Made by a program: the position numbers and the translations under genes. Positions 1 through 64,000 of a stretch of 64,000 nt of DNA are shown here, in pieces. Under the pieces are notes generated by a model, which was given only the letters and a program-made list of their open reading frames with translations, did no database searches and had not been told where the DNA came from. The stretch is from an uncultured Verrucomicrobia subdivision 3 bacterium. GTDB lineage: Bacteria > Verrucomicrobiota > Verrucomicrobiia > Limisphaerales > UBA11358. Location of the stretch: the NCBI GenBank assembly GCA_903827955.1, contig CAIKKJ010000151.1, forward strand, positions 7,642 to 71,641, read 5' to 3'. How positions within the stretch are numbered: position 1 is the first letter of the stretch; the number at the start of each line of letters is the position of its first letter.

Positions 1-315
1 TCGGACACGCCGGAAAATTTGCAGCGCCGCATGGCGGGCGGCAGCCAGGTCATCGCGGAAATCGCCGCGCCAGAAGCGGCGTTGCGCGCGGCGTGCGATG
101 GTTTGCCGGGGGTGGAGCAGTTCGATGTTTCGCTGCCGGAAGGAAATTTTTTTCGCTGCGCGCTGACGGCGAAGGACGGTCAAGATTTGCGCCCGGAAAT
201 TTCCGCGCTCGCGATGAAAAACGGCTGGCCGCTCCGCGAACTCACGCGCAGCCGGCATTCGCTTGAGGATATTTATGTGCAGGTGACCAAGCCGAAATCG
301 GAGGTAGTGGAATGA
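1..315 (+). CDS. ABC transporter ATP-binding subunit, C-terminal fragment (gene starts upstream of window)
   Basis: The frame is open from nt 1 to TGA at 313-315. It has an ATGA overlap with the downstream ABC-2 permease. No Walker motifs lie inside the window, so the call rests on context and the tail ...SLEDIYVQVT. Confidence 0.55.
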   Translation, partial: SDTPENLQRRMAGGSQVIAEIAAPEAALRAACDGLPGVEQFDVSLPEGNFFRCALTAKDGQDLRPEISALAMKNGWPLRELTRSRHSLEDIYVQVTKPKSEVVE

Positions 316-1064
316 GTATTTTCATGGCGTTGCTGCGGCGCGAGCTGGCCACATTTTTTTATTCCATTACTGGTTACGTCATCATCGCGGCGGTGGCGCT
401 GCTGACGGGCTTGAGTTTCGTAGTGCTGATGTTCACGCTCGGCGGTGACCCGATCACGATGCCGGTGACGGAGGCGTTTTATCAGACGTATTTTTTCTGG
501 CTCATCCTGCTGCTGCTCTCGCCGGTCGTCACGATGCGCCTGTTCGCGCTGGAAAAAGCGACCGGAACGTTTGAAACGCTCATGACGACTTCCGTGAGCG
601 ACGCGCAGGTGGTGCTGGCAAAATTTCTCGCGGCGATGATTTTTTATCTCGTCGCGTGGCTGCCGTTGCTGTCGTGCCTCATCATCGTGCAACATTTCAC
701 GCAGCAGACTGCTGCGCTCGATCCGCGCACGCTGGGCGCGACGTATCTGGGAATTGTTCTCATCGGCAGCCTGTTCATGTCGCTTGGCTGTTTTGCGTCC
801 TCGCTGACGCGCAGCCAGATGGCGGCGGCGATGATCAGCTTTGTGCTGGGCACGAGCCTGTTCGCGCTCGGCTTCGCAGCGAAGGCGCTGCCGTTCGCCA
901 GCGACGGCCAGTCGCGCATCGTCTCGTATTTTGACCTGTTCAACCACATGGACAACTTTGCCCGCGGCGTGGTGGACACGCGGGCGGTGATTTTTTACGT
1001 CAGCACGACATTCCTGTTTTTGTTCCTGACCTTGCGCGTGGTGGAAAGCCGCCGCTGGAAATAA
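312..1064 (+). CDS. ABC-2 type transporter permease (GldF-like)
   Basis: 250 aa with about six hydrophobic spans (ITGYVIIAAVALLTGLSFVVLMF, YFFWLILLLLSPVV, IFYLVAWLPLLSCLII, VIFYVSTTFLFLFL). It is translationally coupled to the ATPase tail upstream. Confidence 0.8.
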   Translation: MSIFMALLRRELATFFYSITGYVIIAAVALLTGLSFVVLMFTLGGDPITMPVTEAFYQTYFFWLILLLLSPVVTMRLFALEKATGTFETLMTTSVSDAQVVLAKFLAAMIFYLVAWLPLLSCLIIVQHFTQQTAALDPRTLGATYLGIVLIGSLFMSLGCFASSLTRSQMAAAMISFVLGTSLFALGFAAKALPFASDGQSRIVSYFDLFNHMDNFARGVVDTRAVIFYVSTTFLFLFLTLRVVESRRWK

Positions 1065-2582
1065 ATGAGCGCCGAAAAATCATCCCGTCCCAGTTTTTCG
1101 CCGTCCAGCCGCTGGAAAATCGGCTGTGACGTGGCGTTGCGCACCGCGCTGGTGCTGGCCGTGGCGGTGATGGCGAACTGGCTGGGCGCAAAATTTTACA
1201 AACGCTTTTACTGGAGCGAGCAGACGCGCGTCACTCTTTCTTCGCGCACGCTGACGTTGCTGCAGACGCTCACGAACCGCGTGGATGTGACGCTGTATTA
1301 CGACACGCATGACCGCGAGAATTTTTACCCGGACATCCTGGAACTGCTCAACGCCTACCGCGACGCGAACAAAAATATTTCCATTCACGCCGTGGACTAC
1401 ACCCGCGACCCGGCCGAGGCGATGAAGGTGAAGGAAAAATTCAGCCTGCCCGCCTCCGTCGCCACGCCCAACGCGCCGCCGGCGAAGGACCTCATCATCT
1501 TCGCGTGCGGCGACCGGCACGACATCGTGCCCGGCGCGGCCATCATCGGCACGCAGACCACCGCCATCGGCCCGGGCGATCCGAATTACGATCCGAACGT
1601 CAAAGGCCCGCAGTATTTGCGGAAGCCCGTCACGTTCAATGGCGAGGTGATGTTCACTTCCAAACTCTTTGCGCTCGCGCACGGCCAGCCGTTGCAGGCG
1701 TATTTTTTGCAGGGCCACGGCGAGGCGTCGCTCGCGGACACCGAGGACAATGGCTACAAAAAATTCGCGCTCGCGCTTGCGCAAGACGACATCCTCTTGA
1801 ACAACCTTGAACTGTCTGGCAGCGCGGACGTGCCGGCGGATTGCAGCCTGCTCGTCATCGCCGCGCCGACTCGCGTGATTGATGCGGCTGAACTGGAAAA
1901 AATTGACCGCTACCTTGCGCAAGGCGGAAAGCTGCTGGCGTTGTTGAACTACGCCTCGTTGGGGAAACCGACGGGAATTGAATCCGTCCTGCAACATTGG
2001 GGTGTGAGCGTCCTGGCTGACTACGTCAAGGATGCTCAAAGTTCTGACGACCGCGTTGCCATCGTGCGCAACTTCAATCCCAAAACATTCGTCGCCCCGC
2101 TTTCGTCGCTCGCGTTGGAAATGGTGCTGCCGCGTCCCGTCGTCAAAATCGAACCAGCCAACGCCACGGCCGGCGCGCCGCAGGTGGAGGCGCTCGTTGG
2201 CTCTAGCCCGACCTCCACGCTGGCTGGCGAACGCGCCGGGACGCCGCGCAGTTATCCGCTCATCACCGCCGTCGAGCAAAAGCCGGCGGCGGGCGTCACT
2301 CCGCTGCGCGGCAGCACGCGCCTCGTCGTGGCGGGCGACTCGCTGTTTCTCGACAACCAGTTGATCGAGGCGGCGGCCAACCGGGATTTTCTGAACTACG
2401 CCGCGAACTGGCTGTGCGACCGCGGGCAACTGCTCTCCGGCATCGGCCCGCGCCCGGTCACGGAATTTCGCCTGCTGGTTTCCAAGGCGCAGTCGCGCGA
2501 ATTGAACTGGCTGCTCCTCGGCGCGCTGCCCGGCGGAATTTTATTTTTTGGCTGGCTCGTCTGGCTCGTGCGCCGCAAATGA
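1065..2582 (+). CDS. GldG-like ABC-transporter auxiliary protein
   Basis: 505 aa with N- and C-terminal membrane anchors (ALRTALVLAVAVMANWL; WLLLGALPGGILFFGWLVWLV) around a large soluble region. It starts directly after the permease stop. The order ATPase-permease-GldG-like matches the known gldA/F/G-type arrangement. Confidence 0.7.
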   Translation: MSAEKSSRPSFSPSSRWKIGCDVALRTALVLAVAVMANWLGAKFYKRFYWSEQTRVTLSSRTLTLLQTLTNRVDVTLYYDTHDRENFYPDILELLNAYRDANKNISIHAVDYTRDPAEAMKVKEKFSLPASVATPNAPPAKDLIIFACGDRHDIVPGAAIIGTQTTAIGPGDPNYDPNVKGPQYLRKPVTFNGEVMFTSKLFALAHGQPLQAYFLQGHGEASLADTEDNGYKKFALALAQDDILLNNLELSGSADVPADCSLLVIAAPTRVIDAAELEKIDRYLAQGGKLLALLNYASLGKPTGIESVLQHWGVSVLADYVKDAQSSDDRVAIVRNFNPKTFVAPLSSLALEMVLPRPVVKIEPANATAGAPQVEALVGSSPTSTLAGERAGTPRSYPLITAVEQKPAAGVTPLRGSTRLVVAGDSLFLDNQLIEAAANRDFLNYAANWLCDRGQLLSGIGPRPVTEFRLLVSKAQSRELNWLLLGALPGGILFFGWLVWLVRRK

Positions 2583-4369
2583 AATCCAACACCACGCCCA
2601 TCTGGTTCGTGCTCGCCGTCGCGCTCGCGGCGTCCGTGTGGTTTGTTCAAAAACATCTCCAGCCCGCCGCGCCCGCGAAACAAAATCTCCTCGCCGGTCT
2701 GCGTGCCGAGGCCGTGACGTCCATCCAAGTCGTTCCGGCCAATGCCCGCGAAATCAGCGCCAGCCGCACGAACAAAAATTGGTTCCTCGAAAAACCTGTC
2801 GCCTATCCTGCGCCCGCCGCCGCCATTGAACCGCTGCTGGCCGCGCTGGAAAAACTTTCGCCCGTGCTGCGCCTCACCGCCGCCGAGGTGTCGCGGAAAA
2901 ATGCGGACGCGGAATTCGGCCTGGAAAATCCGCAGTTCCGCCTCGATGTCAACGCCGGCGAACAGAGCTGGCACTTGAATATTGGCAATCGCACCGCGCC
3001 GGGCGACGGCGTCTATGTCCGGGTCGTCGGCGGTGCGGGCGTTTATGTGACCGATGTGGACTGGCTCGCGCTGCTGCCGCGCGAGGCCGGCGTCTGGCGC
3101 GACACCGCGCTCACCGGCGAGGTCGGCGACGTAGACTGGCTCGTCATCACCAACGGCGCGAAGGTCATCGAGTTTCGCCGTGACGCCACGAATCGCCTCT
3201 GGCGCATGACCCGGCCGTTACAGGCGCGCGCCGACGGCGTGCGGCTCACCACGGCGTTGCAGCAACTGCGTTCCGCCAAGGTCACGCGCTTTGTCACCGA
3301 TGATGTGAAGGCCGATCTTTCCGCTTTCGGCCTGCTGCCGGCGGAACTCGATGTCTGCCTCGGCCACGGAACCAATGTGCTCGAAGTCATTCACGCCGGT
3401 AAAGATTCGGCGGAAAATCCCGGCCAGATTTTTCTGCGGCGCGAAGGCTGGAACTCCGTCGTAACGGCGGCGAAGGACACTCTCGCGGCGTGGCGCGGCG
3501 ACGTGAACACGTTCCGCGACGCGCACCTGCTGGATTTCACCGCGCCCGTCACCGAGATCGAAGTGCGTGGCGAAAATAATTTCACGCTGCGCCACGAAGG
3601 CACGAACGCGTGGACGGTCGCCAGGGAAAAATTTCCGGTGGACATGGAAAACTTGCAGTTGTTCGTGCGGATGCTCGCCAATTTGCGCGTCACGGAATTT
3701 GTGAAGGACGTCGTCACCGGCCCGGATTTGCAGGGCTTCGGTCTCGCGCCCACCAACTCGCGTAGCATCACGCTGCGGTCTGCGCCCGGCGACACGAACG
3801 CGGTCATCGCGCAGTTGATTTTTGGCGCGTCGGAAACGAACCGTGTGTTTGTGAAGCGCGGCGACGAAGACTTTGTCTATGCCCTTGCGCCGCAGGACGC
3901 CGGTCAGTTGCCCGTCGCCGGCTGGCAGTTTCGCGAGCGCCGCCTCTGGAATTTTTCCGAGACGAACCTCGCGCAGATTTCCGTGCATCAAGCGGGCAAG
4001 CTGCGGCAACTCGTCCACAACGGCCCAGGCCGCTGGTCCCTCGCGCCGGGCTCGCAGGGCATGGTGGACACGGTCGGGCTGGAGGAGACGGCGAAACAGT
4101 TTGCCACGCTTTCTGCCGCGTGGTGGATGGAGAAAAATTTTATCGCGCCGGAAAAATTCGGGTTTAACACCAACTGCGTGCAGCTCGATTTTGATTTGAA
4201 GTCCGGCGAAAAACTCACGGTGAATTTCGGCGCGGACATCCCGTCGCAAAATGCGCCCACGGCGTTTGCGAACGTGACGCTGGACGGCGAGCGCTGGGCG
4301 TTCGTATTGCCGCCGCCGCTGTGGCAGCTCACGGACGCATTTCTGAAAATCGTCCCCGGCCAGCCCTGA
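2579..4369 (+). CDS. DUF4340-like membrane-anchored protein
   Basis: ATG at 2579 overlaps the previous stop (ATGA). The N-terminal anchor is IWFVLAVALAASVWFV. Proteins of this type habitually follow GldG-like genes. The ORF-track start at 2414 would overlap the previous gene by 169 nt and was not used. Confidence 0.55.
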   Translation: MKSNTTPIWFVLAVALAASVWFVQKHLQPAAPAKQNLLAGLRAEAVTSIQVVPANAREISASRTNKNWFLEKPVAYPAPAAAIEPLLAALEKLSPVLRLTAAEVSRKNADAEFGLENPQFRLDVNAGEQSWHLNIGNRTAPGDGVYVRVVGGAGVYVTDVDWLALLPREAGVWRDTALTGEVGDVDWLVITNGAKVIEFRRDATNRLWRMTRPLQARADGVRLTTALQQLRSAKVTRFVTDDVKADLSAFGLLPAELDVCLGHGTNVLEVIHAGKDSAENPGQIFLRREGWNSVVTAAKDTLAAWRGDVNTFRDAHLLDFTAPVTEIEVRGENNFTLRHEGTNAWTVAREKFPVDMENLQLFVRMLANLRVTEFVKDVVTGPDLQGFGLAPTNSRSITLRSAPGDTNAVIAQLIFGASETNRVFVKRGDEDFVYALAPQDAGQLPVAGWQFRERRLWNFSETNLAQISVHQAGKLRQLVHNGPGRWSLAPGSQGMVDTVGLEETAKQFATLSAAWWMEKNFIAPEKFGFNTNCVQLDFDLKSGEKLTVNFGADIPSQNAPTAFANVTLDGERWAFVLPPPLWQLTDAFLKIVPGQP

Positions 4370-4373
4370 TTTT

Positions 4374-7046
4374 ATGCCCGGTTTCTGGCGCAAATGTCGC
4401 ATCGCGTTCCGCTGGGCGCGCTACGCCTGCTGGCTGCTCGTCGTGCTGGCGTTACTCGCGCTGGCGTGGGTCAACGTCGTGGGCGTGCCGGATTTTTTCC
4501 GCACGCGCCTCGTCGCGGCACTGCGGGAGCAGGGTTTTCAACTGGAACTTTCTCGCGTCCGCTGGCGGTTCATCCACGGCATCGTCGCGGACAACGTCAT
4601 CATCGGCGACCGCACGAACCGCGTCACCCATCCGCTCTTCACCGCCGGTCAGATTCAACTGCGGCTGGACTACGCCGCGCTCGCCAAAAAACAATTTCAC
4701 CTCGCCGGCATCGTCGTGCGCGACGGCATCTTTACGTTGCCCGTCAGCCCCACCAACCGGCTCGCGCTGCTGAACATCCAGGCCGAGGTGCGCTTTCTGC
4801 CAGATGAAACGTGGTCGTTGGACGAGTTGCGCGCGGATTTCTCCGGCATGAAAATCCGCTTCGCCGGCCAAATCGTCCACGCGCCGGAGTTGAAAAACTG
4901 GGACGTGTTTGCGGCCAAAAAACCCGGCGGTGGTGGCGTGTTGACGCGTCCGTTGCAGGACTTTGCCGATACGCTCGTGAAAATCCGTTTCGCCCGGCCA
5001 CCGCAGATCAGCGCGCAGATTTTTGGCGATGCGCGCAACGAACATTCCTTCACGTTGCGCCTGAACGCCGATGCGCCGCAAATCAGCACGCCGTGGTTCG
5101 CCGCGCGCGGCTGGCAGTTCGCCGCGAACATTTCCGCGCCGGACGCGGTGACAAACTTTTCCGACACGCTGGATTTTTGGACGAACGCGCTGCCATTCCG
5201 GCTGGCATGGACGACGCGCGCGGCGGAGCTCGACTTGAACAATTTTGACGCCCGCGCGGTTGAAATTGCTGGCGATTGGGCTGCGCCGCAGTTGTCCGTC
5301 GCCAAGTTCAACGCCCTTTTCGGCGGCGGCAAACTCAACGCCGCCGCGCGGCTTGATGTGCAAACGCGTGAACTGGCCTTCACCAACGACTCGGCGTTCA
5401 ACCCGCACGCGCTGGAATCTTTTCTGCCGCCCGGCGCGCGCGCCCGGTTGCAGGACGTGGCGTGGACGCAGCCGCCTGCGTTGGCGGTGTCCGGGCTTTG
5501 CACCGTGCCGGCGTGGACGAATCGCATGACGGACTGGCGCGAATTCATCAGTCCGGCGACGCGCTTGCACGGCACACTGGCCAGCACGAATGCCGTGGTG
5601 GGTGGTCAGACCGTGGAACTGGCGCGGCTGCATTTTGATTTTGCGAATGAGCTCTGGGCGTTGCGCGACGTGCAATTGGTGCAAGGCCGCACGCAGCTTG
5701 CGCTGGACGCGGAGGCAAGCGCGGCGACAAAAAATTTCCGCGCGACGCTGCGGGGAAATCTGGCGGCAGAAACCGTGCAGCCGTTTTTGCCGACGAATGT
5801 TTCCGAGCCGCTATTCCGCCTCGTCAAGCTGGGCGAACCGGTGGCGTTGGATTTGATGGCGGCGGGCAGTTTGGATAAATTTGATCCGCTCACGGCGACG
5901 GGGCGCGTGGCGGTGACAAATTTTTCCATCCGCGAGCAGGCCTACGAAAGCGTGGCGGCAGATTTTTTCTACACGAACCGGGTGCTGAACTTTTCGCAAC
6001 CCCAGGCGCTCCGCGCGCACGGCACACAGGTGCTGACTGCCGACGCGGTGGCGTTGGATTGGAATGCGGGGATGTATTTTTTCACGAACGGCTTCAGCAC
6101 CACCGAACCGACGGCGGTGCTGCGGGCGATCGGGCCGAAGACGGCGGCGTTGATCGAGCCATATGAGTTTCTCGCGCCGCCCACGGTGCGTTTGAACGGC
6201 CAGTTGCCGTTGCGGGACTTGAGCCGCGGGCGGGATTTGGAAGGCACGGACATGCGGTTTGAAATCATCCGGCCGGCGACGTTCCGCTGGACGAAACTTT
6301 CAACGACAAATATCACCGGCCGGGTTTTTTGGCTAGGGCAGGAATTGGTTTTGACCAACATCGCGGCGGATTTTTATGGCGGCAGCGCGGCGGGCTACGC
6401 GTTTTTTGATTTTCGCCCGGTGGGTTACGGCTGTGATTTTGATTTTGGCGTGGATGCGACCAATGTGGATGTGCATCTGCTGGCGTTGGACCTGGCTACG
6501 AACAAATCTAATTTGATCGAAGGCCGGCTCACCGGCAGTGTGGCGGTGACAAACTCGAATTCACGGTCATGGCGTGGCTGGAACGGCTACGGCACGGCGC
6601 AGTTGCACGACGGCGTGCTGTGGAATATTCCCATTTTTGGTTTTGCGTCGCCGGTGCTGAATACGGTTACGCCCGGTCTGGGCAACAGCCGGGCGACGGA
6701 TGCCTCGGTGATATTTGTGATGACGAATGGCGTGGCGCGTTCAACTGCACTGGAAATCCATACGCTGACCATGCGGCTGCAATACGATGGCACGGTGGAT
6801 TTGCAGCAGAACGTGGACGCGCGGGTGACGGCGCAATTGCTGCGCAACACCCCGCTGCTCGGCTCGGTCGTCAGCACGGTGCTGTGGCCGGTGAGCAAAA
6901 TTTTTGAGTGCCAGGTGAACGGGCAGGTTTCCGATCCGAAGGTGACGCCGATTTATTTTCCGTTCTCAAAATACCTGCTGATCCCGCTGCACCCCATTCG
7001 CAGTCTTGAAGAAATTTTGCCCGCCGCCGAAAAGCCGAAGGGCTGA
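4374..7046 (+). CDS. large N-terminally anchored AsmA/TamB-like envelope protein
   Basis: 890 aa with an N-terminal TM segment (ACWLLVVLALLALAWVNVV), then a long beta-rich region with no recognisable catalytic motifs. The C-terminal ...GQVSDPKVTPIYFP resembles AsmA-family ends. The family assignment is tentative. Confidence 0.45.
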   Translation: MPGFWRKCRIAFRWARYACWLLVVLALLALAWVNVVGVPDFFRTRLVAALREQGFQLELSRVRWRFIHGIVADNVIIGDRTNRVTHPLFTAGQIQLRLDYAALAKKQFHLAGIVVRDGIFTLPVSPTNRLALLNIQAEVRFLPDETWSLDELRADFSGMKIRFAGQIVHAPELKNWDVFAAKKPGGGGVLTRPLQDFADTLVKIRFARPPQISAQIFGDARNEHSFTLRLNADAPQISTPWFAARGWQFAANISAPDAVTNFSDTLDFWTNALPFRLAWTTRAAELDLNNFDARAVEIAGDWAAPQLSVAKFNALFGGGKLNAAARLDVQTRELAFTNDSAFNPHALESFLPPGARARLQDVAWTQPPALAVSGLCTVPAWTNRMTDWREFISPATRLHGTLASTNAVVGGQTVELARLHFDFANELWALRDVQLVQGRTQLALDAEASAATKNFRATLRGNLAAETVQPFLPTNVSEPLFRLVKLGEPVALDLMAAGSLDKFDPLTATGRVAVTNFSIREQAYESVAADFFYTNRVLNFSQPQALRAHGTQVLTADAVALDWNAGMYFFTNGFSTTEPTAVLRAIGPKTAALIEPYEFLAPPTVRLNGQLPLRDLSRGRDLEGTDMRFEIIRPATFRWTKLSTTNITGRVFWLGQELVLTNIAADFYGGSAAGYAFFDFRPVGYGCDFDFGVDATNVDVHLLALDLATNKSNLIEGRLTGSVAVTNSNSRSWRGWNGYGTAQLHDGVLWNIPIFGFASPVLNTVTPGLGNSRATDASVIFVMTNGVARSTALEIHTLTMRLQYDGTVDLQQNVDARVTAQLLRNTPLLGSVVSTVLWPVSKIFECQVNGQVSDPKVTPIYFPFSKYLLIPLHPIRSLEEILPAAEKPKG

Positions 7047-7047
7047 A

Positions 7048-8589
7048 TCACGGAAACACCGCGCGATAAAACCGGAAGGGGAAATTCGTGGTCTGCGTAT
7101 CCGCAAACCGCAGCGTGCCGGCAACCGGAACCGTGCCAGTATAAAGCGGCAGCCAGTTGGAAAAATTCGTCGAGGCATCAATCCGCCAGGTCGTGTTCGT
7201 CTTGCTTTGCAGAAACAGTTGGAAATTAGTTTTAGCTGTGGCGGTGTTGGTGAAGGAAAAAACGTAGGCCGGCCACACAATCACGGCGAAGCTGTTCGTC
7301 ACGGAATACGGCGGTGAATTATCGTCCGTCACTTTGATGGCCACGTTGTTCGTGCCGATGGCGGGATGCGTGTTGGTCCAGTTGTAGATACCGTTCGTGG
7401 TGATGAAACCGTTGGTCGAGACGGCGGACAGTGCAAATACAAACTGCGACGCTGGCTGCTGGCTGTTCGTTGCGCTGGCGGTGGCGCTGAACGTCTGGCC
7501 GACGGAAATGATTTTCCCTGCGGGAATCGTCAACACCGGTGCGGACGCCACGGAAACATCGTCTACATACCAACCCGCGGCGGTGTTGACGCCGCCGGAG
7601 ATGAAATGAAATGCGGCTTGCACGCTCTGGCCGGCATACGCGGAAAGGTCGAGCGCGGCATTCGTCCATACGCCGGAACTCACGTTGAAGTTGGTCGCGG
7701 AAAGCGTGACCCATTTGTTTGTGCCAGGCTTGACCTCGACAAATCCAAGCGCGTTGTTGAACGAATACCAATTCCAAAATTGCAGCGACGAGCGGCCCGC
7801 AGGCACGGTGAACGCTGGCGTGATTAGCCGCGAATCCACATTGTTCGGATAATTGCCCGCGAGAATCGTCGCGGCACAGTTCGTGCCGCTGTGCGCCGCG
7901 CCGGGGCCGCTGGTCGGCTTGCCGATTTGCCACGTCCCGGCATCCACAGCCCAATCAGTCGCGCCGGCTTCAAAATTTTCTGCATTCGTCAATGATTGTG
8001 TATTGGTGACCACCGACACATCGTCAATGAACCAGCCCAGCGTGTTGCCGCCAACGCCGCCGGACGCGAAGTGAAACGCAATCTGGACATTCTGCCCCGC
8101 GAACGGCGCGAGATCAATCGAGGGCTGCGACCACACGCCACCGCCGCTGGCGAGGGTGGTGGGGCCGTAGTTCGAGGAGATTTGCGACCAACCGGAGCCG
8201 TCGTTGATTTCGACATAGCCGAGCGCGTTGGCGAAATTGAACCATTGCCAGAAACGCAGGCGCGGCGTCTGGGTGGCTTCGGGCACGAGGAGATAACCGC
8301 TGCCGTTGTCGGCTGAGCCGTAGTTCGTGCAGACGAGGCGCGTGTCCTGGTTGTTCGGATAACTTTGCGTGGTGGCGCAGCGCACGCCGCTGTGCGTGCG
8401 GAAGCCGAGGGTGTTCGTGCCCGGCCCGGCGGTCGGCGCGGTGACGTGCCAGCCGTTGGTGCTGGTCCAGTTCACCGGCGCGTTGGTTTCAAAACCATCC
8501 GTCCAATAAACCGTCTCCGCGCGCGCCGCCGTGAGCCACAGTAGAAACGTGGCAGCGAGCGCCGGAAAAGTTTTTTTGGTGAATCTCAT
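7048..8589 (-). CDS. secreted protein with two tandem jelly-roll (MAM-like) repeats and C-terminal FYR-type module
   Basis: 513 aa with a signal peptide (FPALAATFLLWLTAARA). There are two ~190-aa internal repeats (FWQWFNFANALGYVEI...GWFIDDVSVV versus FWNWYSFNNALGFVEV...GWYVDDVSVA). The C-terminus is ...STNFSNW...FRFYRAVFP. It lies 18 nt downstream of the secretin gene on the same strand. Confidence 0.7.
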   Translation of the reverse strand: MRFTKKTFPALAATFLLWLTAARAETVYWTDGFETNAPVNWTSTNGWHVTAPTAGPGTNTLGFRTHSGVRCATTQSYPNNQDTRLVCTNYGSADNGSGYLLVPEATQTPRLRFWQWFNFANALGYVEINDGSGWSQISSNYGPTTLASGGGVWSQPSIDLAPFAGQNVQIAFHFASGGVGGNTLGWFIDDVSVVTNTQSLTNAENFEAGATDWAVDAGTWQIGKPTSGPGAAHSGTNCAATILAGNYPNNVDSRLITPAFTVPAGRSSLQFWNWYSFNNALGFVEVKPGTNKWVTLSATNFNVSSGVWTNAALDLSAYAGQSVQAAFHFISGGVNTAAGWYVDDVSVASAPVLTIPAGKIISVGQTFSATASATNSQQPASQFVFALSAVSTNGFITTNGIYNWTNTHPAIGTNNVAIKVTDDNSPPYSVTNSFAVIVWPAYVFSFTNTATAKTNFQLFLQSKTNTTWRIDASTNFSNWLPLYTGTVPVAGTLRFADTQTTNFPFRFYRAVFP

Positions 8590-8607
8590 TTTCGCCGGTG
8601 AACGGTT

Positions 8608-11139
8608 TTATTTTCCACCCGCGAGAATTTTTTCGCGTCCGGTCTTGAATTCCTCGGCGCTGATTTTGCCGGCCATGTAATCGTTCGTCAGGGCGGCGAG
8701 TTTTTTTGTTTTTGCCGGCGAGAGGATGGGCGCATTTTTGGGCGCTTCAACCTGGTCGGTCTTTTTCTGGAAATCAACGCGGGACTTTTCCTGAGCCTCG
8801 GCGGCAGGGTCGCTGGCGGCGGGCGGATTTTGCGGCGCGGTATTTTCCAACGCGGCCGGCGGCACGTCGTTGGTCGGATCTTCCGTTGGCAGGAGCGCAT
8901 TGAAGAAGCCGTTAGTGTTGCTGCCGTTCTTGAAGGCTTTCAGCTCGCGTTTGCGTTCGGCTTCCACGAGTTTCTTTTCGTATTCGGCATCCTCGGCGGC
9001 GGCGCCGGACACGCCGGGCAGGCGCTGCGATTCTTTGATGGTGTTTTTTGCGGCGAGCGCCGGCGTCTTCAACACCGTGGGGCGCATCAGCACGATGAGT
9101 TCCTTGCGGTCCTTGGCGTCGCTGCGCGTGGTGAACAGATTTCCAAGCAGGGGAATGTCTGACAGGAACGGCACGCCGGATTTGCTGGTGGACTTGTCGG
9201 ACTTGATGAACCCGCCGAGCATCACGGTATCGCGGTCGCGGACGGTGATGGAAGTGTTGAGCGTGCGCTTGATGGTGTTGGGCACTTCGCCGACGTTGGC
9301 GATGGTGGTGGTGCCGTTGAAATCGTCGATCTCCTGCTGGATGTCCATCGAGACTTCGCCGTCAGGATTGATGAACGGTGTCACATCCAATTCCACACCG
9401 ACGGAGAGCTGCGAATAGGAATTGCCATAGCCATAGCCGCCGCCGCCGCCGCCGTAGGAGCTGGTGACGTAGGGTTTGGTTTCACCGACGAAGAATTGCG
9501 CCGGCTTGGCTTGCGAGGTCTGGATGCGCGGGCGTTGAATGATGCTGGCGTGGCTGTCGGATTCCGCCGCCGTGAGCGCCACGTCGTAATTTGGCCCGAT
9601 GTTGCCGAAGTAGCTCAGGCCGCCGGGGAGTGAATTGCCGAAGCCGCTGCCGCCGTTGGTGCCGATGCCCGTGCCGGAAAGGGTGGAGGAAATGGACTGG
9701 ATCAAGCCGGACGAATTGTAATTGGTGGTGAGTGTCTGGATGACATTCATGAATGACTGGCCGTTGTTCATCCCGCCGCCGCCGATGACGCCGGAACCGA
9801 GGTTTTTGGGATTTTGAGCCGCCGACATGCCGAGTTTGAAACTGTTGCCGATGGTCACGTCCATGATGACTGCTTCAATCAAAACCTGCGCGAGCGGCAC
9901 GTCGAGCTTGGCGATGATTTCCTTGATCTGCGCCAAGTCCTGCCGCGTGGCGTAAATCAACAGCGTGCTGCTGCTTTCGTTCGGAATGATTTTTGTCTGG
10001 CCGAACAACTGGATTTGATCCTGTCCGCCGCCGCCGCCGCCACCGCTGCCGCCGCCGGCCTTGGCGATGATGTTGTTCAGCCGCTGCGCAAAGGTTGAGC
10101 CCGTGCTCGGTGTGCCATTGGGACTGGGCACGCCGGTGGAACGCGCGCCAAACGCGCCGCCGCTGCCACCAATCCCACCACCACCGAGACCGCCCGAGCC
10201 TTGATAGCCACCGCCGCCCAGGCTGCCACCCATGCTGGACATGCCGCCACTGCGCGAACCAAAGCCGCTGATCTGACCGCTGCCCGCGCTCTGACCGATG
10301 CTTACCGTCGCGCCACCGCCGCTGCCGCCGAGGCTGTTCAACGCGGACGCAATCTCATCCACCTTCGCGTAACGGATCGGAATGACTTCAGAGATGTATT
10401 CTGTCGGCACGCTCACGTCAATCTGGTCGATCATCTCGAGCATGCGCTTGATGTTTTCCGCGTAGTCGCGCATCACGAGAATCCCGTTGTCATCAATGCC
10501 TAAAAGTCCGCTGGGCAATTTGGCAAACGGCTGGATGAATGGAATCATCAGGCTGGGTTTCACATATTTCAACTGGGCGACGTGCGTGATGTAGGAACCC
10601 ATGTTCGGGAGATTGGTCGAGCCGGAACGATCCAGCTCTGCGCCGACGGTGTTGGCCTGGTCGGACGGCACGGCTTTCACAAACTTGTCACCGATGTTGA
10701 CGACGGAAATGTTGTTGAGCGCGAGCATCGCCTGCAAGGCCTGGATGGCCTCGGTCTTCGTTAGCGGCGTCTGCGTTTTCAAAACAATTTTTCCATCCGG
10801 CAACGCCGCGTGCAGCACCGTGCGGTTCACCAGCTTCGCATAAATGTCCAACACTTGGGCCACGTCGGCGCTGGTAAAATCAATCGTGCCTTGCGGAATC
10901 ATTTCTTCCGGCGGTGCGCTGGCGGTGGCAGCCGGTGTCGCACCGGGTGCGGGCAGGGCCGGTGCGTTGCGTTGTTGGTAAAGCGGCTGGCGACGCTGAC
11001 CGAGTCCGCCACCCGGCGCGGCGGCGGCGGTGGCAGCGCCGGCGGGTGCGGGTGTTGCCGGGGCGGCGGGCGGCGGCACTTGGGCCAGGAGCGTGAGGCC
11101 GGTCAGGGCCAGAAATAGTGCGAGCAGGGTCGTTTTCAT
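8608..11139 (-). CDS. secretin (GspD/PilQ family) with ~100-aa Gly-rich insert and charged C-terminal tail
   Basis: 843 aa with a signal peptide, N0/N-type domains and the hallmark secretin C-domain motif GVPFLSDIPLLGNLF...ELIVLMRPTVL. A Gly-rich insert covers residues 271-373 (nt 10021-10329). A Lys/Glu-rich tail follows the pore domain. Confidence 0.9.
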   Translation of the reverse strand: MKTTLLALFLALTGLTLLAQVPPPAAPATPAPAGAATAAAAPGGGLGQRRQPLYQQRNAPALPAPGATPAATASAPPEEMIPQGTIDFTSADVAQVLDIYAKLVNRTVLHAALPDGKIVLKTQTPLTKTEAIQALQAMLALNNISVVNIGDKFVKAVPSDQANTVGAELDRSGSTNLPNMGSYITHVAQLKYVKPSLMIPFIQPFAKLPSGLLGIDDNGILVMRDYAENIKRMLEMIDQIDVSVPTEYISEVIPIRYAKVDEIASALNSLGGSGGGATVSIGQSAGSGQISGFGSRSGGMSSMGGSLGGGGYQGSGGLGGGGIGGSGGAFGARSTGVPSPNGTPSTGSTFAQRLNNIIAKAGGGSGGGGGGGQDQIQLFGQTKIIPNESSSTLLIYATRQDLAQIKEIIAKLDVPLAQVLIEAVIMDVTIGNSFKLGMSAAQNPKNLGSGVIGGGGMNNGQSFMNVIQTLTTNYNSSGLIQSISSTLSGTGIGTNGGSGFGNSLPGGLSYFGNIGPNYDVALTAAESDSHASIIQRPRIQTSQAKPAQFFVGETKPYVTSSYGGGGGGYGYGNSYSQLSVGVELDVTPFINPDGEVSMDIQQEIDDFNGTTTIANVGEVPNTIKRTLNTSITVRDRDTVMLGGFIKSDKSTSKSGVPFLSDIPLLGNLFTTRSDAKDRKELIVLMRPTVLKTPALAAKNTIKESQRLPGVSGAAAEDAEYEKKLVEAERKRELKAFKNGSNTNGFFNALLPTEDPTNDVPPAALENTAPQNPPAASDPAAEAQEKSRVDFQKKTDQVEAPKNAPILSPAKTKKLAALTNDYMAGKISAEEFKTGREKILAGGK

Positions 11140-11732
11140 TTTGCCTTTGCGGTTGAATTTTTGGCAGCGGGCGCGTTGGCGGCGGGCGCGGCGGACTTGG
11201 GGTTTTTCTGGTAGCTGGCCACGAGCCGGATGTTGGCGTTGAGCCGCATGTGCGGCTGGTCGGGCTGGAGTTCCAAATCACGCACGCGGATCATCGAGGA
11301 GCCGGAGCCAATCTTATAAAGAAAATCCACGAGCTGCGGCTCGGTCGCGGAGACGCTGATGTTCTGGATCTGCTCCACGAAAAACTGGTTTGTCCGCATC
11401 ATTGAGCGGGAATAATTCTGGATGCCGAAACCGCTGGCGGAGGCCTGCGATTGGATGGTGCGCATGAAATTGATCGCTTGATCTTCAAGCGCGACGAATT
11501 CGCCTTCGCTTTCAAAATTTTTCACGGATTTTTCCAGCTCCGGCTTTTGCGCCACTGCGGTCTGGTAAAGTTTCAACTTCCGCTGCGCGTCCTCGTAGCG
11601 GTGCGTCAGGCTGCCCCAGTCGGCAAAATGCGGCCAGACCATCACCCAGTTCACCACTAGCAGCAAAATCACACCCACGCCGATCACGAGGCGGCGTTCC
11701 ATCGGGCGCAACTGGTCAAAATATTTTTTCAT
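11136..11732 (-). CDS. PilO/GspM-like inner-membrane assembly protein
   Basis: 198 aa with a single N-terminal TM segment (RRLVIGVGVILLLVVNWVMVW), then a coiled-coil and a small domain, which is the PilO/GspM architecture. It has 4-nt overlaps with both neighbours. Confidence 0.6.
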   Translation of the reverse strand: MKKYFDQLRPMERRLVIGVGVILLLVVNWVMVWPHFADWGSLTHRYEDAQRKLKLYQTAVAQKPELEKSVKNFESEGEFVALEDQAINFMRTIQSQASASGFGIQNYSRSMMRTNQFFVEQIQNISVSATEPQLVDFLYKIGSGSSMIRVRDLELQPDQPHMRLNANIRLVASYQKNPKSAAPAANAPAAKNSTAKAK

Positions 11733-13138
11733 GGCTGCTCCGCCTCCGTGTGCAAGAGCTCCAGGCTCAAACTCCAGGTCTCCGTGTTGTTCGCGCCGAG
11801 GCGCGGATTAACGCGCTCGCCTTTTTGCGGGTCGAAGATCGGCTGATCCTTAACCTTCACTTTTTGAAGCGCGGCGTTGAAATCAAACAGTGTATTGACC
11901 ATTTCCGGCGTGGTCGTGCCACCGAGGCCAAGCCGCTGGCCGTCGGCAAAGCTCAACCGCAGCAACTGGATTCCTGGCGGCATCTGCTGTGCCACCAGTT
12001 GCCAGCAATCCAGCGCGGCGTATTTTAACTGCGCGCGTTCCTGCAAAACGGAATAGCGCGCCTTAAGCGACACGGCGTTTGTGTAGTCGTTGCCGATGGC
12101 CGCGACCTGTGATTCGACGCTGTGTGTCTGATAACCGCGAAAACTTACGGCACAAAAATAAATCACCAGAAACACCGCATACATTGCGCCGGCATACGCC
12201 AAGCCGCGCAACCACAAGCGGTCAACAAATTGCTGGTGATACTGCGCCGTGAATTCGCCGGGCAGCAGATTGATGTGTGATTCCGTGGCCGTCGCGCGCT
12301 TCGCGGTGCGGGCGGCAAGTTCGGCGGGCAGAAGCGGCGCGGTGACTTTTACGGTTTCGCCGAGCGCGGCGCGCAAAAGATTTTCCCATTCCGTGGCATT
12401 CACCGGGTCGGCGACCAGATGCCATTGCGGCGACGCCGTCATCCAGCCTTCGACTTCGCCTGCCATCGCGAGCAGGGAAAGCTGCGTCTTCAACTCCGCC
12501 GCACGGTCGCCGGCTGGCGGCAGCGTGACAAAATTCAAACTCCGCAGCACGCCGCCGAACCACCATGCCACGAGCGCGGCATTCTGCCCGCCGATGGTCA
12601 GCGGAAAAAGCCACGCGCTGTCCTCGTTCGCCGCGACGGTTTCAAGCTGGTCGAGCAACGGCACTTCCAGACGGTCGGCGAGAAAACCTTCCTTCTCCAA
12701 CCGACCGAGAAATTCCTCCACGTTGTTGCGCGCGGCGATGACGACCACGACGGTCTGCAAACTTTCCGTCGTGCCATCGGCCTTGGCGGTGCTTTGGTGC
12801 GTGCCGAGGACGTGCATTGTCCACACGATTTGCGTGACGGGAATCGGCGACAGTTTTTCCAACTGCAACTCCACCATCGAAAAAGTTTCTTCCGCATTCG
12901 CCGCCGGCAATTCGACCACGCGCAGAAAAACACTTTCCGGCGGCAGCCACGCGACGTTCAACTTCGGCTGCCAGAGCGAAGACCAGCTTTTGGCGATGCC
13001 TTTCGTCGGCAACGTTTCCGTATGCGGCACGCGCTGCTCGCGGGCCAGCACGAAGCCGCCGCCCTTCGCGTCGAACAACCAGAGGCGTTTCGCGTCCGGG
13101 GCGACGTGGAGGAGGTTGCAGGAATTCCAGCGGGCCAT
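11729..13138 (-). CDS. PilM-PilN fusion (GspL-like) assembly protein
   Basis: 469 aa with a cytoplasmic N-terminal half and the PilN-type INLLP motif (SHINLLPGEF). One TM segment (LAYAGAMYAVFLVIYFCAVSF) precedes a periplasmic PilN-like C-terminal half. Confidence 0.65.
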   Translation of the reverse strand: MARWNSCNLLHVAPDAKRLWLFDAKGGGFVLAREQRVPHTETLPTKGIAKSWSSLWQPKLNVAWLPPESVFLRVVELPAANAEETFSMVELQLEKLSPIPVTQIVWTMHVLGTHQSTAKADGTTESLQTVVVVIAARNNVEEFLGRLEKEGFLADRLEVPLLDQLETVAANEDSAWLFPLTIGGQNAALVAWWFGGVLRSLNFVTLPPAGDRAAELKTQLSLLAMAGEVEGWMTASPQWHLVADPVNATEWENLLRAALGETVKVTAPLLPAELAARTAKRATATESHINLLPGEFTAQYHQQFVDRLWLRGLAYAGAMYAVFLVIYFCAVSFRGYQTHSVESQVAAIGNDYTNAVSLKARYSVLQERAQLKYAALDCWQLVAQQMPPGIQLLRLSFADGQRLGLGGTTTPEMVNTLFDFNAALQKVKVKDQPIFDPQKGERVNPRLGANNTETWSLSLELLHTEAEQP

Positions 13139-13141
13139 GAA

Positions 13142-14893
13142 TCAGCGGGGTAAAAATTGGGTTTGGTCATCGCCGCCGGAAAGCGATTCACGATGTTCTT
13201 CCATTTGCGTCACGCGCAACACTTCTTCAATCGTCGTGGTGCCTTCTTTCACTTTTTTCCAGCCGTCCACGCGGAGCGTCCTCATGCCGGCGTCAATCGC
13301 GCGCTGTGCAATCGTCGTGGCCGGCGCGCGGTTCATGATGAGCGGGCGCAGCGCCTCGGTGACGATGAGCAATTCGTAAATGCCTTTGCGGCCTTGATAA
13401 CCTTGGCCGCGACATTCCTCGCAACCCGCGCCGTGCCAGATTTTCGCGGTCTCGATGTCCGCCTCGGGAAAACCGATGCGGCGCAGATAATCACGGTCAA
13501 CTTTGTGCTCGGTTTTGCAATGCACGCAAATCGTGCGGACGAGCCGTTGCGCCTGCACGGCCTCGACGGACGACGCGATCAAAAACGGTTCGATGCCCAT
13601 GTCCGTCAAACGCGTGAACGCGCTCGGGGCATCGTTTGTGTGTAGCGTAGAAAAAACCAAGTGACCCGTGAGCGACGCGCGGATGGCGATGTCCGCCGTT
13701 TCCGAATCGCGGATTTCCCCGACCATCACGACGTTCGGGTCTTGCCGCAAAATGTGGCGCAAGCCCATCGCGAAGGTCAGACCAATGTCCGAACGCACGG
13801 CAATCTGGTTGATACCCTTGAGTTCGTATTCGACCGGCTCCTCAATCGTGATGATGCGTTTGTGAACCGAGTTGATCGCCGAAAGAAATGCGTAAAGTGA
13901 AGTTGATTTGCCAGAACCCGTCGGGCCGGTGACCAGAAAAATCCCGTGCGGCTTGATGATGATGTCGCGGATGGCATCCTCTTCCATCTTCGAGAAACCG
14001 AGCTTGTCGAGCGACAGAAAGATTTTACCGCGCGTCAGCAAACGGAGCGAAACGGATTCGCCATAAACCGTCGGCACGGTGGAAACGCGGATGTCGATTT
14101 CCTCGCCCTTGATGCGGACGTTGATGCGTCCGTCTTGCGGCAGCCGTTTCTCGGAAATGTTCATCCCGCTCATCACCTTGATACGCGAAATGATGGCGGA
14201 TTGAAAACGCTTGAGCGTCGGTGGCAGCGGAATCAAATGCAGAATGCCGTCAATGCGGTTGCGGATACGCAGTTCGTCTTCCTGCGGCTCGAAGTGAATG
14301 TCTGTCGCGCGATTCTTGAACGCTTCCCAGATGATCTGGTTAACAAACTTGATGACGCTGGCCTCCTGATCGCCCTCGGTGATTTCCTTGTCAATCGCGA
14401 TGTCCAGATCCATCGCATCGCTTTCGCCCATTTCATCGAGCGTTTCCGCGCCGACGCCGTAATATTTTTTCAGCGCCTTCTCGATTTCCGTTTTCGTCGC
14501 CAGTGCGAATGTCACCGGCATTTTCGCATCGAAGCGCACCGCGCTCATCATCGCCGCATCGAACGGGTCGCTGGCGGCGACTTGCAGCACGCCATTGTTC
14601 AGCGCCACGGGCATCACGAAAAATTGGAAGGCGATCTTTGTGGAAATTTTATTCCGCACGTCGTCCTCAATCGTCAGCTTTGCGAGATCGAGATACGGCC
14701 AACCGAGCGCGGTCGCGAGGCGCTGCATGAAGACATCCTCGGCCACGCCGCGTTCGCGCGCGACGAACGTGAGTAACGGTTCGGCGGAACCGGCGTCAGC
14801 GGCAGCACGCCATGACTTGCGCCAGTCGTCGAACTGCGCCGGTGACGCTTCCGCGACCGTCGCGACGAGATTTTTGACCGAGTTAAAGGCCAT
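13142..14893 (-). CDS. GspE/PilB-family secretion ATPase
   Basis: 583 aa with Walker A GPTGSGKST, Asp box/Walker B VVMVGEIRD, His box GHLVFSTLHTNDA and the tetracysteine CVHC...CEEC. It is the first gene of the 14893->7048 minus-strand gene string. Confidence 0.92.
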   Translation of the reverse strand: MAFNSVKNLVATVAEASPAQFDDWRKSWRAAADAGSAEPLLTFVARERGVAEDVFMQRLATALGWPYLDLAKLTIEDDVRNKISTKIAFQFFVMPVALNNGVLQVAASDPFDAAMMSAVRFDAKMPVTFALATKTEIEKALKKYYGVGAETLDEMGESDAMDLDIAIDKEITEGDQEASVIKFVNQIIWEAFKNRATDIHFEPQEDELRIRNRIDGILHLIPLPPTLKRFQSAIISRIKVMSGMNISEKRLPQDGRINVRIKGEEIDIRVSTVPTVYGESVSLRLLTRGKIFLSLDKLGFSKMEEDAIRDIIIKPHGIFLVTGPTGSGKSTSLYAFLSAINSVHKRIITIEEPVEYELKGINQIAVRSDIGLTFAMGLRHILRQDPNVVMVGEIRDSETADIAIRASLTGHLVFSTLHTNDAPSAFTRLTDMGIEPFLIASSVEAVQAQRLVRTICVHCKTEHKVDRDYLRRIGFPEADIETAKIWHGAGCEECRGQGYQGRKGIYELLIVTEALRPLIMNRAPATTIAQRAIDAGMRTLRVDGWKKVKEGTTTIEEVLRVTQMEEHRESLSGGDDQTQFLPR

Positions 14894-15027
14894 TTAAGTC
14901 CAGTTTGAACAACTGGGGGCGCGAAAAGTTGCAGATTTTGTTGGAATTATCAAACCCGGAGTTCGTCAATGAAACGCTTGGAAACTGCCAATTTGCCTGC
15001 CAGCGCTGGTTCTGTTAAATCTATGCC

Positions 15028-16203
15028 GTGAATTTTTTCATCCAACGCAGTGAACTGCGCGACATCTATGACAAGGTCGTCGCGGGTGAGCGGATTTCTG
15101 ACGCCGACGCGTTGCGGCTGTTTGAGACGAAAGATCTGAACGCCCTCGGTGCCATTGCCGATTTCGTGCGCGCCAAAAAGAACGGCAACCGCGCCAGCTT
15201 CATCATCAACCGCTACATCAATTACTCGAATTACTGCATCCTCTCCTGCGAGTTCTGCTCGTTCTCCCGCAAGAAACGCGATGCGGACGGCTTTGAGCTG
15301 ACCATTCCGCAAATCGTCGAGAAGGCGCGCGAGGCGTTGAAGCTCGGCATCACGGAGTTGCACATCGTCGGCGGGCTGCACCCGTCGCTGCCTTTCAGTC
15401 ATTACGTCGAGATGCTGAAAGCGTTGAAGACGCTGGATGCGCGGCTCCAGTTGAAATGTTTTACCGCGATTGAAATTCTCCACCTCGCGTGGCTCGCCAA
15501 AAAGTCTGTCGTGGAGACGCTCGCTGAATTGAAAGCCGCCGGCCTTGACTCGCTCACCGGCGGCGGCGCGGAGATTTTTCGCAAGGAAGTCCGCAGCGCC
15601 ATCGCCAAGGGCAAAGAGTCTGCCGAAGAATATTTGGATGTGCACCGCCAATGGCACCAGCTTGGCGGGCGCAGCACGTGCACCATGCTTTACGGCCATG
15701 TCGAAAGCCTCGCCGACCGCGTGGATCATCTGCGGCAATTGCGCGCGTTGCAGGACGAGACGCACGGTTTCACCGCGCTCATTCCGCTCGCGTATCAGCC
15801 GGAGAACAACGACATCCCCGTCACCACGCCGCCGACGGGTTACGATTCGCTCCGCACGATTGCCGTCAGCCGGATTTATCTCGATAATTTTCCGCACATC
15901 ACCGCGTATTGGATCGGCCTCGGCATGAAGCTCGCGCAAGTGGCGTTGAGCTACGGCGCGGACGACATCCACGGCACGATCATCGAAGAACACATCTTCC
16001 ATATGGCCGGTGCCACCTCGCCGCAATTGCAGACCGAGGCGGACATGATCAAGGCCATCCGCGAAACCGGCCGCACGCCCGTGCAACGGAATACGTTTTA
16101 CGAGCCGATCAAAATTCTTCCGGACATCAATCAGGCCGGCGGCGAAGCCCCGGAAAATTTGGCGCATTCAAAAGTATTGGAGGACAATCTGGCGACGGCT
16201 TAA
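15028..16203 (+). CDS. radical SAM enzyme of the futalosine menaquinone pathway (MqnE/MqnC family)
   Basis: 391 aa with a GTG start. The CxxxCxxC cluster motif sits in NYSNYCILSCEFCSF. The N-terminal ...GERISDADALRLFETKDLNALG and the overall length are typical of MqnE/MqnC. I cannot separate MqnE from MqnC by eye. Confidence 0.7.
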   Translation: MNFFIQRSELRDIYDKVVAGERISDADALRLFETKDLNALGAIADFVRAKKNGNRASFIINRYINYSNYCILSCEFCSFSRKKRDADGFELTIPQIVEKAREALKLGITELHIVGGLHPSLPFSHYVEMLKALKTLDARLQLKCFTAIEILHLAWLAKKSVVETLAELKAAGLDSLTGGGAEIFRKEVRSAIAKGKESAEEYLDVHRQWHQLGGRSTCTMLYGHVESLADRVDHLRQLRALQDETHGFTALIPLAYQPENNDIPVTTPPTGYDSLRTIAVSRIYLDNFPHITAYWIGLGMKLAQVALSYGADDIHGTIIEEHIFHMAGATSPQLQTEADMIKAIRETGRTPVQRNTFYEPIKILPDINQAGGEAPENLAHSKVLEDNLATA

Positions 16204-16226
16204 ATCGCGGTTTCAATCCGAGCGCA

Positions 16227-17150
16227 ATGAAAATTCTTGTCACCGGCGGCGCGGGCTTCATCGGCAGCCATATCGTCGAACGCTTTTCCAGCCGCGCTGA
16301 GGTGCGCGTGCTGGACAATCTACGTTCCGGTTTTCGTGACAACTTGCGCGGACTGCCGCACGAATTTTTCCCTGGCTCCATTCTCGACCGCCAACTCGTG
16401 CGCCGGGCGATGAGCGGTGTGGATTATGTCTTTCACCTCGCCGCCCTTGTCAGCGTGCCGGAATCCGTGGCCAATCCCGTCGAATGTCGTGAACTGAACA
16501 CCCACGGCACGCTGCTCGTGTTGGAGGAAGCCGCGCAGGCTGGCGTAAAAAAACTCGTATTTAGCAGTTCCGCTGCGATCTACGGCAACAATCCCGCCAC
16601 GCCTAAAGTGGAGACGATGACGCCCGAACCCAAAAGCCCCTACGCCAGCACCAAGCTGGACGGTGAACATTTCTGCCGCGAGTTTGCGGCCAAAAAAAAT
16701 CTGCCGACTGTTTGCCTGCGCTACTTCAACGTTTTTGGCCCGCGCCAGAATCCGCGCAGCCAGTATGCCGCCGCTGTGCCGATTTTTATCGAGCGCGCTT
16801 TGCGGCACGAACCGCTGGTCATCCATGGCGATGGCGGCCAGACGCGTGATTTCATCCACGTTCGCGACATCGCGGCGGCGAACGATTTTTTTGCGACGCA
16901 ATCACCGGCCACCGGCGTCTTCAACCTCGCGCATGGCCAGGGACTGACGATCAAAAAACTTGCGGAAGACATCCGGCAACTCACCGGCTCGCGTTCCGAA
17001 ATCCAGCACGCGCCGGAGCGGGCTGGCGACGTGCGCCACTCGCTCGCTTCCGTGGAAAAACTACGCGCGGCCGGATTTCTGCCGACGGAAAATTTTGAAA
17101 CCGGTTTGCGTGACACCGTGGAATTTTTTCGGGGCAAGCTGGGAAGATGA
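16227..17150 (+). CDS. NAD-dependent sugar epimerase/dehydratase (UDP-sugar 4-epimerase-like)
   Basis: The gene starts MKILVTGGAGFIGSH (Rossmann GxxGxxG) and has the catalytic YxxxK in SPYASTKLDGE. The ORF-track start at 15909 overlaps the previous gene and was rejected. Confidence 0.85.
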   Translation: MKILVTGGAGFIGSHIVERFSSRAEVRVLDNLRSGFRDNLRGLPHEFFPGSILDRQLVRRAMSGVDYVFHLAALVSVPESVANPVECRELNTHGTLLVLEEAAQAGVKKLVFSSSAAIYGNNPATPKVETMTPEPKSPYASTKLDGEHFCREFAAKKNLPTVCLRYFNVFGPRQNPRSQYAAAVPIFIERALRHEPLVIHGDGGQTRDFIHVRDIAAANDFFATQSPATGVFNLAHGQGLTIKKLAEDIRQLTGSRSEIQHAPERAGDVRHSLASVEKLRAAGFLPTENFETGLRDTVEFFRGKLGR

Positions 17151-17312
17151 TGGCTTGCGCTTGTTTCCTAACTAGCGCGTGGGTAAACCGAGCCGCCTTT
17201 GGCTTGATAAAAGGTTTGGACAAGAGCAAAGTCGGCGACATGAAACGGGTAAATACCTGATTCGACAAAGCTGAAATGAATTATTTGCGTGGCACGCAAG
17301 CAAAAGAACATC

Positions 17313-18072
17313 ATGAACTCAATCAGAGTTTTCACAGTCATTATTGCGGGTTGGATACTCACGGTCACGATGTCTGCCAAAGCCCAGACGCTTTACGATC
17401 CGGCATTGGGAACTCTTCCACAAAGCCAGAACTTTTCTTATGGCGTAATCGGAAGCGCAAACGTTCTCCTAACGAACAATTCAGTTTTGCTCGACACGAC
17501 TCTCTCCTCGTCGACCTATGCGGGTTGGAGTGAAATAGCACCAACGGATTTAAATCGTGCTCGGAAACGACAAGCGCGGAATCGAACTCGCTTTTTGGAC
17601 GAATACCATTTTCGTGCAAGCAGATTCGCCGCTATTCACTCATGCGGAACAGGCCAGCTTCAATACCGCCAATGATTTCCTTGACTATGGCTTGTTTCTA
17701 CAGGCTACGAACTATGTATTGCAGGTTAACGGTTCAACAATTCTGACGGGTCCTTTACGCGATTACACGGCATTTAGCGGCTTCCCCAATCCCTACAGCA
17801 CACCTAATTTTATTTTCTTCGGCGATGACACGACTTCGGCAAGCGGCACGTTCAATCTTCGGAAGATAACTCTGGTGTTACCTCCGACGCTGTCCATGAG
17901 CAAACTCGGAATTGTTACTTGGGTAGGCATAAGCAATTTGACCTATCATGTGCTTTCAAGCACAAATCTGACGACTTGGAATACTGCTGGCACCTCCACT
18001 TCGTCGAATAACTCTTTTTCCTTCACAAACAATGCGACGCCACGCCAGTTTTTCCGAATTGCTTTTCCCTGA
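17313..18072 (+). pseudogene. secreted protein gene interrupted by a single frameshift (or sequencing error), with FYR-type C-terminus
   Basis: Frame A (17313-17675) encodes a signal peptide (MNSIRVFTVIIAGWILTVTMSAKAQ) and sensible sequence up to ...GWSEIAPTDLN, then turns into an Arg-rich tail. Frame B is open from 17554 (after TAA at 17551-17553) and gives sensible sequence ...VLGNDKRGIELAFWTN... through to ...PRQFFRIAFP. The shift must therefore lie at about 17554-17565. Confidence 0.55.
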
Positions 18073-18089
18073 TATTTCCACAGTGGATT

Positions 18090-19634
18090 TTACCAATCCG
18101 TCTCGCGATAATCCTTCAGAAATTTCCCCCAGATATGTTCGCCGGTGTTCACGCCCGCGATAATCGGGTCCACGATGCGCGCCGCGCCGTCCACGATGTC
18201 CAGCGGCGGATGGAAGCGATGCTCCGCCACCTTGCGCTCGGCGATGTGCGCCGGATCTTCGTCCGTCACCCAGCCGGTATCCACGGCGTTCATGTGGATG
18301 CCGTCCACGTGATAATCGGCGGCGGCGGTGCGGGTCATCATATTGAGCGCGGCCTTGGCCATGTTCGTGTGCGGATGCCGCGTGGTCTTGAACTTCCGGT
18401 AAAACTGGCCTTCCACCGCCGAGACGTTGACGATGTGCTTGTCGCGCTCCGGCGTGCGGAGCATGAGCGGCTTGAGCCGCGCGTTGAGGATGAACGGCGC
18501 GATGGCGTTGACGAGCTGCACTTCGAGCAGTTCCACCGTGGGAACTTCGTGCATGAGAAAACGCCACGAATTGTGCCCGCGCAAATCCACCTGCTGCAAA
18601 TCCTGATCGAGCTGGCCTTGCGGGAACAAGGCTTGTTGCGCGGCCAACTCCTCAGCGAGGAGTGGCAATTGTGAAAGTGCGGCGGCGTGAGTGATTCCCG
18701 CGAGGTTTGAAACTTCCTGCAATTGGCCCGTCCGGCTCGGACCTTCCGGCAAAATGTGATAGCCGCGCAAGCCTTCGTAAGCGCCGAGCAATTTGGCCGC
18801 ATCCGGTGGCAAGTCATGCAACGACCCGTTTTCGCGCTCCATCATGTGCGCGTAAAAATCCGGCGGTCGCCGCACGGTCTGACAGGCGTTGTTGACGATG
18901 AAATCTAAGCGGCTGCGCGTCGTGAGTAGATGTTTGCAAAACGCCTCGACGCTCGGCGTATGGCGCAAATCCAAACCGAATATTTCCAACCGGCTGCCCC
19001 AGTCCTTGAAATCCGGTTCCGCCGCGTAACGCATCGCCGAATCGCGCGGAAAGCGTGTGCACACGATGAGCTGCGCGCCGGCGCGCAAAAGTTTTATCCC
19101 CGCCTGATAACCGATCTTCACGCGTCCACCGGTGAGCAGCGCCACGCGTCCGCGCAAATCGGCCGTCTCGGTGCGTTTGAAAAAATTTAGTTCCGAGCAT
19201 TTTGGACAAAGTTGGTCGTAGAAATGGTGAATCTGCGAATAATCCTGTTTGCAGATGTAGCAGTTCTGCGGCTCCACGACTTCGCGGAAGTTGGGATTAT
19301 CTTTCACTTCCTCCTGAATAAAACCTTTCGGCGGAAAAACATTCGGCGTGGTAAAAACTTTTTCGCGGCGTAATTTGCGGATGCCGGTTTCGTTCAGCTT
19401 GGAATCATCGCGCGACTGTTTCTCGGCCTTGCGCAGTTTGATCGTGGCCTTCACCAGTTTACGGCGCTGCGTCAGATCGGGGCAGTAAATATCTCCCGCC
19501 GCTTTCAGCAGCCGCGTGCGCTCCTCTTGACTCAACGCGCCGAGTAGCGCGCGGTTGGCCGACGCCTGTTCGAGAATCTCGGCAGCGGCCCGGAGTTGCG
19601 CGAGGGCATCGGAATTGTTTTTTGGAACGGACAT
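18090..19634 (-). CDS. SDR-family oxidoreductase with N-terminal zinc-ribbon extension
   Basis: 514 aa. Rossmann segment [23 protein letters not shown] motif (FIVNNACQ) and an SDR-like [11 protein letters not shown] segment. The N-terminal ~150 aa carry CYIC-x14-CPKC. Confidence 0.7.
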
Positions 19635-19786
19635 TATTTAGCCACGCAGAATAACAGTGCCGCTTGCGGCGGGCGAATAAAAATGCCGGCGCTTTCGCGA
19701 ACCAAAGTTATTTCTCCTCTCCTCGCGAGGATCGCACTTGAGAATTTTTCGTTCCAGAATTTCTGACGCCGCCCCCTCACCTCAAT

Positions 19787-19808
19787 CCTCTCCCCCGAGG
19801 GGGAGAGG
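19787..19808. terminator. perfect GC-rich palindrome 3' of potD (possible transcript-end hairpin)
   Basis: CCTCTCCCCC-GA-GGGGGAGAGG lies 9 nt beyond the potD stop. No U-tract follows on either strand, so an intrinsic-terminator function is uncertain. Confidence 0.3.
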
Positions 19809-19816
19809 AAGCCGGA

Positions 19817-20857
19817 TTAATTCGCTTTCACCTGCGTCCAGATTTCGTCGTAGAGCCGGGTTTTTAGGCCGAGGTCTTGGAGAAATTCCAGCTTGGCGGT
19901 GGTTTCGGGCGAGGGATAGATGGCAGGATTTTTCAAATCCGCCGGACGGATGAATTCCAGCGCGGCGCGATTCGGCGTGGCGAACTGGGTGAAATCCGAT
20001 AGCTGCGCGCCATGTTTCGGATCGAGGATGAAGTTGATAAATTTCTCGGCCAGATCGCGGTGCGGCGCTTTGGCGGTGACAGCGAGATTGTCCACCCAAA
20101 TCTGGCTGCCTTCCTTCGGGATGAAATAAACCGTGTTGGTATCGTCACCCATGCCGCGCACGCCTTCGCCGCTGTAGACGATGGCGGTGCGCGCGACTTT
20201 AGCCACGACTTTATTTTTCCCGCCCACGCTGGCTTCAAATCCGGCGCAATGTTTCTTCGCTTCGATGATCAGGTCGCGCGCGGCTTTCAATTCTTTCGGG
20301 TCGGTGGAATTCAAACTGTGGCCCTGGTATTTCAACGCCGCGCCGACGAGGTCGCGCACGGAATCAATCAGAAAATACGAGCCGTCCCGCTGCTTGGCGT
20401 CGAACAGAACTCCCCACGTCGGCGGCACGGCTTTGCCCGCGTCCGTGCGCGCGAAGATGCCGACCGTGCCCCATTGATACGCGACGGTGAACTGGTTGCC
20501 TCGGTCGTAGGGCGGATTGAGAAATTTTTCCGTGAGGTTGGTGAAGTTGGAAATACTTTCCCGGCGCAACGGCGCGAGCAGTTTGAGCTTCACCATCGCC
20601 GGCACGAGATGATCCGGCACGACGACGACATCGTAGAGCGAATCGCCGCCGCCCTGCACTTTGGCGAGCATGGACTCGGCGTCTTCAAACAGGCTGATGT
20701 TGACCTTGCAGTCATTCGCTTTTTCAAACTCGGTGACGAGCTTGGGGTCAATATATTCAGACCAGATGAACAGATTCAACGTCTCGGCGGCGGTGGCCAT
20801 GGTTGCAGAGAAAACGATGATTGAAAAAATCAGCGCGCGTAAAAATTTATTTTTCAT
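19817..20857 (-). CDS. potD: spermidine/putrescine ABC transporter substrate-binding protein
   Basis: The start MKNKFLRALIFSIIVFSATMATAAE is a signal peptide and overlaps the potC stop (ATGA). It has the PotD/PotF-type N-terminus LNLFIWSEYIDP. The longer ORF-track start at 21127 would lie inside potC. Confidence 0.85.
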   Translation of the reverse strand: MKNKFLRALIFSIIVFSATMATAAETLNLFIWSEYIDPKLVTEFEKANDCKVNISLFEDAESMLAKVQGGGDSLYDVVVVPDHLVPAMVKLKLLAPLRRESISNFTNLTEKFLNPPYDRGNQFTVAYQWGTVGIFARTDAGKAVPPTWGVLFDAKQRDGSYFLIDSVRDLVGAALKYQGHSLNSTDPKELKAARDLIIEAKKHCAGFEASVGGKNKVVAKVARTAIVYSGEGVRGMGDDTNTVYFIPKEGSQIWVDNLAVTAKAPHRDLAEKFINFILDPKHGAQLSDFTQFATPNRAALEFIRPADLKNPAIYPSPETTAKLEFLQDLGLKTRLYDEIWTQVKAN

Positions 20858-21651
20858 TTGTGAACGGCTTTTTTCCTTTGCAGCAGTGTAAGCGCAAGCG
20901 TGGCGGCAAGTGAAGCCAAAATCATCAGCGTCGCCAGCGCGTTGATGTCGGGCGTGAGGCCGCGCTTCACGGAGGAGTAAATCAGAATCGGCAACGTCTG
21001 CGAGCCTGGCCCGCTGGTAAAAAAACTCACGACGAAATCGTCCAGGCTCAATGTGAACGCCAGCATCGCTCCGGCGAGGATGCCGGGAAAAATCAGCGGC
21101 AGCGTGATGCGGCGGAAGGTTTGCCATTCGTTGGCGCCGAGGTCGCGCGCCGCTTCTTCGAGCGCGGGATCGAGTCCGGCGAGCCGTGCTTGAATGATGA
21201 TGGCGACGAATGGAATTTGAAACGTGACGTGCGCCAGAATCATCGTCGTCAGTCCCAGTTCAAACCAGCCGAGCCAGTGATGCGCCAGTTCGTAAAACAT
21301 CAGCAGCGCGATGGCCATCACGATGTCGGGGATGAACACCGGAATGTGCAGCACGGACTGAAAGAATTTTTGGCCCGGAAAATAAAACCGTTTCAGCCCG
21401 TAACCGAGCATCGTTCCCAGCGCGGTGGCGATGAGCGTGCTGGTGGCCGCGAGCACCAAAGTGTTTTTCGCCGCCGTCAATGCGAGCGGATTATCTGCGA
21501 GTGCGGCATACCATTTCGTTGTGAAGCCCGTCCAGCCGACGCCGTAGCGCGCGGCGTTGAAGGAAAAAATCACGACCACGATGATTGGCGCGTAGAGAAA
21601 AAAGTAGAGTAACAGCGCCGTGCCGCGCAAAAGTTTTCCAGGCGGCTTCAT
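20854..21651 (-). CDS. potC: spermidine/putrescine ABC transporter permease
   Basis: 265 aa, six TM segments, EAA loop EAARDLGANEWQTFRRITLP, 4-nt overlaps with its neighbours. Confidence 0.88.
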   Translation of the reverse strand: MKPPGKLLRGTALLLYFFLYAPIIVVVIFSFNAARYGVGWTGFTTKWYAALADNPLALTAAKNTLVLAATSTLIATALGTMLGYGLKRFYFPGQKFFQSVLHIPVFIPDIVMAIALLMFYELAHHWLGWFELGLTTMILAHVTFQIPFVAIIIQARLAGLDPALEEAARDLGANEWQTFRRITLPLIFPGILAGAMLAFTLSLDDFVVSFFTSGPGSQTLPILIYSSVKRGLTPDINALATLMILASLAATLALTLLQRKKAVHK

Positions 21652-22535
21652 GCGAGTTCAATCTCCTTGCCGCCGTTTTTGCGCCGGTAAAGCCACAGGC
21701 CAAACAACACCAATGCGAGCGCCACCACGGAGATAGCCGAGCCGAACGGCCAGTCGCGGTTCTGTGTGAACTGTTGTTGCACGGCGTTGCCGAGCATCGC
21801 CGTTTTTGCGCCGCCGAGCAGATCGGGAATCACGAATTGCCCGGTGGCCGGGAGTAAAACGAGAATGATGCCCGCGAGCGCGCCCGGCAAAATTTGCGGC
21901 CAGACCGCGTGCCGAAAAACTTGGAAGCGGCCCGCGCCCAGATCCATCGCCGCCTCGGCGAGGCTCCAGTCAATTTTTTCCACCGAGGCGTAAAGCGGCA
22001 GCACCATGAACGGCAGATAGTCGCACACCATGCCGAGGCTCAACGCCAGCCAACCCGGATACAGCGCCTCGCCCGCCGCGCCCACGTCCAGCCAGTGCAA
22101 CGCGCGCGTGACCGGGCTTTCCGGCGAGAGAATAATCTGCCACGCGTAGGTGCGGATGAGCAGGTTCGTCCAGAACGGAATCACCACGAGCGTGAGCGCA
22201 ATATTTTTGCAGCGCCCGAGCCGCGCGATGAAAAAAGCCAAAGGCAACGCCGCGAGCAAACAGAGCGCCGCCGTGCCCGCGCCGAGCGCAAGGCTGCGCA
22301 GCAAAATTCCCGGATACAACAAGTCGAAACCGAGAAACCCAAAGCCCACGAGCCGCTGGTAATTTTCAAACGTGAGCGGTCGGGTGATTTCGCCGTAGTC
22401 GCTCCGCGAAAAAAAACTGATGCCCACGATGGTTGCCAGCGGCAGAAAGAAAAAAACGGTCAGCCACAAAACCGCCGGGCCGCTGATGAGCAGCGGGCGC
22501 CAGCCGGCGGCGGAATTTTTTTGTGGTTTAGTCAT
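21648..22535 (-). CDS. potB: spermidine/putrescine ABC transporter permease
   Basis: EAA loop EAAMDLGAGRFQVFRHAVWP and six TM segments. I chose the start at MTKPQKN (22535), 2 nt after the potA stop. The ORF-track start at 22571 would overlap potA by 44 nt. Confidence 0.85.
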   Translation of the reverse strand: MTKPQKNSAAGWRPLLISGPAVLWLTVFFFLPLATIVGISFFSRSDYGEITRPLTFENYQRLVGFGFLGFDLLYPGILLRSLALGAGTAALCLLAALPLAFFIARLGRCKNIALTLVVIPFWTNLLIRTYAWQIILSPESPVTRALHWLDVGAAGEALYPGWLALSLGMVCDYLPFMVLPLYASVEKIDWSLAEAAMDLGAGRFQVFRHAVWPQILPGALAGIILVLLPATGQFVIPDLLGGAKTAMLGNAVQQQFTQNRDWPFGSAISVVALALVLFGLWLYRRKNGGKEIELA

Positions 22536-23628
22536 CGAGCAAGACCAGCGCCTCGGCTGCAAGGTGCGCAAAGATTTCTTCGCCGGGCTTGAAGCCGCCG
22601 TTGGTATGGCTGGCGTTGAGAACCACGGCGCTCAAAGTATGATCCCCGCACCGCAGGCGGTATTGCGTTTCCGCGCCGTTGTAAATCACGTCCTCGACGC
22701 GCACTGGAATCACATTCGGCTGGTCGGCCAAACGCGCGGCCAGCAGCGTGAGTTTTTCCGGCCGCACCGCGAACGTCACCGCCCCGCCCATCGTCAACGG
22801 TCGCGAAGAATTTCTCCGCCCGGCTCCTAGCACGCCGAAAGGCGTCGCGACCACCAACGCGTCGGCGTTGATGGCAGTCACGTTGCCAGCAATGAGATTG
22901 CACGAGCCAAGAAACTGCGCGACGAAACGTGTGCGCGGGTGCTCGTAAAGATTTTTTGGCGAATCGAGTTGCTCGATGCGCCCGGCATTCATCACCGCCA
23001 CGCGATGACTCATCACCAGCGCCTCCTCCTGATCGTGCGTGACGCAAATGAACGTCGTGCCGAGCCGACGCTGGAGCTGGAGTAATTCGACTTGCAGTTC
23101 CTTGCGCAGTTTCAAATCGAGCGCGCCGAGCGGTTCGTCCAGTAGCAACACCTGCGGCTCGTTGATCAGCGCCCGGGCGAGCGCGACGCGTTGCTTCTGG
23201 CCGCCGGAAATTTCGCCGGGAAACCGCGCCGCGAGATCGGAAATTTTCACGAGGCTCATGGCCTGCGCGACGCGTTCCTTGATTTGCGCTGGCGCAATTT
23301 TTTTCATGCGCAGCCCGAACGCGATATTGTCGCCGACGGTCAGGTGGGGAAACAGCGCGTAAGATTGGAAGACGGTGTTCACCGGCCGCTGATGCGCGGG
23401 AATTTCCGCCGCCGCCACGCCGCCAATTTTCAACGTGCCGCCATTCAGCGCGTCGAGGCCGGCGATGATGCGGAGCAACGTGGTTTTGCCGCAGCCCGAC
23501 GGGCCGAGCAGCGAGAAAAATTCACCCGCACGAATCTCCAGTGAAACGCCGGCCAGCGCCGTCACGTTTCCGAAATTGCGCTTCGCTTCCTTGATCTCAA
23601 CCGCCAACAAATTCTGCGAGGCCGACAT
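22528..23628 (-). CDS. potA: spermidine/putrescine ABC transporter ATP-binding protein
   Basis: Walker A GPSGCGKTT, signature ISGGQKQRVALARAL, Walker B LLLDEPL and a C-terminal TOBE-like regulatory domain. It is the first gene of the potABCD order. Confidence 0.92.
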   Translation of the reverse strand: MSASQNLLAVEIKEAKRNFGNVTALAGVSLEIRAGEFFSLLGPSGCGKTTLLRIIAGLDALNGGTLKIGGVAAAEIPAHQRPVNTVFQSYALFPHLTVGDNIAFGLRMKKIAPAQIKERVAQAMSLVKISDLAARFPGEISGGQKQRVALARALINEPQVLLLDEPLGALDLKLRKELQVELLQLQRRLGTTFICVTHDQEEALVMSHRVAVMNAGRIEQLDSPKNLYEHPRTRFVAQFLGSCNLIAGNVTAINADALVVATPFGVLGAGRRNSSRPLTMGGAVTFAVRPEKLTLLAARLADQPNVIPVRVEDVIYNGAETQYRLRCGDHTLSAVVLNASHTNGGFKPGEEIFAHLAAEALVLLDD

Positions 23629-23821
23629 TGTGCCGCTTGTTTTAGCACGCCAGCCGCAGCGGGAATAGAAAAATTCTTACGCAGTGAAGAGTCGCGCTTG
23701 CGTAGGGCCTGTGTGAAACAGCGAACCAAAGAATTCGTCCTCATGCTCGTCCTCGACCTGCTGAATAACCGAGAACGACGACGACGGGACGAGCATGCGG
23801 GTCTTTTTTTTAAGACAGGCT

Positions 23822-24052
23822 CTTATCCGAATCTATGCCATAGAACATCCCGGGCGGAGTGGGTGGTTACGGAGCGCGGGCCGGACGGTTCGCGCTCCGT
23901 TCGCGTCCAAACCGGCCGCTCCCAAAATTCGCCCGGCGACCAAAGTCGCCAACCGCGAGGTCGCACCGCCTCCGCACGGAACGGTGGTTGCAAAAATAAT
24001 CCAGGCATTCCGCCCGTTCGTAGGTTGCAGCGGCATGGATTCGGCTTATAGC
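23822..24052. ncRNA. candidate structured RNA element in the potA upstream region (identity unknown)
   Basis: Nested long-range complementarity: CCGAATC/ATGCC (23827-23839) pairs with GGCAT/GATTCGG (24032-24044), and CGGGCGGA (23851-23858) pairs with TCCGCCCG (24009-24016). Internal hairpins are CGGAGCGCG/CGCGCTCCG (23870-23899) and GGCGAC-CAAA-GTCGCC (23935-23950). No convincing ORF is present. The strand is not determined. Confidence 0.3.
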
Positions 24053-24273
24053 AGTTCAAGCTAACGGGTGGGTAGGGCGTTGCTCTCAATGAAATGCGCC
24101 GATGTTATCGGGAACCGCTATACCAACGTCGAAGGAGCGGATTTATGGGGATGACGATGAGAATGATTTGATCCGGCGAGAATTTTTTTCGGTCGCCGCT
24201 CAAAAAATCACCGGCTATTTCGTGACGGTCTTCAACAGATTTTGTTTTTGCTCATCCGGCAGCGTGGTGGAGT

Positions 24274-26475
24274 TCAACCACGTCGTCGCGGCGGTGGGGG
24301 GTCGGTGCGGAGCCAGTTGCTTGCGATTGTTTTGATGGTGTTGTTGCGGTTGTTGGCATCGGGGATGGAATCCACGAATTGAGCCGCGAGGTCGGGATAT
24401 TGATATTTCGTGCTGCCGATATAATTCTGCATTGCGCTCTGTCGGGCGGAATCGTCCGGCAAGTTCGCCAGCCATGTGGCCGCGCCCTGCGGGTCGTTGC
24501 GCGCCCAGTTTTGCACGACGGTGTCGAGCGCCTGCTTGCGGGAATCGCCGGTGAAATTCGCCGCCCATTGCGAGGCGGCCGTCGGGTCGGCCTGCGTCCA
24601 CTGGCTGATGACGGAAATGGCCGCTGAATTTTGCGCAGGGCCGGCGGGCAGATTGGCAACGTATGTTGCTGCCGAGGCCGGGTCGTTTTGTGCCATGCCG
24701 CTGACGACGCCTTGCAGAAAGGAATTTTTCGCGTCGCCTTCCGGCATGGTTTGCAACATGGATTGCGCGGCGGCGGGATCATTCTCCGCCCATTGTCGCG
24801 CGGCGTTTTGCATGAAGGAATTTTGCTGGTTGCCGGCGGGCAACGACTGCGCGTATTGCAGCGCGGCCTGCGGGTCGTTCTGCGCCCACTGCGAACTGAT
24901 GGAGCTGATGGCGTTTTGTTTGGCCTGACCTTCCGGCAAATTTTGCGCCCACGTCAGCGCGGCGTTCACATCCGTCTGCGCCCATTGATTCGCGATACTG
25001 CTGATGAACTGGTCGCGTGATTGCCCGGGCGGCAGCGTGGCGGCGAATTCCGCCGCGCCTTTCGGGTCGTTTTCCGCGATTTGATAACTGGCGTTCATCA
25101 GCGCGTTTTGTTTGGCCTGACCTTCGGGCAATGATTTGATCCAGTCCATCGCCGCCTTGGGATCGGATTGCGACAGGGCGTTGGCGATGGAATACGCAAA
25201 ATTGCCCAGCGCGCTGGCGGGCAAAAGATTTGCGAGCTTCACGGCCTCCTGCGGATTTTGCCACGCGACCTGCTGCACGACGCTTTGCAAAACTTTGTTG
25301 CGCTCCGTGCCGGCGGGCAAGTCCGCCGCGAACTTCACCGCGGCATCGGGGTCAGATTGAATCCAGCCGTTGATGAGGCTGCCCAGCATTTCTGTGCGGC
25401 TCTTGCCGGCGGGCAGGGCGTTGACGAACTGCATCGCCGCCTGCGGATCTTGTTGCGCCCATTGTTGGGCGACGCCGGCGAGCGCCTGGTTTTTCCCCGG
25501 CCCCTCGGGCAGTTGCCTGGCGTAGGCGAGTGCGGAATTCACATCGCTCTGCGCCCAGCTTGAAAGTATTGAGCTGATGGTATTGCGCTTGTCGTTTGAA
25601 TTTGGCAGCGCGTTCGCCCAAGTCATCGCGGCCTGCGGATCTTTCTGCGCCCACGCCGAGGCGATGGCTTGATACGCCTGCGAACGTTGCTGGGCGGGTA
25701 GTTCCGCTGCCTTTGCTGCTGCGGTGGCCGGGTCTTTTTGTGCCCATTGTGAAAAAATCTGATAGGAACCGCCCATGCCGTAGCGCCGCGAATTGCCACC
25801 ACCCAACTCCTGTTCCAAATCCAGCGCCGCTTGGGGATCGGTTGCGGCCATCGTGCTGATGACATTCTGCAAGACCTGTTCGCGGAACGAACCTTTCGGC
25901 AGTTGCTTCACCCATTCGGCGGCGGCCTTCGGATCTTTCGCCGCCCACGCGCCAGCCACGATGCCCATACTTTGCTCGCGTTCCTGCCGGTCGGTCATGG
26001 CCTTGGCATAAGCCATTGCCGCCGGCACGTCTGCGTCCGCCCAGCGTCCGAGCAGCGTCCAACGAAACTGCCAGCGTTTGTCCTTGGATAAATTTTTATC
26101 CACGAACGCCAGCAGTTGCGGAATGTCCAAGGGGTCCACATCGGCCAGCAGCTTGAACAATTCCTGCTGCTCCTTTTGAAAACCAAAGCCGCTCATCCGG
26201 CCTTCTTTGCTCAGCGCAAGAATCTTCGCCTCAATGTCCGCAAGCGACATTTTACCCGCCGCTGGCGCCTCGGATTTTCTCGCCGCGCTGGCGGCTGCGC
26301 TTTGTGCGGCCGCCGCTATTTTCAAATCGCCCGGCGTTCCGGGTGCGTCCGTCGCGGTGGCGGATTCCGTGGCGGAAATTTTTCCCGGTGCGCGTTGCTG
26401 GCCGAGCCAGTAACCGCCGCCGCCGGCACACACGGCGAGGATCAATGACAGGAAGAAGCCGTTTTTCATGGGCAA
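24274..26475 (-). CDS. membrane-anchored helical repeat protein (~15 tandem ~36-aa repeats)
   Basis: 733 aa with an N-terminal anchor (FFLSLILAVCAGGGGYWL). The rest consists of repeats of the form ...I(S/A)xxWAQxDPxAAxxWAxxLPxGxxxxxA..., for example SSISSQWAQNDPQAALQYAQSLPAGNQQNS. Confidence 0.7.
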   Translation of the reverse strand: MPMKNGFFLSLILAVCAGGGGYWLGQQRAPGKISATESATATDAPGTPGDLKIAAAAQSAAASAARKSEAPAAGKMSLADIEAKILALSKEGRMSGFGFQKEQQELFKLLADVDPLDIPQLLAFVDKNLSKDKRWQFRWTLLGRWADADVPAAMAYAKAMTDRQEREQSMGIVAGAWAAKDPKAAAEWVKQLPKGSFREQVLQNVISTMAATDPQAALDLEQELGGGNSRRYGMGGSYQIFSQWAQKDPATAAAKAAELPAQQRSQAYQAIASAWAQKDPQAAMTWANALPNSNDKRNTISSILSSWAQSDVNSALAYARQLPEGPGKNQALAGVAQQWAQQDPQAAMQFVNALPAGKSRTEMLGSLINGWIQSDPDAAVKFAADLPAGTERNKVLQSVVQQVAWQNPQEAVKLANLLPASALGNFAYSIANALSQSDPKAAMDWIKSLPEGQAKQNALMNASYQIAENDPKGAAEFAATLPPGQSRDQFISSIANQWAQTDVNAALTWAQNLPEGQAKQNAISSISSQWAQNDPQAALQYAQSLPAGNQQNSFMQNAARQWAENDPAAAQSMLQTMPEGDAKNSFLQGVVSGMAQNDPASAATYVANLPAGPAQNSAAISVISQWTQADPTAASQWAANFTGDSRKQALDTVVQNWARNDPQGAATWLANLPDDSARQSAMQNYIGSTKYQYPDLAAQFVDSIPDANNRNNTIKTIASNWLRTDPPPPRRRG

Positions 26476-26603
26476 TAAGGGGAATGGGTTTGGGATTGGA
26501 CTGGCCGAGTGTCCGCCCGTTCAAAAACAAAGTCGAGCAAACAAAAGCCGTCGCGGATTTCTTGACCTCTCATTTCAAAGCCGCGAAACTGCTGGCCACA
26601 TTT

Positions 26604-26987
26604 ATGGCAACCAAATCCATCATCAAACCTAAAAACTCACCCGCCGCTCTCGGCCCTTACAATCACGCCGTGCGCGTCGGCGATTTGCTGTTTTGCGCCG
26701 GGCAGATTCCCATCAACCCCGCCGACGGCAACCTCGTCACCGGCGACATCAAGGTGCAGACCGACCGCGTGCTGCAAAACGTGAAGGCGATTCTGGACGA
26801 CCAGTGCCTGACCTTCGCGAACGTCGTGAAAAGCACGGTCTTCCTGACCAACCTCGGCGACTTCGCGGGCATGAACGAAATTTACGCGAAATATTTCACG
26901 GAAAATTTCCCCGCGCGTTCCACCATTCAGGTCGCCGCGCTGCCCAAGGCTGCGACGGTGGAAATCGAAGTCATCGCGCATTTTTGA
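26604..26987 (+). CDS. ridA: RidA/YjgF-family reactive-intermediate deaminase
   Basis: 127 aa from MATKSIIKPKNSPAALGPYNHAV... to ...ARSTIQVAALPKAATVEIEVIAHF, the classic YjgF/L-PSP pattern. The ORF-track start at 26304 was rejected. Confidence 0.88.
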   Translation: MATKSIIKPKNSPAALGPYNHAVRVGDLLFCAGQIPINPADGNLVTGDIKVQTDRVLQNVKAILDDQCLTFANVVKSTVFLTNLGDFAGMNEIYAKYFTENFPARSTIQVAALPKAATVEIEVIAHF

Positions 26988-26990
26988 ATT

Positions 26991-28358
26991 ATGCCTGTCG
27001 GAATCCAGCTCGCCATCGCCTTCGTCATTGGTGGCGGGCTGGGTTTGTTAATCGGCTGGCTGCTCGGTGGGCGCAAGCAAACCGTCGCTCCGTCCGATGC
27101 GCGATTGGAAAATGAATTGCGCGAACAGCTCAAGCAGCGTGAATCAGAATTGAGCCAGTTGCGCGAACAGCTTTCGCAAAGCAAAACTGACCTCGCCACC
27201 GCGCAGGCAAACCAGGCGGCGGCGGAAAAAATTCTCGCGGATCAAAAGTCACTTCACGAACAAACCTTGCGCGACGCCAAGCTCGCACAGGAAAAAGCCA
27301 TCACCGATTTGCGTGACGCGTTCAAGGCCATGAGCGCAGACGCGCTGAAACAATCCGCACCGGAATTTTTGCGGCTGGCGGAACAGTCCTTCGGAAAATT
27401 TCAAGAGACGGCGAAAGGTGATCTGGCGCAGCGGCAGGAAGCCATCAAAGGCTTAGTCGAACCGCTCAAGCAGCAACTTGAAACGTATCAAAAGAATTTG
27501 CAGCAAAGTTCCGCCGCGCAATCCTCAACGCTCGGCGAGGTGAAAAAGCAGTTGGAACTTTTGTCGCAGCAAAGCACCACGCTGGCAAACGAGACGCAAC
27601 AGTTCCGGCTGGTGCTGCACTCAAATCAGGCGCGCGGAAAATGGGGCGAAGAAACGCTGCGGCGCGTCGTCGAGGCGGCGGGCATGAGCGCGCATTGCGA
27701 CTTCACAGAGCAAACTTCGTCCGGCGAAAACCGTCCCGACCTCGTGGTGAAATTGCCGGGCGACCGTTTCATCATCGTGGACGCAAAAGTTCCTGACTTC
27801 GATTTTCTTAACGCGCTGGAATCCGCCGAGCCGGTGAAGCGCGCAGAAGCGTTGGCGGCGCACGCGGCGAAGTTGAAAGGCACCATCAAAGCCTTGGCCG
27901 ACCGCGATTATCCGCGCCAGTTTCCGAACTCGCTGGATTACGTCGTGCTGTTCGTGCCGGCGGAATCGCTGTTCAGCGCGGCGTTGGAAGGCGACCACGA
28001 TTTGATTATCTGGGCGGCGGAGAAACGGATTTTACTGGCGACGCCCGCATCGCTCATCGCGCTGCTGCGTTCGGTTAGCGTGAGCTGGCAGCAACACGCA
28101 CAGACGGAGAATGCGCAGAAAATTTCCGAGGCCGCGCAGGAGTTTTTTGTGCGCGTCGTCACGTTCACCGAGCATCTGGAAAAAATTCGCGGCGGACTCG
28201 ACACTGCGAACCGTGCCTTCAATCAGGCCGTGGGTAGCTACGAATCGCGTATCAAACCTTCGGGCGAAAAACTGCAAAAGCTTGGCGGCGGCACGGGTGG
28301 AAAAGATTTGGCCGAACTGCCGCTGCTGGAGGCCACGCTGCGATTGCCGCCGGTTTGA
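26991..28358 (+). CDS. rmuC: DNA recombination protein RmuC
   Basis: 455 aa with an N-terminal TM segment, a ~200-aa coiled coil and the RmuC C-terminal nuclease-like region (PDLVVKLPGDRFIIVDAK...DYVVLFVPAESLF). Confidence 0.85.
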   Translation: MPVGIQLAIAFVIGGGLGLLIGWLLGGRKQTVAPSDARLENELREQLKQRESELSQLREQLSQSKTDLATAQANQAAAEKILADQKSLHEQTLRDAKLAQEKAITDLRDAFKAMSADALKQSAPEFLRLAEQSFGKFQETAKGDLAQRQEAIKGLVEPLKQQLETYQKNLQQSSAAQSSTLGEVKKQLELLSQQSTTLANETQQFRLVLHSNQARGKWGEETLRRVVEAAGMSAHCDFTEQTSSGENRPDLVVKLPGDRFIIVDAKVPDFDFLNALESAEPVKRAEALAAHAAKLKGTIKALADRDYPRQFPNSLDYVVLFVPAESLFSAALEGDHDLIIWAAEKRILLATPASLIALLRSVSVSWQQHAQTENAQKISEAAQEFFVRVVTFTEHLEKIRGGLDTANRAFNQAVGSYESRIKPSGEKLQKLGGGTGGKDLAELPLLEATLRLPPV

Positions 28359-28447
28359 CCGCCGGTGTTTCGGTTGGTCAAATTTTGCTCAGGATTTAAC
28401 AAAAAACCACGCGTCCTCGTCCTCGCCTCATGGAACACTAATGCTGC

Positions 28448-28918
28448 ATGCTGCAATGGACCGAACAATTTGCCACCGGCGTTGGTCATATTGATCATCA
28501 GCACCAGGCATTGATTGATAATATCAACCAGCTGGAAATGTTGTTGGTGAATTTTAGTCCCAACAAGCAGGAGTATCAGTTCATGCTGCAACTGGTGGAT
28601 TTCTTGGAGTTCTACGCCAAAAGCCATTTCAACGTCGAGGAGCAATGCATGGAAGCTTTCCGCTGTCCCGTCCATGCCAAGAACAAACAGGCCCACGCCA
28701 CGTTCCTGGCCTTTTTTGAAGAATTTAAAACTCAATACCAGCTAAACGGCTTGCGGCGGGAATTCATTGAAACGCTGCATGCGATGGTCAGCGGGTGGAT
28801 TATGGAACATATCCTACAAGTGGATACCCAGCTCAAAATCTGTATCAAGGGCGGCATTGCGCCGCAGAATCCCACGGTATCTACGAGCCAACTTACGCCG
28901 CCAGCTTCAAATGTGTGA
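28448..28918 (+). CDS. hemerythrin-like metal-binding protein (bacteriohemerythrin)
   Basis: The start MLQWTEQFATGVGHIDHQHQALI is typical. Further His/Glu ligand contexts are FYAKSHFNVEE and WIMEHILQVD. The gene is low in GC (43 G+C in 28501-28600 by hand count). Confidence 0.85.
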   Translation: MLQWTEQFATGVGHIDHQHQALIDNINQLEMLLVNFSPNKQEYQFMLQLVDFLEFYAKSHFNVEEQCMEAFRCPVHAKNKQAHATFLAFFEEFKTQYQLNGLRREFIETLHAMVSGWIMEHILQVDTQLKICIKGGIAPQNPTVSTSQLTPPASNV

Positions 28919-30419
28919 TGCGGAAGACCGCGCCGCGCGGCTCGTTGGGCAGGCACGCGATGTCCCAGCCGTGCGCGTGGACGATTTGTTGCACAACGGC
29001 GAGGCCGAGGCCGGTGCCTTTTTGGTGCGTGGTGAAATAGGGTTTGAATATTTCCGCGCGGTTCGCCGCCGTCACGCCGGGGCCGTCATCACGGACTTCC
29101 ATGACCGCTTCGTTTTTTTCCGCGCGGGAAATGGCGAACTGGATTTTTCCATTTTCACCGACAGCCTGGATGGCGTTGATGAGCAGGTTGAACAGCACCT
29201 GTCGTAGCAATTGTTCATCGGCTTCCACCATCAGCGGCTCGCCACCGACCTCGATGCGCAATTTTTTTTCCTCGATGTCAAAGCCCAGCGTGCGGACCAC
29301 TTCGCTGGCAATGGCGGTGGGCGAAACTTTGGCGCGGCGCACTTCGCGCGGCCGCGAGTAGTTGATGAATTCCGTGAGCTGCGCGGTGACCTTGTCGGTT
29401 TCGCCAATGATGATGCGGGATTTTTCCTGCGCGTCCGGCGGTGCACCGGCGGCGCGGGCGAGCATCTGCGCCTGGCCGCGAATGATGTTGAGCGGGTTGC
29501 GCGTCTCGTGCGCGAGGCCGGCGGCGGCAAGGTTCAATTCCTTCAGGTGCGAATTTTGCTCGCTCGCGCGCACGAGGCGGATTTGCAATTCAGAGGTGCG
29601 GGCAATGTTGCGCCACGCGAGGCCCGCGCCGAGCGCGGAGATGCCGGCGAAAAATCCGATGACGCAGCGCAGCCACCAGTCGTGCGTGCAGGTGGCGCGG
29701 AAATTTTCCGTGGACATGACGAGCACGAGGCCATGTAACTCGCGCTTGGCGGCGAGCGCCTTGAAGTCGGCGTCGCTCATGCCGCGCATCCACGGCGGAC
29801 GGCGGTTGCCACCGCGCGGGCGTTCCCCTTCGGGCGGCGGCGCGGGCATTTCAACTTCGCCAGCGACATTGGTCGGCGGCGGTGGAAAATTGGTTGGCGA
29901 AATACTGTTCCGTCCGTCGCGGGGAAAACTGTTGGTCAGGTTGCGAAACGACGGCAGCACGACGGTGGGGTTGTTCGTCACGCCTTCGGGCGTCACGCTA
30001 GCGCCTTCGACGGGCAGGACGAAGACGACGTTTTCTTCGGACCAGCGTTCGCTTTCGCCAACGGATTCGCGCGCGAGCAAATTAGTCTGGCCGGCGGAGA
30101 CGACGGTGTCGCCCTCGCTATTGAGCAGGCCGAGGGCGAGCAGCGGGCTGGTGCTGACGAGGGCATTGGTGCGGACGCGGGCGAGTTCGTTCAGCACGGG
30201 GTCGAGGCGATCTTGAAACAACGCGCCGCGAAACCGCAAGGCCCGCGTGACGGCGCTCAAGGTGCTGGCGATTTCGTGCGAGCGATTTCGCAAATCCGAT
30301 TTTGCGGCTTCAACGACGCGGCGATGTTCCGTGACCTGCCACGCAACGACGAGCAGCCACGCGCCCAGCAGCAGCGTGCCGACCCAGAGGCCTCGTTGTT
30401 CGCGGTTCATGCGGGGCAA
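28893..30419 (-). CDS. sensor histidine kinase (HisKA + HATPase_c), no cognate regulator in window
   Basis: 508 aa with two TM segments (LWVGTLLLGAWLLVVAWQV; CVIGFFAGISALGAGLAW). H-box GLAHETRNPLNIIRG, N-box LLINAIQAV, G-boxes DDGPGV and GTGLGLAVV. It starts 22 nt after the secretin gene on the same strand. Confidence 0.88.
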   Translation of the reverse strand: MPRMNREQRGLWVGTLLLGAWLLVVAWQVTEHRRVVEAAKSDLRNRSHEIASTLSAVTRALRFRGALFQDRLDPVLNELARVRTNALVSTSPLLALGLLNSEGDTVVSAGQTNLLARESVGESERWSEENVVFVLPVEGASVTPEGVTNNPTVVLPSFRNLTNSFPRDGRNSISPTNFPPPPTNVAGEVEMPAPPPEGERPRGGNRRPPWMRGMSDADFKALAAKRELHGLVLVMSTENFRATCTHDWWLRCVIGFFAGISALGAGLAWRNIARTSELQIRLVRASEQNSHLKELNLAAAGLAHETRNPLNIIRGQAQMLARAAGAPPDAQEKSRIIIGETDKVTAQLTEFINYSRPREVRRAKVSPTAIASEVVRTLGFDIEEKKLRIEVGGEPLMVEADEQLLRQVLFNLLINAIQAVGENGKIQFAISRAEKNEAVMEVRDDGPGVTAANRAEIFKPYFTTHQKGTGLGLAVVQQIVHAHGWDIACLPNEPRGAVFRITHLKLAA

Positions 30420-30440
30420 GAGTTTTGCGGCAAGATGGAA

Positions 30441-31667
30441 TTATTTTTTCTTCGCCGGAGTGCTTTCGAGGAAGCGGTTCAATTCCTGTTCCTCGACGGT
30501 GGTCTTGATGATGGTGGTCTGGCCGGTCTCGCCATTGGACATGCTGCCCAGTTGCGCGGGGGACTGGACGATGTGCGGCGTTAGGAACATGAGCAATTCC
30601 GTTTTGGAAGATGACTTCGCGCTTTCTTTGAAAAGATTTCCAATCAACGGGATGTCGCCGAGGAACGGCACTTTGTTGTCCGAAGAACTTTTGCCGCTGG
30701 AAATCAGGCCGCCGATGACGACCGGCTGCGCGTCGGGCGTGACCACGACGGTGTCGGCGGAACGGATGTCCAGATAGGGTGCTTCTGCGCCATTGCCGAT
30801 CGCCTGTTTCAGGGTGCTGTTCACTGAGGAAATCTGCGGTTGCACGATCATTTCCACGAGGTCGTTCGCACCGACAAACGGTGTCACGTTCAAAATAATG
30901 CCCACGTCCGTGTAGGTCACATTCACGATCGGAATCGTGGTGTTGCCGGAGTTTTGGTAAGAAACGCTGGTGGGCAAAGGCACGGACTGGCCGACGACGA
31001 TTTTCGCCAGCTGTCCGTCGCGCGCAAGGATGGACGGCCGCGACAAAACTTGTGAACGTCCGGCGGTCGCGATCGCCTTCAGCGTCGCCTGAAAATCGCT
31101 GCCGGCAAGCTGGAACAGACTGTTGGCTCCCCCAGTGCTGGTCGGCGCGAGCGAAGTTCCCAAAACGCCGCCGAGCGCGGTGAGGTTGGTCACCACCGAG
31201 TTGCCGCCGGAAAGTCCCAGCACATTTTCTGCGCTGGCGGTGAGGTTCTTGCCAGCGCCTCCCGTATAACCGCCCTCGAGGCCGATGTCCGACCCGTCGT
31301 TGCGTTGCACTTCGAGGAACACCACTTTGATGAGCACCTGCCGCTTGGGCGCGTCGAGATTTTGCAGCACGCTGCGGATTTGCGCAGCGGTCGTCTCGTC
31401 GGCGATGACCACGAGGTTGTGCGTCTGCGGATCTACCGTGATCGTGGCGCTGCCGACGGAACCATTGTTGTTGTAGGTGGAGGAAGTGGTGCTGCGGTTG
31501 GCGTTGTTGCCGCCAAAGCCGCCGCCGCCGAAACCACCAAAGCCGCCAAAGCCGCCGCCACCAAAGCCACCACCGCCGCCGAAACGCTGTTGCGCGTGCA
31601 ACGTCAGCGTGGCGCAAACCACCGCGAGACCCGCGAGGGAAATTTTTTTAACAAGATTCGTTTTCAT
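30441..31667 (-). CDS. secretin pore-domain protein (C-terminal half of a split GspD)
   Basis: 408 aa with its own leader (KKISLAGLAVVCATLTLHA) and a GGF-rich stretch. This is followed by a half N-domain (ATITVDPQTHNLVVIADETTAAQIRSVLQNLD) and the secretin domain with KVPFLGDIPLIGNLF...ELLMFLTPHIV. Confidence 0.85.
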   Translation of the reverse strand: MKTNLVKKISLAGLAVVCATLTLHAQQRFGGGGGFGGGGFGGFGGFGGGGFGGNNANRSTTSSTYNNNGSVGSATITVDPQTHNLVVIADETTAAQIRSVLQNLDAPKRQVLIKVVFLEVQRNDGSDIGLEGGYTGGAGKNLTASAENVLGLSGGNSVVTNLTALGGVLGTSLAPTSTGGANSLFQLAGSDFQATLKAIATAGRSQVLSRPSILARDGQLAKIVVGQSVPLPTSVSYQNSGNTTIPIVNVTYTDVGIILNVTPFVGANDLVEMIVQPQISSVNSTLKQAIGNGAEAPYLDIRSADTVVVTPDAQPVVIGGLISSGKSSSDNKVPFLGDIPLIGNLFKESAKSSSKTELLMFLTPHIVQSPAQLGSMSNGETGQTTIIKTTVEEQELNRFLESTPAKKK

Positions 31668-31697
31668 AAGATTTTCAAGTTGATGATTCGTTGGGCA

Positions 31698-33104
31698 TCA
31701 GAATCCGCGTCCGCCGCCGGTGCGGTTGCCGGAGCTTGAGCCAAAACCCGAACTGCTGCTGGACGAGCTGGTGGTTGTGGCGTTGTTGACTTCACGCTGC
31801 TGCAGCGCGCTGTTTTGTGATGAGCCGGTGGTGCTGCGCGAATTATTTCCCTGAAACATATTTTGCAGCACCTGCGCCGCCTGCTGCGGGTCGGCATTGT
31901 CCATGTGGAACACAAAAACCTTCTGGTCGCGCGTCGAGGACACATCGAGGTCTTTCATCATGCCGGCGATTTCCTCCATCAAATCTTTCGGCGCGGTCAC
32001 GATCACGGCTTGGATGCGCGAGTCCGCCACGGCGGAAACCTGCGTCGCTTTTTTGATGCGGTCGTTGGAAGTGCTGCCGCTGCCGCTACCACCGCCGCCC
32101 ATCATGCGCTGGAAAAATCCGCCCGGCCCGCCGCCGCCACCACCAAAGCGCGTCGGCGTTTGCGTGCCGCCCGAACTGCTGCTCGGGAAAATGCTACTGA
32201 GTTCCGTAGCCACATCCTGCGGATTCGCGTATTGCAGGCGGAACACGCGGATCTCCGTCTCGGCCTCCGCGCTGTTGTCAATCGCCCGGATGATTTCTGC
32301 GAGATGCCGGATGTTTGATTGTGTGTCGGTGATGACGATGGAATTGCCCGCTTCGTTCGCCACGACCGTGGCCTGCGGTGAAACAAACAGGGATAAATCC
32401 GAAACCAGTTGCCGCGCTTCAACGAAGCGGATGGGAATAATCTGTGTCACGATCTCGGCGTTCTTGGGAATCTCCGACGGGTTGTTGCCGGACTTCACCG
32501 GGATGTCGCGCGTCTTCGCGTCGTTCTTGTCCACGATGGTCAGCGTGCGTCCGTCGCGGATGGCTGCGTAACCGTTTTTGTTCAGCATGGAATTCAGTAA
32601 GTCCACCGCTTCATCCTTCGTCAACGGCTGGCTGCTGATGACGCTCACACTGCCGCGGACCTGCGTGTCGAGCACGATGATGAAGCCGGCGGCGTCGCTC
32701 AAATAATTCAGCACCATGTCGAGCGGCGCATTTTTGAAATTCATCCGCAGCTCGTTCGCGTTGGTGCCGGCGGCTTCCGGCGGCGTGAAGGCCGATTGAA
32801 TCTTCGGCGTCTCCCCGCCCAGCGGTTTCGTCGGCTGGATGGTTGCGGAGGTTTTGGGCGAATTGGAACTGTTGTCCTGGCCGTTGGCTTCCGATCCAGC
32901 CAGCGCGGCAATCACCTCCGGCGGCGGGGGCGGCAGCGAACCCGGGTCGGGCGGTGTGCCTGCTGTGGCGTCGGCAGCCGGCGGCGCGGGCTGTTCGGCA
33001 GCGGGCGCGTTGTTGTTGCCGTTATCCGGCGCGGGCTGAGCGGCGGCCGGGAATAGCAGTCCGGCGGCGCCCAGCGCGATGAGGGTGGAGAGAATTTTTT
33101 TCAT
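31698..33104 (-). CDS. secretin N-domain protein (N-terminal half of a split GspD)
   Basis: 468 aa with a signal peptide (LIALGAAGLLFPAAA) and an N0/STN-like segment (NFKNAPLDMVLNYLSDAAGFIIVLD...). Ring-building N-domains follow (IPIRFVEARQLV..., RVFRLQYANPQDV...). It ends after KVFVFHMDNADPQQAAQVLQNMF plus a Ser/Gly tail, with no pore domain. Confidence 0.8.
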   Translation of the reverse strand: MKKILSTLIALGAAGLLFPAAAQPAPDNGNNNAPAAEQPAPPAADATAGTPPDPGSLPPPPPEVIAALAGSEANGQDNSSNSPKTSATIQPTKPLGGETPKIQSAFTPPEAAGTNANELRMNFKNAPLDMVLNYLSDAAGFIIVLDTQVRGSVSVISSQPLTKDEAVDLLNSMLNKNGYAAIRDGRTLTIVDKNDAKTRDIPVKSGNNPSEIPKNAEIVTQIIPIRFVEARQLVSDLSLFVSPQATVVANEAGNSIVITDTQSNIRHLAEIIRAIDNSAEAETEIRVFRLQYANPQDVATELSSIFPSSSSGGTQTPTRFGGGGGGPGGFFQRMMGGGGSGSGSTSNDRIKKATQVSAVADSRIQAVIVTAPKDLMEEIAGMMKDLDVSSTRDQKVFVFHMDNADPQQAAQVLQNMFQGNNSRSTTGSSQNSALQQREVNNATTTSSSSSSSGFGSSSGNRTGGGRGF

Positions 33105-33724
33105 TGGTTTTCCTTGGCGCGTTTTTCCATGAGCTTTTTCAAAATGTCGTTGCCTTCTAAATTTGCGGACGGCGCGGTGGCGGGAGATTCCGTCGCGTCG
33201 GTGGATGAATTGCCAGCTTCGGTTGTCGCCGGAGTTTCGCTGGCGGGCGCGCTGCCGGATGAATCATCGCTCAGCTTCCAGGCGCTGCCATCCTGATGCA
33301 TCTGGTCGCCGATTTTCATCGTGATTTCTTTTTTGTCCTTGTCCGCCAGTGTGACCGCGCTCGCGGAAATTTCCTTTACCGTGTAGCCCGCAATTTCATC
33401 GCCGACCGCGAGAATTTTTTTCATCTCGGAATCGTTCGCGTTAAAAAAAGCAAACAGCCCCTTCTCGTAACTCATCGTGCCGACCAGCGCGATGAACGGC
33501 GTGCCCGCACTTCTCGTCCGCGTTCTGGTCCGCGTCCGCGTCGGTGCGGAGTGCGTGTTATGCGGCACACGGTTCGGGTCAAAAATATTTCGGTCCGTGA
33601 TGAAGCTGCTGAACTTCGCGTAGTCCGCATCGCCGGGCGAATTGTTCGACTGCGCCCGTGCGGAGAAATTTCCTGCGACGGCGAGCGCTGCCAGCAAAAT
33701 AATTTTAGTGCGCGTGAATTTCAT
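33101..33724 (-). CDS. secreted PilP/GspC-HR-like protein
   Basis: 207 aa with a signal peptide and an RT-dipeptide run (PTRTRTRTRTR). The segment FIALVGTMSYEKGLFAFFNA...KILAVGDEIAGYTVKEISASAVTL...ITMKIGD resembles the PilP/GspC HR beta-domain pattern. Its position between the GspM-like and secretin genes fits this role. The assignment is tentative. Confidence 0.4.
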   Translation of the reverse strand: MKFTRTKIILLAALAVAGNFSARAQSNNSPGDADYAKFSSFITDRNIFDPNRVPHNTHSAPTRTRTRTRTRSAGTPFIALVGTMSYEKGLFAFFNANDSEMKKILAVGDEIAGYTVKEISASAVTLADKDKKEITMKIGDQMHQDGSAWKLSDDSSGSAPASETPATTEAGNSSTDATESPATAPSANLEGNDILKKLMEKRAKENQ

Positions 33725-34257
33725 TTTTTCTCCTTCGCCGCGAGCGCCAGACCATTTACTTCCAGGCCGAGCGTTAGTTGTTGTCCCGTGCTGTCGTGCG
33801 TGGTTAGTTCCACCGTGTCGAGTCGCAGAGCGACCGGTCCGCGTTCCACGTCGTAAAGAAACCGGCTCAATGTGCCGAGGCTGCCTGCCGCCTCCACGCG
33901 GCAGCCGAGCGTCATGTAATTCGTCGAATCATTTTTCCACTGCGGCATGATGCTCGTGATCTGCGCGCCGCTGTCGCCCGCCCAGCCGTCGAATGACTTC
34001 AATAACTGCTGCTCCGCGAGTGAGGTGTTCATCGGCAAAGCATTCGCGCGTTTTGTGTCCCAGTTGTCGCGGATGGCGGCCTCGCGCTTGAGCAGCGCGT
34101 TGCCGTCGGCGACTTTCAAACGCAATTCCTTCAACTGCGCTTGCCGCGATGACCACCAACCCGCCAGCGGCGTGGCGATGAAATTCACCGCAACGTAAAG
34201 CGCCACGACGCCAATCGTCAGCGCCACCAGAAAGTCCTGCCGGTTTTTAATTTTCAT
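33721..34257 (-). CDS. GspM/PilO-like inner-membrane protein
   Basis: 178 aa with one N-terminal TM segment (FLVALTIGVVALYVAVNFI), a coiled-coil and a small C-terminal domain. It has 4-nt overlaps on both sides. Confidence 0.55.
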   Translation of the reverse strand: MKIKNRQDFLVALTIGVVALYVAVNFIATPLAGWWSSRQAQLKELRLKVADGNALLKREAAIRDNWDTKRANALPMNTSLAEQQLLKSFDGWAGDSGAQITSIMPQWKNDSTNYMTLGCRVEAAGSLGTLSRFLYDVERGPVALRLDTVELTTHDSTGQQLTLGLEVNGLALAAKEKK

Positions 34258-35702
34258 TGCGCGCCTCCGTTGCCGTATTGGAAATCAAACGTGAATTGCA
34301 TCGGCGATTTACCGCGCTGCTGGCTCAAGTGCAGTTCGCTGACGCCCGGCACCGTGCGGAGTTTCGCCTGCATCGCCAGCAGCGCCGCGATGTCGCGCGC
34401 GTTGCCCGAGCAACTTACCGTCTTGCCTTCACGCACCTCGATGGTCTTGGCCGTCACCGAGCCGTCCTCGGGAAACGCCAGCGTGAGCTGCCGCAAAATC
34501 GCCAGCCCGCGATACGAGCCGTCATACCACGGCCGGTAAAAACGAATCTGATCCTGGATGTTTTGCAGCTCCGTGACCTTCGCCGCCATGTGCGACCACT
34601 GCGCGCCAAATCGCCAGAGCTGGATTTGCTGGAACAGAAAAATTGCCAGCACGATGACCGCCACGCCCGCCGCCGCCGCGCCGATGGTGCCAAATTTTCC
34701 CGATGAATATTTTTTCACCAACTGCTGCAGCACGTTTGGCTTCGGCGGCAGAAATTCAAACGCCGGTTTCCGTTCCGCCAAAATATTCGCCGCGAGGCTG
34801 AACGCCGCCGACAGCGAAACTTCCGGCGGCAGCGAAACTTCCGGCGGCAGCGTCACGCCAAATTCATCCGGCGCGTAACCCGCAACCACCTCGGTCTGCA
34901 AGCCCATCGGCTCGAACCGCAGTTCCATTTCGTCCGCCAGTTGCCGCGCTAGATTGCTCGGGCCGAAGATACGGATGCGTTTGACCGCGTCGCGCAATGC
35001 GCCGGGCAACTGGCCGAGCGTGACGCGGGCTTCGCGCGACACGATGCTGGCGTGCAGCGTGGCGCGGCCGCCGATATTTTCCACCGCGCCTTCCAGCGCG
35101 CGCAACACCGCTACGCCGCCACCGACCGCCACTTGCAGGCCGACGGTGCTTTCGCCGATGACGAGCGTGAGCGCACCGCCGTTTTTCTCCAGCGCGGAAA
35201 TTCCCAGCGCAAAACTCACCGGCTTTAATTTTGCCAGCGCCAAAATTTGTTCGAGCGAACCGATATGCGTGTTCGGAATGCCCGCGAGCAGCACAAATTT
35301 TTTGTCGCCCGCCAGCGCGCAGCGTGAATCGGAAATCTGCAACGACGCCACATCTGCGTGAAAGTTTTTCTCCGCCTCAAGTTGCAACAAACTCGCCGCA
35401 TCCGTGTCTGGCAACGGCGGCAGTTCCGTCTGCGCGGTCAAAACCCAGCGCAATGGCAGGCCAACGACGCAGTTTTTTTCACGCACACCGGCGGCGTCAA
35501 GGTGGTTGCGAATTTCGCGGGCAACGAGTTCCGGCGCGGCGGTGAGCGGGTCAAGCGTGAGCTGTGCGGAAAAACTTTGGAGCGTTTGCAGCGCGCCGTT
35601 GGCGCGTTTCAGCACGACGCCGTCCAGCCGGCTGCCGTCCAGCGCGAGGCCGAGCACCGAAGTCAGCTTTTGGCGTTTGCCGATTTTTGAATCAGGTTTC
35701 AT
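34254..35702 (-). CDS. GspL-like (PilM-PilN fusion) assembly protein
   Basis: 482 aa with a cytoplasmic actin-like half, a FEFLPPKP segment (INLLP-like), a TM segment (IGAAAAGVAVIVLAIFLF) and a periplasmic PilN-like end. It contains an in-frame 18-nt tandem duplication (PPEVSLPPEVSL). Confidence 0.65.
   Translation of the reverse strand: MKPDSKIGKRQKLTSVLGLALDGSRLDGVVLKRANGALQTLQSFSAQLTLDPLTAAPELVAREIRNHLDAAGVREKNCVVGLPLRWVLTAQTELPPLPDTDAASLLQLEAEKNFHADVASLQISDSRCALAGDKKFVLLAGIPNTHIGSLEQILALAKLKPVSFALGISALEKNGGALTLVIGESTVGLQVAVGGGVAVLRALEGAVENIGGRATLHASIVSREARVTLGQLPGALRDAVKRIRIFGPSNLARQLADEMELRFEPMGLQTEVVAGYAPDEFGVTLPPEVSLPPEVSLSAAFSLAANILAERKPAFEFLPPKPNVLQQLVKKYSSGKFGTIGAAAAGVAVIVLAIFLFQQIQLWRFGAQWSHMAAKVTELQNIQDQIRFYRPWYDGSYRGLAILRQLTLAFPEDGSVTAKTIEVREGKTVSCSGNARDIAALLAMQAKLRTVPGVSELHLSQQRGKSPMQFTFDFQYGNGGAQ
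34812..34847. repeat. 18-nt perfect tandem duplication inside the GspL-like CDS
   Basis: cagcgaaacttccggcgg x2 (followed by a partial cagcg). It encodes PPEVSLPPEVSL and is in frame. Confidence 0.9.
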
Positions 35703-37120
35703 TGCGTATTCTTTGCGAGCAAATCCGTGCGGGCTTTTTCGCCGAGCGCCCAGCCGAGCCGGCTCAAGTCCTGGCGATAAACAATTTTTGGTGCGCCGTC
35801 GCAGGTGTCGAAAATAAATTTTACGCGGCGATAACCGCGCCCGAACGCGCCGACCGCTGCGATGTCCGCCGTGAATTGAAAACTCTTCGTGGTGATCAAA
35901 TTGCCCGCGCGCAACGCCGTCACCACGCCGCTGTTGCCGAGCGCATCATAGACCCATGCGACCGAATTTAAGTTGCCGGCGTTTTGTTCGCGATAAGTCA
36001 CCAGCGTCTGCGCGGCACTAGACGCAGTCTGTTCGTCCACGTTGTTCAGGCCGGAGAACAGCGCGGTCAGCACATCCTGGCTGGCGGTGTTCACGTTCAC
36101 GCGACCGCGAAAATAAGTATTCGTGCTGGTCGTCGTCTCGTCGGAAATTTTGGCGAAGTCATCCGCGCTCCAGCCTTGCCCGCGCCAGAACGCGGCGAAA
36201 TCGAAGATACCATTGAACGGCGTGTTGCGCGGGTTCTGGCGATTGCCGTGAATTTGCGTGTAGATGGTTCCCGCGCGCTGGTCGGGACTGCCCGCGCCGT
36301 TGTCGCGCAGCAAGGCGGTGAGCTGGCTTTGCGTGACGGTGTTCACGTTCGTCAACTGCGTGCCGTCGGAATGAAAATTTGGCTCGCGCGTCCAGACAGT
36401 GACAAATTCAAACAGGCCGGGATCAAGTTCGCCGTTGCCGTTTACATCTTTTTCACTCTTGTCGAGCACGCCATTGCGGTTGATGTCTTCGCCCGCAAGC
36501 AAATCCACGGTCGCGCCATAAACAAGGCGAAGTTCATCCACGCTCTCGAACGGCGCGTATTTGGGTGAATAGCCGAGCGAGGAATAATTCAGGGACAGCT
36601 GCGTGTTCGTGTTGCGCCAGTCCACGATGGCCTGCGCAAAATCCATGGTCATGCCGGGCAGATAGGAAATCGTGTTGGTGTTGGCGGTGTTCAAATTGAT
36701 TTTGCCGCCCTCGTCAATCAAACCAAAAAATGGTTCGCTGGAATTCGCCTCCGCTGGGTCGCGGCCGATGAGCCAGAATTTGGCGTCGCCGATTTCCACC
36801 ACCGCGCTTTTGAACTGCGTCGGGTCGGGAACTGCGCCGTTGGTCGAGTAATTTTCCAAAACGTAACCGACGTAGCGCGCCGCGCCTTCGATGGCCTGCT
36901 CGGCGGCGATGCCGTTCACGCGATTATCCGCCGCGCGCAGCTCGAAGGTCATCGCATGGGCGAAATAAAGCGCGATGCTTACGAGGCCGAGGCAAATCCA
37001 CAAAACGATGACGAGCACCGAAGCGCATTCATTTTTTTTGAACCGCGAAATACGCGAAAGCAATCCAGCTTTGAAAACTGGATTATCCGTTCGCATATTT
37101 TGTGTGGTTCGCAGTTGCAT
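35699..37120 (-). CDS. gspK: GspK-like minor pseudopilin
   Basis: Hydrophobic N-terminal helix without Glu5 (SVLVIVLWICLGLVSIALYFA), a large globular body, and helix-hairpin-helix-like segments (NVNTASQDVLTALF). I chose the start at MQLRTT (37120). The ORF-track start at 37174 would overlap the upstream gene by 50 nt. Confidence 0.7.
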   Translation of the reverse strand: MQLRTTQNMRTDNPVFKAGLLSRISRFKKNECASVLVIVLWICLGLVSIALYFAHAMTFELRAADNRVNGIAAEQAIEGAARYVGYVLENYSTNGAVPDPTQFKSAVVEIGDAKFWLIGRDPAEANSSEPFFGLIDEGGKINLNTANTNTISYLPGMTMDFAQAIVDWRNTNTQLSLNYSSLGYSPKYAPFESVDELRLVYGATVDLLAGEDINRNGVLDKSEKDVNGNGELDPGLFEFVTVWTREPNFHSDGTQLTNVNTVTQSQLTALLRDNGAGSPDQRAGTIYTQIHGNRQNPRNTPFNGIFDFAAFWRGQGWSADDFAKISDETTTSTNTYFRGRVNVNTASQDVLTALFSGLNNVDEQTASSAAQTLVTYREQNAGNLNSVAWVYDALGNSGVVTALRAGNLITTKSFQFTADIAAVGAFGRGYRRVKFIFDTCDGAPKIVYRQDLSRLGWALGEKARTDLLAKNTQ

Positions 37121-37124
37121 GTGT

Positions 37125-37826
37125 TTATCCGCCGCTGGTCGTGCTAAAAACCATGTTCGTCCGCGCCACGACATCCAGCGGCACGATGATTTGCACCGGC
37201 TGCGCCTGCGCGTTGCCGGCCATCTGGATGGCCACCTTCACGGCGAGCGGTAGGTTGGTGTTCACTGCCGTCGCGCTCGTCGTGTCCCAGGCATCCTGCC
37301 AAATCGCGCCGTCGTAGCAGGAAAATTTCACGCTCTCCACGCCGCCGAGCATGAATTGTTCCTCTACCGTCGGCGAGTTGAACGTCAAAAGATTCCGCGC
37401 GATGCTGCGATACAAATCCCGACCGATCGCGCCGGTCGTCGTTGGCATTTTCAATTCGTAAGTCACGCGCTGGATTTCGCCCCACGGCTGGCTGGCGCTC
37501 AATGCGCCCGTCGTGGTGAACATTTCCACCGCCACCGGATCGCTGACACCGACGCTCGTGAGGCCGTTACCCGCGCGGAAACCGCCGGACAAAACTTTGC
37601 TCGTGCCGTTCGTCGGCGCGACGCAGCCCTGCAAATCGCGTTTCAAAAAAGAAACCATCGAATCCACCGGCGTCGCGGCGTCCACCATATTCGCCGTGTC
37701 GTCGCGCAAATGCAGCGCGGTGAACAGCACGAGGTTCGCCGTGAGCAAGACGAGCGAGGCGACGCCGATGGCGAGAATCATCTCGATCAGCGTGAAGGCA
37801 CTCGTGTTGTTCGTTTTCATTTTCAC
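37125..37826 (-). CDS. GspJ-like minor pseudopilin
   Basis: 233 aa with a prepilin-type N-terminus MKMKTNNTSA/FTLIEMILAIGVASLVLL. Size and position match gspJ. Confidence 0.65.
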   Translation of the reverse strand: MKMKTNNTSAFTLIEMILAIGVASLVLLTANLVLFTALHLRDDTANMVDAATPVDSMVSFLKRDLQGCVAPTNGTSKVLSGGFRAGNGLTSVGVSDPVAVEMFTTTGALSASQPWGEIQRVTYELKMPTTTGAIGRDLYRSIARNLLTFNSPTVEEQFMLGGVESVKFSCYDGAIWQDAWDTTSATAVNTNLPLAVKVAIQMAGNAQAQPVQIIVPLDVVARTNMVFSTTSGG

Positions 37827-38254
37827 TGCGTCAAATTTATTCCCGCGGTCTGCGACGGCGAACTCGCCAGCGTGCTCATTTTCACCGAATAATCTTTACC
37901 CTGCGCGGAATACGTCACCTCCGCCGTCAGCATCTGCATCGAATCCTGCGGCCAGTTCTGACTCGACAGCTTCCACCGAAAATCCAAAACGCCTTCCGTG
38001 ATGGTTCCGCTCCGCTGGCCGTTGCTCCAGTTCGACGTCACCAAACTTTCGTTCAACACCCGGTCCGCCACCCGCGCCGCCTCGCTCTTGCGCGCGGCGA
38101 CTTCGCCGCCGAGGCCCGCGACGTGCAGTGCCTCGACCGCTACCGGAATCACGATGGCGAGAAACAGCATCGCCGCCAAAACTTCCGCCAGCGTGAACGC
38201 CTGGCAACAGCGGCGCGCGGCAATAATTTTATTTTCCGCTCGCGCCAATTTCAT
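37823..38254 (-). CDS. GspI-like minor pseudopilin
   Basis: 143 aa with a prepilin-type N-terminus ...RRCCQA/FTLAEVLAAMLFLAIVIPV. Size and position match gspI. Confidence 0.6.
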   Translation of the reverse strand: MKLARAENKIIAARRCCQAFTLAEVLAAMLFLAIVIPVAVEALHVAGLGGEVAARKSEAARVADRVLNESLVTSNWSNGQRSGTITEGVLDFRWKLSSQNWPQDSMQMLTAEVTYSAQGKDYSVKMSTLASSPSQTAGINLTQ

Positions 38255-38774
38255 AACCGGTCCGTGTTTTCGTCTCTACAAGCATCCGGCCGAATCCGTC
38301 CGCGTCCACCAGTTGCAATGTCTGCGGACTGTTCTCGTCAACCGTGCCGTCCGGCAAAAATTTTATCGCCGGCAAATTGTTGAACGTCGTCTGCGCGCCC
38401 GTGCCGAGATTTTGCACTGACAACTGCACGGTTGAATCCACCGTCAAATTTTCCGCTTTCGCATCGCCGTTCTGGCCGCTCGTTTCGGCGGACACGCCGT
38501 AGCCGCCGCCCTTTTCATCAATCCACAGCAGCATCGGCATACCTTCGGACACCGCACGGCTCTGCGCCGCGTGCATCAGCGCCATCAGCCGCCGCGCCTC
38601 GGAATCCAGCGCGCGGCCCCGGATAAATTTCGACATTGCGGGCACGGCGATGGACGTGATGATCACCAACAGCGACAAGACGAGGATCAGTTCGATCAGC
38701 GTGAAGGCGCGGCGGCGAAAATTATTTCTGCCAGTTGCCAATGTCATCGTCCGTGCCTTCCTTCGCATCCGCAC
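38229..38774 (-). CDS. GspH-like minor pseudopilin
   Basis: Prepilin-type N-terminus ...FRRRA/FTLIELILVLSLLVII followed by the GspH-like ...FIRGRALDSEARRLMALMHAAQSRAV. The start is uncertain (38774 or 38747); both overlap the gspG end. Confidence 0.62.
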   Translation of the reverse strand: MRMRRKARTMTLATGRNNFRRRAFTLIELILVLSLLVIITSIAVPAMSKFIRGRALDSEARRLMALMHAAQSRAVSEGMPMLLWIDEKGGGYGVSAETSGQNGDAKAENLTVDSTVQLSVQNLGTGAQTTFNNLPAIKFLPDGTVDENSPQTLQLVDADGFGRMLVETKTRTGYEIGASGK

Positions 38775-39156
38775 CGGCGGACGACAAATCGTAGGAACTG
38801 CCGTTGTGTTTGCCCGGAAAATAATAAATGTAAGGATTGCCCCACGGATCGAGCGGCAGCTTCGGTGGATCGAAATACGGCCCGTGCCAGTTCTTCGCGT
38901 TGCTCGGCGCGACGAGCAGGTCGTTAAGGCTCTTCGGATAAAAGCCGTTGTCCACTTCGTATTGGCCGAGCGCGGACTTGATGCCGCCGTTGATGTCCGT
39001 CGTGGCGGCGGTGACGCGGGCGCGTTCGCTCTGGCCGGCGATTTTCGGAATCACCAGCGCCGCGAGGATGCCGATGATGACGACCACCAGCATGATTTCC
39101 GTGAGCGTGAAGCCCGATGTTTTTTTTATGATTCGATTTTGGATTTTCATTTTCAT
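38722..39156 (-). CDS. gspG: major pseudopilin GspG
   Basis: 144 aa. Sequence ...KKTSG/FTLTEIMLVVVIIGILAALVIPKIAGQSERARVTAATTDINGGIKSALGQYEVDNGFYP...DPWGNPYIY is the canonical GspG sequence pattern. Confidence 0.9.
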   Translation of the reverse strand: MKMKIQNRIIKKTSGFTLTEIMLVVVIIGILAALVIPKIAGQSERARVTAATTDINGGIKSALGQYEVDNGFYPKSLNDLLVAPSNAKNWHGPYFDPPKLPLDPWGNPYIYYFPGKHNGSSYDLSSAGADAKEGTDDDIGNWQK

Positions 39157-39165
39157 AATTCGTTT

Positions 39166-40407
39166 TTATTTGATGTATTGGCTCATCGAAAGCACCGGCA
39201 GCAACATGCCGATGAAAATTGTCCCGATGAATCCCGCGATAAGAAACAGCAGCAGCGGCTCGGCGAACGCCACGGCGGTTTTCAAATTACGGTCGAGATC
39301 ATTCTCCGTGCCGGCGGCGAGGCGCACGAGTTCGGCATCGAGCTTGCCGCTTTCTTCGGCGACAGAAATCATTTCAATCACCGAGCCGGTGAACAGCACG
39401 CGGCAGTCGGACAAACTTTGCCCCAGCCGTCCGCCCTGTTGCACGCGCTCGATGCTCTGGCCGACGGCGTCCACGAGAATCTGATTTCCTATCGAACGGC
39501 GTGCGACGTTTAAGCCTTGCACCAGTGCCACGCCCGCGCCGAGCAGCGTGCCGAGCATCCGGCAAAAACGCGCCATGGCAAATTGCGCGATGAGCGGGCC
39601 GACGAGCGGCGTTTTCAAAATCAAACCTTCCCAAGTGCGCCGGCCTTTTTCGGAAACAAACCACGCGCGAAGCAAGAACGCGAGGCCGACGAGCGCCGCC
39701 GCCACGAGGAGGCCATACGACCGCACGATGTGGCTCGCGCCGATGATGATTTGTGTGATGAGCGGCAGCGCGGTGTGGAGGTTGTCAAAAATTTTCTGGA
39801 ACTTCGGAATGAAAAACGTCAGCAGCAGCGTGAGAATTCCGATGGCCAGCACGAGCAAAATGCACGGATACAACATCGCCGTGAGCACTTTGGATTTCAG
39901 GTCTTTTTCACGCGCCTGAAATTCCGCGATTTGCGCCAGCACCACGTCGAGAAAACCGCCCGCCTCGCCCGCCTCGACCATCGCGGTGTAAACGCGTGGA
40001 AATGTGTCTGGCGATTTCGCCATCGCGTTGGAGAGCGACAGGCCGTCCACCACCGCGTCGTGAATCTCTTTCCACTTCGCCTTCGACGCCGCGCTCGACG
40101 CTTCTTTCTGCAAAATCACCAGCGCGCGGCTCAACGGCACGCCTGCCGCGAGCAAACTGGACAGCAGGCGCGTGAAATTTTCCAGTTCCTTCGCGGAAAC
40201 TTTTTTGGACTCGAACTTGAAGGAGAAGTTTCCCGCCGCCGTCGCGCCGTTTTTTTTTGCCGCCTTGGCAGCGGACTCGGTCACGCTCACCGGACGCAGG
40301 CCAAACGTCTCAATCTGCCGCAGCGCGTCGGCGCGGCCGGCGGCTTCCAGCGAGCCCTCGGCAAATTTACCGTCGGCTTGCAATGCTCTATAAGAAAAAG
40401 TCGGCAT
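39166..40407 (-). CDS. gspF: T2SS inner-membrane platform protein GspF
   Basis: 413 aa with a duplicated GspF/PilC cytoplasmic domain plus three TM segments (LYPCILLVLAIGILTLLL, GLLVAAALVGLAFLL, LLLFLIAGFIGTIFIGMLLP). Confidence 0.92.
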   Translation of the reverse strand: MPTFSYRALQADGKFAEGSLEAAGRADALRQIETFGLRPVSVTESAAKAAKKNGATAAGNFSFKFESKKVSAKELENFTRLLSSLLAAGVPLSRALVILQKEASSAASKAKWKEIHDAVVDGLSLSNAMAKSPDTFPRVYTAMVEAGEAGGFLDVVLAQIAEFQAREKDLKSKVLTAMLYPCILLVLAIGILTLLLTFFIPKFQKIFDNLHTALPLITQIIIGASHIVRSYGLLVAAALVGLAFLLRAWFVSEKGRRTWEGLILKTPLVGPLIAQFAMARFCRMLGTLLGAGVALVQGLNVARRSIGNQILVDAVGQSIERVQQGGRLGQSLSDCRVLFTGSVIEMISVAEESGKLDAELVRLAAGTENDLDRNLKTAVAFAEPLLLFLIAGFIGTIFIGMLLPVLSMSQYIK

Positions 40408-40413
40408 GGAAAA

Positions 40414-42138
40414 TTATTTGCCCGCGACGGCTATGCTTGCCGCCGATTCGCCACCGGTTTTTTCAGAACGTTCAACTTCTTTTGCCGTCGTGACGCTCAA
40501 AACTTCCTCGACCGTCGTGATGCCTTGCGCGACGAGCCGCCAGCCGTCTTCGGCGAGCGTTTTCATGCCGCCTTTGCGCGCGGCGCTACGGATTTGATCG
40601 GTGGAGGCAGACTTCAAAATGAGCTGGCGGATTTCTTCGTCCGTATCCATCCATTCAAAAATCGCGTGGCGACCGAAGAAGCCGGTGTTGCGACATTCGC
40701 GGCAGCCGACGGATTTGTAAATGAGGTTGTCCGCCGGAATTCCGAGTTTGATTTTGAACTGCTGCGCCCGCGCGGAATCGTCCACTTGCTTACAATGCTT
40801 GCAGAGCACGCGCACGAGGCGTTGTGCCAACACGGCTTCGAGCGAAGATGCAACCAAATAAGGTTCGACGCCCATGTCCACGAGGCGAGTGAGCGCACCG
40901 GGCGCGTCGTTCGTGTGCAGCGTGGAAAAAACCAAGTGACCGGTGAGCGACGCCTGCACCGCAATTTGCGCCGTCTCGGCATCGCGGATTTCGCCGATGA
41001 GAATCACGTCGGGGTCATGACGCAAAATCGAGCGCAAGCCCCGCGCGAAGGTCAGGCCGGATTTTTCATTCACCTGAATCTGGTTCACGCCTTTGAGCTG
41101 ATACTCAACCGGGTCTTCCACCGTGATGATTTTGCGAACCGCGTCGTTGATTTCGTTGAGCGCGGTGTAGAGCGTGGAAGTTTTTCCAGAACCCGTCGGG
41201 CCGGTGACCAAAATAATTCCGTGCGGCAGTCCGAGCACATTTTTGAAATGCTCATACTCGCGCGTGTTCATGCCGATCTGGCCGAGACCGCGCAGCGTGG
41301 AGTTTTGCCGGAGCAGACGCATCACGACCGCCTCGCCGTGCAACATCGGAATCACCGAAACGCGGATGTCCACTTCCGCCGCGTCAATGCGCACTTTGAT
41401 GCGACCGTCCTGCGGCAGGCGTTTTTCCGCGATGTTGAGGTGGCTCAAGATCTTGACGCGCGAAACGATGGCGGGCTGAAATTGTTTGAGCTGCGGCGGC
41501 ACAGGCACTTCCTGCAACTCACCGTCAATACGATAGCGGATCTTAAATTCATCCTCGAATGGTTCGAGGTGGATGTCGGAGGCGCGCAGTTCAATCGCGT
41601 CTTTCAAAACTTGGTTGACGAAGCGGATGATGGAGGCTTCGTCTTCTTCCCCGCCGTCGAGATTGTTGTTTTCGGAATTTTCATCAACGACCTGAATGCC
41701 CTTTTCTTCTTCGAGCGTGCCGATGGTATCGGCGCCGACACCGAGGCGTTTTTTGATTTCGCGCTGGATGACTTCGCTCGTGGCGAGAATCGGCTTAAGG
41801 TTCAGGCCGGTCAAAGTTTTCAGCGCGTCCAAACCTTGCGTGGCGAACAGGCGGCTGGTGGCAATCTCTACCACGCCGTTGTCGCGCTTGAGCGGAAGCA
41901 ATTCCTCCTTGAGCAAAATGCGCGCGGGAAAAAGTGAAAGCAGCTGGCGATCCGGCTCCACGTCATCGAGCGTGGTGAAGCCGAGGCCGTATTCGTTCGC
42001 GAGCCAGCGGAGAATTTCTTCCTCGCTGGAAAAATTTTTGCCCGCGAGCGTTTCGGCGTCGAACGCGGACAACTGCCGGGACGCAACCATGCGTCCCAGC
42101 AGTTCCTTCGATGAATCTTGAACCGTTGATGCGGCCAT
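40414..42138 (-). CDS. gspE: T2SS ATPase GspE
   Basis: 574 aa with a T2SSE_N-type N-terminus, Walker A GPTGSGKTS, VILIGEIRD, GHLVFSTLHTNDA and the tetracysteine CKHC...CREC. Confidence 0.93.
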   Translation of the reverse strand: MAASTVQDSSKELLGRMVASRQLSAFDAETLAGKNFSSEEEILRWLANEYGLGFTTLDDVEPDRQLLSLFPARILLKEELLPLKRDNGVVEIATSRLFATQGLDALKTLTGLNLKPILATSEVIQREIKKRLGVGADTIGTLEEEKGIQVVDENSENNNLDGGEEDEASIIRFVNQVLKDAIELRASDIHLEPFEDEFKIRYRIDGELQEVPVPPQLKQFQPAIVSRVKILSHLNIAEKRLPQDGRIKVRIDAAEVDIRVSVIPMLHGEAVVMRLLRQNSTLRGLGQIGMNTREYEHFKNVLGLPHGIILVTGPTGSGKTSTLYTALNEINDAVRKIITVEDPVEYQLKGVNQIQVNEKSGLTFARGLRSILRHDPDVILIGEIRDAETAQIAVQASLTGHLVFSTLHTNDAPGALTRLVDMGVEPYLVASSLEAVLAQRLVRVLCKHCKQVDDSARAQQFKIKLGIPADNLIYKSVGCRECRNTGFFGRHAIFEWMDTDEEIRQLILKSASTDQIRSAARKGGMKTLAEDGWRLVAQGITTVEEVLSVTTAKEVERSEKTGGESAASIAVAGK

Positions 42139-42158
42139 GAATCGTCAGCTTTCTATTT

Positions 42159-42761
42159 TTAGTTCACCAAGCTGAGCAGGGCCGCTTGCGCTTCCTGTCT
42201 GGCCGTCAAAACTTTTTTCAAGTCCGCTTGCGCGGCTTCGAGCTTGGCCTGCTTGGCTTTTTGCGACGCGCGATATTTGGCGAGCAAATCTTTGACCTGC
42301 GCGGCTGGGGCGTTGTCGTCAATGGCCTTCTGCAGCGCTTCCTCTTCCGCGCTGGGCTGGCCGAACATGCCGCCACGACGGTTGTTGCCGCCTTGGTCGC
42401 CGCCACGGTTGCGACCACCGAACAATGCGCGCATGCCGCCACCCATGCCGACATCGCGGCGGGCGTCAACGACCTTTTGCACGAGCGGTTCCACCGCGCT
42501 CCAGTCGGTGTCGTTGGTAAATTCCAAACGATCCTTAATGCCGTCCATCATACGCTGCTGCATCTGCGCGGGATCAAAATTTCCGCCGCCGCCGGGTCCA
42601 CCGCCGCCGGGTCCGCCAGCCTGGCGATTGCGTCGTTGGCCGCCCTGACCGCCAGCCTGGCCACCGTTGTTGCCGCCGTTGTCCTGCGCGAAGGTGCTGC
42701 CGACGCTGCAAACGAGCGCCGCCGTCACTGCGCACAATGTAATAATACGATTCAATTTCAT
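42159..42761 (-). CDS. periplasmic Gly-rich protein with LTXXQ motif (Spy/CpxP-like)
   Basis: The start at MKLNRIITLCAVTAALVCSVGSTFA is a signal peptide. There are Gly-rich runs (GGNNGGQAGGQGG...GGPGGGGPGGGG) and a C-terminal helical part with LTARQ (LTXXQ). It lies 20 nt upstream of gspE on the same strand. The ORF-track start at 43055 was rejected. Confidence 0.45.
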   Translation of the reverse strand: MKLNRIITLCAVTAALVCSVGSTFAQDNGGNNGGQAGGQGGQRRNRQAGGPGGGGPGGGGNFDPAQMQQRMMDGIKDRLEFTNDTDWSAVEPLVQKVVDARRDVGMGGGMRALFGGRNRGGDQGGNNRRGGMFGQPSAEEEALQKAIDDNAPAAQVKDLLAKYRASQKAKQAKLEAAQADLKKVLTARQEAQAALLSLVN

Positions 42762-43035
42762 CGAATTTTCCTGTTTTGGTTGGTTGTTGTTTGTTTTCCG
42801 CCGCCACATCCAAACAAACATGCAGCCTGCGGGTTCGAACTTCCTACGCAAGGAGTGTGCCAGCATGAATATCGTGATTACTTTGCCAAATCGGAGAAAT
42901 GCTCCGCGCAAACCCTGCGCGATTTGAAATCTTTGCGCAAATTTTGCGCGACGAGCTGGTTTTTCAGGGTTGACCATCGTTGCTGGCCTTGCAGACTGAA
43001 GCACCGCCAAAAATGTTTTTGACACTATATCGTGC

Positions 43036-43275
43036 ATGAGTCGGTTTCGAGACAAGATCCGTAAGTTGAGGGGGCTGATTTTTTTTATCGGCCCGGTGCT
43101 TGGGTTTGTCTATGAGATAGTCCGTTGGAAACAACAGGACATTCCGCATCGCGCCATCTTTTGCTCTGCGCTGGTCATCCTTACCGTGCTGTCGTTGATG
43201 TGGCGGGACATCCATCGCACACACCGGTTGGGACGTCGCCACCGCCGCCACCATCGCCGCGATGATTTTCGCTAA
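43036..43275 (+). CDS. possible small membrane protein (79 aa)
   Basis: Two hydrophobic segments (LIFFIGPVLGFVY; IFCSALVILTVLSLMW) and a His/Arg-rich tail. There is no recognisable similarity. It lies in an otherwise empty 510-bp gap. Confidence 0.3.
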   Translation: MSRFRDKIRKLRGLIFFIGPVLGFVYEIVRWKQQDIPHRAIFCSALVILTVLSLMWRDIHRTHRLGRRHRRHHRRDDFR

Positions 43276-44408
43276 ATGATCACGCGCTTGCCTGTTTGTG
43301 CCGACCGGTAAATCGCCTCAATGATTTTCATGTCGCGACGGCCCATCTCGCCGCTGACTTCCGATTCGCGCCCGGTCAAAAGGCAGTCTGCAAAATCATC
43401 CATCTGCAACGCCTGTTGGTTGACCACGGGGAAATTCAACGCGCCTTTGCTCGTCTGCACCTCGCCGATACGATAGCTAAAAGCATTGTTCACAAATTCA
43501 ATCCAGCCCTTTGCGCCTTCGGCCCGGAATGTGTTCATGTTGTCATTATAGCTCGTCTTGGCATCGAGCACCGCGCCGTTCGGAAATTCCAGCTTGAAGC
43601 TGATGGCTTCCTCGACATCTAGGAAAAAATCCGGCCGTTCCTTCGGTTCTTCATGCGCCGTCGCAGCGATGGGCGTTGCGCCTGCCGCCATGCACGCGGC
43701 TTGGATGACATAGACCCCCACGTCCATTAACGGCCCGCCGCCGGATAATTTTTTCTCCACGCGCCACGCATGTTTGCCAAAAGTGAAACTGAAATTTCCC
43801 GTGAGCTTCATGAAGTCGCCGAAATCTTTTTCCCGTTGCAGTCGCATCATCTCCTTCACATACGGGTCGAAGTGCAGCCGGTAGCCTACGGACAATTTCA
43901 CCTTGGCCGCGTGGCACGCCGCGATCATCGTATCTGCATCCGCCACCGTGCCGCCCATCGGCTTTTCGGTGATGACGTGCTTGCCCGCCTTCGCCGCGCG
44001 CACGACGAAATCGCGATGCAGCGTGTTCGGCGTCACGACATAGACGATGTCAATGTCGTGGTTATCCGCGATGCGGTCAAAATTTTCGTAGCTGTAACAA
44101 TTTTTTTCCGACAACGAAAAATTCTTCTGCCACTTCACGATTTTTTCCGGATGCCCGCTGACCACGCCCGCGAGCCGGCATAATTTGGTTTCGCGCAACG
44201 CCGGCGCGAGATTGTTGGTGGCGTAATTGCCGAGGCCGAGCAGCGCCACGCCGAGCGGTTTGCGCGCGGCAACTTCGGCGGACAGAATGTTGGGAAAACC
44301 AAAGCCAGCCGCAACCGCTGCGCTGCCGAGGGAAAGCTGCCGCAAAAATTCACGGCGCGATGGATTGAAATTGCGATGGGGAATTTTCATGCCCAATGAT
44401 TTCAACAA
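43272..44408 (-). CDS. Gfo/Idh/MocA-family oxidoreductase with Tat signal
   Basis: 378 aa with twin-arginine leader SRREFLRQLSLGSAAVAAG, Rossmann segment LGVALLGLGNYATNNL and the conserved EKP motif (VITEKPM). Confidence 0.85.
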   Translation of the reverse strand: MLKSLGMKIPHRNFNPSRREFLRQLSLGSAAVAAGFGFPNILSAEVAARKPLGVALLGLGNYATNNLAPALRETKLCRLAGVVSGHPEKIVKWQKNFSLSEKNCYSYENFDRIADNHDIDIVYVVTPNTLHRDFVVRAAKAGKHVITEKPMGGTVADADTMIAACHAAKVKLSVGYRLHFDPYVKEMMRLQREKDFGDFMKLTGNFSFTFGKHAWRVEKKLSGGGPLMDVGVYVIQAACMAAGATPIAATAHEEPKERPDFFLDVEEAISFKLEFPNGAVLDAKTSYNDNMNTFRAEGAKGWIEFVNNAFSYRIGEVQTSKGALNFPVVNQQALQMDDFADCLLTGRESEVSGEMGRRDMKIIEAIYRSAQTGKRVII

Positions 44409-44442
44409 ATCATCGGACGATGAAAGTTCAAACTAGGTTGTG

Positions 44443-44985
44443 CTATTTTTTTTCAGACGGCTTGAACGACGGCAGATTTGTATCGCCTAAATCAATCGAA
44501 GCCGAATTGATGCAGTAGCGCAACCCCTTCGGGCCGGGGCCGTCGTCAAAAACGTGGCCGAGATGGCTGCCGCAGTTCCCGCACAAGACCTCCGTGCGGA
44601 TCATGCCATAGCTCGTGTCCTTGCGTTCGATGACTTTGCCCAGCGCGGCGACCTCGGAAAAACTTGGCCAGCCGCAGTGCGAATCAAACTTGTCAGCCGA
44701 CTTGAAAAGAATTTCGCCGCACGCCGCACAGCGATACTCGCCGGGTGTTTTCGTGTCCCAGTATTTGCCGGTGAACGCGCGTTCCGTGCCGGCCTCGCGG
44801 AGGACGTGATATTGTTCGGGCGTCAAGAGTTTGCGCCATTCTTCTTCAGTGCGTTGGAGCGGGAATTTCATGGTGTTGGTGCTGGTTAAATCATTTTGCG
44901 CCGCCGGACTGTTCGTCGGCGTGGCGTTGCAGCCGGTGACAAAAATCGCCGCGCCCAAGGTCAGGATGATTACATTTCGTTTCAT
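44443..44985 (-). CDS. msrB: peptide-methionine (R)-S-oxide reductase MsrB, lipoprotein form
   Basis: The start MKRNVIILTLGAAIFVTGC is a lipobox and overlaps the addB-like stop (ATGA). SelR motifs are CAACGEILF, HCGWPSF and RTEVLCGNCGSHLGHVF. Confidence 0.9.
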   Translation of the reverse strand: MKRNVIILTLGAAIFVTGCNATPTNSPAAQNDLTSTNTMKFPLQRTEEEWRKLLTPEQYHVLREAGTERAFTGKYWDTKTPGEYRCAACGEILFKSADKFDSHCGWPSFSEVAALGKVIERKDTSYGMIRTEVLCGNCGSHLGHVFDDGPGPKGLRYCINSASIDLGDTNLPSFKPSEKK

Positions 44986-47900
44986 AACTTTTCTTCCGTT
45001 TCTGCCGCGCGCAACACGCGCCAGTCGTGCGTCCATTCGTCAATCCGGCACGCCGCGCGGTAATCACAAAAGTCACACGCCGTCGCACTGCCTTTGCGAT
45101 ACGGGGCAACCGCCGCCGCGCCGGAAAAAATCTGTTTGCCGAGCGACCGCAGTTGTTCTTTCACTTCGTCGAGCAGGTCGGTGAATTCCTTACTGGAAAT
45201 CGCTTCTGCTGAGTTTGACCGCACGCTACCGTCCTTGTTCAATTGATAGTTGATTTGGTCGCGCGCCTGAATGCGATCCAGTTTTTCCAAATGACTGGAA
45301 TCAAACCGCCCGCTGTGACGATACGCCAGCTTGCGGGCCGCATCGGCATCGGCGAGGACTTCGGCGCGGGAACCGCCGCCAGCAAACTGCCCGCGCAGGT
45401 TCACATAAAAAACTCCAGCGGGAACGATTTTCTCCGCGCCGAAAAATTTCGCCGGCCAGTTTCGCAACGCCGCGAGATACGCGAGCAGTTGCAGTTGCAC
45501 GCCGTGCGCCATGAGGATTCTATCCAGCTTCCGCGCGCTCGATTTGTAATCCATCACCACCGCGAGCGAACGGTCGCCATCGCGCAACAGATCAATCCGG
45601 TCAATCCGTCCGCGCAACGCGAGCTTGTGGCCGTGGGGCAAATCAATTTCCCACGCGGGCAAACCCGATTCGTCGAGGCCGAAACCGACTTCCGCCTTGG
45701 CCGGATCAAATTCATATTGGTCGTGCATCCACGTCACGAGCGTCCCGACAAAATCCTGCAACGATTCCGTCAACATTCGCGCGGTGAATTTGCTTTGGTC
45801 ATCCACGAGGAGCAAGCCCTCGCGATAAGTCGGCGCGAGTTCGGCGGCAATCTGGCCGATGCGTTCGCGCGCCTGCGCCGGCGTGAAATGACGCCAGAGC
45901 TTTTTTTCCGCCGTGAGGTCATTGTGAAATTTTTCCAAAATTTCGTGCTGGAAGCTGCCGCGTTCCCGCGCGTCCAGCTCATAAAGTTTTCGCTCATTCG
46001 CACGCAAACCGGAGTGGACAAAAAACTTGAACGGGCACGCCGCGAATTCCTCCAGCCGGCTGACCGACGAACGCAACACCGGCCCGTAAAGTTTTTCCGC
46101 CAGCGCAGGAGAAAAATTTTCTTTTTCATCCGGCTCGCGCAACGCCGCGAGTTTTTCCGCGAGAGATTTGAGCGTGGGAATTTCCAGCAAGCTTGGAGTG
46201 TCGAGCGCCGGCACCAGTTCATTCGCGTGCTGCGCCGCGCGCCAGTCGGTGTCAGTGGAAAATTCTTCTACTTCAAGCTCTGGAAAAATCTGCTGCACCT
46301 GCGCGATGAGCGGCGATGGATTCAGCGTCTTTCCCTCCGCACTTTGCCGGGCAAACGTCAGCGCCAGTTTTTCATCCGCCCGCGTGCAGGCGATGTAGCC
46401 GAGGTAACGTTCGCGCGAAATCTGGTCGAGCACGCCCGCGCCGAGCGTGACATTTTGCGCCTCCAGTTCGTCACGGTCGGAGCCGGTCAAAATCACCGGG
46501 GCCACGGGCGCGGCGGGAAAAATCGATTCGTTCACGCCGAGCAAGATGGCAAATTTCAAACTCGGATTTCGCGCCCGGTCAATCGCGCCCACCAGCACTT
46601 CATCCAGCGACGGCGGAATCACGCCGACGGTAAGGTTGCCCAGCCCGGCTTCCAGCACCGGCAGCCAGTCGCGCAAACCCATTTGTTCATGCGGGAATGC
46701 GAGCGCGAGGTTGTCCAGCCACGAATTCATCTGCTCCCAAACGGTCTGATGGGGTGACGAGTGACGAGTGACGAGTGACGAGTGCTCGGCTTCGAGTGTC
46801 CAGCGTTCCAGCGTGGTTTCGATTTCCAATTCGCGCCACAGTTCGCGTAGCGCGGCGGCGAGCTGTTCGCCGGTCGGCTGGAAATTTATTTTGGCGAACG
46901 CGGCGTAAAAATTTCCAAACGGCGGAAAAACAATTGCGCGCAGACGCTCGCAGTTTTCATCCGGCAACGGCTCGCGCCATTTTTTGCCGCGCCAGCCAAA
47001 TTCCAGTGTGGTGTTTTCCAGCCGGTCGATTTCCGCTTCTGCCACCGGCGCGAAGCCCGACTTCAGCGCGGCGAACCAGTCATCATTCTTCCAGTCATTT
47101 GCGACGGTGCGCAGCGCATTGCGCGTGAGTTCGGCGAGCGGGTGATGCGCCACGCTCTCGCGGCGGTCGAGAAAAAACGGAATGCCGTAGCGCCGGAAAA
47201 CGCGGGCCAGCGGTTTGTGATAGCCATCCAGTTGGCGCACCAAAACGGCGCAGTCGCGAAAACGGTTTCCAGCGCGGACGAATTTCAAAATTTCGCGCGC
47301 GGCGAACACCCCCTCGGTTTCGGAATTCGCGCAGGCGGTGATGGTTACCGTTGCTGGTTGCTGGTTGCTGGTTGCTGGTTGACCGATCTGTAACGTCCAG
47401 GATTCTTCGAGCACTGCCAGCTCTGAGTCTGGCGCAAAACGACTCTTGCCCGCCTCGCGGTTCAATATTTCCCCTTCAACTTTGCAGCCCGGCAGATTTT
47501 TAATCTGGTCGCGGCATTGCTGAAACGTCTTGCCAATGGCCGACCAGATTGAAAGCCATGACTCCGTCGGCGTGGGCTCGGTTTCGAGACAAAACGCAAT
47601 GGTAGCGCGGCCGCAAAGCGGAATGACGGCGGCGAGCAATGCCAGTTCCTGCGGCGTCATCTCGGCGAAACCGTCAAGCCAAAGCGCAGAAACTTGAAGC
47701 TTGAAACCTGAAACTTGAAGTTTTCCACGCAGTGCAGCGGTTGCAAAATCGAGCAGGCAATTCGCGTCCTGCAATTCATGCTCGCGCAACCAGTCCGCAT
47801 ATTTTTCGGCGAGCAGCGCCAGGTCGTGGAGTTTATCGCGCAGCTCGCGGCGCAATTTTTCATCGGCGACGAGCGCGCGCAACTTTGCGGGCGTGAGCTG

Positions 47901-48326
47901 GTGCTCCTGCAATTCCGCCAGCAGCGTGCCGAGTTCCTGCGCGAACCCGGCGCGGCGCGCGCTGCCGCGAAACAGTTTTAATTCCTCCGCGTGTTGCAGT
48001 AGCAACGCGCGCAAAACCATGAGGCGGCCTTCGGCGGACAAAAGTTTTGGCGGCGCGACGTTCAGTTTTTCAAAAATGAATTGCGCGAGCCGGTCGAAAG
48101 ACAAAATGTGCAGCCGCGTGAAGCCGGAGATTTCCCCGCCTTCGAGCAACTGGCGTTCGAGCTGAAACGTGGCCTGCTTCGGCGCGAGAAAAATCAGCGG
48201 ATCGCCCGCCGGATCATTGGCCAACGCGGCACGCACTTCGGCGAGGCAGCGGAAAGTTTTTCCACTGCCAGCGGGGCCGAGCAGGAAGCGCGCTTGCACG
48301 GCGGAAGTTTTCATGCAAACCCGCAT
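44982..48326 (-). CDS. addB: AddB-type helicase-nuclease subunit (PD-(D/E)XK nuclease with Fe-S cluster)
   Basis: 1114 aa with N-terminal Walker A GPAGSGKT and the RecB-type nuclease motif VVMDYKSS. The Cys pattern C...CxxCxxxxxC (FAACPF ... CDFCDYRAAC) is characteristic of the AddB iron-sulfur staple. No addA gene is adjacent. Confidence 0.75.
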   Translation of the reverse strand: MRVCMKTSAVQARFLLGPAGSGKTFRCLAEVRAALANDPAGDPLIFLAPKQATFQLERQLLEGGEISGFTRLHILSFDRLAQFIFEKLNVAPPKLLSAEGRLMVLRALLLQHAEELKLFRGSARRAGFAQELGTLLAELQEHQLTPAKLRALVADEKLRRELRDKLHDLALLAEKYADWLREHELQDANCLLDFATAALRGKLQVSGFKLQVSALWLDGFAEMTPQELALLAAVIPLCGRATIAFCLETEPTPTESWLSIWSAIGKTFQQCRDQIKNLPGCKVEGEILNREAGKSRFAPDSELAVLEESWTLQIGQPATSNQQPATVTITACANSETEGVFAAREILKFVRAGNRFRDCAVLVRQLDGYHKPLARVFRRYGIPFFLDRRESVAHHPLAELTRNALRTVANDWKNDDWFAALKSGFAPVAEAEIDRLENTTLEFGWRGKKWREPLPDENCERLRAIVFPPFGNFYAAFAKINFQPTGEQLAAALRELWRELEIETTLERWTLEAEHSSLVTRHSSPHQTVWEQMNSWLDNLALAFPHEQMGLRDWLPVLEAGLGNLTVGVIPPSLDEVLVGAIDRARNPSLKFAILLGVNESIFPAAPVAPVILTGSDRDELEAQNVTLGAGVLDQISRERYLGYIACTRADEKLALTFARQSAEGKTLNPSPLIAQVQQIFPELEVEEFSTDTDWRAAQHANELVPALDTPSLLEIPTLKSLAEKLAALREPDEKENFSPALAEKLYGPVLRSSVSRLEEFAACPFKFFVHSGLRANERKLYELDARERGSFQHEILEKFHNDLTAEKKLWRHFTPAQARERIGQIAAELAPTYREGLLLVDDQSKFTARMLTESLQDFVGTLVTWMHDQYEFDPAKAEVGFGLDESGLPAWEIDLPHGHKLALRGRIDRIDLLRDGDRSLAVVMDYKSSARKLDRILMAHGVQLQLLAYLAALRNWPAKFFGAEKIVPAGVFYVNLRGQFAGGGSRAEVLADADAARKLAYRHSGRFDSSHLEKLDRIQARDQINYQLNKDGSVRSNSAEAISSKEFTDLLDEVKEQLRSLGKQIFSGAAAVAPYRKGSATACDFCDYRAACRIDEWTHDWRVLRAAETEEKL
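46754..46781. repeat. tandem heptanucleotide array (GTGACGA)x4 inside the addB-like CDS
   Basis: Read directly: gtgacga gtgacga gtgacga gtgacga. It encodes HSSLVTRHSSP on the minus strand. Confidence 0.95.
47351..47378. repeat. tandem heptanucleotide array (TTGCTGG)x4 inside the addB-like CDS
   Basis: Read directly: ttgctgg x4. It encodes QPATSNQQPAT on the minus strand. Confidence 0.95.
47693..47720. repeat. imperfect tandem heptanucleotide array (CTTGAAR-like)x4 inside the addB-like CDS
   Basis: cttgaag cttgaaa cctgaaa cttgaag. It encodes KLQVSGFKLQVS on the minus strand. Confidence 0.85.
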
Positions 48327-48407
48327 GGGCGCAAAGGAATTTATTCGCCCGGTGAAAATTGTTCCTTCGGTTTTGCGGATGCGCTAACTTGGGTGAATTC
48401 AAATCGC

Positions 48408-50237
48408 ATGAAAATTTTTCTTTTGCTTGTTGGTCTTGCCGCCAATGCTGCCGTCACCGCGCGCGGCGATGCGGTCATCGCCGATGTGTTCGCGCGGCAA
48501 GTGACAAGCCTCAACGGTAAGTGGAATGTCATCATTGACCCTTACGACACGGGCTATTTTGATTATCGCCGCCAGCCTTACGACGCGGGCGGCAAGGTCA
48601 CCGGCGGCTACGCGCTCGACCACCAGGCGAAGGACAAGACCGAACTCGTGGAATATAATTTCGACACCAGCCCAACGCTAAATGTGCCGGGCGACTGGAA
48701 TTCACAGGACGCAAAACTTTTTTACTACGAAGGCTCGGTCTGGTATCGCCAAAAATTCGACGCGCAAAAATCCACGCCTGATCACCGGCTGTTCATTTAT
48801 TTCGGCGCGGTCAATTACGAGGCGGACGTTTATCTCAACGGCAAAAAACTCGGCAAGCACATCGGCGGCTTCACGCCGTTCGCCTATGAAGTCACCGGAC
48901 TGGTGAAAGAAAAAGGTAACTCGCTTGTCGTGCGCGTGAACAACAATCGTCACGCCGAAGGAGTGCCGACGGTGAATACTGACTGGTGGAATTACGGCGG
49001 TCTCACGCGCGACGTGCTGCTGGTGGAGACGCCCGCGACGTTCATCAGTAATTTCAGCACGCGCCTCAAAGCTGGCACAACGAACACGATTGCTGTGAGC
49101 GTTCAACTGGATGGCGACGAGAAAGCGCAAACAGTTTCCGTCCGGTTTCCGATGCTGAAAATCGCTGCGGAAATGAAGGCGGACACCAATGGCCTCGCGC
49201 GCTTTGAACTCACGCCGGCAAGCCTCGCGTTGTGGTCGTCCGAAAGTCCGACGCTCACGGAGGTGGAGATTTCCGCCGGTGCTGATTTGCTGAAAGACCG
49301 CGTGGGTTTCCGCTCCATCGCGACCAGCGGCACGGAGGTTTTGTTGAATGGCAAAAAAGTTTTTTTGCGCGGCATCTGCATCCATGAGGAAAATCCGCTG
49401 GAAGGCCGCCGCGCCTGGTCCGAAGCGGATGCGCGACAACTGCTCGGCTGGGCGAAGGAGCTCGGCTGCAATTTCGTCCGTCTCGCGCATTATCCGCACA
49501 ACGAACACATGGCGCGCGTGGCGGATGAACTGGGCATCATGTGCTGGGAAGAAATCCCCGTGTATTGGACGATTGCTTGGACGAATGAGGCGACGCTGGC
49601 GAACGCAAAAAGTCAGTTGGATGCCCTGATCGCCCGCGACCAGAACCGCGCGAGCGTGATCGTCTGGTCGGTGGCAAACGAGACGCCCGTGAGCGAGGCG
49701 CGCACGAAATTTCTGAAGGCGCTTGTGGATGAAGCGCGGTCGCTCGACAACTCGCGGCTCATCTCCGCGGCGATGGAAGTTCATTCCGAGCCGAATCATC
49801 CCGACCATAAAATCGTCGATGACGCGTTTGGCGAATTCACCGATCTCCTGAGCTTCAACCAATACACCGGCTGGTATGGCAGCACGCCGGACGCGATTGA
49901 TCGCGTGACGTGGAGCATCAAATATCACAAACCCGTTTTCATCAGTGAATTTGGCGCGGACGCCAAGCAGGGTTTTCATGCCGATGCGCTGACGCGGTTC
50001 AGCGAGGAATATCAAGCGGATGTTTTCCGGCGGACTTTGCCGATGCTCGATAAAATTCCCGGCTGGGTGGGTTGCACGCCATGGATTTTGTGCGACTTCC
50101 GTTCGCCGCGCCGGCCGCTGCCGGGGATTCAGGACGGTTGGAATCGCAAGGGCGTCGTGGGCCAGAACGGCGAGAAGAAAATGGCCTTCGAGGTTTTGAA
50201 AAACTTTTACGCCGATAAGGCGAAGGAAACGAAGTAG
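48408..50237 (+). CDS. secreted glycoside hydrolase family 2 enzyme (beta-glucuronidase/beta-galactosidase-like)
   Basis: The start at MKIFLLLVGLAANAAVTA is a signal peptide. GH2 hallmarks are DWWNYGGLTRDV, VRLAHYPHNEH, WSVANE (acid/base) and FISEFG (nucleophile). The ORF-track start at 48081 was rejected because it overlaps the addB-like start region. Confidence 0.85.
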   Translation: MKIFLLLVGLAANAAVTARGDAVIADVFARQVTSLNGKWNVIIDPYDTGYFDYRRQPYDAGGKVTGGYALDHQAKDKTELVEYNFDTSPTLNVPGDWNSQDAKLFYYEGSVWYRQKFDAQKSTPDHRLFIYFGAVNYEADVYLNGKKLGKHIGGFTPFAYEVTGLVKEKGNSLVVRVNNNRHAEGVPTVNTDWWNYGGLTRDVLLVETPATFISNFSTRLKAGTTNTIAVSVQLDGDEKAQTVSVRFPMLKIAAEMKADTNGLARFELTPASLALWSSESPTLTEVEISAGADLLKDRVGFRSIATSGTEVLLNGKKVFLRGICIHEENPLEGRRAWSEADARQLLGWAKELGCNFVRLAHYPHNEHMARVADELGIMCWEEIPVYWTIAWTNEATLANAKSQLDALIARDQNRASVIVWSVANETPVSEARTKFLKALVDEARSLDNSRLISAAMEVHSEPNHPDHKIVDDAFGEFTDLLSFNQYTGWYGSTPDAIDRVTWSIKYHKPVFISEFGADAKQGFHADALTRFSEEYQADVFRRTLPMLDKIPGWVGCTPWILCDFRSPRRPLPGIQDGWNRKGVVGQNGEKKMAFEVLKNFYADKAKETK

Positions 50238-50247
50238 GATTGCGAGC

Positions 50248-50363
50248 GGAGCGCCGCCGTCCCCGGCGGCTTAAGACGCGCGAAAAAGTGACGGCCAAAA
50301 TTTTTTGAAGATGGACGCGAACCATAAATCGCAAGCGCAAAGCCGGCGGGACGCCGGCGCTCC
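50248..50363. repeat. REP doublet (REPIN-like) copy 1
   Basis: GGAGCGCCGCCGTCCCCGGCGGC (50248-50270) and the inverted GCCGGCGGGACGCCGGCGCTCC (50342-50363). The spacer contains GAAAAAGTGACGGCCAAAATTTTTTGAAGATGGACGCG. Confidence 0.85.
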
Positions 50364-51114
50364 GGCCCGCCGTCCGCGTCCGCGAGTTTCCACGCCGCCT
50401 TACAATCCCGGCCTTCAACAGCTCGTCGAAAACAAGCAGGCTTGGGCCGAGCCGTTGAGCGATGACGCCAAGACGAAAGGCTTTCGTGGCTGGCATCAGC
50501 GCGGTTATCTGCCGCACCACGACGCGCCGGGCGTCACGCAGATGGTCACGTTGCGTCTGGCCGACTCGCTGCCCGCCAGCCGCCGGGGCGAATGGGAGCA
50601 TCTCCTTCGCATTGAGGACGACCGTGAGCGGCGCGTCCGCTTCGAGGCATATCTGGATCGCGGCCTTGGGGAGTGCTGGCTCTCGCGCCCGGAGATTGCC
50701 GCGCTGACCAAAAATTCATTGCGTTGCTTTGACGGCCAACGCTACGCCCTGGCTGCGTGGGTGGTGATGCCCAATCACCTTCACCTGCTCGTGGACGTCT
50801 GGGAAGTGCCGCTGGCCAAGCTCATTGCCGGCTGGAAAAGTTTCATCGCGCATGAAGCCAACCGCGTGTTGCAGCGAAAAGGAGAATTTTGGGAACGCGA
50901 ATATCTCGACACGCTCATCAAGAACGAAACGCACCGGCGCACGGCGGTGCGGTATATTGAGAACAATCCCGTGAAAGCCGGATTGGTGCGCGACCCGCAG
51001 GAATGGCTCTGGAGCAGCGCGCGGCATCGGGACGAATACGGACGGCTGAAAATCGGAACGCCCGGAGCGCCGCCGTCCCCGGCGGCTTTGGACAGACGGG
51101 GCGGGAGACGGTAG
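50305..51114 (+). CDS. REP-associated tyrosine transposase (IS200/IS605-like Y1 transposase family)
   Basis: HUH motif in VVMPNHLHLLV and the catalytic Tyr context RRTAVRYIENNPVKAGLV, plus the conserved WHQRGYLPH. The first ~20 and last ~15 codons are encoded by the flanking REP elements. The ATG at 50311 is an alternative start. Confidence 0.85.
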   Translation: MKMDANHKSQAQSRRDAGAPARRPRPRVSTPPYNPGLQQLVENKQAWAEPLSDDAKTKGFRGWHQRGYLPHHDAPGVTQMVTLRLADSLPASRRGEWEHLLRIEDDRERRVRFEAYLDRGLGECWLSRPEIAALTKNSLRCFDGQRYALAAWVVMPNHLHLLVDVWEVPLAKLIAGWKSFIAHEANRVLQRKGEFWEREYLDTLIKNETHRRTAVRYIENNPVKAGLVRDPQEWLWSSARHRDEYGRLKIGTPGAPPSPAALDRRGGRR

Positions 51115-51181
51115 AATTTTATCCGTGATGGACGCGAACCGTAAATCGCCAGCGCAAAGCCAGCGAGGACGCTGGCGCTCC
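51064..51181. repeat. REP doublet (REPIN-like) copy 2
   Basis: GGAGCGCCGCCGTCCCCGGCGGC (51064-51086) and the inverted GCCAGCGAGGACGCTGGCGCTCC (51159-51181). The 3' part of the spacer (ATGGACGCGAACCGTAAATCGCCAGCGCAAAGCC) matches copy 1. Confidence 0.85.
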
Positions 51182-51266
51182 GGGAGCGTGGAGCGCCGCC
51201 GTCCTCGGCGGCTTAAGCGTTACGCTCCTGCTGCTGCTTCCGAGCGGGGCGGGGGCGGCGGGCACG

Positions 51267-52094
51267 GTGCTCTTTACCACGGGCAACGCCCTCACCGGCC
51301 TCGCTTACAGCCCGGACACCCAGACCATTGCGGCCAGCACGGGAGCTGGCACGGGTATTTATGCTGCTGACGGCACACCTCTTCAAATGGGTTTCGGCAC
51401 CGGCAGCGCGGACAACGGCGCGGGGCCGAGTGGAACGTGGTGGTTGATGCAGGCTTCTGGAGCCGCCGCTACTAAATACGACAACAATGGAAACCCGCTT
51501 GCATCCGCCGGCCTCACGAACGGCACCGTGGCGTTGGGACGGCAGTTGACGGTGGGTGGGACGAATTACCTGATGTGTGCCGCCGGGGGCACGGTCTATG
51601 CCGCGAATGTCATCTACACCGGGCCATATCAGAACCTCACGCCGCTGTGCAGTTATGCGGGCAACGTCACCGGCGGCGACTGGTGCCTCCGCCCCAACGG
51701 CCAGTCCCTCGCCGACACGCTCATCGCCTTGAACACCGGCAACACGGTGCAAATTCTTTATCCCGATGGCGTGCTCTACGCGAGTGTCAATGCGCTGACG
51801 GCTGGGTATGGCATTTGCACGGATTGCGCGTTCATGGGAACGAATTCCATTCTCGCCGCGCAAAATAAAAATCCCGCTTTGAGCAGTGTTGTCCGCTACG
51901 ATTTCACCGTGCCCGCCGCCGTGGACGCGGCGGTGAGCGTGAGCCGCACAAACGGGGCGGTGGCGGTGAACTGGAGCGGACGGTGGTTGCAGGGCAGCAG
52001 CAATCTGCTGGCGTGGCAGACGCTCACCAACGCGCCGCAGCCCTACGTCACCGCCGCCACGAACGCCCCGCGCTTCTTCCGCGCCGTGAAGTGA
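51267..52094 (+). CDS. hypothetical protein with FYR-type C-terminal module, N-terminus possibly disrupted
   Basis: 275 aa from a GTG start, ending ...SSNLLAWQTL...APRFFRAVK. The upstream in-frame sequence (open from 51129) reads like a signal peptide (LSVTLLLLLPSGAGAAG) but contains no ATG/GTG/TTG start and is partly REP-derived. Confidence 0.5.
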   Translation: MLFTTGNALTGLAYSPDTQTIAASTGAGTGIYAADGTPLQMGFGTGSADNGAGPSGTWWLMQASGAAATKYDNNGNPLASAGLTNGTVALGRQLTVGGTNYLMCAAGGTVYAANVIYTGPYQNLTPLCSYAGNVTGGDWCLRPNGQSLADTLIALNTGNTVQILYPDGVLYASVNALTAGYGICTDCAFMGTNSILAAQNKNPALSSVVRYDFTVPAAVDAAVSVSRTNGAVAVNWSGRWLQGSSNLLAWQTLTNAPQPYVTAATNAPRFFRAVK

Positions 52095-52109
52095 GGAGCG
52101 CCGCACAGA

Positions 52110-52227
52110 CGGAGCGCCGGCGTCCTCGCCGGCTTTACGCTGCCGGACAGCGAGACGCATCCATTCTCAAAAGATTGTTGCCGTCACTTTTTTCTCACAC
52201 CCAAAGCCGCCGGGGACGGCGGCGCTC
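52110..52227. repeat. REP doublet (REPIN-like) copy 3, opposite orientation to copies 1-2
   Basis: GGAGCGCCGGCGTCCTCGCCGGC (52110-52132) ... GCCGCCGGGGACGGCGGCGCTCC (52205-52227). The reverse complement of the spacer (GAAAAAAGTGACGGCAACAATCTTTTGAGAATGGATGCG) is homologous to the copy 1 spacer. Confidence 0.85.
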
Positions 52228-52252
52228 CGGCGACAGTGACGTCACCCGCGCA

Positions 52253-52371
52253 CGGAGCGCCGGCGTCCTCGCCGGCTTAACGCTGGCTGACAACGAGACG
52301 CATCCATTCTCAAAAGATTGTTGCCGTCACTCTTTTCTCACACCCAAAGCCGCCGGGGACGGCGGCGCTCC
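52253..52371. repeat. REP doublet (REPIN-like) copy 4, near-identical tandem neighbour of copy 3
   Basis: GGAGCGCCGGCGTCCTCGCCGGC (52253-52275) ... GCCGCCGGGGACGGCGGCGCTCC (52349-52371). The spacer differs from copy 3 at only a few positions. Confidence 0.85.
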
Positions 52372-52399
52372 ACGCGGCGCTCCACGCGGCGCTCCACGC
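52364..52399. repeat. 12-nt tandem repeat (GGCGCTCCACGC)x3 budding from the last REP
   Basis: Read directly at 52364-52399. The first unit overlaps the end of the REP at 52349-52371. Confidence 0.9.
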
Positions 52400-52480
52400 G
52401 GGGATCCGGTGCATTTTATTCTTCGCCGGTTCGCCGGTTTGTTGTTCACTTTGCCGGTGAAAATTTCCATCTGCGAACTC

Positions 52481-53938
52481 ATGGCGAAGAGCGGCGTGGC
52501 GTTTGGCACCAGCGGCGCGCGCGGCCTGGCCACGGCGATGACCGACCAGGTCTGCTACGCCTACACCAAAGGATTTCTCCAATACCTTGAATCCATTGGC
52601 GAAATCAAGCGGGCAGGGGAGCGCGTCGCCGTCGGCGGCGATTTCCGGCCCAGCACGAGCCGCGTGATGGCAGCGGTCTGCCGCGCGGCCGATGACCTGG
52701 GTTACCGCGCGGTGAACTGCGGGAAGATTCCTTCGCCCGCAGTCGCGCTGTTCGGGTTTGAAAACAAAATTCCTTCCATCATGGTCACGGGCAGCCACAT
52801 TCCCGACGATCGCAACGGCATCAAATTTAATAAGTGCGGCGGCGAAGTCTTGAAGTCGGACGAACGGGGCATGAGCAGCCAGATTGTGGAACTGGACGAT
52901 GCGATGTTCGGCGCGGATGGAAATTTTGCAAGGCCAACGGTGCCGCACGACGTTTCTCCCGTCGCCGGAGAAAATTATGCGATGCGCTATTTGAATTTTT
53001 TTGCGCACGACGCCTTGAGAGGTCTGCGCATCGGGGTGTATCAGCATTCCGCCGTCGGTCGTGATGTGCTGGTGAAAATATTCTCGCATCTCGGCGCGGA
53101 AGTCACCGCGCTCGGCCGCTCGGAGAAATTTATTCCCGTGGACACCGAGGCGATTCGCCCGGAAGACGTGCAGCTCGCGCACGACTGGGCGGCGACGGGG
53201 AAATTTGATGCGCTTGTTTCCGCCGACGGTGACAGCGACCGTCCGCTCGTGAGTGACGAGCACGGCAACTGGCTGCGCGGCGATGTGGCGGGAATTTTGT
53301 GCGCGATATTTTTGCAGGCCGATTCCATCAGCACGCCGGTGAGCTGCAACACGGCTGCGGAAAAATGCGGCTGGTTCCGCGACATCCGCCGCACGCGCAT
53401 TGGCTCGCCGTTCGTGGTGGCTTCGATGATACAAGCCAGTATTGACGGGGCAAAACGTGTCGTCGGCTACGAGGCGAACGGCGGTTTTCTGCTGAATTCT
53501 GACATCGAAAGGGACGGAAGATTTCTCCGTGCCTTGCCGACGCGCGACGCGGTGATCGTGATGCTGGGAATTTTATTGCTGGCAAAGGCGCAGAAGAAAA
53601 CCGTTTCGCAACTGGCGGCAGCCTTGCCCGCGCGGTTCACGGCGAGCGACCGGCTGAAAAATTTTCCGACGGAAAGTAGCGTGGCTATTTTGGCGAAATT
53701 TAATTCCGGCTCGGACGCGACTGACAAATCAGAAATTGAAAAAATGTTCGGCAGCATTTGCGGCAACGTTTCCACGCTGAACCGCATCGATGGTTTGCGT
53801 CTCACATTTGCGAACGAAGAGATCATCCACCTGCGTCCGTCCGGCAACGCGCCGGAATTCCGTTGTTACGCCGAGGCAAAAAGCGACGAGCGCGCCCGCG
53901 AAATCACCGCGAACGCGCTCGCTAAAATTGCCGGCTGA
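52481..53938 (+). CDS. phosphomannomutase/phosphoglucomutase (alpha-D-phosphohexomutase family)
   Basis: The start is MAKSGVAFGTSGARG. Active-site Ser loop TGSHIPDDRNGIK, metal loop SADGDSDRP, sugar loop GYEANGG and phosphate loop RPSGNAPEFRCY. The ORF-track start at 51983 runs through the REP elements and was rejected. Confidence 0.88.
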   Translation: MAKSGVAFGTSGARGLATAMTDQVCYAYTKGFLQYLESIGEIKRAGERVAVGGDFRPSTSRVMAAVCRAADDLGYRAVNCGKIPSPAVALFGFENKIPSIMVTGSHIPDDRNGIKFNKCGGEVLKSDERGMSSQIVELDDAMFGADGNFARPTVPHDVSPVAGENYAMRYLNFFAHDALRGLRIGVYQHSAVGRDVLVKIFSHLGAEVTALGRSEKFIPVDTEAIRPEDVQLAHDWAATGKFDALVSADGDSDRPLVSDEHGNWLRGDVAGILCAIFLQADSISTPVSCNTAAEKCGWFRDIRRTRIGSPFVVASMIQASIDGAKRVVGYEANGGFLLNSDIERDGRFLRALPTRDAVIVMLGILLLAKAQKKTVSQLAAALPARFTASDRLKNFPTESSVAILAKFNSGSDATDKSEIEKMFGSICGNVSTLNRIDGLRLTFANEEIIHLRPSGNAPEFRCYAEAKSDERAREITANALAKIAG

Positions 53939-53940
53939 AT

Positions 53941-54273
53941 TCAGCGCCAACCGCCGCCAACCCACACACGATGATGTCCGCGCCAGCCCCAGTGCGGGCC
54001 GACCCATATCGCACCCGGATGCGGCCGGTGCATCCAGTGACCGCCGGCCCAAATCCAATGGCCGCGCCATTCCCAGCAGCCGGGCGTCCAAAACCACACC
54101 GCCAGCGGGCCCGGCGCGACGGTGACAATTTCAGTTTGCGGTGGCGGCGGCGCGGGTGCTTCCTCGCCCGCCACTGGGCGGTCGCGATAGACGACTTCAC
54201 GGGTGACACAGCCGGCCAGCAACGGCAGGCAGGCGGCGACCAGGACAGTGCGGAACAGGGGAAATGTTTTCAT
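53941..54273 (-). CDS. small Trp/Gly/His-rich lipoprotein (WxxGxW-repeat type)
   Basis: 110 aa with lipobox LLAGC. The C-terminal half consists of W-rich repeats (WFWTPGCWEWRGHWIWAGGHWMHRP...WVGPHWGWRGHHRVWVGGGW). Confidence 0.7.
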   Translation of the reverse strand: MKTFPLFRTVLVAACLPLLAGCVTREVVYRDRPVAGEEAPAPPPPQTEIVTVAPGPLAVWFWTPGCWEWRGHWIWAGGHWMHRPHPGAIWVGPHWGWRGHHRVWVGGGWR

Positions 54274-54405
54274 ATCACCGTATCAGACGCGGCCAATCGA
54301 AAATTGTTTCAACCAATCGCGCCGCAATTCACCGCCAACAAATCGCAAGCGCCCGGCAGCCCGTTGAATTGACTTGGCGGCGGCGCAGTTTAATTTGCCA
54401 GTGTC

Positions 54406-54690
54406 GTGTCAAATTTAAGCCAGCCTCTAGCCACCGTGCGGCTCGATGAACTCGCCCCGCGCGTTTGCGCCGTGGTGCGCAGTGTCGAGACGGACGACGA
54501 GGACACGTTGCGCCTCAAGACGCTTGGCATCTGCGTGGGCCGCCGCGTGGAGCTGGTGCGCGCGGGAAATCCACTCATCGTGAAAATTTTTGGTTCGCGC
54601 CTCGGACTTTCCGCAGAACTGGCCCGTCGTGTGCGCGTGGAAATCTGTTTGCCCGATCACTGCGCCCTGCACGAAAACGAAGCGGTATGA
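54406..54690 (+). CDS. feoA: ferrous iron transport protein FeoA
   Basis: FeoA/SH3-like pattern ...LRLKTLGICVGRRVELVRAGNPLIVKIFGSRLGLS.... The stop overlaps the feoB start (ATGA). The start is uncertain (GTG at 54406 or GTG at 54436). Confidence 0.8.
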   Translation: MSNLSQPLATVRLDELAPRVCAVVRSVETDDEDTLRLKTLGICVGRRVELVRAGNPLIVKIFGSRLGLSAELARRVRVEICLPDHCALHENEAV

Positions 54691-56708
54691 ACGAATGTTA
54701 CGACAACGATCTCACCCCGGTTCCGCATCACGCTTTCACGCTGGCGCTCGTCGGCAATCCCAATGCCGGCAAAACCACATTATTCAATGCGCTTACCGGC
54801 TTGCGCGCGAAGACCGCAAATTTCCCCGGCACGACCGTGGAGCGCAAAGTGGGTCGCCTGCACCTCGATCACAAACAAATCGTGGTCGTGGACCTGCCCG
54901 GTCTTTACAGTCTCGACAGCAAATCGCCGGATGAAAAACTGGCGGCGGATGCGTTGCAGGGAAAACTGGACCACGTCGCACCTTCCGCCGCGCTCGTCGT
55001 CGTGGACGCAACCAACCTTGAGCGGAATTTATTTCTCGTCAGCCAAATCTTGGAGCTAAAAAAAATTCCCGTCGTCGTGGCGCTGAACATGATGGACATG
55101 GCGCGGCGCGATGGCATCCGCATTGACGTGGCGAAATTGCGCGCGGAATTGGGCTGCATGGTTGTGCCGGTTTCGGCGCGGCAGGGTGATGGGCTGGCTG
55201 AACTGAAACATGAACTGAACCGCCTTGCCGAGGGCGCGATGCCGGAGTCGCTCGACCACGCCGATCCAGCCTGCAGCGGCTGCGCCGGCTGCACCTTCCA
55301 GGCGCGCTACGAGTGGACCGAGCAGATTTCTACGAAGGTCATGGACGCCAGCGCGCCGCAACGCTCGGTGTGGACCGACAAGCTGGATGATGTCCTGACG
55401 CATCCGGTCTTCGGCGTCGTGGTATTTCATGTCGTCATGCTGCTGGTGTTTGCGTTGATTTTTTGGGCGGCAAAAATTCCGATGGACTTGATTGACCATC
55501 TGTTCAGCACCATCGGCGGCTGGGTGGCGACCAAAATTCCCGCTGGCGATTTTCAAAGCCTGCTTGTCAATGGCGTCATCGGCGGCGTGGGTGGTATTCT
55601 GGTTTTTCTGCCGCAGATCTGTATTTTATTTTTTGCGCTCTCCATCCTGGAAGACACCGGTTATCTGTCGCGTGCAGCATTTGTGATGGACAAGCTGATG
55701 CGGAAATTCGGCCTGCCCGGCAAGGCGTTTGTGCCGATGCTTTCGGCACATGCGTGTGCGATTCCCGCCATCATGTCCACGCGCGTCATCGAAAATCCCC
55801 GCGACCGGCTGGTGACGATTTTGATCACGCCACTGATGACTTGCTCGGCGCGGATTCCAGTTTATGCAATGGTCACCGCGTTGCTGTTTCCCAATTCGCC
55901 GCTGAAGGCCGGTTTGATTTTCACCGGTGCCTACGCCTTTGGCGTGGCCACGGCGCTGGTGATGGCGCTGATTTTTCGCGGAACGATTTTGCCCGGCGGC
56001 AGCAAGCCGCTGATGATTGAGCTGCCCCAATACCGGATGCCCGGCCTGCGGGTGGCGTTGTTGCACACCTTTGACCGCGCGATGATTTTTGTGAAACAAG
56101 CGGGCACAATCATTCTGGCAATTTCGCTGATTTTATGGGCGCTATCGTATTATCCAAAATCCGCGCCACCCGCCGCCGCCGTGACGTTGAGCGAACAGGC
56201 CGCGCAGCTGGAAAAAGCCGGTGACGCACCGGCAGCAAAAAATTTGCAAGCCGAGGCCGACCGGCTGACGGCGCAATATTCGCTGCAAAATTCCTTCGCC
56301 GGAAAAATCGGGCACCTTATGGAACCGTTCATCGCCCCGCTGGGTTACGACTGGCAGATCGGCATCGGGATTTTCAGCTCCTTCGCCGCGCGCGAGGTGA
56401 TTGTCTCCACGCTATCCATCGTCTATGGCGTGGGCGATGACACGGCGGACAACAACCATCATTCGCTCTACGACTCGCTGCGGCGTGCGAAACGCTCCGA
56501 CGGCACGGTAATTTTTAACACCGCCACGTGCGCGAGCCTGCTGGTGTTTTATATCCTTGCGGCGCAATGCCTCTCCACCACGGCGGTGGTGAAACGTGAA
56601 ACCGGAGGCTGGAAATGGCCGTTGTTTCAAATCGCCTACATGACCGGACTGGCCTACTTGGCCGCGCTCATCGTGTATCAGACGCTGCGGCACTTTGGCC
56701 ACGTCTGA
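54687..56708 (+). CDS. feoB: ferrous iron transporter FeoB
   Basis: 673 aa with G-domain motifs GNPNAGKTTLFNALTG (G1), DLPG (G3) and NMMD (G4), followed by a polytopic membrane domain. The ORF-track start at 54465 overlaps feoA in another frame and was rejected. Confidence 0.93.
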   Translation: MNECYDNDLTPVPHHAFTLALVGNPNAGKTTLFNALTGLRAKTANFPGTTVERKVGRLHLDHKQIVVVDLPGLYSLDSKSPDEKLAADALQGKLDHVAPSAALVVVDATNLERNLFLVSQILELKKIPVVVALNMMDMARRDGIRIDVAKLRAELGCMVVPVSARQGDGLAELKHELNRLAEGAMPESLDHADPACSGCAGCTFQARYEWTEQISTKVMDASAPQRSVWTDKLDDVLTHPVFGVVVFHVVMLLVFALIFWAAKIPMDLIDHLFSTIGGWVATKIPAGDFQSLLVNGVIGGVGGILVFLPQICILFFALSILEDTGYLSRAAFVMDKLMRKFGLPGKAFVPMLSAHACAIPAIMSTRVIENPRDRLVTILITPLMTCSARIPVYAMVTALLFPNSPLKAGLIFTGAYAFGVATALVMALIFRGTILPGGSKPLMIELPQYRMPGLRVALLHTFDRAMIFVKQAGTIILAISLILWALSYYPKSAPPAAAVTLSEQAAQLEKAGDAPAAKNLQAEADRLTAQYSLQNSFAGKIGHLMEPFIAPLGYDWQIGIGIFSSFAAREVIVSTLSIVYGVGDDTADNNHHSLYDSLRRAKRSDGTVIFNTATCASLLVFYILAAQCLSTTAVVKRETGGWKWPLFQIAYMTGLAYLAALIVYQTLRHFGHV

Positions 56709-56915
56709 CGGCATTACGCTTGCGCCATCGGCGTGGCACGGTAGTGTCAAATTGCCACCAGCACCGCTTGGTTCGGAAATGGGAATACGGCTTGGCCTGT
56801 CACCGAGGGGCTAATCCTGAGTTTGACTTAACTGCCCCCGCAGATAGTCAGCCAATTGCCAGAGTAGCTTAAAGGTCATTACACAGCATTTCACCAAAGT
56901 TTGACGAAATCAAAC

Positions 56916-57809
56916 CTATCTGGTTGATGCAGATGCCTTGAAGTGGTTATCCAGGAATTTCAAAATGGTCGGACGCAAGTCGCGTTGCGGTGGCTGGAGG
57001 TCGAACGTGTGGACAGCGCCAGGAATAATTTCCAACTGGTGCTCCACGCCAGCTTGCTTCAGTTTTTCAGCGAACAACTCGGATTGCTTCACGCTCACCG
57101 TTGTGTCCGCTGTGCCGTGACAGATCAAAATGGGAACGGAGTTGCTTCGCACATACGTCACCGGCGACGCGGCGCGATACAACTCTGGCGCTTCGGCAAA
57201 CGTTTTTCCAAGCATTGTCACGTCGTGATAAGTGCCGATGTCCGTGATGCCGTAAAAATCTACACAACATTTCACCGCGCAAGAAACATCGCCGAACGGC
57301 ACTTTCGGGTCGAGGCCATCGCCGGACGTCGTCAGCGCGACCATCGCGGCGAGATGACCGCCAGCCGACCCGCCGGCCACGCCGATGTTGCCGGGATTCA
57401 CGCCGAGATGTTCAGCGTTTTTGCGCAGCCAGCGCACGGCGGTTTTGCAGTCCCAGAGATTCGTCGGCCACACCGCCTGCTTTTTTTCGGACAAGAGGTA
57501 ATCAATGCTCATCACCACGTAGCCGTTGCGCGCGAGGTCGGAGCAGACGCTGATTTCGCGCTTCGCGTCGCGCGTGCCGCCGGTCCAGCCGCCGCCGTGA
57601 ATCCAGACGATGCCCGGCAATTTTTCGTCCTTCGGCATCTCCAGCGGAAAATATAAATCCGCCCGCTCCGTTCGTCCGTCCGGCAAATAGTTCACGCCGC
57701 GCTCGACGCGAATGTCCGTCGGAAAAACGGGCGCGGTCTTGGGTTTCGTTTCCTGCGCGGCGCAGCTCATGCCGAACACGCAGGTCAAAATAAAAATGAC
57801 TTTTTTCAT
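56916..57809 (-). CDS. secreted alpha/beta-hydrolase esterase
   Basis: Signal peptide MKKVIFILTCVFGMSCAAQ, oxyanion motif WIHGGGW and nucleophile elbow GGSAGG (GxSxG), plus the C-terminal HG...D/H context ILICHGTAD. I chose the start at 57809; 57833 would overlap the upstream paralogue. Confidence 0.8.
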   Translation of the reverse strand: MKKVIFILTCVFGMSCAAQETKPKTAPVFPTDIRVERGVNYLPDGRTERADLYFPLEMPKDEKLPGIVWIHGGGWTGGTRDAKREISVCSDLARNGYVVMSIDYLLSEKKQAVWPTNLWDCKTAVRWLRKNAEHLGVNPGNIGVAGGSAGGHLAAMVALTTSGDGLDPKVPFGDVSCAVKCCVDFYGITDIGTYHDVTMLGKTFAEAPELYRAASPVTYVRSNSVPILICHGTADTTVSVKQSELFAEKLKQAGVEHQLEIIPGAVHTFDLQPPQRDLRPTILKFLDNHFKASASTR

Positions 57810-57816
57810 CAAAGAT

Positions 57817-58815
57817 TTATTTCGCGATGACATCCGCCTTCGCCCCGTGTCCGCCTTTCAAATGCTTCTCGAAAAATTGAAACACCAGCGGGCGCAGGTC
57901 GCGCTGCTTCGGCTGCAGGTTGAACGTGTGCGGCGCGTTCGGCACGATGACCAGCTCGTGTTCCGCGCCGGCTTTGGTGAGCGCCGCGTCCAGCGCCTCG
58001 CTTTGCGTGACCGGCACGGTCGCATCTGCCGTGCCGTGGACGATGAGCATCGGCGCGGCGTTTTTGTGCGCGTAATTGACCGGCGACCCTTTCTCGTAAA
58101 GCTCCGGCGCTTCGGCGCGGGTTTTGTTGAACATCTTCATGTCGTGATACTCCATCAATTTCACCGCGCCGTAAAAATCCACCGCGCAGTTCACTGCTGA
58201 CGAGAATTCGCCGTTGGGTTCCTTCATATCAAATCCATTCTTCGGCTGTGTGAGGGCAAGCATCGCGGCGAGATTGCCGCCGGCGGAGCAGCCGATGACG
58301 CCGATGCGGTCGGGATCAATCTGCAACCGCTCCGCGTTTTTCCGCAGCCAGCGCACGGCCGCTTTCGCATCGTAAACGGACTGCGGCCAGGTCACGTCGC
58401 CTTTCTTTTTTCGCAGGCAATAGTTGATGCTCATACAGACGTAGCCTTGCGGCACGAGATTGGTGGTGATGTTGATTTCGCGGGGGCGCGCCTTGTCGCC
58501 GTCGTTGAATCCGCCGCCGTGGATAACGATGATAGCGGGTAATTTTTCCTTGGGCATTTGCAGCGGTGAATAAACATCCGCCGTCTCCTCGCGGTCGACG
58601 CCGAGATACGGCACGTTCGTCTCGACGCGGACATTCGTGGGATAAACCGGCGGGGCGAAAGTCTTGGCTTTCGAGGGCGTTGGCTCCTCCGGCAGTTCGG
58701 CACTAGCATCGGCTGCAGGTGAGGAAGATTTTTTGGTCGCTGTTTCCGCCGCGAGAACGACCGAAGCAGTCAGCACAGCGGTCAGCAGTATGGATGTTGT
58801 CAGGATTTTCTTCAT
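57817..58815 (-). CDS. secreted alpha/beta-hydrolase esterase (tandem paralogue)
   Basis: 332 aa with a signal peptide, VIHGGGF, GCSAGG and LIVHGTAD. It is collinear with the downstream paralogue (...WPQSVYDAKAAVRWLRKNAERL versus WPTNLWDCKTAVRWLRKNAEHL). Confidence 0.8.
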   Translation of the reverse strand: MKKILTTSILLTAVLTASVVLAAETATKKSSSPAADASAELPEEPTPSKAKTFAPPVYPTNVRVETNVPYLGVDREETADVYSPLQMPKEKLPAIIVIHGGGFNDGDKARPREINITTNLVPQGYVCMSINYCLRKKKGDVTWPQSVYDAKAAVRWLRKNAERLQIDPDRIGVIGCSAGGNLAAMLALTQPKNGFDMKEPNGEFSSAVNCAVDFYGAVKLMEYHDMKMFNKTRAEAPELYEKGSPVNYAHKNAAPMLIVHGTADATVPVTQSEALDAALTKAGAEHELVIVPNAPHTFNLQPKQRDLRPLVFQFFEKHLKGGHGAKADVIAK

Positions 58816-59495
58816 GGAATCAAAGTGGGAGCCACGGCGTTGCGCCAGATGGCGTAGCCGGTGGCGTTCATGTGCAGGCGGTCTTCAACGTAAATGTCGG
58901 CACGTGGCAATCCATCCTCGCCAAGCATCAGCGGGAAGGTGTTCACAAAGGTAATTTCATGGCTTTTGCAATAATCGGCGATGAGCGCATTGGCCATTTT
59001 GATTTTCTCCGTTTGCGACCAGCGTTTCGGGCTAGGTGGACAGGAAATGAAGACCAGTTTCGTTTGCGGCAGCGCGGCCCGCAGTTTTTTCATCAAGGCT
59101 ACAAAATCACCGAAGACAACCGCCGGGGCTTTGCCGGCGTTGATGTCGTTGCCGCCCGCGTAAAGCACCACTTCACGCGGCGCGTAGGGAATGACCATTC
59201 GATCGGCATAAGCATAAACGTCGGCCAACTGACAGCCGCCGAAGCCGCGATTCACGGCGCGCATCCCGGGGAAATCTTCGGCCAGCGTCGCCCAGCGACG
59301 GATGTAGGAACTGCCGGTGAAGACAACGCAACCACGCGGCGGCGGGTTCGTGGCGTCCACGCTGGCAAACGCATTGATTTCGTTGGTCCATTTTGAGGCG
59401 TCGTGATGCGCGAGCGAATTGGGCGGCGCGGATGCACACCCGGCAAAAATCCAGACGCCCGTGACAAGCAGAAAAATGAGGCGAAGCGCGCGCAT
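58812..59495 (-). CDS. SGNH/GDSL-family hydrolase, lipoprotein
   Basis: 227 aa with lipobox IFAGC, block I VVFTGSSYI, block III YAGGNDI and a block V-like DRLHMN. Confidence 0.78.
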   Translation of the reverse strand: MRALRLIFLLVTGVWIFAGCASAPPNSLAHHDASKWTNEINAFASVDATNPPPRGCVVFTGSSYIRRWATLAEDFPGMRAVNRGFGGCQLADVYAYADRMVIPYAPREVVLYAGGNDINAGKAPAVVFGDFVALMKKLRAALPQTKLVFISCPPSPKRWSQTEKIKMANALIADYCKSHEITFVNTFPLMLGEDGLPRADIYVEDRLHMNATGYAIWRNAVAPTLIP

Positions 59496-59500
59496 GATTT

Positions 59501-60916
59501 TCAGTCACCTTTTTCGCCGGGCGTGCGCCGGTCAGTGCGGTTGGTTTCGGCGCGGTCAAAAAATTCCACGAGAGAATAGATGCGTTCGTTCAGCGGCTTC
59601 ATCGCCGCGAGTAACGGCGCGTAGGGTTCGTAGCGGTTATTGACGACGCCTTTGTTGGAATCGCGGTTGGAGGGATCAGTGGCTTTCTCTTCGGGATCAT
59701 TGTCCGAGTAACGGAACCAATGCCAGCCCACACAGACTTTTGATTCGAGCAGGCCGAGCGTGAAATTCTGATAGAATAATCCGCGCTCGCGCTGCGTTTT
59801 CACGAGCCAGCCCGCGCCGCCGGTGTTGGCCAGGCCGGAGTCCACGCCTTTGGCATACCACTCGGTGATTAGAATGGGCTTACCCGATTCGCACGACCAC
59901 ATCTGCATCGTCGCGGCGTCCGGTGTCCACGCGCGGTAATAATTCATCGAGACGACATCCACGAAAGGGCCGCACGCACGGAACAATTCCGGCTTGGCGA
60001 TGTCCACCGCGTAAAACCGCGAGCCGAGGTAGAGATGGTTCGGGTCATATTTTTTGATCGCGCGGGAAACGGTCTCGAAATATTTCGCCGCCATGATGCC
60101 GAGAAAATCCGCGTGGTCCCTCGCCGTCACCTCACCAACTGTCGCCTTCGCGCCGTGGCGTGATTGGAGAAATTTCAGCGCCGCCTGATGGCCAGGATCA
60201 TTTTCCGCGAGTGCGAGAAAATTGGTCAGCGCGTGTTTGGGGAACGGCATTTCGTTGTCGGAAAAATAGCCGAGTAGCCACGGGTCGTTTTTATTCGTCA
60301 CAACTTGGCGCGCATAGTCATCACAGAATTTCTCGAAGCCAGGATCGAAAACAAAAATGCAGTCGCTGGGATAGCCGAGATGCCCGGGCTGCATGTGCGT
60401 GCCGCCGCGAATTTTTCCGTAGCCCGCCATAAAACTCAACAGCTTCGTGCGCACGATGGGTTGCTCCGCTCCCATCAACACTTCGTCTTCCGTCCAGCCG
60501 CCCGTGCCATTGAATCCGTTGGTGCGGAGCAGCGCCACCGTGGCGTTGGCCCAGCCGGTGCGACTGGAAAATTTATTCGTGAGCGCTGTTTCCGCACCGG
60601 GTGCAAGAATCGTTTTTACCGACGCCACACCGGCGTTGATGAACAAATTGCCTTCGGGATCCACCAGCCACCAGCGCCCGCCGATTTTCGCCGTGTGAAA
60701 AAAGCCGGTGGCTTTTTCTTTGCGCGCGGTCAACCCGCCGAATTGGTCGAGGCTGGCATCCATCGGGAAGGCCGGCAAAGCTGCCAGCGTCCGTGTTTCC
60801 TGTTCTTTCCACACTGCGCCAGGCTTGGCGGCGACAAGCACGGATGTTTCCGCCCGCAACGGTGCGCCGGAGCCCAGCAGCAGCACTGCGGAAAAAATGT
60901 GCAGGAAACGTTTCAT
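59501..60916 (-). CDS. secreted clan GH-A (TIM-barrel) glycoside hydrolase, family unassigned
   Basis: 471 aa with a signal peptide. The candidate acid/base is in YFSDNEMPF and the candidate nucleophile in ILITEWYAKG, with spacing typical of (beta/alpha)8 retaining glycosidases. I cannot assign a family by eye. Confidence 0.55.
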   Translation of the reverse strand: MKRFLHIFSAVLLLGSGAPLRAETSVLVAAKPGAVWKEQETRTLAALPAFPMDASLDQFGGLTARKEKATGFFHTAKIGGRWWLVDPEGNLFINAGVASVKTILAPGAETALTNKFSSRTGWANATVALLRTNGFNGTGGWTEDEVLMGAEQPIVRTKLLSFMAGYGKIRGGTHMQPGHLGYPSDCIFVFDPGFEKFCDDYARQVVTNKNDPWLLGYFSDNEMPFPKHALTNFLALAENDPGHQAALKFLQSRHGAKATVGEVTARDHADFLGIMAAKYFETVSRAIKKYDPNHLYLGSRFYAVDIAKPELFRACGPFVDVVSMNYYRAWTPDAATMQMWSCESGKPILITEWYAKGVDSGLANTGGAGWLVKTQRERGLFYQNFTLGLLESKVCVGWHWFRYSDNDPEEKATDPSNRDSNKGVVNNRYEPYAPLLAAMKPLNERIYSLVEFFDRAETNRTDRRTPGEKGD

Positions 60917-60990
60917 GTCTTGTGATCAGTGTGCCATTTGCTGGAGAAAACTTAACCGAACATTCGTTCTGTGCCCAGCGGCTTGACCAC

Positions 60991-63126
60991 TTACGGCGAC
61001 CGGATTTGATAAAACCGCGCGGCGCCGTTGGTCAATGCGTTGGAAAACTGGAACTGGCCAGGAAGCATCTCCGACACACCGCCGAGCGAAGTCCAGTTGC
61101 TCCGCGTCATGGAAAGATTCGTCGTGGTTAGCACGGTGAACGTCGCGCCGGGCGTGTTGGTAAAATTGACTCGCAGGATCCCGCCGACAAGAACGGACGT
61201 AAGCTGCGGTGAGGAAATCGCGAGCGTGCTGAACGTCGCATCGGCGGTGTTAGTTGAACCGATGCTGTTCGTCGCAGCGGCGCGGTAATGAAAGAGCGTG
61301 CCGGGCAACAGGCCGGCGACAACGTTGCTGACGGCAATTGAATTCGTGCCAGTGAAAAAATTTGTGGCCGTGAAGCTGCCGTAATTGGTCGTGGCTCCGA
61401 AGGCAAACCAGATCGCCGTCGTTGCGTTGCCGGGATTCAATTGCGCCTTGAGCGTGGCCCCGTTTGGCAGCACGGCGGGCGTCAGTAAATTCACCGACGG
61501 AAGCTGGCTCGTGACCAACGCCATCCACTCGCTCACGCCGCGGTCCGTGCCGGCACCGGAAGGAACCGGAACGCCGAAGAAATCCACGGTCACGCTGTTG
61601 GTGTTGCCGGTGAGGTTCGTGGTGACGGTGAGCGCATTGTTGATGCACGGCGAATTGGACTGCAACTGGTAGCCGCCGAGCGTTGGAAAATTATTGGTGC
61701 CGCCCACGCCGCCGCCGGTGCCGGGCGAAATGAATTTTGGATCAATTGTCAGCTTGTGCAAATCCGTCGTCGGTTCGCCGGAAACGTGTTGTCCGTAGAA
61801 AATGTTGTAGTCAAAATTTTTGGTGTTGTAAGTGTGAAAGTTGAAGGAAGCGGCGGAACTCAGATTGTAAAAGACATTGTTCCAAACGTAGTAAGTATGA
61901 CCATCGCTGCGGTCATCAAAAAAAATCGGCGAGAGTCCGTTCGTCGTGAAAATGACGTTGTTGTAAATGTATTCACTGGAAGTTGCGCCCGTGTCGCCGG
62001 TGAGCGCGAAGATGGAGCCCTGATCGTTCTGGCTGATGTTGTAGCGGACGATGATGTGGGTGTCGTTGCCAAACGCATCGCCCGCGGTGTCAGCCGAAGC
62101 GTAGTGGGCAAACAATCCCCAACTGTTGTCGTGGCTGTAGCTGTATTGGAAAATGATATTTTGACTGCGCAAATCGGCGTCGTAAAGGCAGCCGTCGTGC
62201 AATCCGCTGCCGTTGTTGTGATAACCTTCGTTGAATTGAAACACTGTGCCGCGACAGCCGTAGGTCGCGATCATATTTCCATCTGTGGCGTTTGCGGTGT
62301 CGTGAATCAAATTGTGTTCGACGAGACAGGTTTCATCCGCGTAACGGATGCTCATCGCATTTTTGCCGATGTCGCTGATGACATTGTTGCGGATGATGAC
62401 GTGAGAGCAGTTGCGTTGGTTCCACAACGAGGTGCCGGGATAATCGCTCCCGCCGCTGCGATTGCCGCACGCGACGATGCCCTGGTTAGTGACGGAAGTG
62501 ATGGTGCAATTTTGGATGATGACATCATTGAACCAAGTTGGCGTGGCTCCACCGCTATCGCTAGCGACTTCCACAATAATGCCGCCGGTGCGTTTGGCCA
62601 CCGTGTCGCCGTTAGACGTGTCAACGCGCCCGCTGACGCCGTGAACAAAACAATTACTGACGTAGAGATGATTGACCTGTCCATAATTCGCCGCGCACAG
62701 ATGAATGCCGCGTCGCTCCGTCGTCGTGCCGGATCCGGGATTGATGACTTCGAGGTCGCTGATTTCCCAATACTGCTGGTTGGTGATGACGAGCGCATCG
62801 CTGTTGCCATTGCCGTTTATCAACGGTGCGGTCGTGTTCGTGCCGTAGTCGGAAAGCGTGATTGGATTGCCCGCGACGCCGGAACCTTTGGGATTCATCG
62901 TGCCGGCCCAACTTGAACCACGTTTCAGCAAAACGAAATCACCGGGCGAAAACGTTGTCGCATTAACTTTGGAAAGCGATTGCCACGCGGCATTTGAAAA
63001 AGTGCCGGAGTTCAAATCGCTGCCGCTGACGGAATCAAAGTAATAGGTCGTGGCAAAGCACGGCGCGGCTAACGTGACAGCCAGCAGGCAAGCGAACCCT
63101 GAAATTTTTATTTTCGCCTTGGACAT
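60991..63126 (-). CDS. secreted right-handed parallel beta-helix protein (pectate-lyase fold) with Ig-like and FYR-type C-terminal modules
   Basis: 711 aa with a signal peptide (FACLLAVTLAAPCFA). It has repeated short coils such as VIIQNCTITSV, VIIRNNVISDI, LVEHNLIHDT and IVRYNISQND. The C-terminus is ...TTNLSMTRSNW...AARFYQIRSP. Confidence 0.7.
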   Translation of the reverse strand: MSKAKIKISGFACLLAVTLAAPCFATTYYFDSVSGSDLNSGTFSNAAWQSLSKVNATTFSPGDFVLLKRGSSWAGTMNPKGSGVAGNPITLSDYGTNTTAPLINGNGNSDALVITNQQYWEISDLEVINPGSGTTTERRGIHLCAANYGQVNHLYVSNCFVHGVSGRVDTSNGDTVAKRTGGIIVEVASDSGGATPTWFNDVIIQNCTITSVTNQGIVACGNRSGGSDYPGTSLWNQRNCSHVIIRNNVISDIGKNAMSIRYADETCLVEHNLIHDTANATDGNMIATYGCRGTVFQFNEGYHNNGSGLHDGCLYDADLRSQNIIFQYSYSHDNSWGLFAHYASADTAGDAFGNDTHIIVRYNISQNDQGSIFALTGDTGATSSEYIYNNVIFTTNGLSPIFFDDRSDGHTYYVWNNVFYNLSSAASFNFHTYNTKNFDYNIFYGQHVSGEPTTDLHKLTIDPKFISPGTGGGVGGTNNFPTLGGYQLQSNSPCINNALTVTTNLTGNTNSVTVDFFGVPVPSGAGTDRGVSEWMALVTSQLPSVNLLTPAVLPNGATLKAQLNPGNATTAIWFAFGATTNYGSFTATNFFTGTNSIAVSNVVAGLLPGTLFHYRAAATNSIGSTNTADATFSTLAISSPQLTSVLVGGILRVNFTNTPGATFTVLTTTNLSMTRSNWTSLGGVSEMLPGQFQFSNALTNGAARFYQIRSP

Positions 63127-63215
63127 GAGTTGGTTGCTTGCACTTGATTATGACACATCCGGGCGGCAGAAAATTCCGCCACCCGAATGCGACAGCGCCC
63201 CCACAAATTAGCACA

Positions 63216-64000
63216 TCAGAACGGGAAGTTCACCGTTGGCGTGCCGCCGGTTTGCGCGATGCGATAAAAGTTTTGGCTGCCACTGGCGGAAAATGTCGCC
63301 GTGAAGTTGCCTGAATTTGCCGGCGATTCGTTGATGGTTGCCGAAACGGTGTTGTAAGTGCCATTGACCGTGGACGAGCCGACGACGGACGCCGAGCCGC
63401 CGCTGCCGGGCGCGGAGGTGAATTTGATTTGATATTGGTTCGCGCCGGTTTGCGTGATGCCGGTGATGGTCGGCACGGGTTTGGTGACGACCTTTACGGC
63501 TAGGCTGCTGACGATGATGTCACCCATGTTCGCGTTCTGCCGAAGCACAATGTAATTCGCGTTCACGAGGTTGGTTGTGGCCACATCCTGCAAAGTCACG
63601 CTGGAACCAGCGGAACTCGACTGGTTAATCCACATCGAACTGACGCCGGTGTCCACGTCATAGCTGACGACAATGTTCGCCATTGGATTCGGCAGCGCGC
63701 CGCTCGTGTTAAAGTTGGGAATCGTCTGCGAGAATGAATTATTCACGCTCGGTGCGTTCGTGCCGTTGTAAAGGCCGAGATAAAATGAGCCGTCGGTGTT
63801 GACGGTGTTGGCCACGTTGGAAACGGTGCAGACCGCCGCCATCGCTACGCCGGTCGCCGCGCCGTCCGCAGCGAATTCCACGAAGCCGCCCGTGGATGTT
63901 CCGGGATAGGCGGCGTTCGCGCCGTAGAGATTTGCATCAAACCACTGGGCATTGACGCTGGCGAACAAAACCTTGTGGCTGCCTGCGGTGTAAGGCGCAC
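63216..64000 (-). CDS. secreted protein, 3' part only (N-terminus beyond window end), FYR-type C-terminal module
   Basis: The frame stays open to nt 64000. The sequence is beta-rich and Asn/Thr/Ser/Gly-rich, ending ...GSQNFYRIAQTGGTPTVNFPF. Confidence 0.5.
   Translation of the reverse strand, partial: APYTAGSHKVLFASVNAQWFDANLYGANAAYPGTSTGGFVEFAADGAATGVAMAAVCTVSNVANTVNTDGSFYLGLYNGTNAPSVNNSFSQTIPNFNTSGALPNPMANIVVSYDVDTGVSSMWINQSSSAGSSVTLQDVATTNLVNANYIVLRQNANMGDIIVSSLAVKVVTKPVPTITGITQTGANQYQIKFTSAPGSGGSASVVGSSTVNGTYNTVSATINESPANSGNFTATFSASGSQNFYRIAQTGGTPTVNFPF

Follow-up and report, generated by a model that had tools for sequence, protein, structure and literature searches.

We analysed a window of 64,000 nt from an uncultured Verrucomicrobia subdivision 3 bacterium (GCA_903827955.1, contig CAIKKJ010000151.1, positions 7,642-71,641, forward). 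An operon running from gspE to gspM, plus a weak gspC-like gene, ends here in a pair of adjacent secretin genes, called ORF-N and ORF-C for simplicity, and a further secretin is encoded elsewhere in the window:

33101-42138, minus strand: remainder of the gsp operon, upstream of the secretin pair
40414-42138, minus strand: gspE
39166-40407, minus strand: gspF
38722-39156, minus strand: gspG-like gene, named from position and N-terminal sequence only
38229-38774, minus strand: gspH
37823-38254, minus strand: gspI-like gene, likewise named from position and N-terminal sequence only
37125-37826, minus strand: gspJ
35699-37174, minus strand: gspK
34254-35702, minus strand: gspL-like gene, again from position or N-terminal sequence only
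33721-34257, minus strand: gspM/PilO-like gene
33101-33724, minus strand: gspC-like gene, weak
31698-33104, minus strand: gspD-N (ORF-N), 468 aa, periplasmic N-module half of the secretin, composed of signal peptide, Pro/Ala-rich linker, N0, N1, N2, first half of N3 and a low-complexity tail
31698-31700, minus strand: TGA stop codon of ORF-N
31668-31697, minus strand: intergenic spacer, 30 nt, AT-rich
30441-31667, minus strand: gspD-C (ORF-C), 408 aa, outer-membrane C-module half of the secretin, composed of its own signal peptide, a GGF-rich N-terminus, second half of N3, pore domain and C-terminal helices
8608-11139, minus strand: one-chain paralogue secretin, 843 aa, in a second gsp-like cluster

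Pfam and NCBIfam matches back gspE, gspF, gspH, gspJ, gspK, the gspM/PilO-like gene and the weak gspC-like gene, which lie directly upstream of the pair on the same strand; the gspL-like ORF 34254-35702 matched neither Pfam nor NCBIfam. The last four junctions of the operon are 4-nt ATGA overlaps. ORF-N ends in ...GGGRGF and the TGA at 31700-31698, followed by 30 nt (10 codons in the same frame) and the ATG of ORF-C at 31667. Scanning of the spacer revealed neither promoter-like nor terminator-like sites, a Shine-Dalgarno sequence was not evident upstream of ORF-C, and RNA structure at the junction did not exceed that of shuffled controls.

The domains of the two chains were located as follows:

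33033-33104, minus strand: predicted signal peptide of ORF-N, MKKILSTLIALGAAGLLFPAAA with cleavage before Q; limits approximate, judged by eye from the sequence
32550-32744, minus strand: N0 domain, aa 121-185 (Pfam PF21305, 57.9 bits, cut-off 27)
32274-32447, minus strand: N1 ring-building domain, aa 220-277 (best stretch of Pfam PF03958)
31941-32252, minus strand: N2 domain, aa 285-388
31857-31931, minus strand: N3a, the beta1-alpha1 half of N3, aa 392-416, RDQKVFVFHMDNADPQQAAQVLQNM
31701-31856, minus strand: low-complexity Ser/Thr/Asn/Gly tail of ORF-N, about aa 417-468
31593-31667, minus strand: predicted signal peptide of ORF-C, MKTNLVKKISLAGLAVVCATLTLHA with cleavage before QQR; leader conserved across homologues
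31449-31592, minus strand: GGF-repeat and Ser/Asn-rich stretch of ORF-C, aa 26-73, terminating in a conserved YNNNGxVGxA motif
31350-31448, minus strand: N3b, the beta2-beta3-alpha2 half of N3, aa 74-106 (Pfam Secretin_N positions 25-69)
30564-31073, minus strand: secretin pore domain, aa 199-368 (PF00263, 155.8 bits)

Both ORFs match the NCBIfam model of GspD, TIGR02517, ORF-N over model positions 1-298 (199.9 bits) and ORF-C over positions 280-599 (238.1 bits); the cut-off of 351 bits is missed by each ORF singly and passed by the summed score. In Pfam searches ORF-N contained N0 and two Secretin_N stretches, its tail end alone corresponding to positions 1-25 of the Secretin_N profile, and aa 50-110 of ORF-C matched positions 25-69. 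When N3a and N3b were connected via a short linker, the match extended over positions 1-66 of 69 (41.6 bits, gathering cut-off 28.2). The joined ORF-N and ORF-C show three Secretin_N stretches, of which two are complete domains in ORF-N and the third needs both ORFs. The top Foldseek matches were the T2SS secretins GspD, PulD and XcpQ (E about 1e-23), with RcpA at rank 18 and low coverage. ORF-N and ORF-C are colinear, complementary parts of a single GspD, far beyond chance.

An earlier note on this DNA had described ORF-N as a signal peptide, N0, N-domains and a last domain reduced to its beta-alpha half plus a 51-aa tail, and ORF-C as a leader, a 48-aa GGF-rich stretch, a beta-beta-alpha half and the pore domain; Pfam and the sequence agree with both descriptions, the coordinates and the minus strand are correct, and all peptides quoted there are present. 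In ORF-N, KVFVFHMDNADPQQAAQVLQNMF lies at aa 395-417 and precedes the 51-aa tail rich in Ser, Gly, Thr and Asn, which carries a conserved QNSALxxR motif and frequently has Phe or Tyr as its last residue. In ORF-C, KKISLAGLAVVCATLTLHA lies at aa 7-25, ahead of the 48-aa GGF-rich stretch, ATITVDPQTHNLVVIADETTAAQIRSVLQNLD starts at aa 74, and the barrel starts at around aa 107. In alignments with one-chain homologues, N3a corresponds to beta1-alpha1 of N3 and N3b to the remaining half of that domain. Pfam, these alignments and TIGR02517 also bear out where the note had put the break, inside the loop that separates the beta-alpha half of an N-domain from its beta-beta-alpha half. As had also been noted, the paralogue at 8608-11139 keeps the equivalent arrangement in one chain: its last N-domain contains EVIPIRYAKVDEIASALNSL, a loop of ~100 aa and then TKIIPNESSSTLLIYATRQDLAQIKEIIAKLD, at the same site as the split. 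N2 of ORF-N has a Gly-rich insertion of its own (aa 309-350) at alpha1/beta2, the position that matches the N3 split loop.

The leader of ORF-C resembles a cleavable export signal throughout the homologues. Among 76 analysable loci, 73 have a site of the type with cleavage between Ala and Gln past the hydrophobic core, the conserved form being Ala followed by Gln-Gln-Arg, and in 70 the n-region contains Lys or Arg. A lipoprotein leader, as in liposecretins of the HxcQ type, was considered and rejected: the Cys in the leader is not conserved, many homologues having none, and there is no lipobox, the residue preceding the Cys being other than Gly, Ala or Ser.

The split is conserved far beyond this strain. 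An identical protein pair, its genes again 30 nt apart, is found on 15 separately recorded contigs. All of the best 120 ORF-C homologues measure 377-444 aa and carry the conserved leader, and all of the best 120 ORF-N homologues measure 455-500 aa and have no pore domain. The two halves are separate ORFs in 76/76 analysable loci, in which the identity of ORF-C falls from 73% to 40%, and a fused gene was found in none of them (0/76). Two relatives (L001, 61% identity; L002, 57%) retain the gsp gene order with the halves in different frames, and in two short forms (P0163 and P0150, 38-40% identity) the upstream gene likewise ends in N3a and a low-complexity tail. Over 74 aligned pairs the consensus fraction was 0.62 for N3a and 0.64 for N3b; the N2 halves gave 0.61-0.67 and the pore 0.64, and by this measure both N3 half-domains are under constraint. 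In these sequences, the T2SS secretin of a large verrucomicrobial clade is always encoded by two adjacent genes, each with an export signal, and the short AT-rich spacer is conserved along with both halves and the second leader.

Three readings had been offered for the locus: a two-chain secretin, a recent nonsense mutation with a fortuitous leader, or an assembly error. Given the 15 contigs, the half-length homologues and the 76/76 split loci, the two-chain reading stands and the other two are excluded, and the comparison of orthologous loci, in which all-fused relatives would have spoken for a pseudogene, instead revealed a conserved split and a conserved second leader. That the pair is a strain-specific pseudogene or a sequencing or assembly artefact is practically inconceivable: nothing but the bare appearance of an in-frame TGA speaks for it, and against it stand the recurrence of the pair, the presence of the split and of a conserved second leader in all relatives analysed, as far as 40% identity, and conservation of both halves at the level of intact domains. 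The shared frame of the two ORFs, the lone TGA and the 10 sense codons, to which the earlier note had drawn attention, are indeed present in the window, and 18/76 loci have a single in-frame stop between the halves, as might be expected if a fused secretin were still produced by programmed read-through or frameshifting. Across the loci, however, the halves are in frame in 24/76 cases, which equals the one-third expected by chance (p = 0.81), and the stop codon of ORF-N varies (TAA 41, TGA 32, TAG 3); with this in-frame share and TAA as the commonest stop, the shared frame and the TGA seen here are coincidental. The spacer likewise varies, from -4 to 202 nt (median 27.5 nt; 0-70 nt in 73/76 loci; GC 0.44 vs 0.61 in flanking coding sequence), some spacers hold further stops, and the junction shows no structured RNA. 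A fused chain would moreover bear an internal hydrophobic segment, since the conserved cleavable leader follows right after the spacer. No read-through or frameshift signal was conserved across the loci; on the statistics of frame, stop codon and spacer in the 76 loci, read-through, selenocysteine insertion and frameshifting were rejected, and continued production of a fused secretin is highly improbable.

In one-chain relatives (30-43% identity) the same N3 contains an unbroken S/T/G loop of 90-130 aa and no leader, and runs of GGF occur at the corresponding site in them as well. The ORF-N tail and the GGF/Ser/Asn stretch of ORF-C appear from these alignments to be remnants of the first and second part, respectively, of an ancestral N3 loop. 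In a rough neighbour-joining tree, midpoint-rooted and without support values, 41/43 split-type representatives formed one pure clade among the one-chain relatives. The two adjacent, co-oriented genes probably encode a functional GspD and arose by an old gene fission, with the break in the long disordered loop that separates beta1-alpha1 from beta2-beta3-alpha2 in N3.

Since the cut passes through a small folded domain, the two chains probably must rebuild this domain together, and we infer that N3 is formed jointly by ORF-N and ORF-C. In the mechanism we propose, both secretin genes would share the transcript of the gsp operon, and translation of ORF-C would start at its own ATG (31667); Sec would export each chain and each signal peptide would be removed. 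ORF-C multimers would then form the outer-membrane pore (C-module), and the N0-N2 rings built from ORF-N would reach the GspC/L/M platform. The chains would be held together non-covalently because the N3a piece completes the N3b piece, i.e. the terminal beta-alpha unit of ORF-N would complete the beta-beta-alpha unit of mature ORF-C to give one N3 per subunit pair, and the two low-complexity tails would be leftover loop halves. N3 is reported to be required for pore assembly in one-chain secretins (PMC8134430), and therefore the pore half may depend strictly on the N-half for its assembly.

AlphaFold was run on an artificial joined chain using alignment A4, which consists of one-chain homologues and C-halves; alignment A3, which included ORF-N homologues, was dropped because their tails were misaligned onto beta2-beta3. 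The resulting model had pLDDT values of 94-95 for N3a, 86-96 for N3b, above 90 for the pore and below 50 for the joining segment. As A4 contains natural one-chain homologues, the joined model would tend to reproduce their fold. In the same model N2b scored 82-91 even though its partner N2a reached only ~40, owing to misalignment of the first 30 residues of the first row of A4, and a confident half-domain is therefore no proof of packing. The single-sequence prediction of the joined construct (pLDDT 34) is informative for secondary structure alone. Column covariation, computed from ~41 effective sequences and ignoring phylogeny, was 0.277 for N3a-N3b, no lower than inside the intact domains N1 (0.258) and N2 (0.199). 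The fold model and the covariation are compatible with trans-complementation of N3.

Alternatively, the split may be real and both genes functional, with the chains joined other than by rebuilding N3. ORF-N would then form periplasmic rings, either free or bound to the platform, that stack under the pore by ordinary ring-ring contacts or engage it only transiently during secretion, and N3a would either take part in a different contact or persist as a conserved remnant. The direct evidence for packing of N3a onto N3b (model and covariation) is weak, N2b scored well in the model without a confidently folded partner, the N-modules of one-chain secretins are flexible, and N-module numbers unlike those of the 15-fold pore have been proposed (PMC10550240). 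On the other hand, N3a is conserved like the halves of intact domains in all 74 aligned pairs, N3a and N3b together give a complete Secretin_N match, and their covariation is the highest among the block pairs. With its 25 residues, a beta-alpha unit on its own would probably be unstable, and Pfam revealed no orphan beta-beta-alpha half in ORF-N with which N3a could pair in cis. We consider this arrangement unlikely and retain joint formation of N3 by the two chains as the preferred reading.

Secretins are the shared outer-membrane gate of type II and type III secretion, type IV pili and filamentous phage, and to our knowledge those of bacterial T2SSs have hitherto been studied as single chains. 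The canonical one-chain GspD (PulD, XcpQ/XcpD, EpsD; TIGR02517; PDB 5wq7, 6hcg, 5wln) has the same domain content and order as the pair, is its best HMM and structural match and is likewise encoded at the end of a gsp operon; in one-chain relatives from this broad family, N3 is already interrupted by a long disordered Gly/Ser loop. Unlike canonical GspD, the secretin described here consists of two genes with an extra Sec leader and an N3 divided between the chains, and neither ORF reaches the family cut-off singly.

The earlier note knew of no described split secretin, but precedents with different arrangements exist in rhizobial T3SSs and in mitochondria. Split secretins are formed by RhcC1 (NolW) and RhcC2 of the rhizobial-type T3SS and by HrcIIC1/HrcIIC2 of Pseudomonas syringae (PMC3574062, PMC3973906, PMC3459982), where the periplasmic N-part and the pore part are also separate products and the split is lineage-conserved. 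According to Abby and Rocha, the original gene was partially replaced by RhcC2, a secretin of the Tad/CpaC type that carries a BON domain, rather than divided by a simple fission. The Rhc genes belong to a T3SS and are non-adjacent, with other genes between them or in different regions, whereas the pair described here lies 30 nt apart in a gsp (T2SS) operon. Pfam detected no BON or Tad-type N-domain in ORF-C, and membership in the Rhc-type split was rejected on this ground together with GspD as best family, the colinear halves and the gsp context. In the mitochondrial T2SS (miT2SS) of some protists, GspD is distributed over several polypeptides, GspD, GspDL and GspDN1-3 (PMC8134430), in the same kind of half-domain split. 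These are highly divergent eukaryotic nuclear genes outside any operon context and lack N0 and GspC; the pore protein is further truncated and the pieces are not assignable to N1, N2 or N3. The verrucomicrobial pair, by contrast, lies in a bacterial operon, possesses N0 and has a weak GspC-like gene upstream, and no link to Verrucomicrobia was found stated in the miT2SS paper (PMC8134430). Gene fission into two working chains has also occurred elsewhere among the components of type IV filament machines, in the TadB/TadC platform proteins of Tad pili (PMC6668835), though in the inner-membrane platform and between two whole domains instead of inside one. No report of a split secretin in a bacterial T2SS or T4P was found in the open-access literature and bioRxiv preprints.

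The fission might be adaptive in that the periplasmic N-module and the outer-membrane C-module are no longer physically coupled, via copy number, docking or a lumenal barrier, which we regard as unlikely. Were it true, the modules could differ in subunit number and thereby resolve the 15-versus-12 symmetry mismatch of one-chain secretins, or platform-bound N-rings could dock a preformed pore on demand by reversible completion of N3. The freed low-complexity ends, both ~50 residues long and one with many Gly-Phe repeats, could also act as a flexible barrier in the vestibule; the equivalent of the N3 loop in phage pIV points to the pore centre (PMC8563730).

The cut lies close to the point where the flexible N-module meets the rigid C-module, one half-domain away from it, and such a secretin could be used to test independent pore targeting and assembly. 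It could further reveal whether the integrity of N3 is an assembly checkpoint, and it is relevant to how secretins cope with the 15:12 mismatch towards the inner-membrane platform. If N3 is rebuilt, this would be a rare case of a domain completed in the periplasm by two separately exported chains. In bacteria the split is a counterpart to the half-domain GspDN proteins known from the mitochondrial T2SS. Because neither half reaches the NCBI GspD cut-off, surveys that demand one full-length secretin could score gspD in these verrucomicrobial T2SSs as lacking or broken.

The T2SS secretin GspD encoded in two genes, cut inside N3 and carrying a second conserved export signal, is real, ancient and widespread. 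The earlier note had placed the two halves in a pair of ORFs; both were found there, on the minus strand, and every peptide it had quoted, including those of the intact paralogue, was located.

Features of the split secretin pair and its surroundings in the window
31698-33104, minus strand: ORF-N (gspD-N, N-module half), 468 aa
ORF-N aa 121-185, minus strand: N0 domain (Pfam)
Within ORF-N, minus strand: Secretin_N, two stretches (Pfam)
30441-31667, minus strand: ORF-C (gspD-C, pore half), 408 aa
ORF-C aa 50-110, minus strand: partial Secretin_N, profile positions 25-69 only (Pfam)
ORF-C aa 199-368, minus strand: Secretin pore domain (Pfam)
28893-30419, minus strand: histidine kinase gene, directly after ORF-C
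8608-11139 (minus strand) and 11136-16167: second gsp-like cluster, holding the paralogue, an intact 843-aa one-chain secretin

ORF-N stops at a TGA (31700-31698), from which 30 nt in the same frame lead to the ORF-C ATG at 31667. The final folded element of ORF-N corresponds to Secretin_N positions 1-25 (Pfam), and the ORF-N end and the ORF-C piece connected by a short linker matched positions 1-66 of 69 with 41.6 bits (cut-off 28.2 bits). Against the NCBI GspD equivalog model, ORF-N covered positions 1-298 (199.9 bits) and ORF-C positions 280-599 (238.1 bits); the models for PilQ, MshL, SctC and HofQ scored below GspD for the pair. Both Pfam and the GspD model bear out the break proposed inside the last N-domain (N3), after its beta-alpha half and before its beta-beta-alpha half, and ORF-N and ORF-C are confirmed as one GspD cut at this point. 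The split matters for annotation, because each ORF fails the GspD cut-off of 351 bits.

Records of 15 contigs contain an ORF-C protein identical to this one, and the two of these places that were inspected both hold an identical 468-aa ORF-N and the 30-nt gap. The best 120 ORF-C homologues (57-100% identity) are all 377-444 aa long; the best 120 ORF-N homologues, all of 455-500 aa, lack a pore domain while carrying N0 and Secretin_N, and some are named 'secretin N-terminal domain-containing protein' by NCBI. In the relatives' loci L001 and L002 (61% and 57% identity; long contigs) the order J-K-x-x-x-N-C is kept, with the halves in different frames. Scanning a single genome for each GTDB species gave 80 loci, whose labels are nearly always Verrucomicrobiota (Limisphaerales, Pedosphaera, 'subdivision 3' and a few Opitutaceae), and junction statistics were taken from the 76 cases with both halves readable, window included. 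The halves were fused in none of the 76. The spacer had a median of 27.5 nt (0-70 nt in 73 loci) and a GC content of 0.44 versus 0.61 in the flanking coding sequence, and the N-half ended in TAA (41 loci), TGA (32) or TAG (3). The earlier note had suggested an assembly error or a recent nonsense mutation as alternatives, and had noted the shared frame and the single TGA. Both of these features are true in the window but are a coincidence, as the halves share a frame in only 24 of 76 loci (binomial p = 0.81 against one-third). The 76-locus figures together with the 15-contig record therefore exclude both alternatives, and the frame, stop-codon and spacer figures likewise exclude programmed read-through or frameshifting. 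The comparison of orthologous loci that had been called for returned a split in 76 of 76 loci and a putative cleavage site of the second leader in 73.

Three loci depart from this layout (L018:6588-6971, L035:6457-6707 and L049:6597-6863): in two MAG loci, the ORF-N homologue is broken about 80-130 codons early by a frameshift or stop, which may be an assembly error, and in the third the halves are separated by an insertion of about 200-260 nt, within which there is a possible small ORF. Ten records (L011, L019, L022, L037, L038, L043, L045, L046, L059 and L064) carry odd taxon labels for a verrucomicrobial-type locus, including Bifidobacteriaceae, Dongiaceae, Haliangiales, Cyanophyceae and Kapaibacterium; the contigs were probably mis-binned or the MAGs mislabelled.

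The separate leader claimed for ORF-C is conserved in its homologues, whose n-region contains Lys/Arg and leads into a hydrophobic core and then the conserved HA|QQR site (Ala|Gln-type in the 73 loci), and we infer that the leader is cleaved. A lipoprotein leader was rejected: the leader Cys is not conserved and forms no lipobox. The leader is followed by GGF repeats and, just before beta2, by a conserved YNNNGxVGxA motif. The ORF-N tail is of low complexity but keeps a QNSALxxR motif, with a terminal Phe or Tyr in closer relatives. At the alpha1/beta2 position that corresponds to the split N3 loop, the N2 domain of ORF-N (window 31941-32252, aa 285-388) carries a Gly-rich insertion too (aa 309-350, containing GGFFQRMMGGGG). 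A similar motif, FAQRLNNII, occurs in the loop of the paralogue, and this loop position seems to be a recurrent site of low-complexity inserts.

In an exhaustive homology search of 1.84 billion cluster representatives, split-type proteins ranked first, followed by one-chain relatives of 666-1051 aa (30-43% identity). The one-chain relatives read have N0, N1 and N2 (also with a Gly loop) ahead of an N3 composed of beta1-alpha1, a Ser/Thr/Gly loop of 90-130 aa, often with GGF runs, and beta2-beta3-alpha2; none of them has a hydrophobic segment in the N3 loop. Given this one-chain layout, the tail of ORF-N and the GGF stretch of ORF-C are best read as two halves of one ancestral loop. A neighbour-joining tree of the C-module (106 sequences, 265 columns) placed 41 of 43 split-type sequences in one pure clade, with 63 one-chain sequences around; this rough tree suggests a single old fission. 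For the short distant homologues P0163 and P0150 (38-40% identity), the upstream gene ends in the beta1-alpha1 half of N3 (N3a) and a low-complexity tail. Among other distant ORF-C homologues (P0200, P0223, P0226, P0230, P0243 and P0254), some, 1,647-4,904 aa long, have the pore domain right at the C-terminus, which would make them giant secretins whose pore is preceded by thousands of residues.

N3 is probably rebuilt from the two chains, the main step that we infer. This is favoured because the halves are colinear with the one-chain N3 and both are conserved, and because ORF-N holds no orphan partner half. Measured as the fraction of 74 paired sequences with the consensus residue, conservation was 0.62 for N3a and 0.64 for the beta2-beta3-alpha2 half (N3b), next to 0.61 and 0.67 for the N2 halves, 0.74 for N0 and 0.64 for the pore domain. 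Structure prediction and covariation also favour rebuilding, all with serious caveats. AlphaFold, run on ORF-N 285-428 artificially joined to ORF-C 56-408 with an alignment of 40 natural one-chain homologues and 36 C-halves, gave pLDDT values of 94-95 for N3a and 86-96 for N3b with a disordered joining segment; N2b reached 82-91 even though N2a stayed near 40, and a high value for one half-domain is therefore no proof of packing. The best Foldseek matches were GspD, PulD, ExeD and XcpQ. N3a-N3b was the block pair with the highest covariation (0.277; within-domain controls N1a-N1b 0.258 and N2a-N2b 0.199) in a simple test with about 41 effective sequences and phylogeny uncorrected.

We propose that both genes are transcribed together with the gsp operon, that ORF-C would be translated by independent initiation on an AT-rich, unstructured leader, and that Sec would export both chains. 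ORF-N would form the N-module (N0-N2), contacting GspC, and ORF-C the C-module, defined as N3, pore and optional S-domain (PMC10550240), with N3 completion keeping the two joined. According to a passage of PMC8134430, one-chain secretins need N3 to assemble their pore; therefore the N-half may be needed for any pore formation. In phage pIV a disordered N3 loop is directed into the pore centre (PMC8563730), and, should it correspond to the loop split here, both free tails would lie in the vestibule.

The earlier note was aware of no described split secretin, but two are known. The rhizobial-type T3SS secretin consists of RhcC1 and RhcC2 (PMC3574062, PMC3973906, PMC3459982), of which RhcC2, according to Abby and Rocha, is a BON-domain secretin of the Tad type and took the place of part of the original; their genes are not adjacent, whereas ORF-N and ORF-C lie 30 nt apart. 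The closest parallel in kind is the mitochondrial T2SS-derived system of some protists, in which GspD is made of several polypeptides, two of them half N-domains (PMC8134430), but this system is eukaryotic and without N0 and GspC. TadB/TadC (PMC6668835) is also a fission, but of another component. The open-access papers and bioRxiv preprints searched yielded no account of a bacterial T2SS secretin with such a split. The pair would be a natural fragment-complementation system, of interest to secretin specialists, and bears on the coupling of N-module and C-module.

Upstream on the same strand lie gspE, gspF, gspH, gspJ, gspK and a gspM/PilO-like gene (all Pfam-matched), one gene with a weak GspC match, and gspG-like, gspI-like and gspL-like genes, whose names come solely from their position and N-terminal sequence; the L-like ORF had no family match. 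The last four upstream junctions are ATGA overlaps, and a spacer occurs only between ORF-N and ORF-C; no promoter-like or terminator-like site was found in it, and RNA structure at the ORF-C start codon was not above shuffled controls (z = +1.4). The N-domains of the paralogue are N0, N1 and only one more, which contains the loop of about 100 aa; its pore domain is followed by a Lys/Glu-rich extension some 150 aa long. In distant relatives too (L001:7276-11543; L002:7402-10244), the gene directly after the C-half encodes a histidine kinase, and both have a sigma-54-type response regulator nearby, which hints at a dedicated two-component regulator tied to the split-secretin T2SS. In L001, a verrucomicrobial contig of 1.38 Mb, the split secretin is followed some 4.5 kb downstream by genes for an 85-aa WXG100 protein and a 1,304-aa FtsK/SpoIIIE protein (L001:11807-13233), which look like a type VII secretion-like pair in an outer-membrane bacterium.
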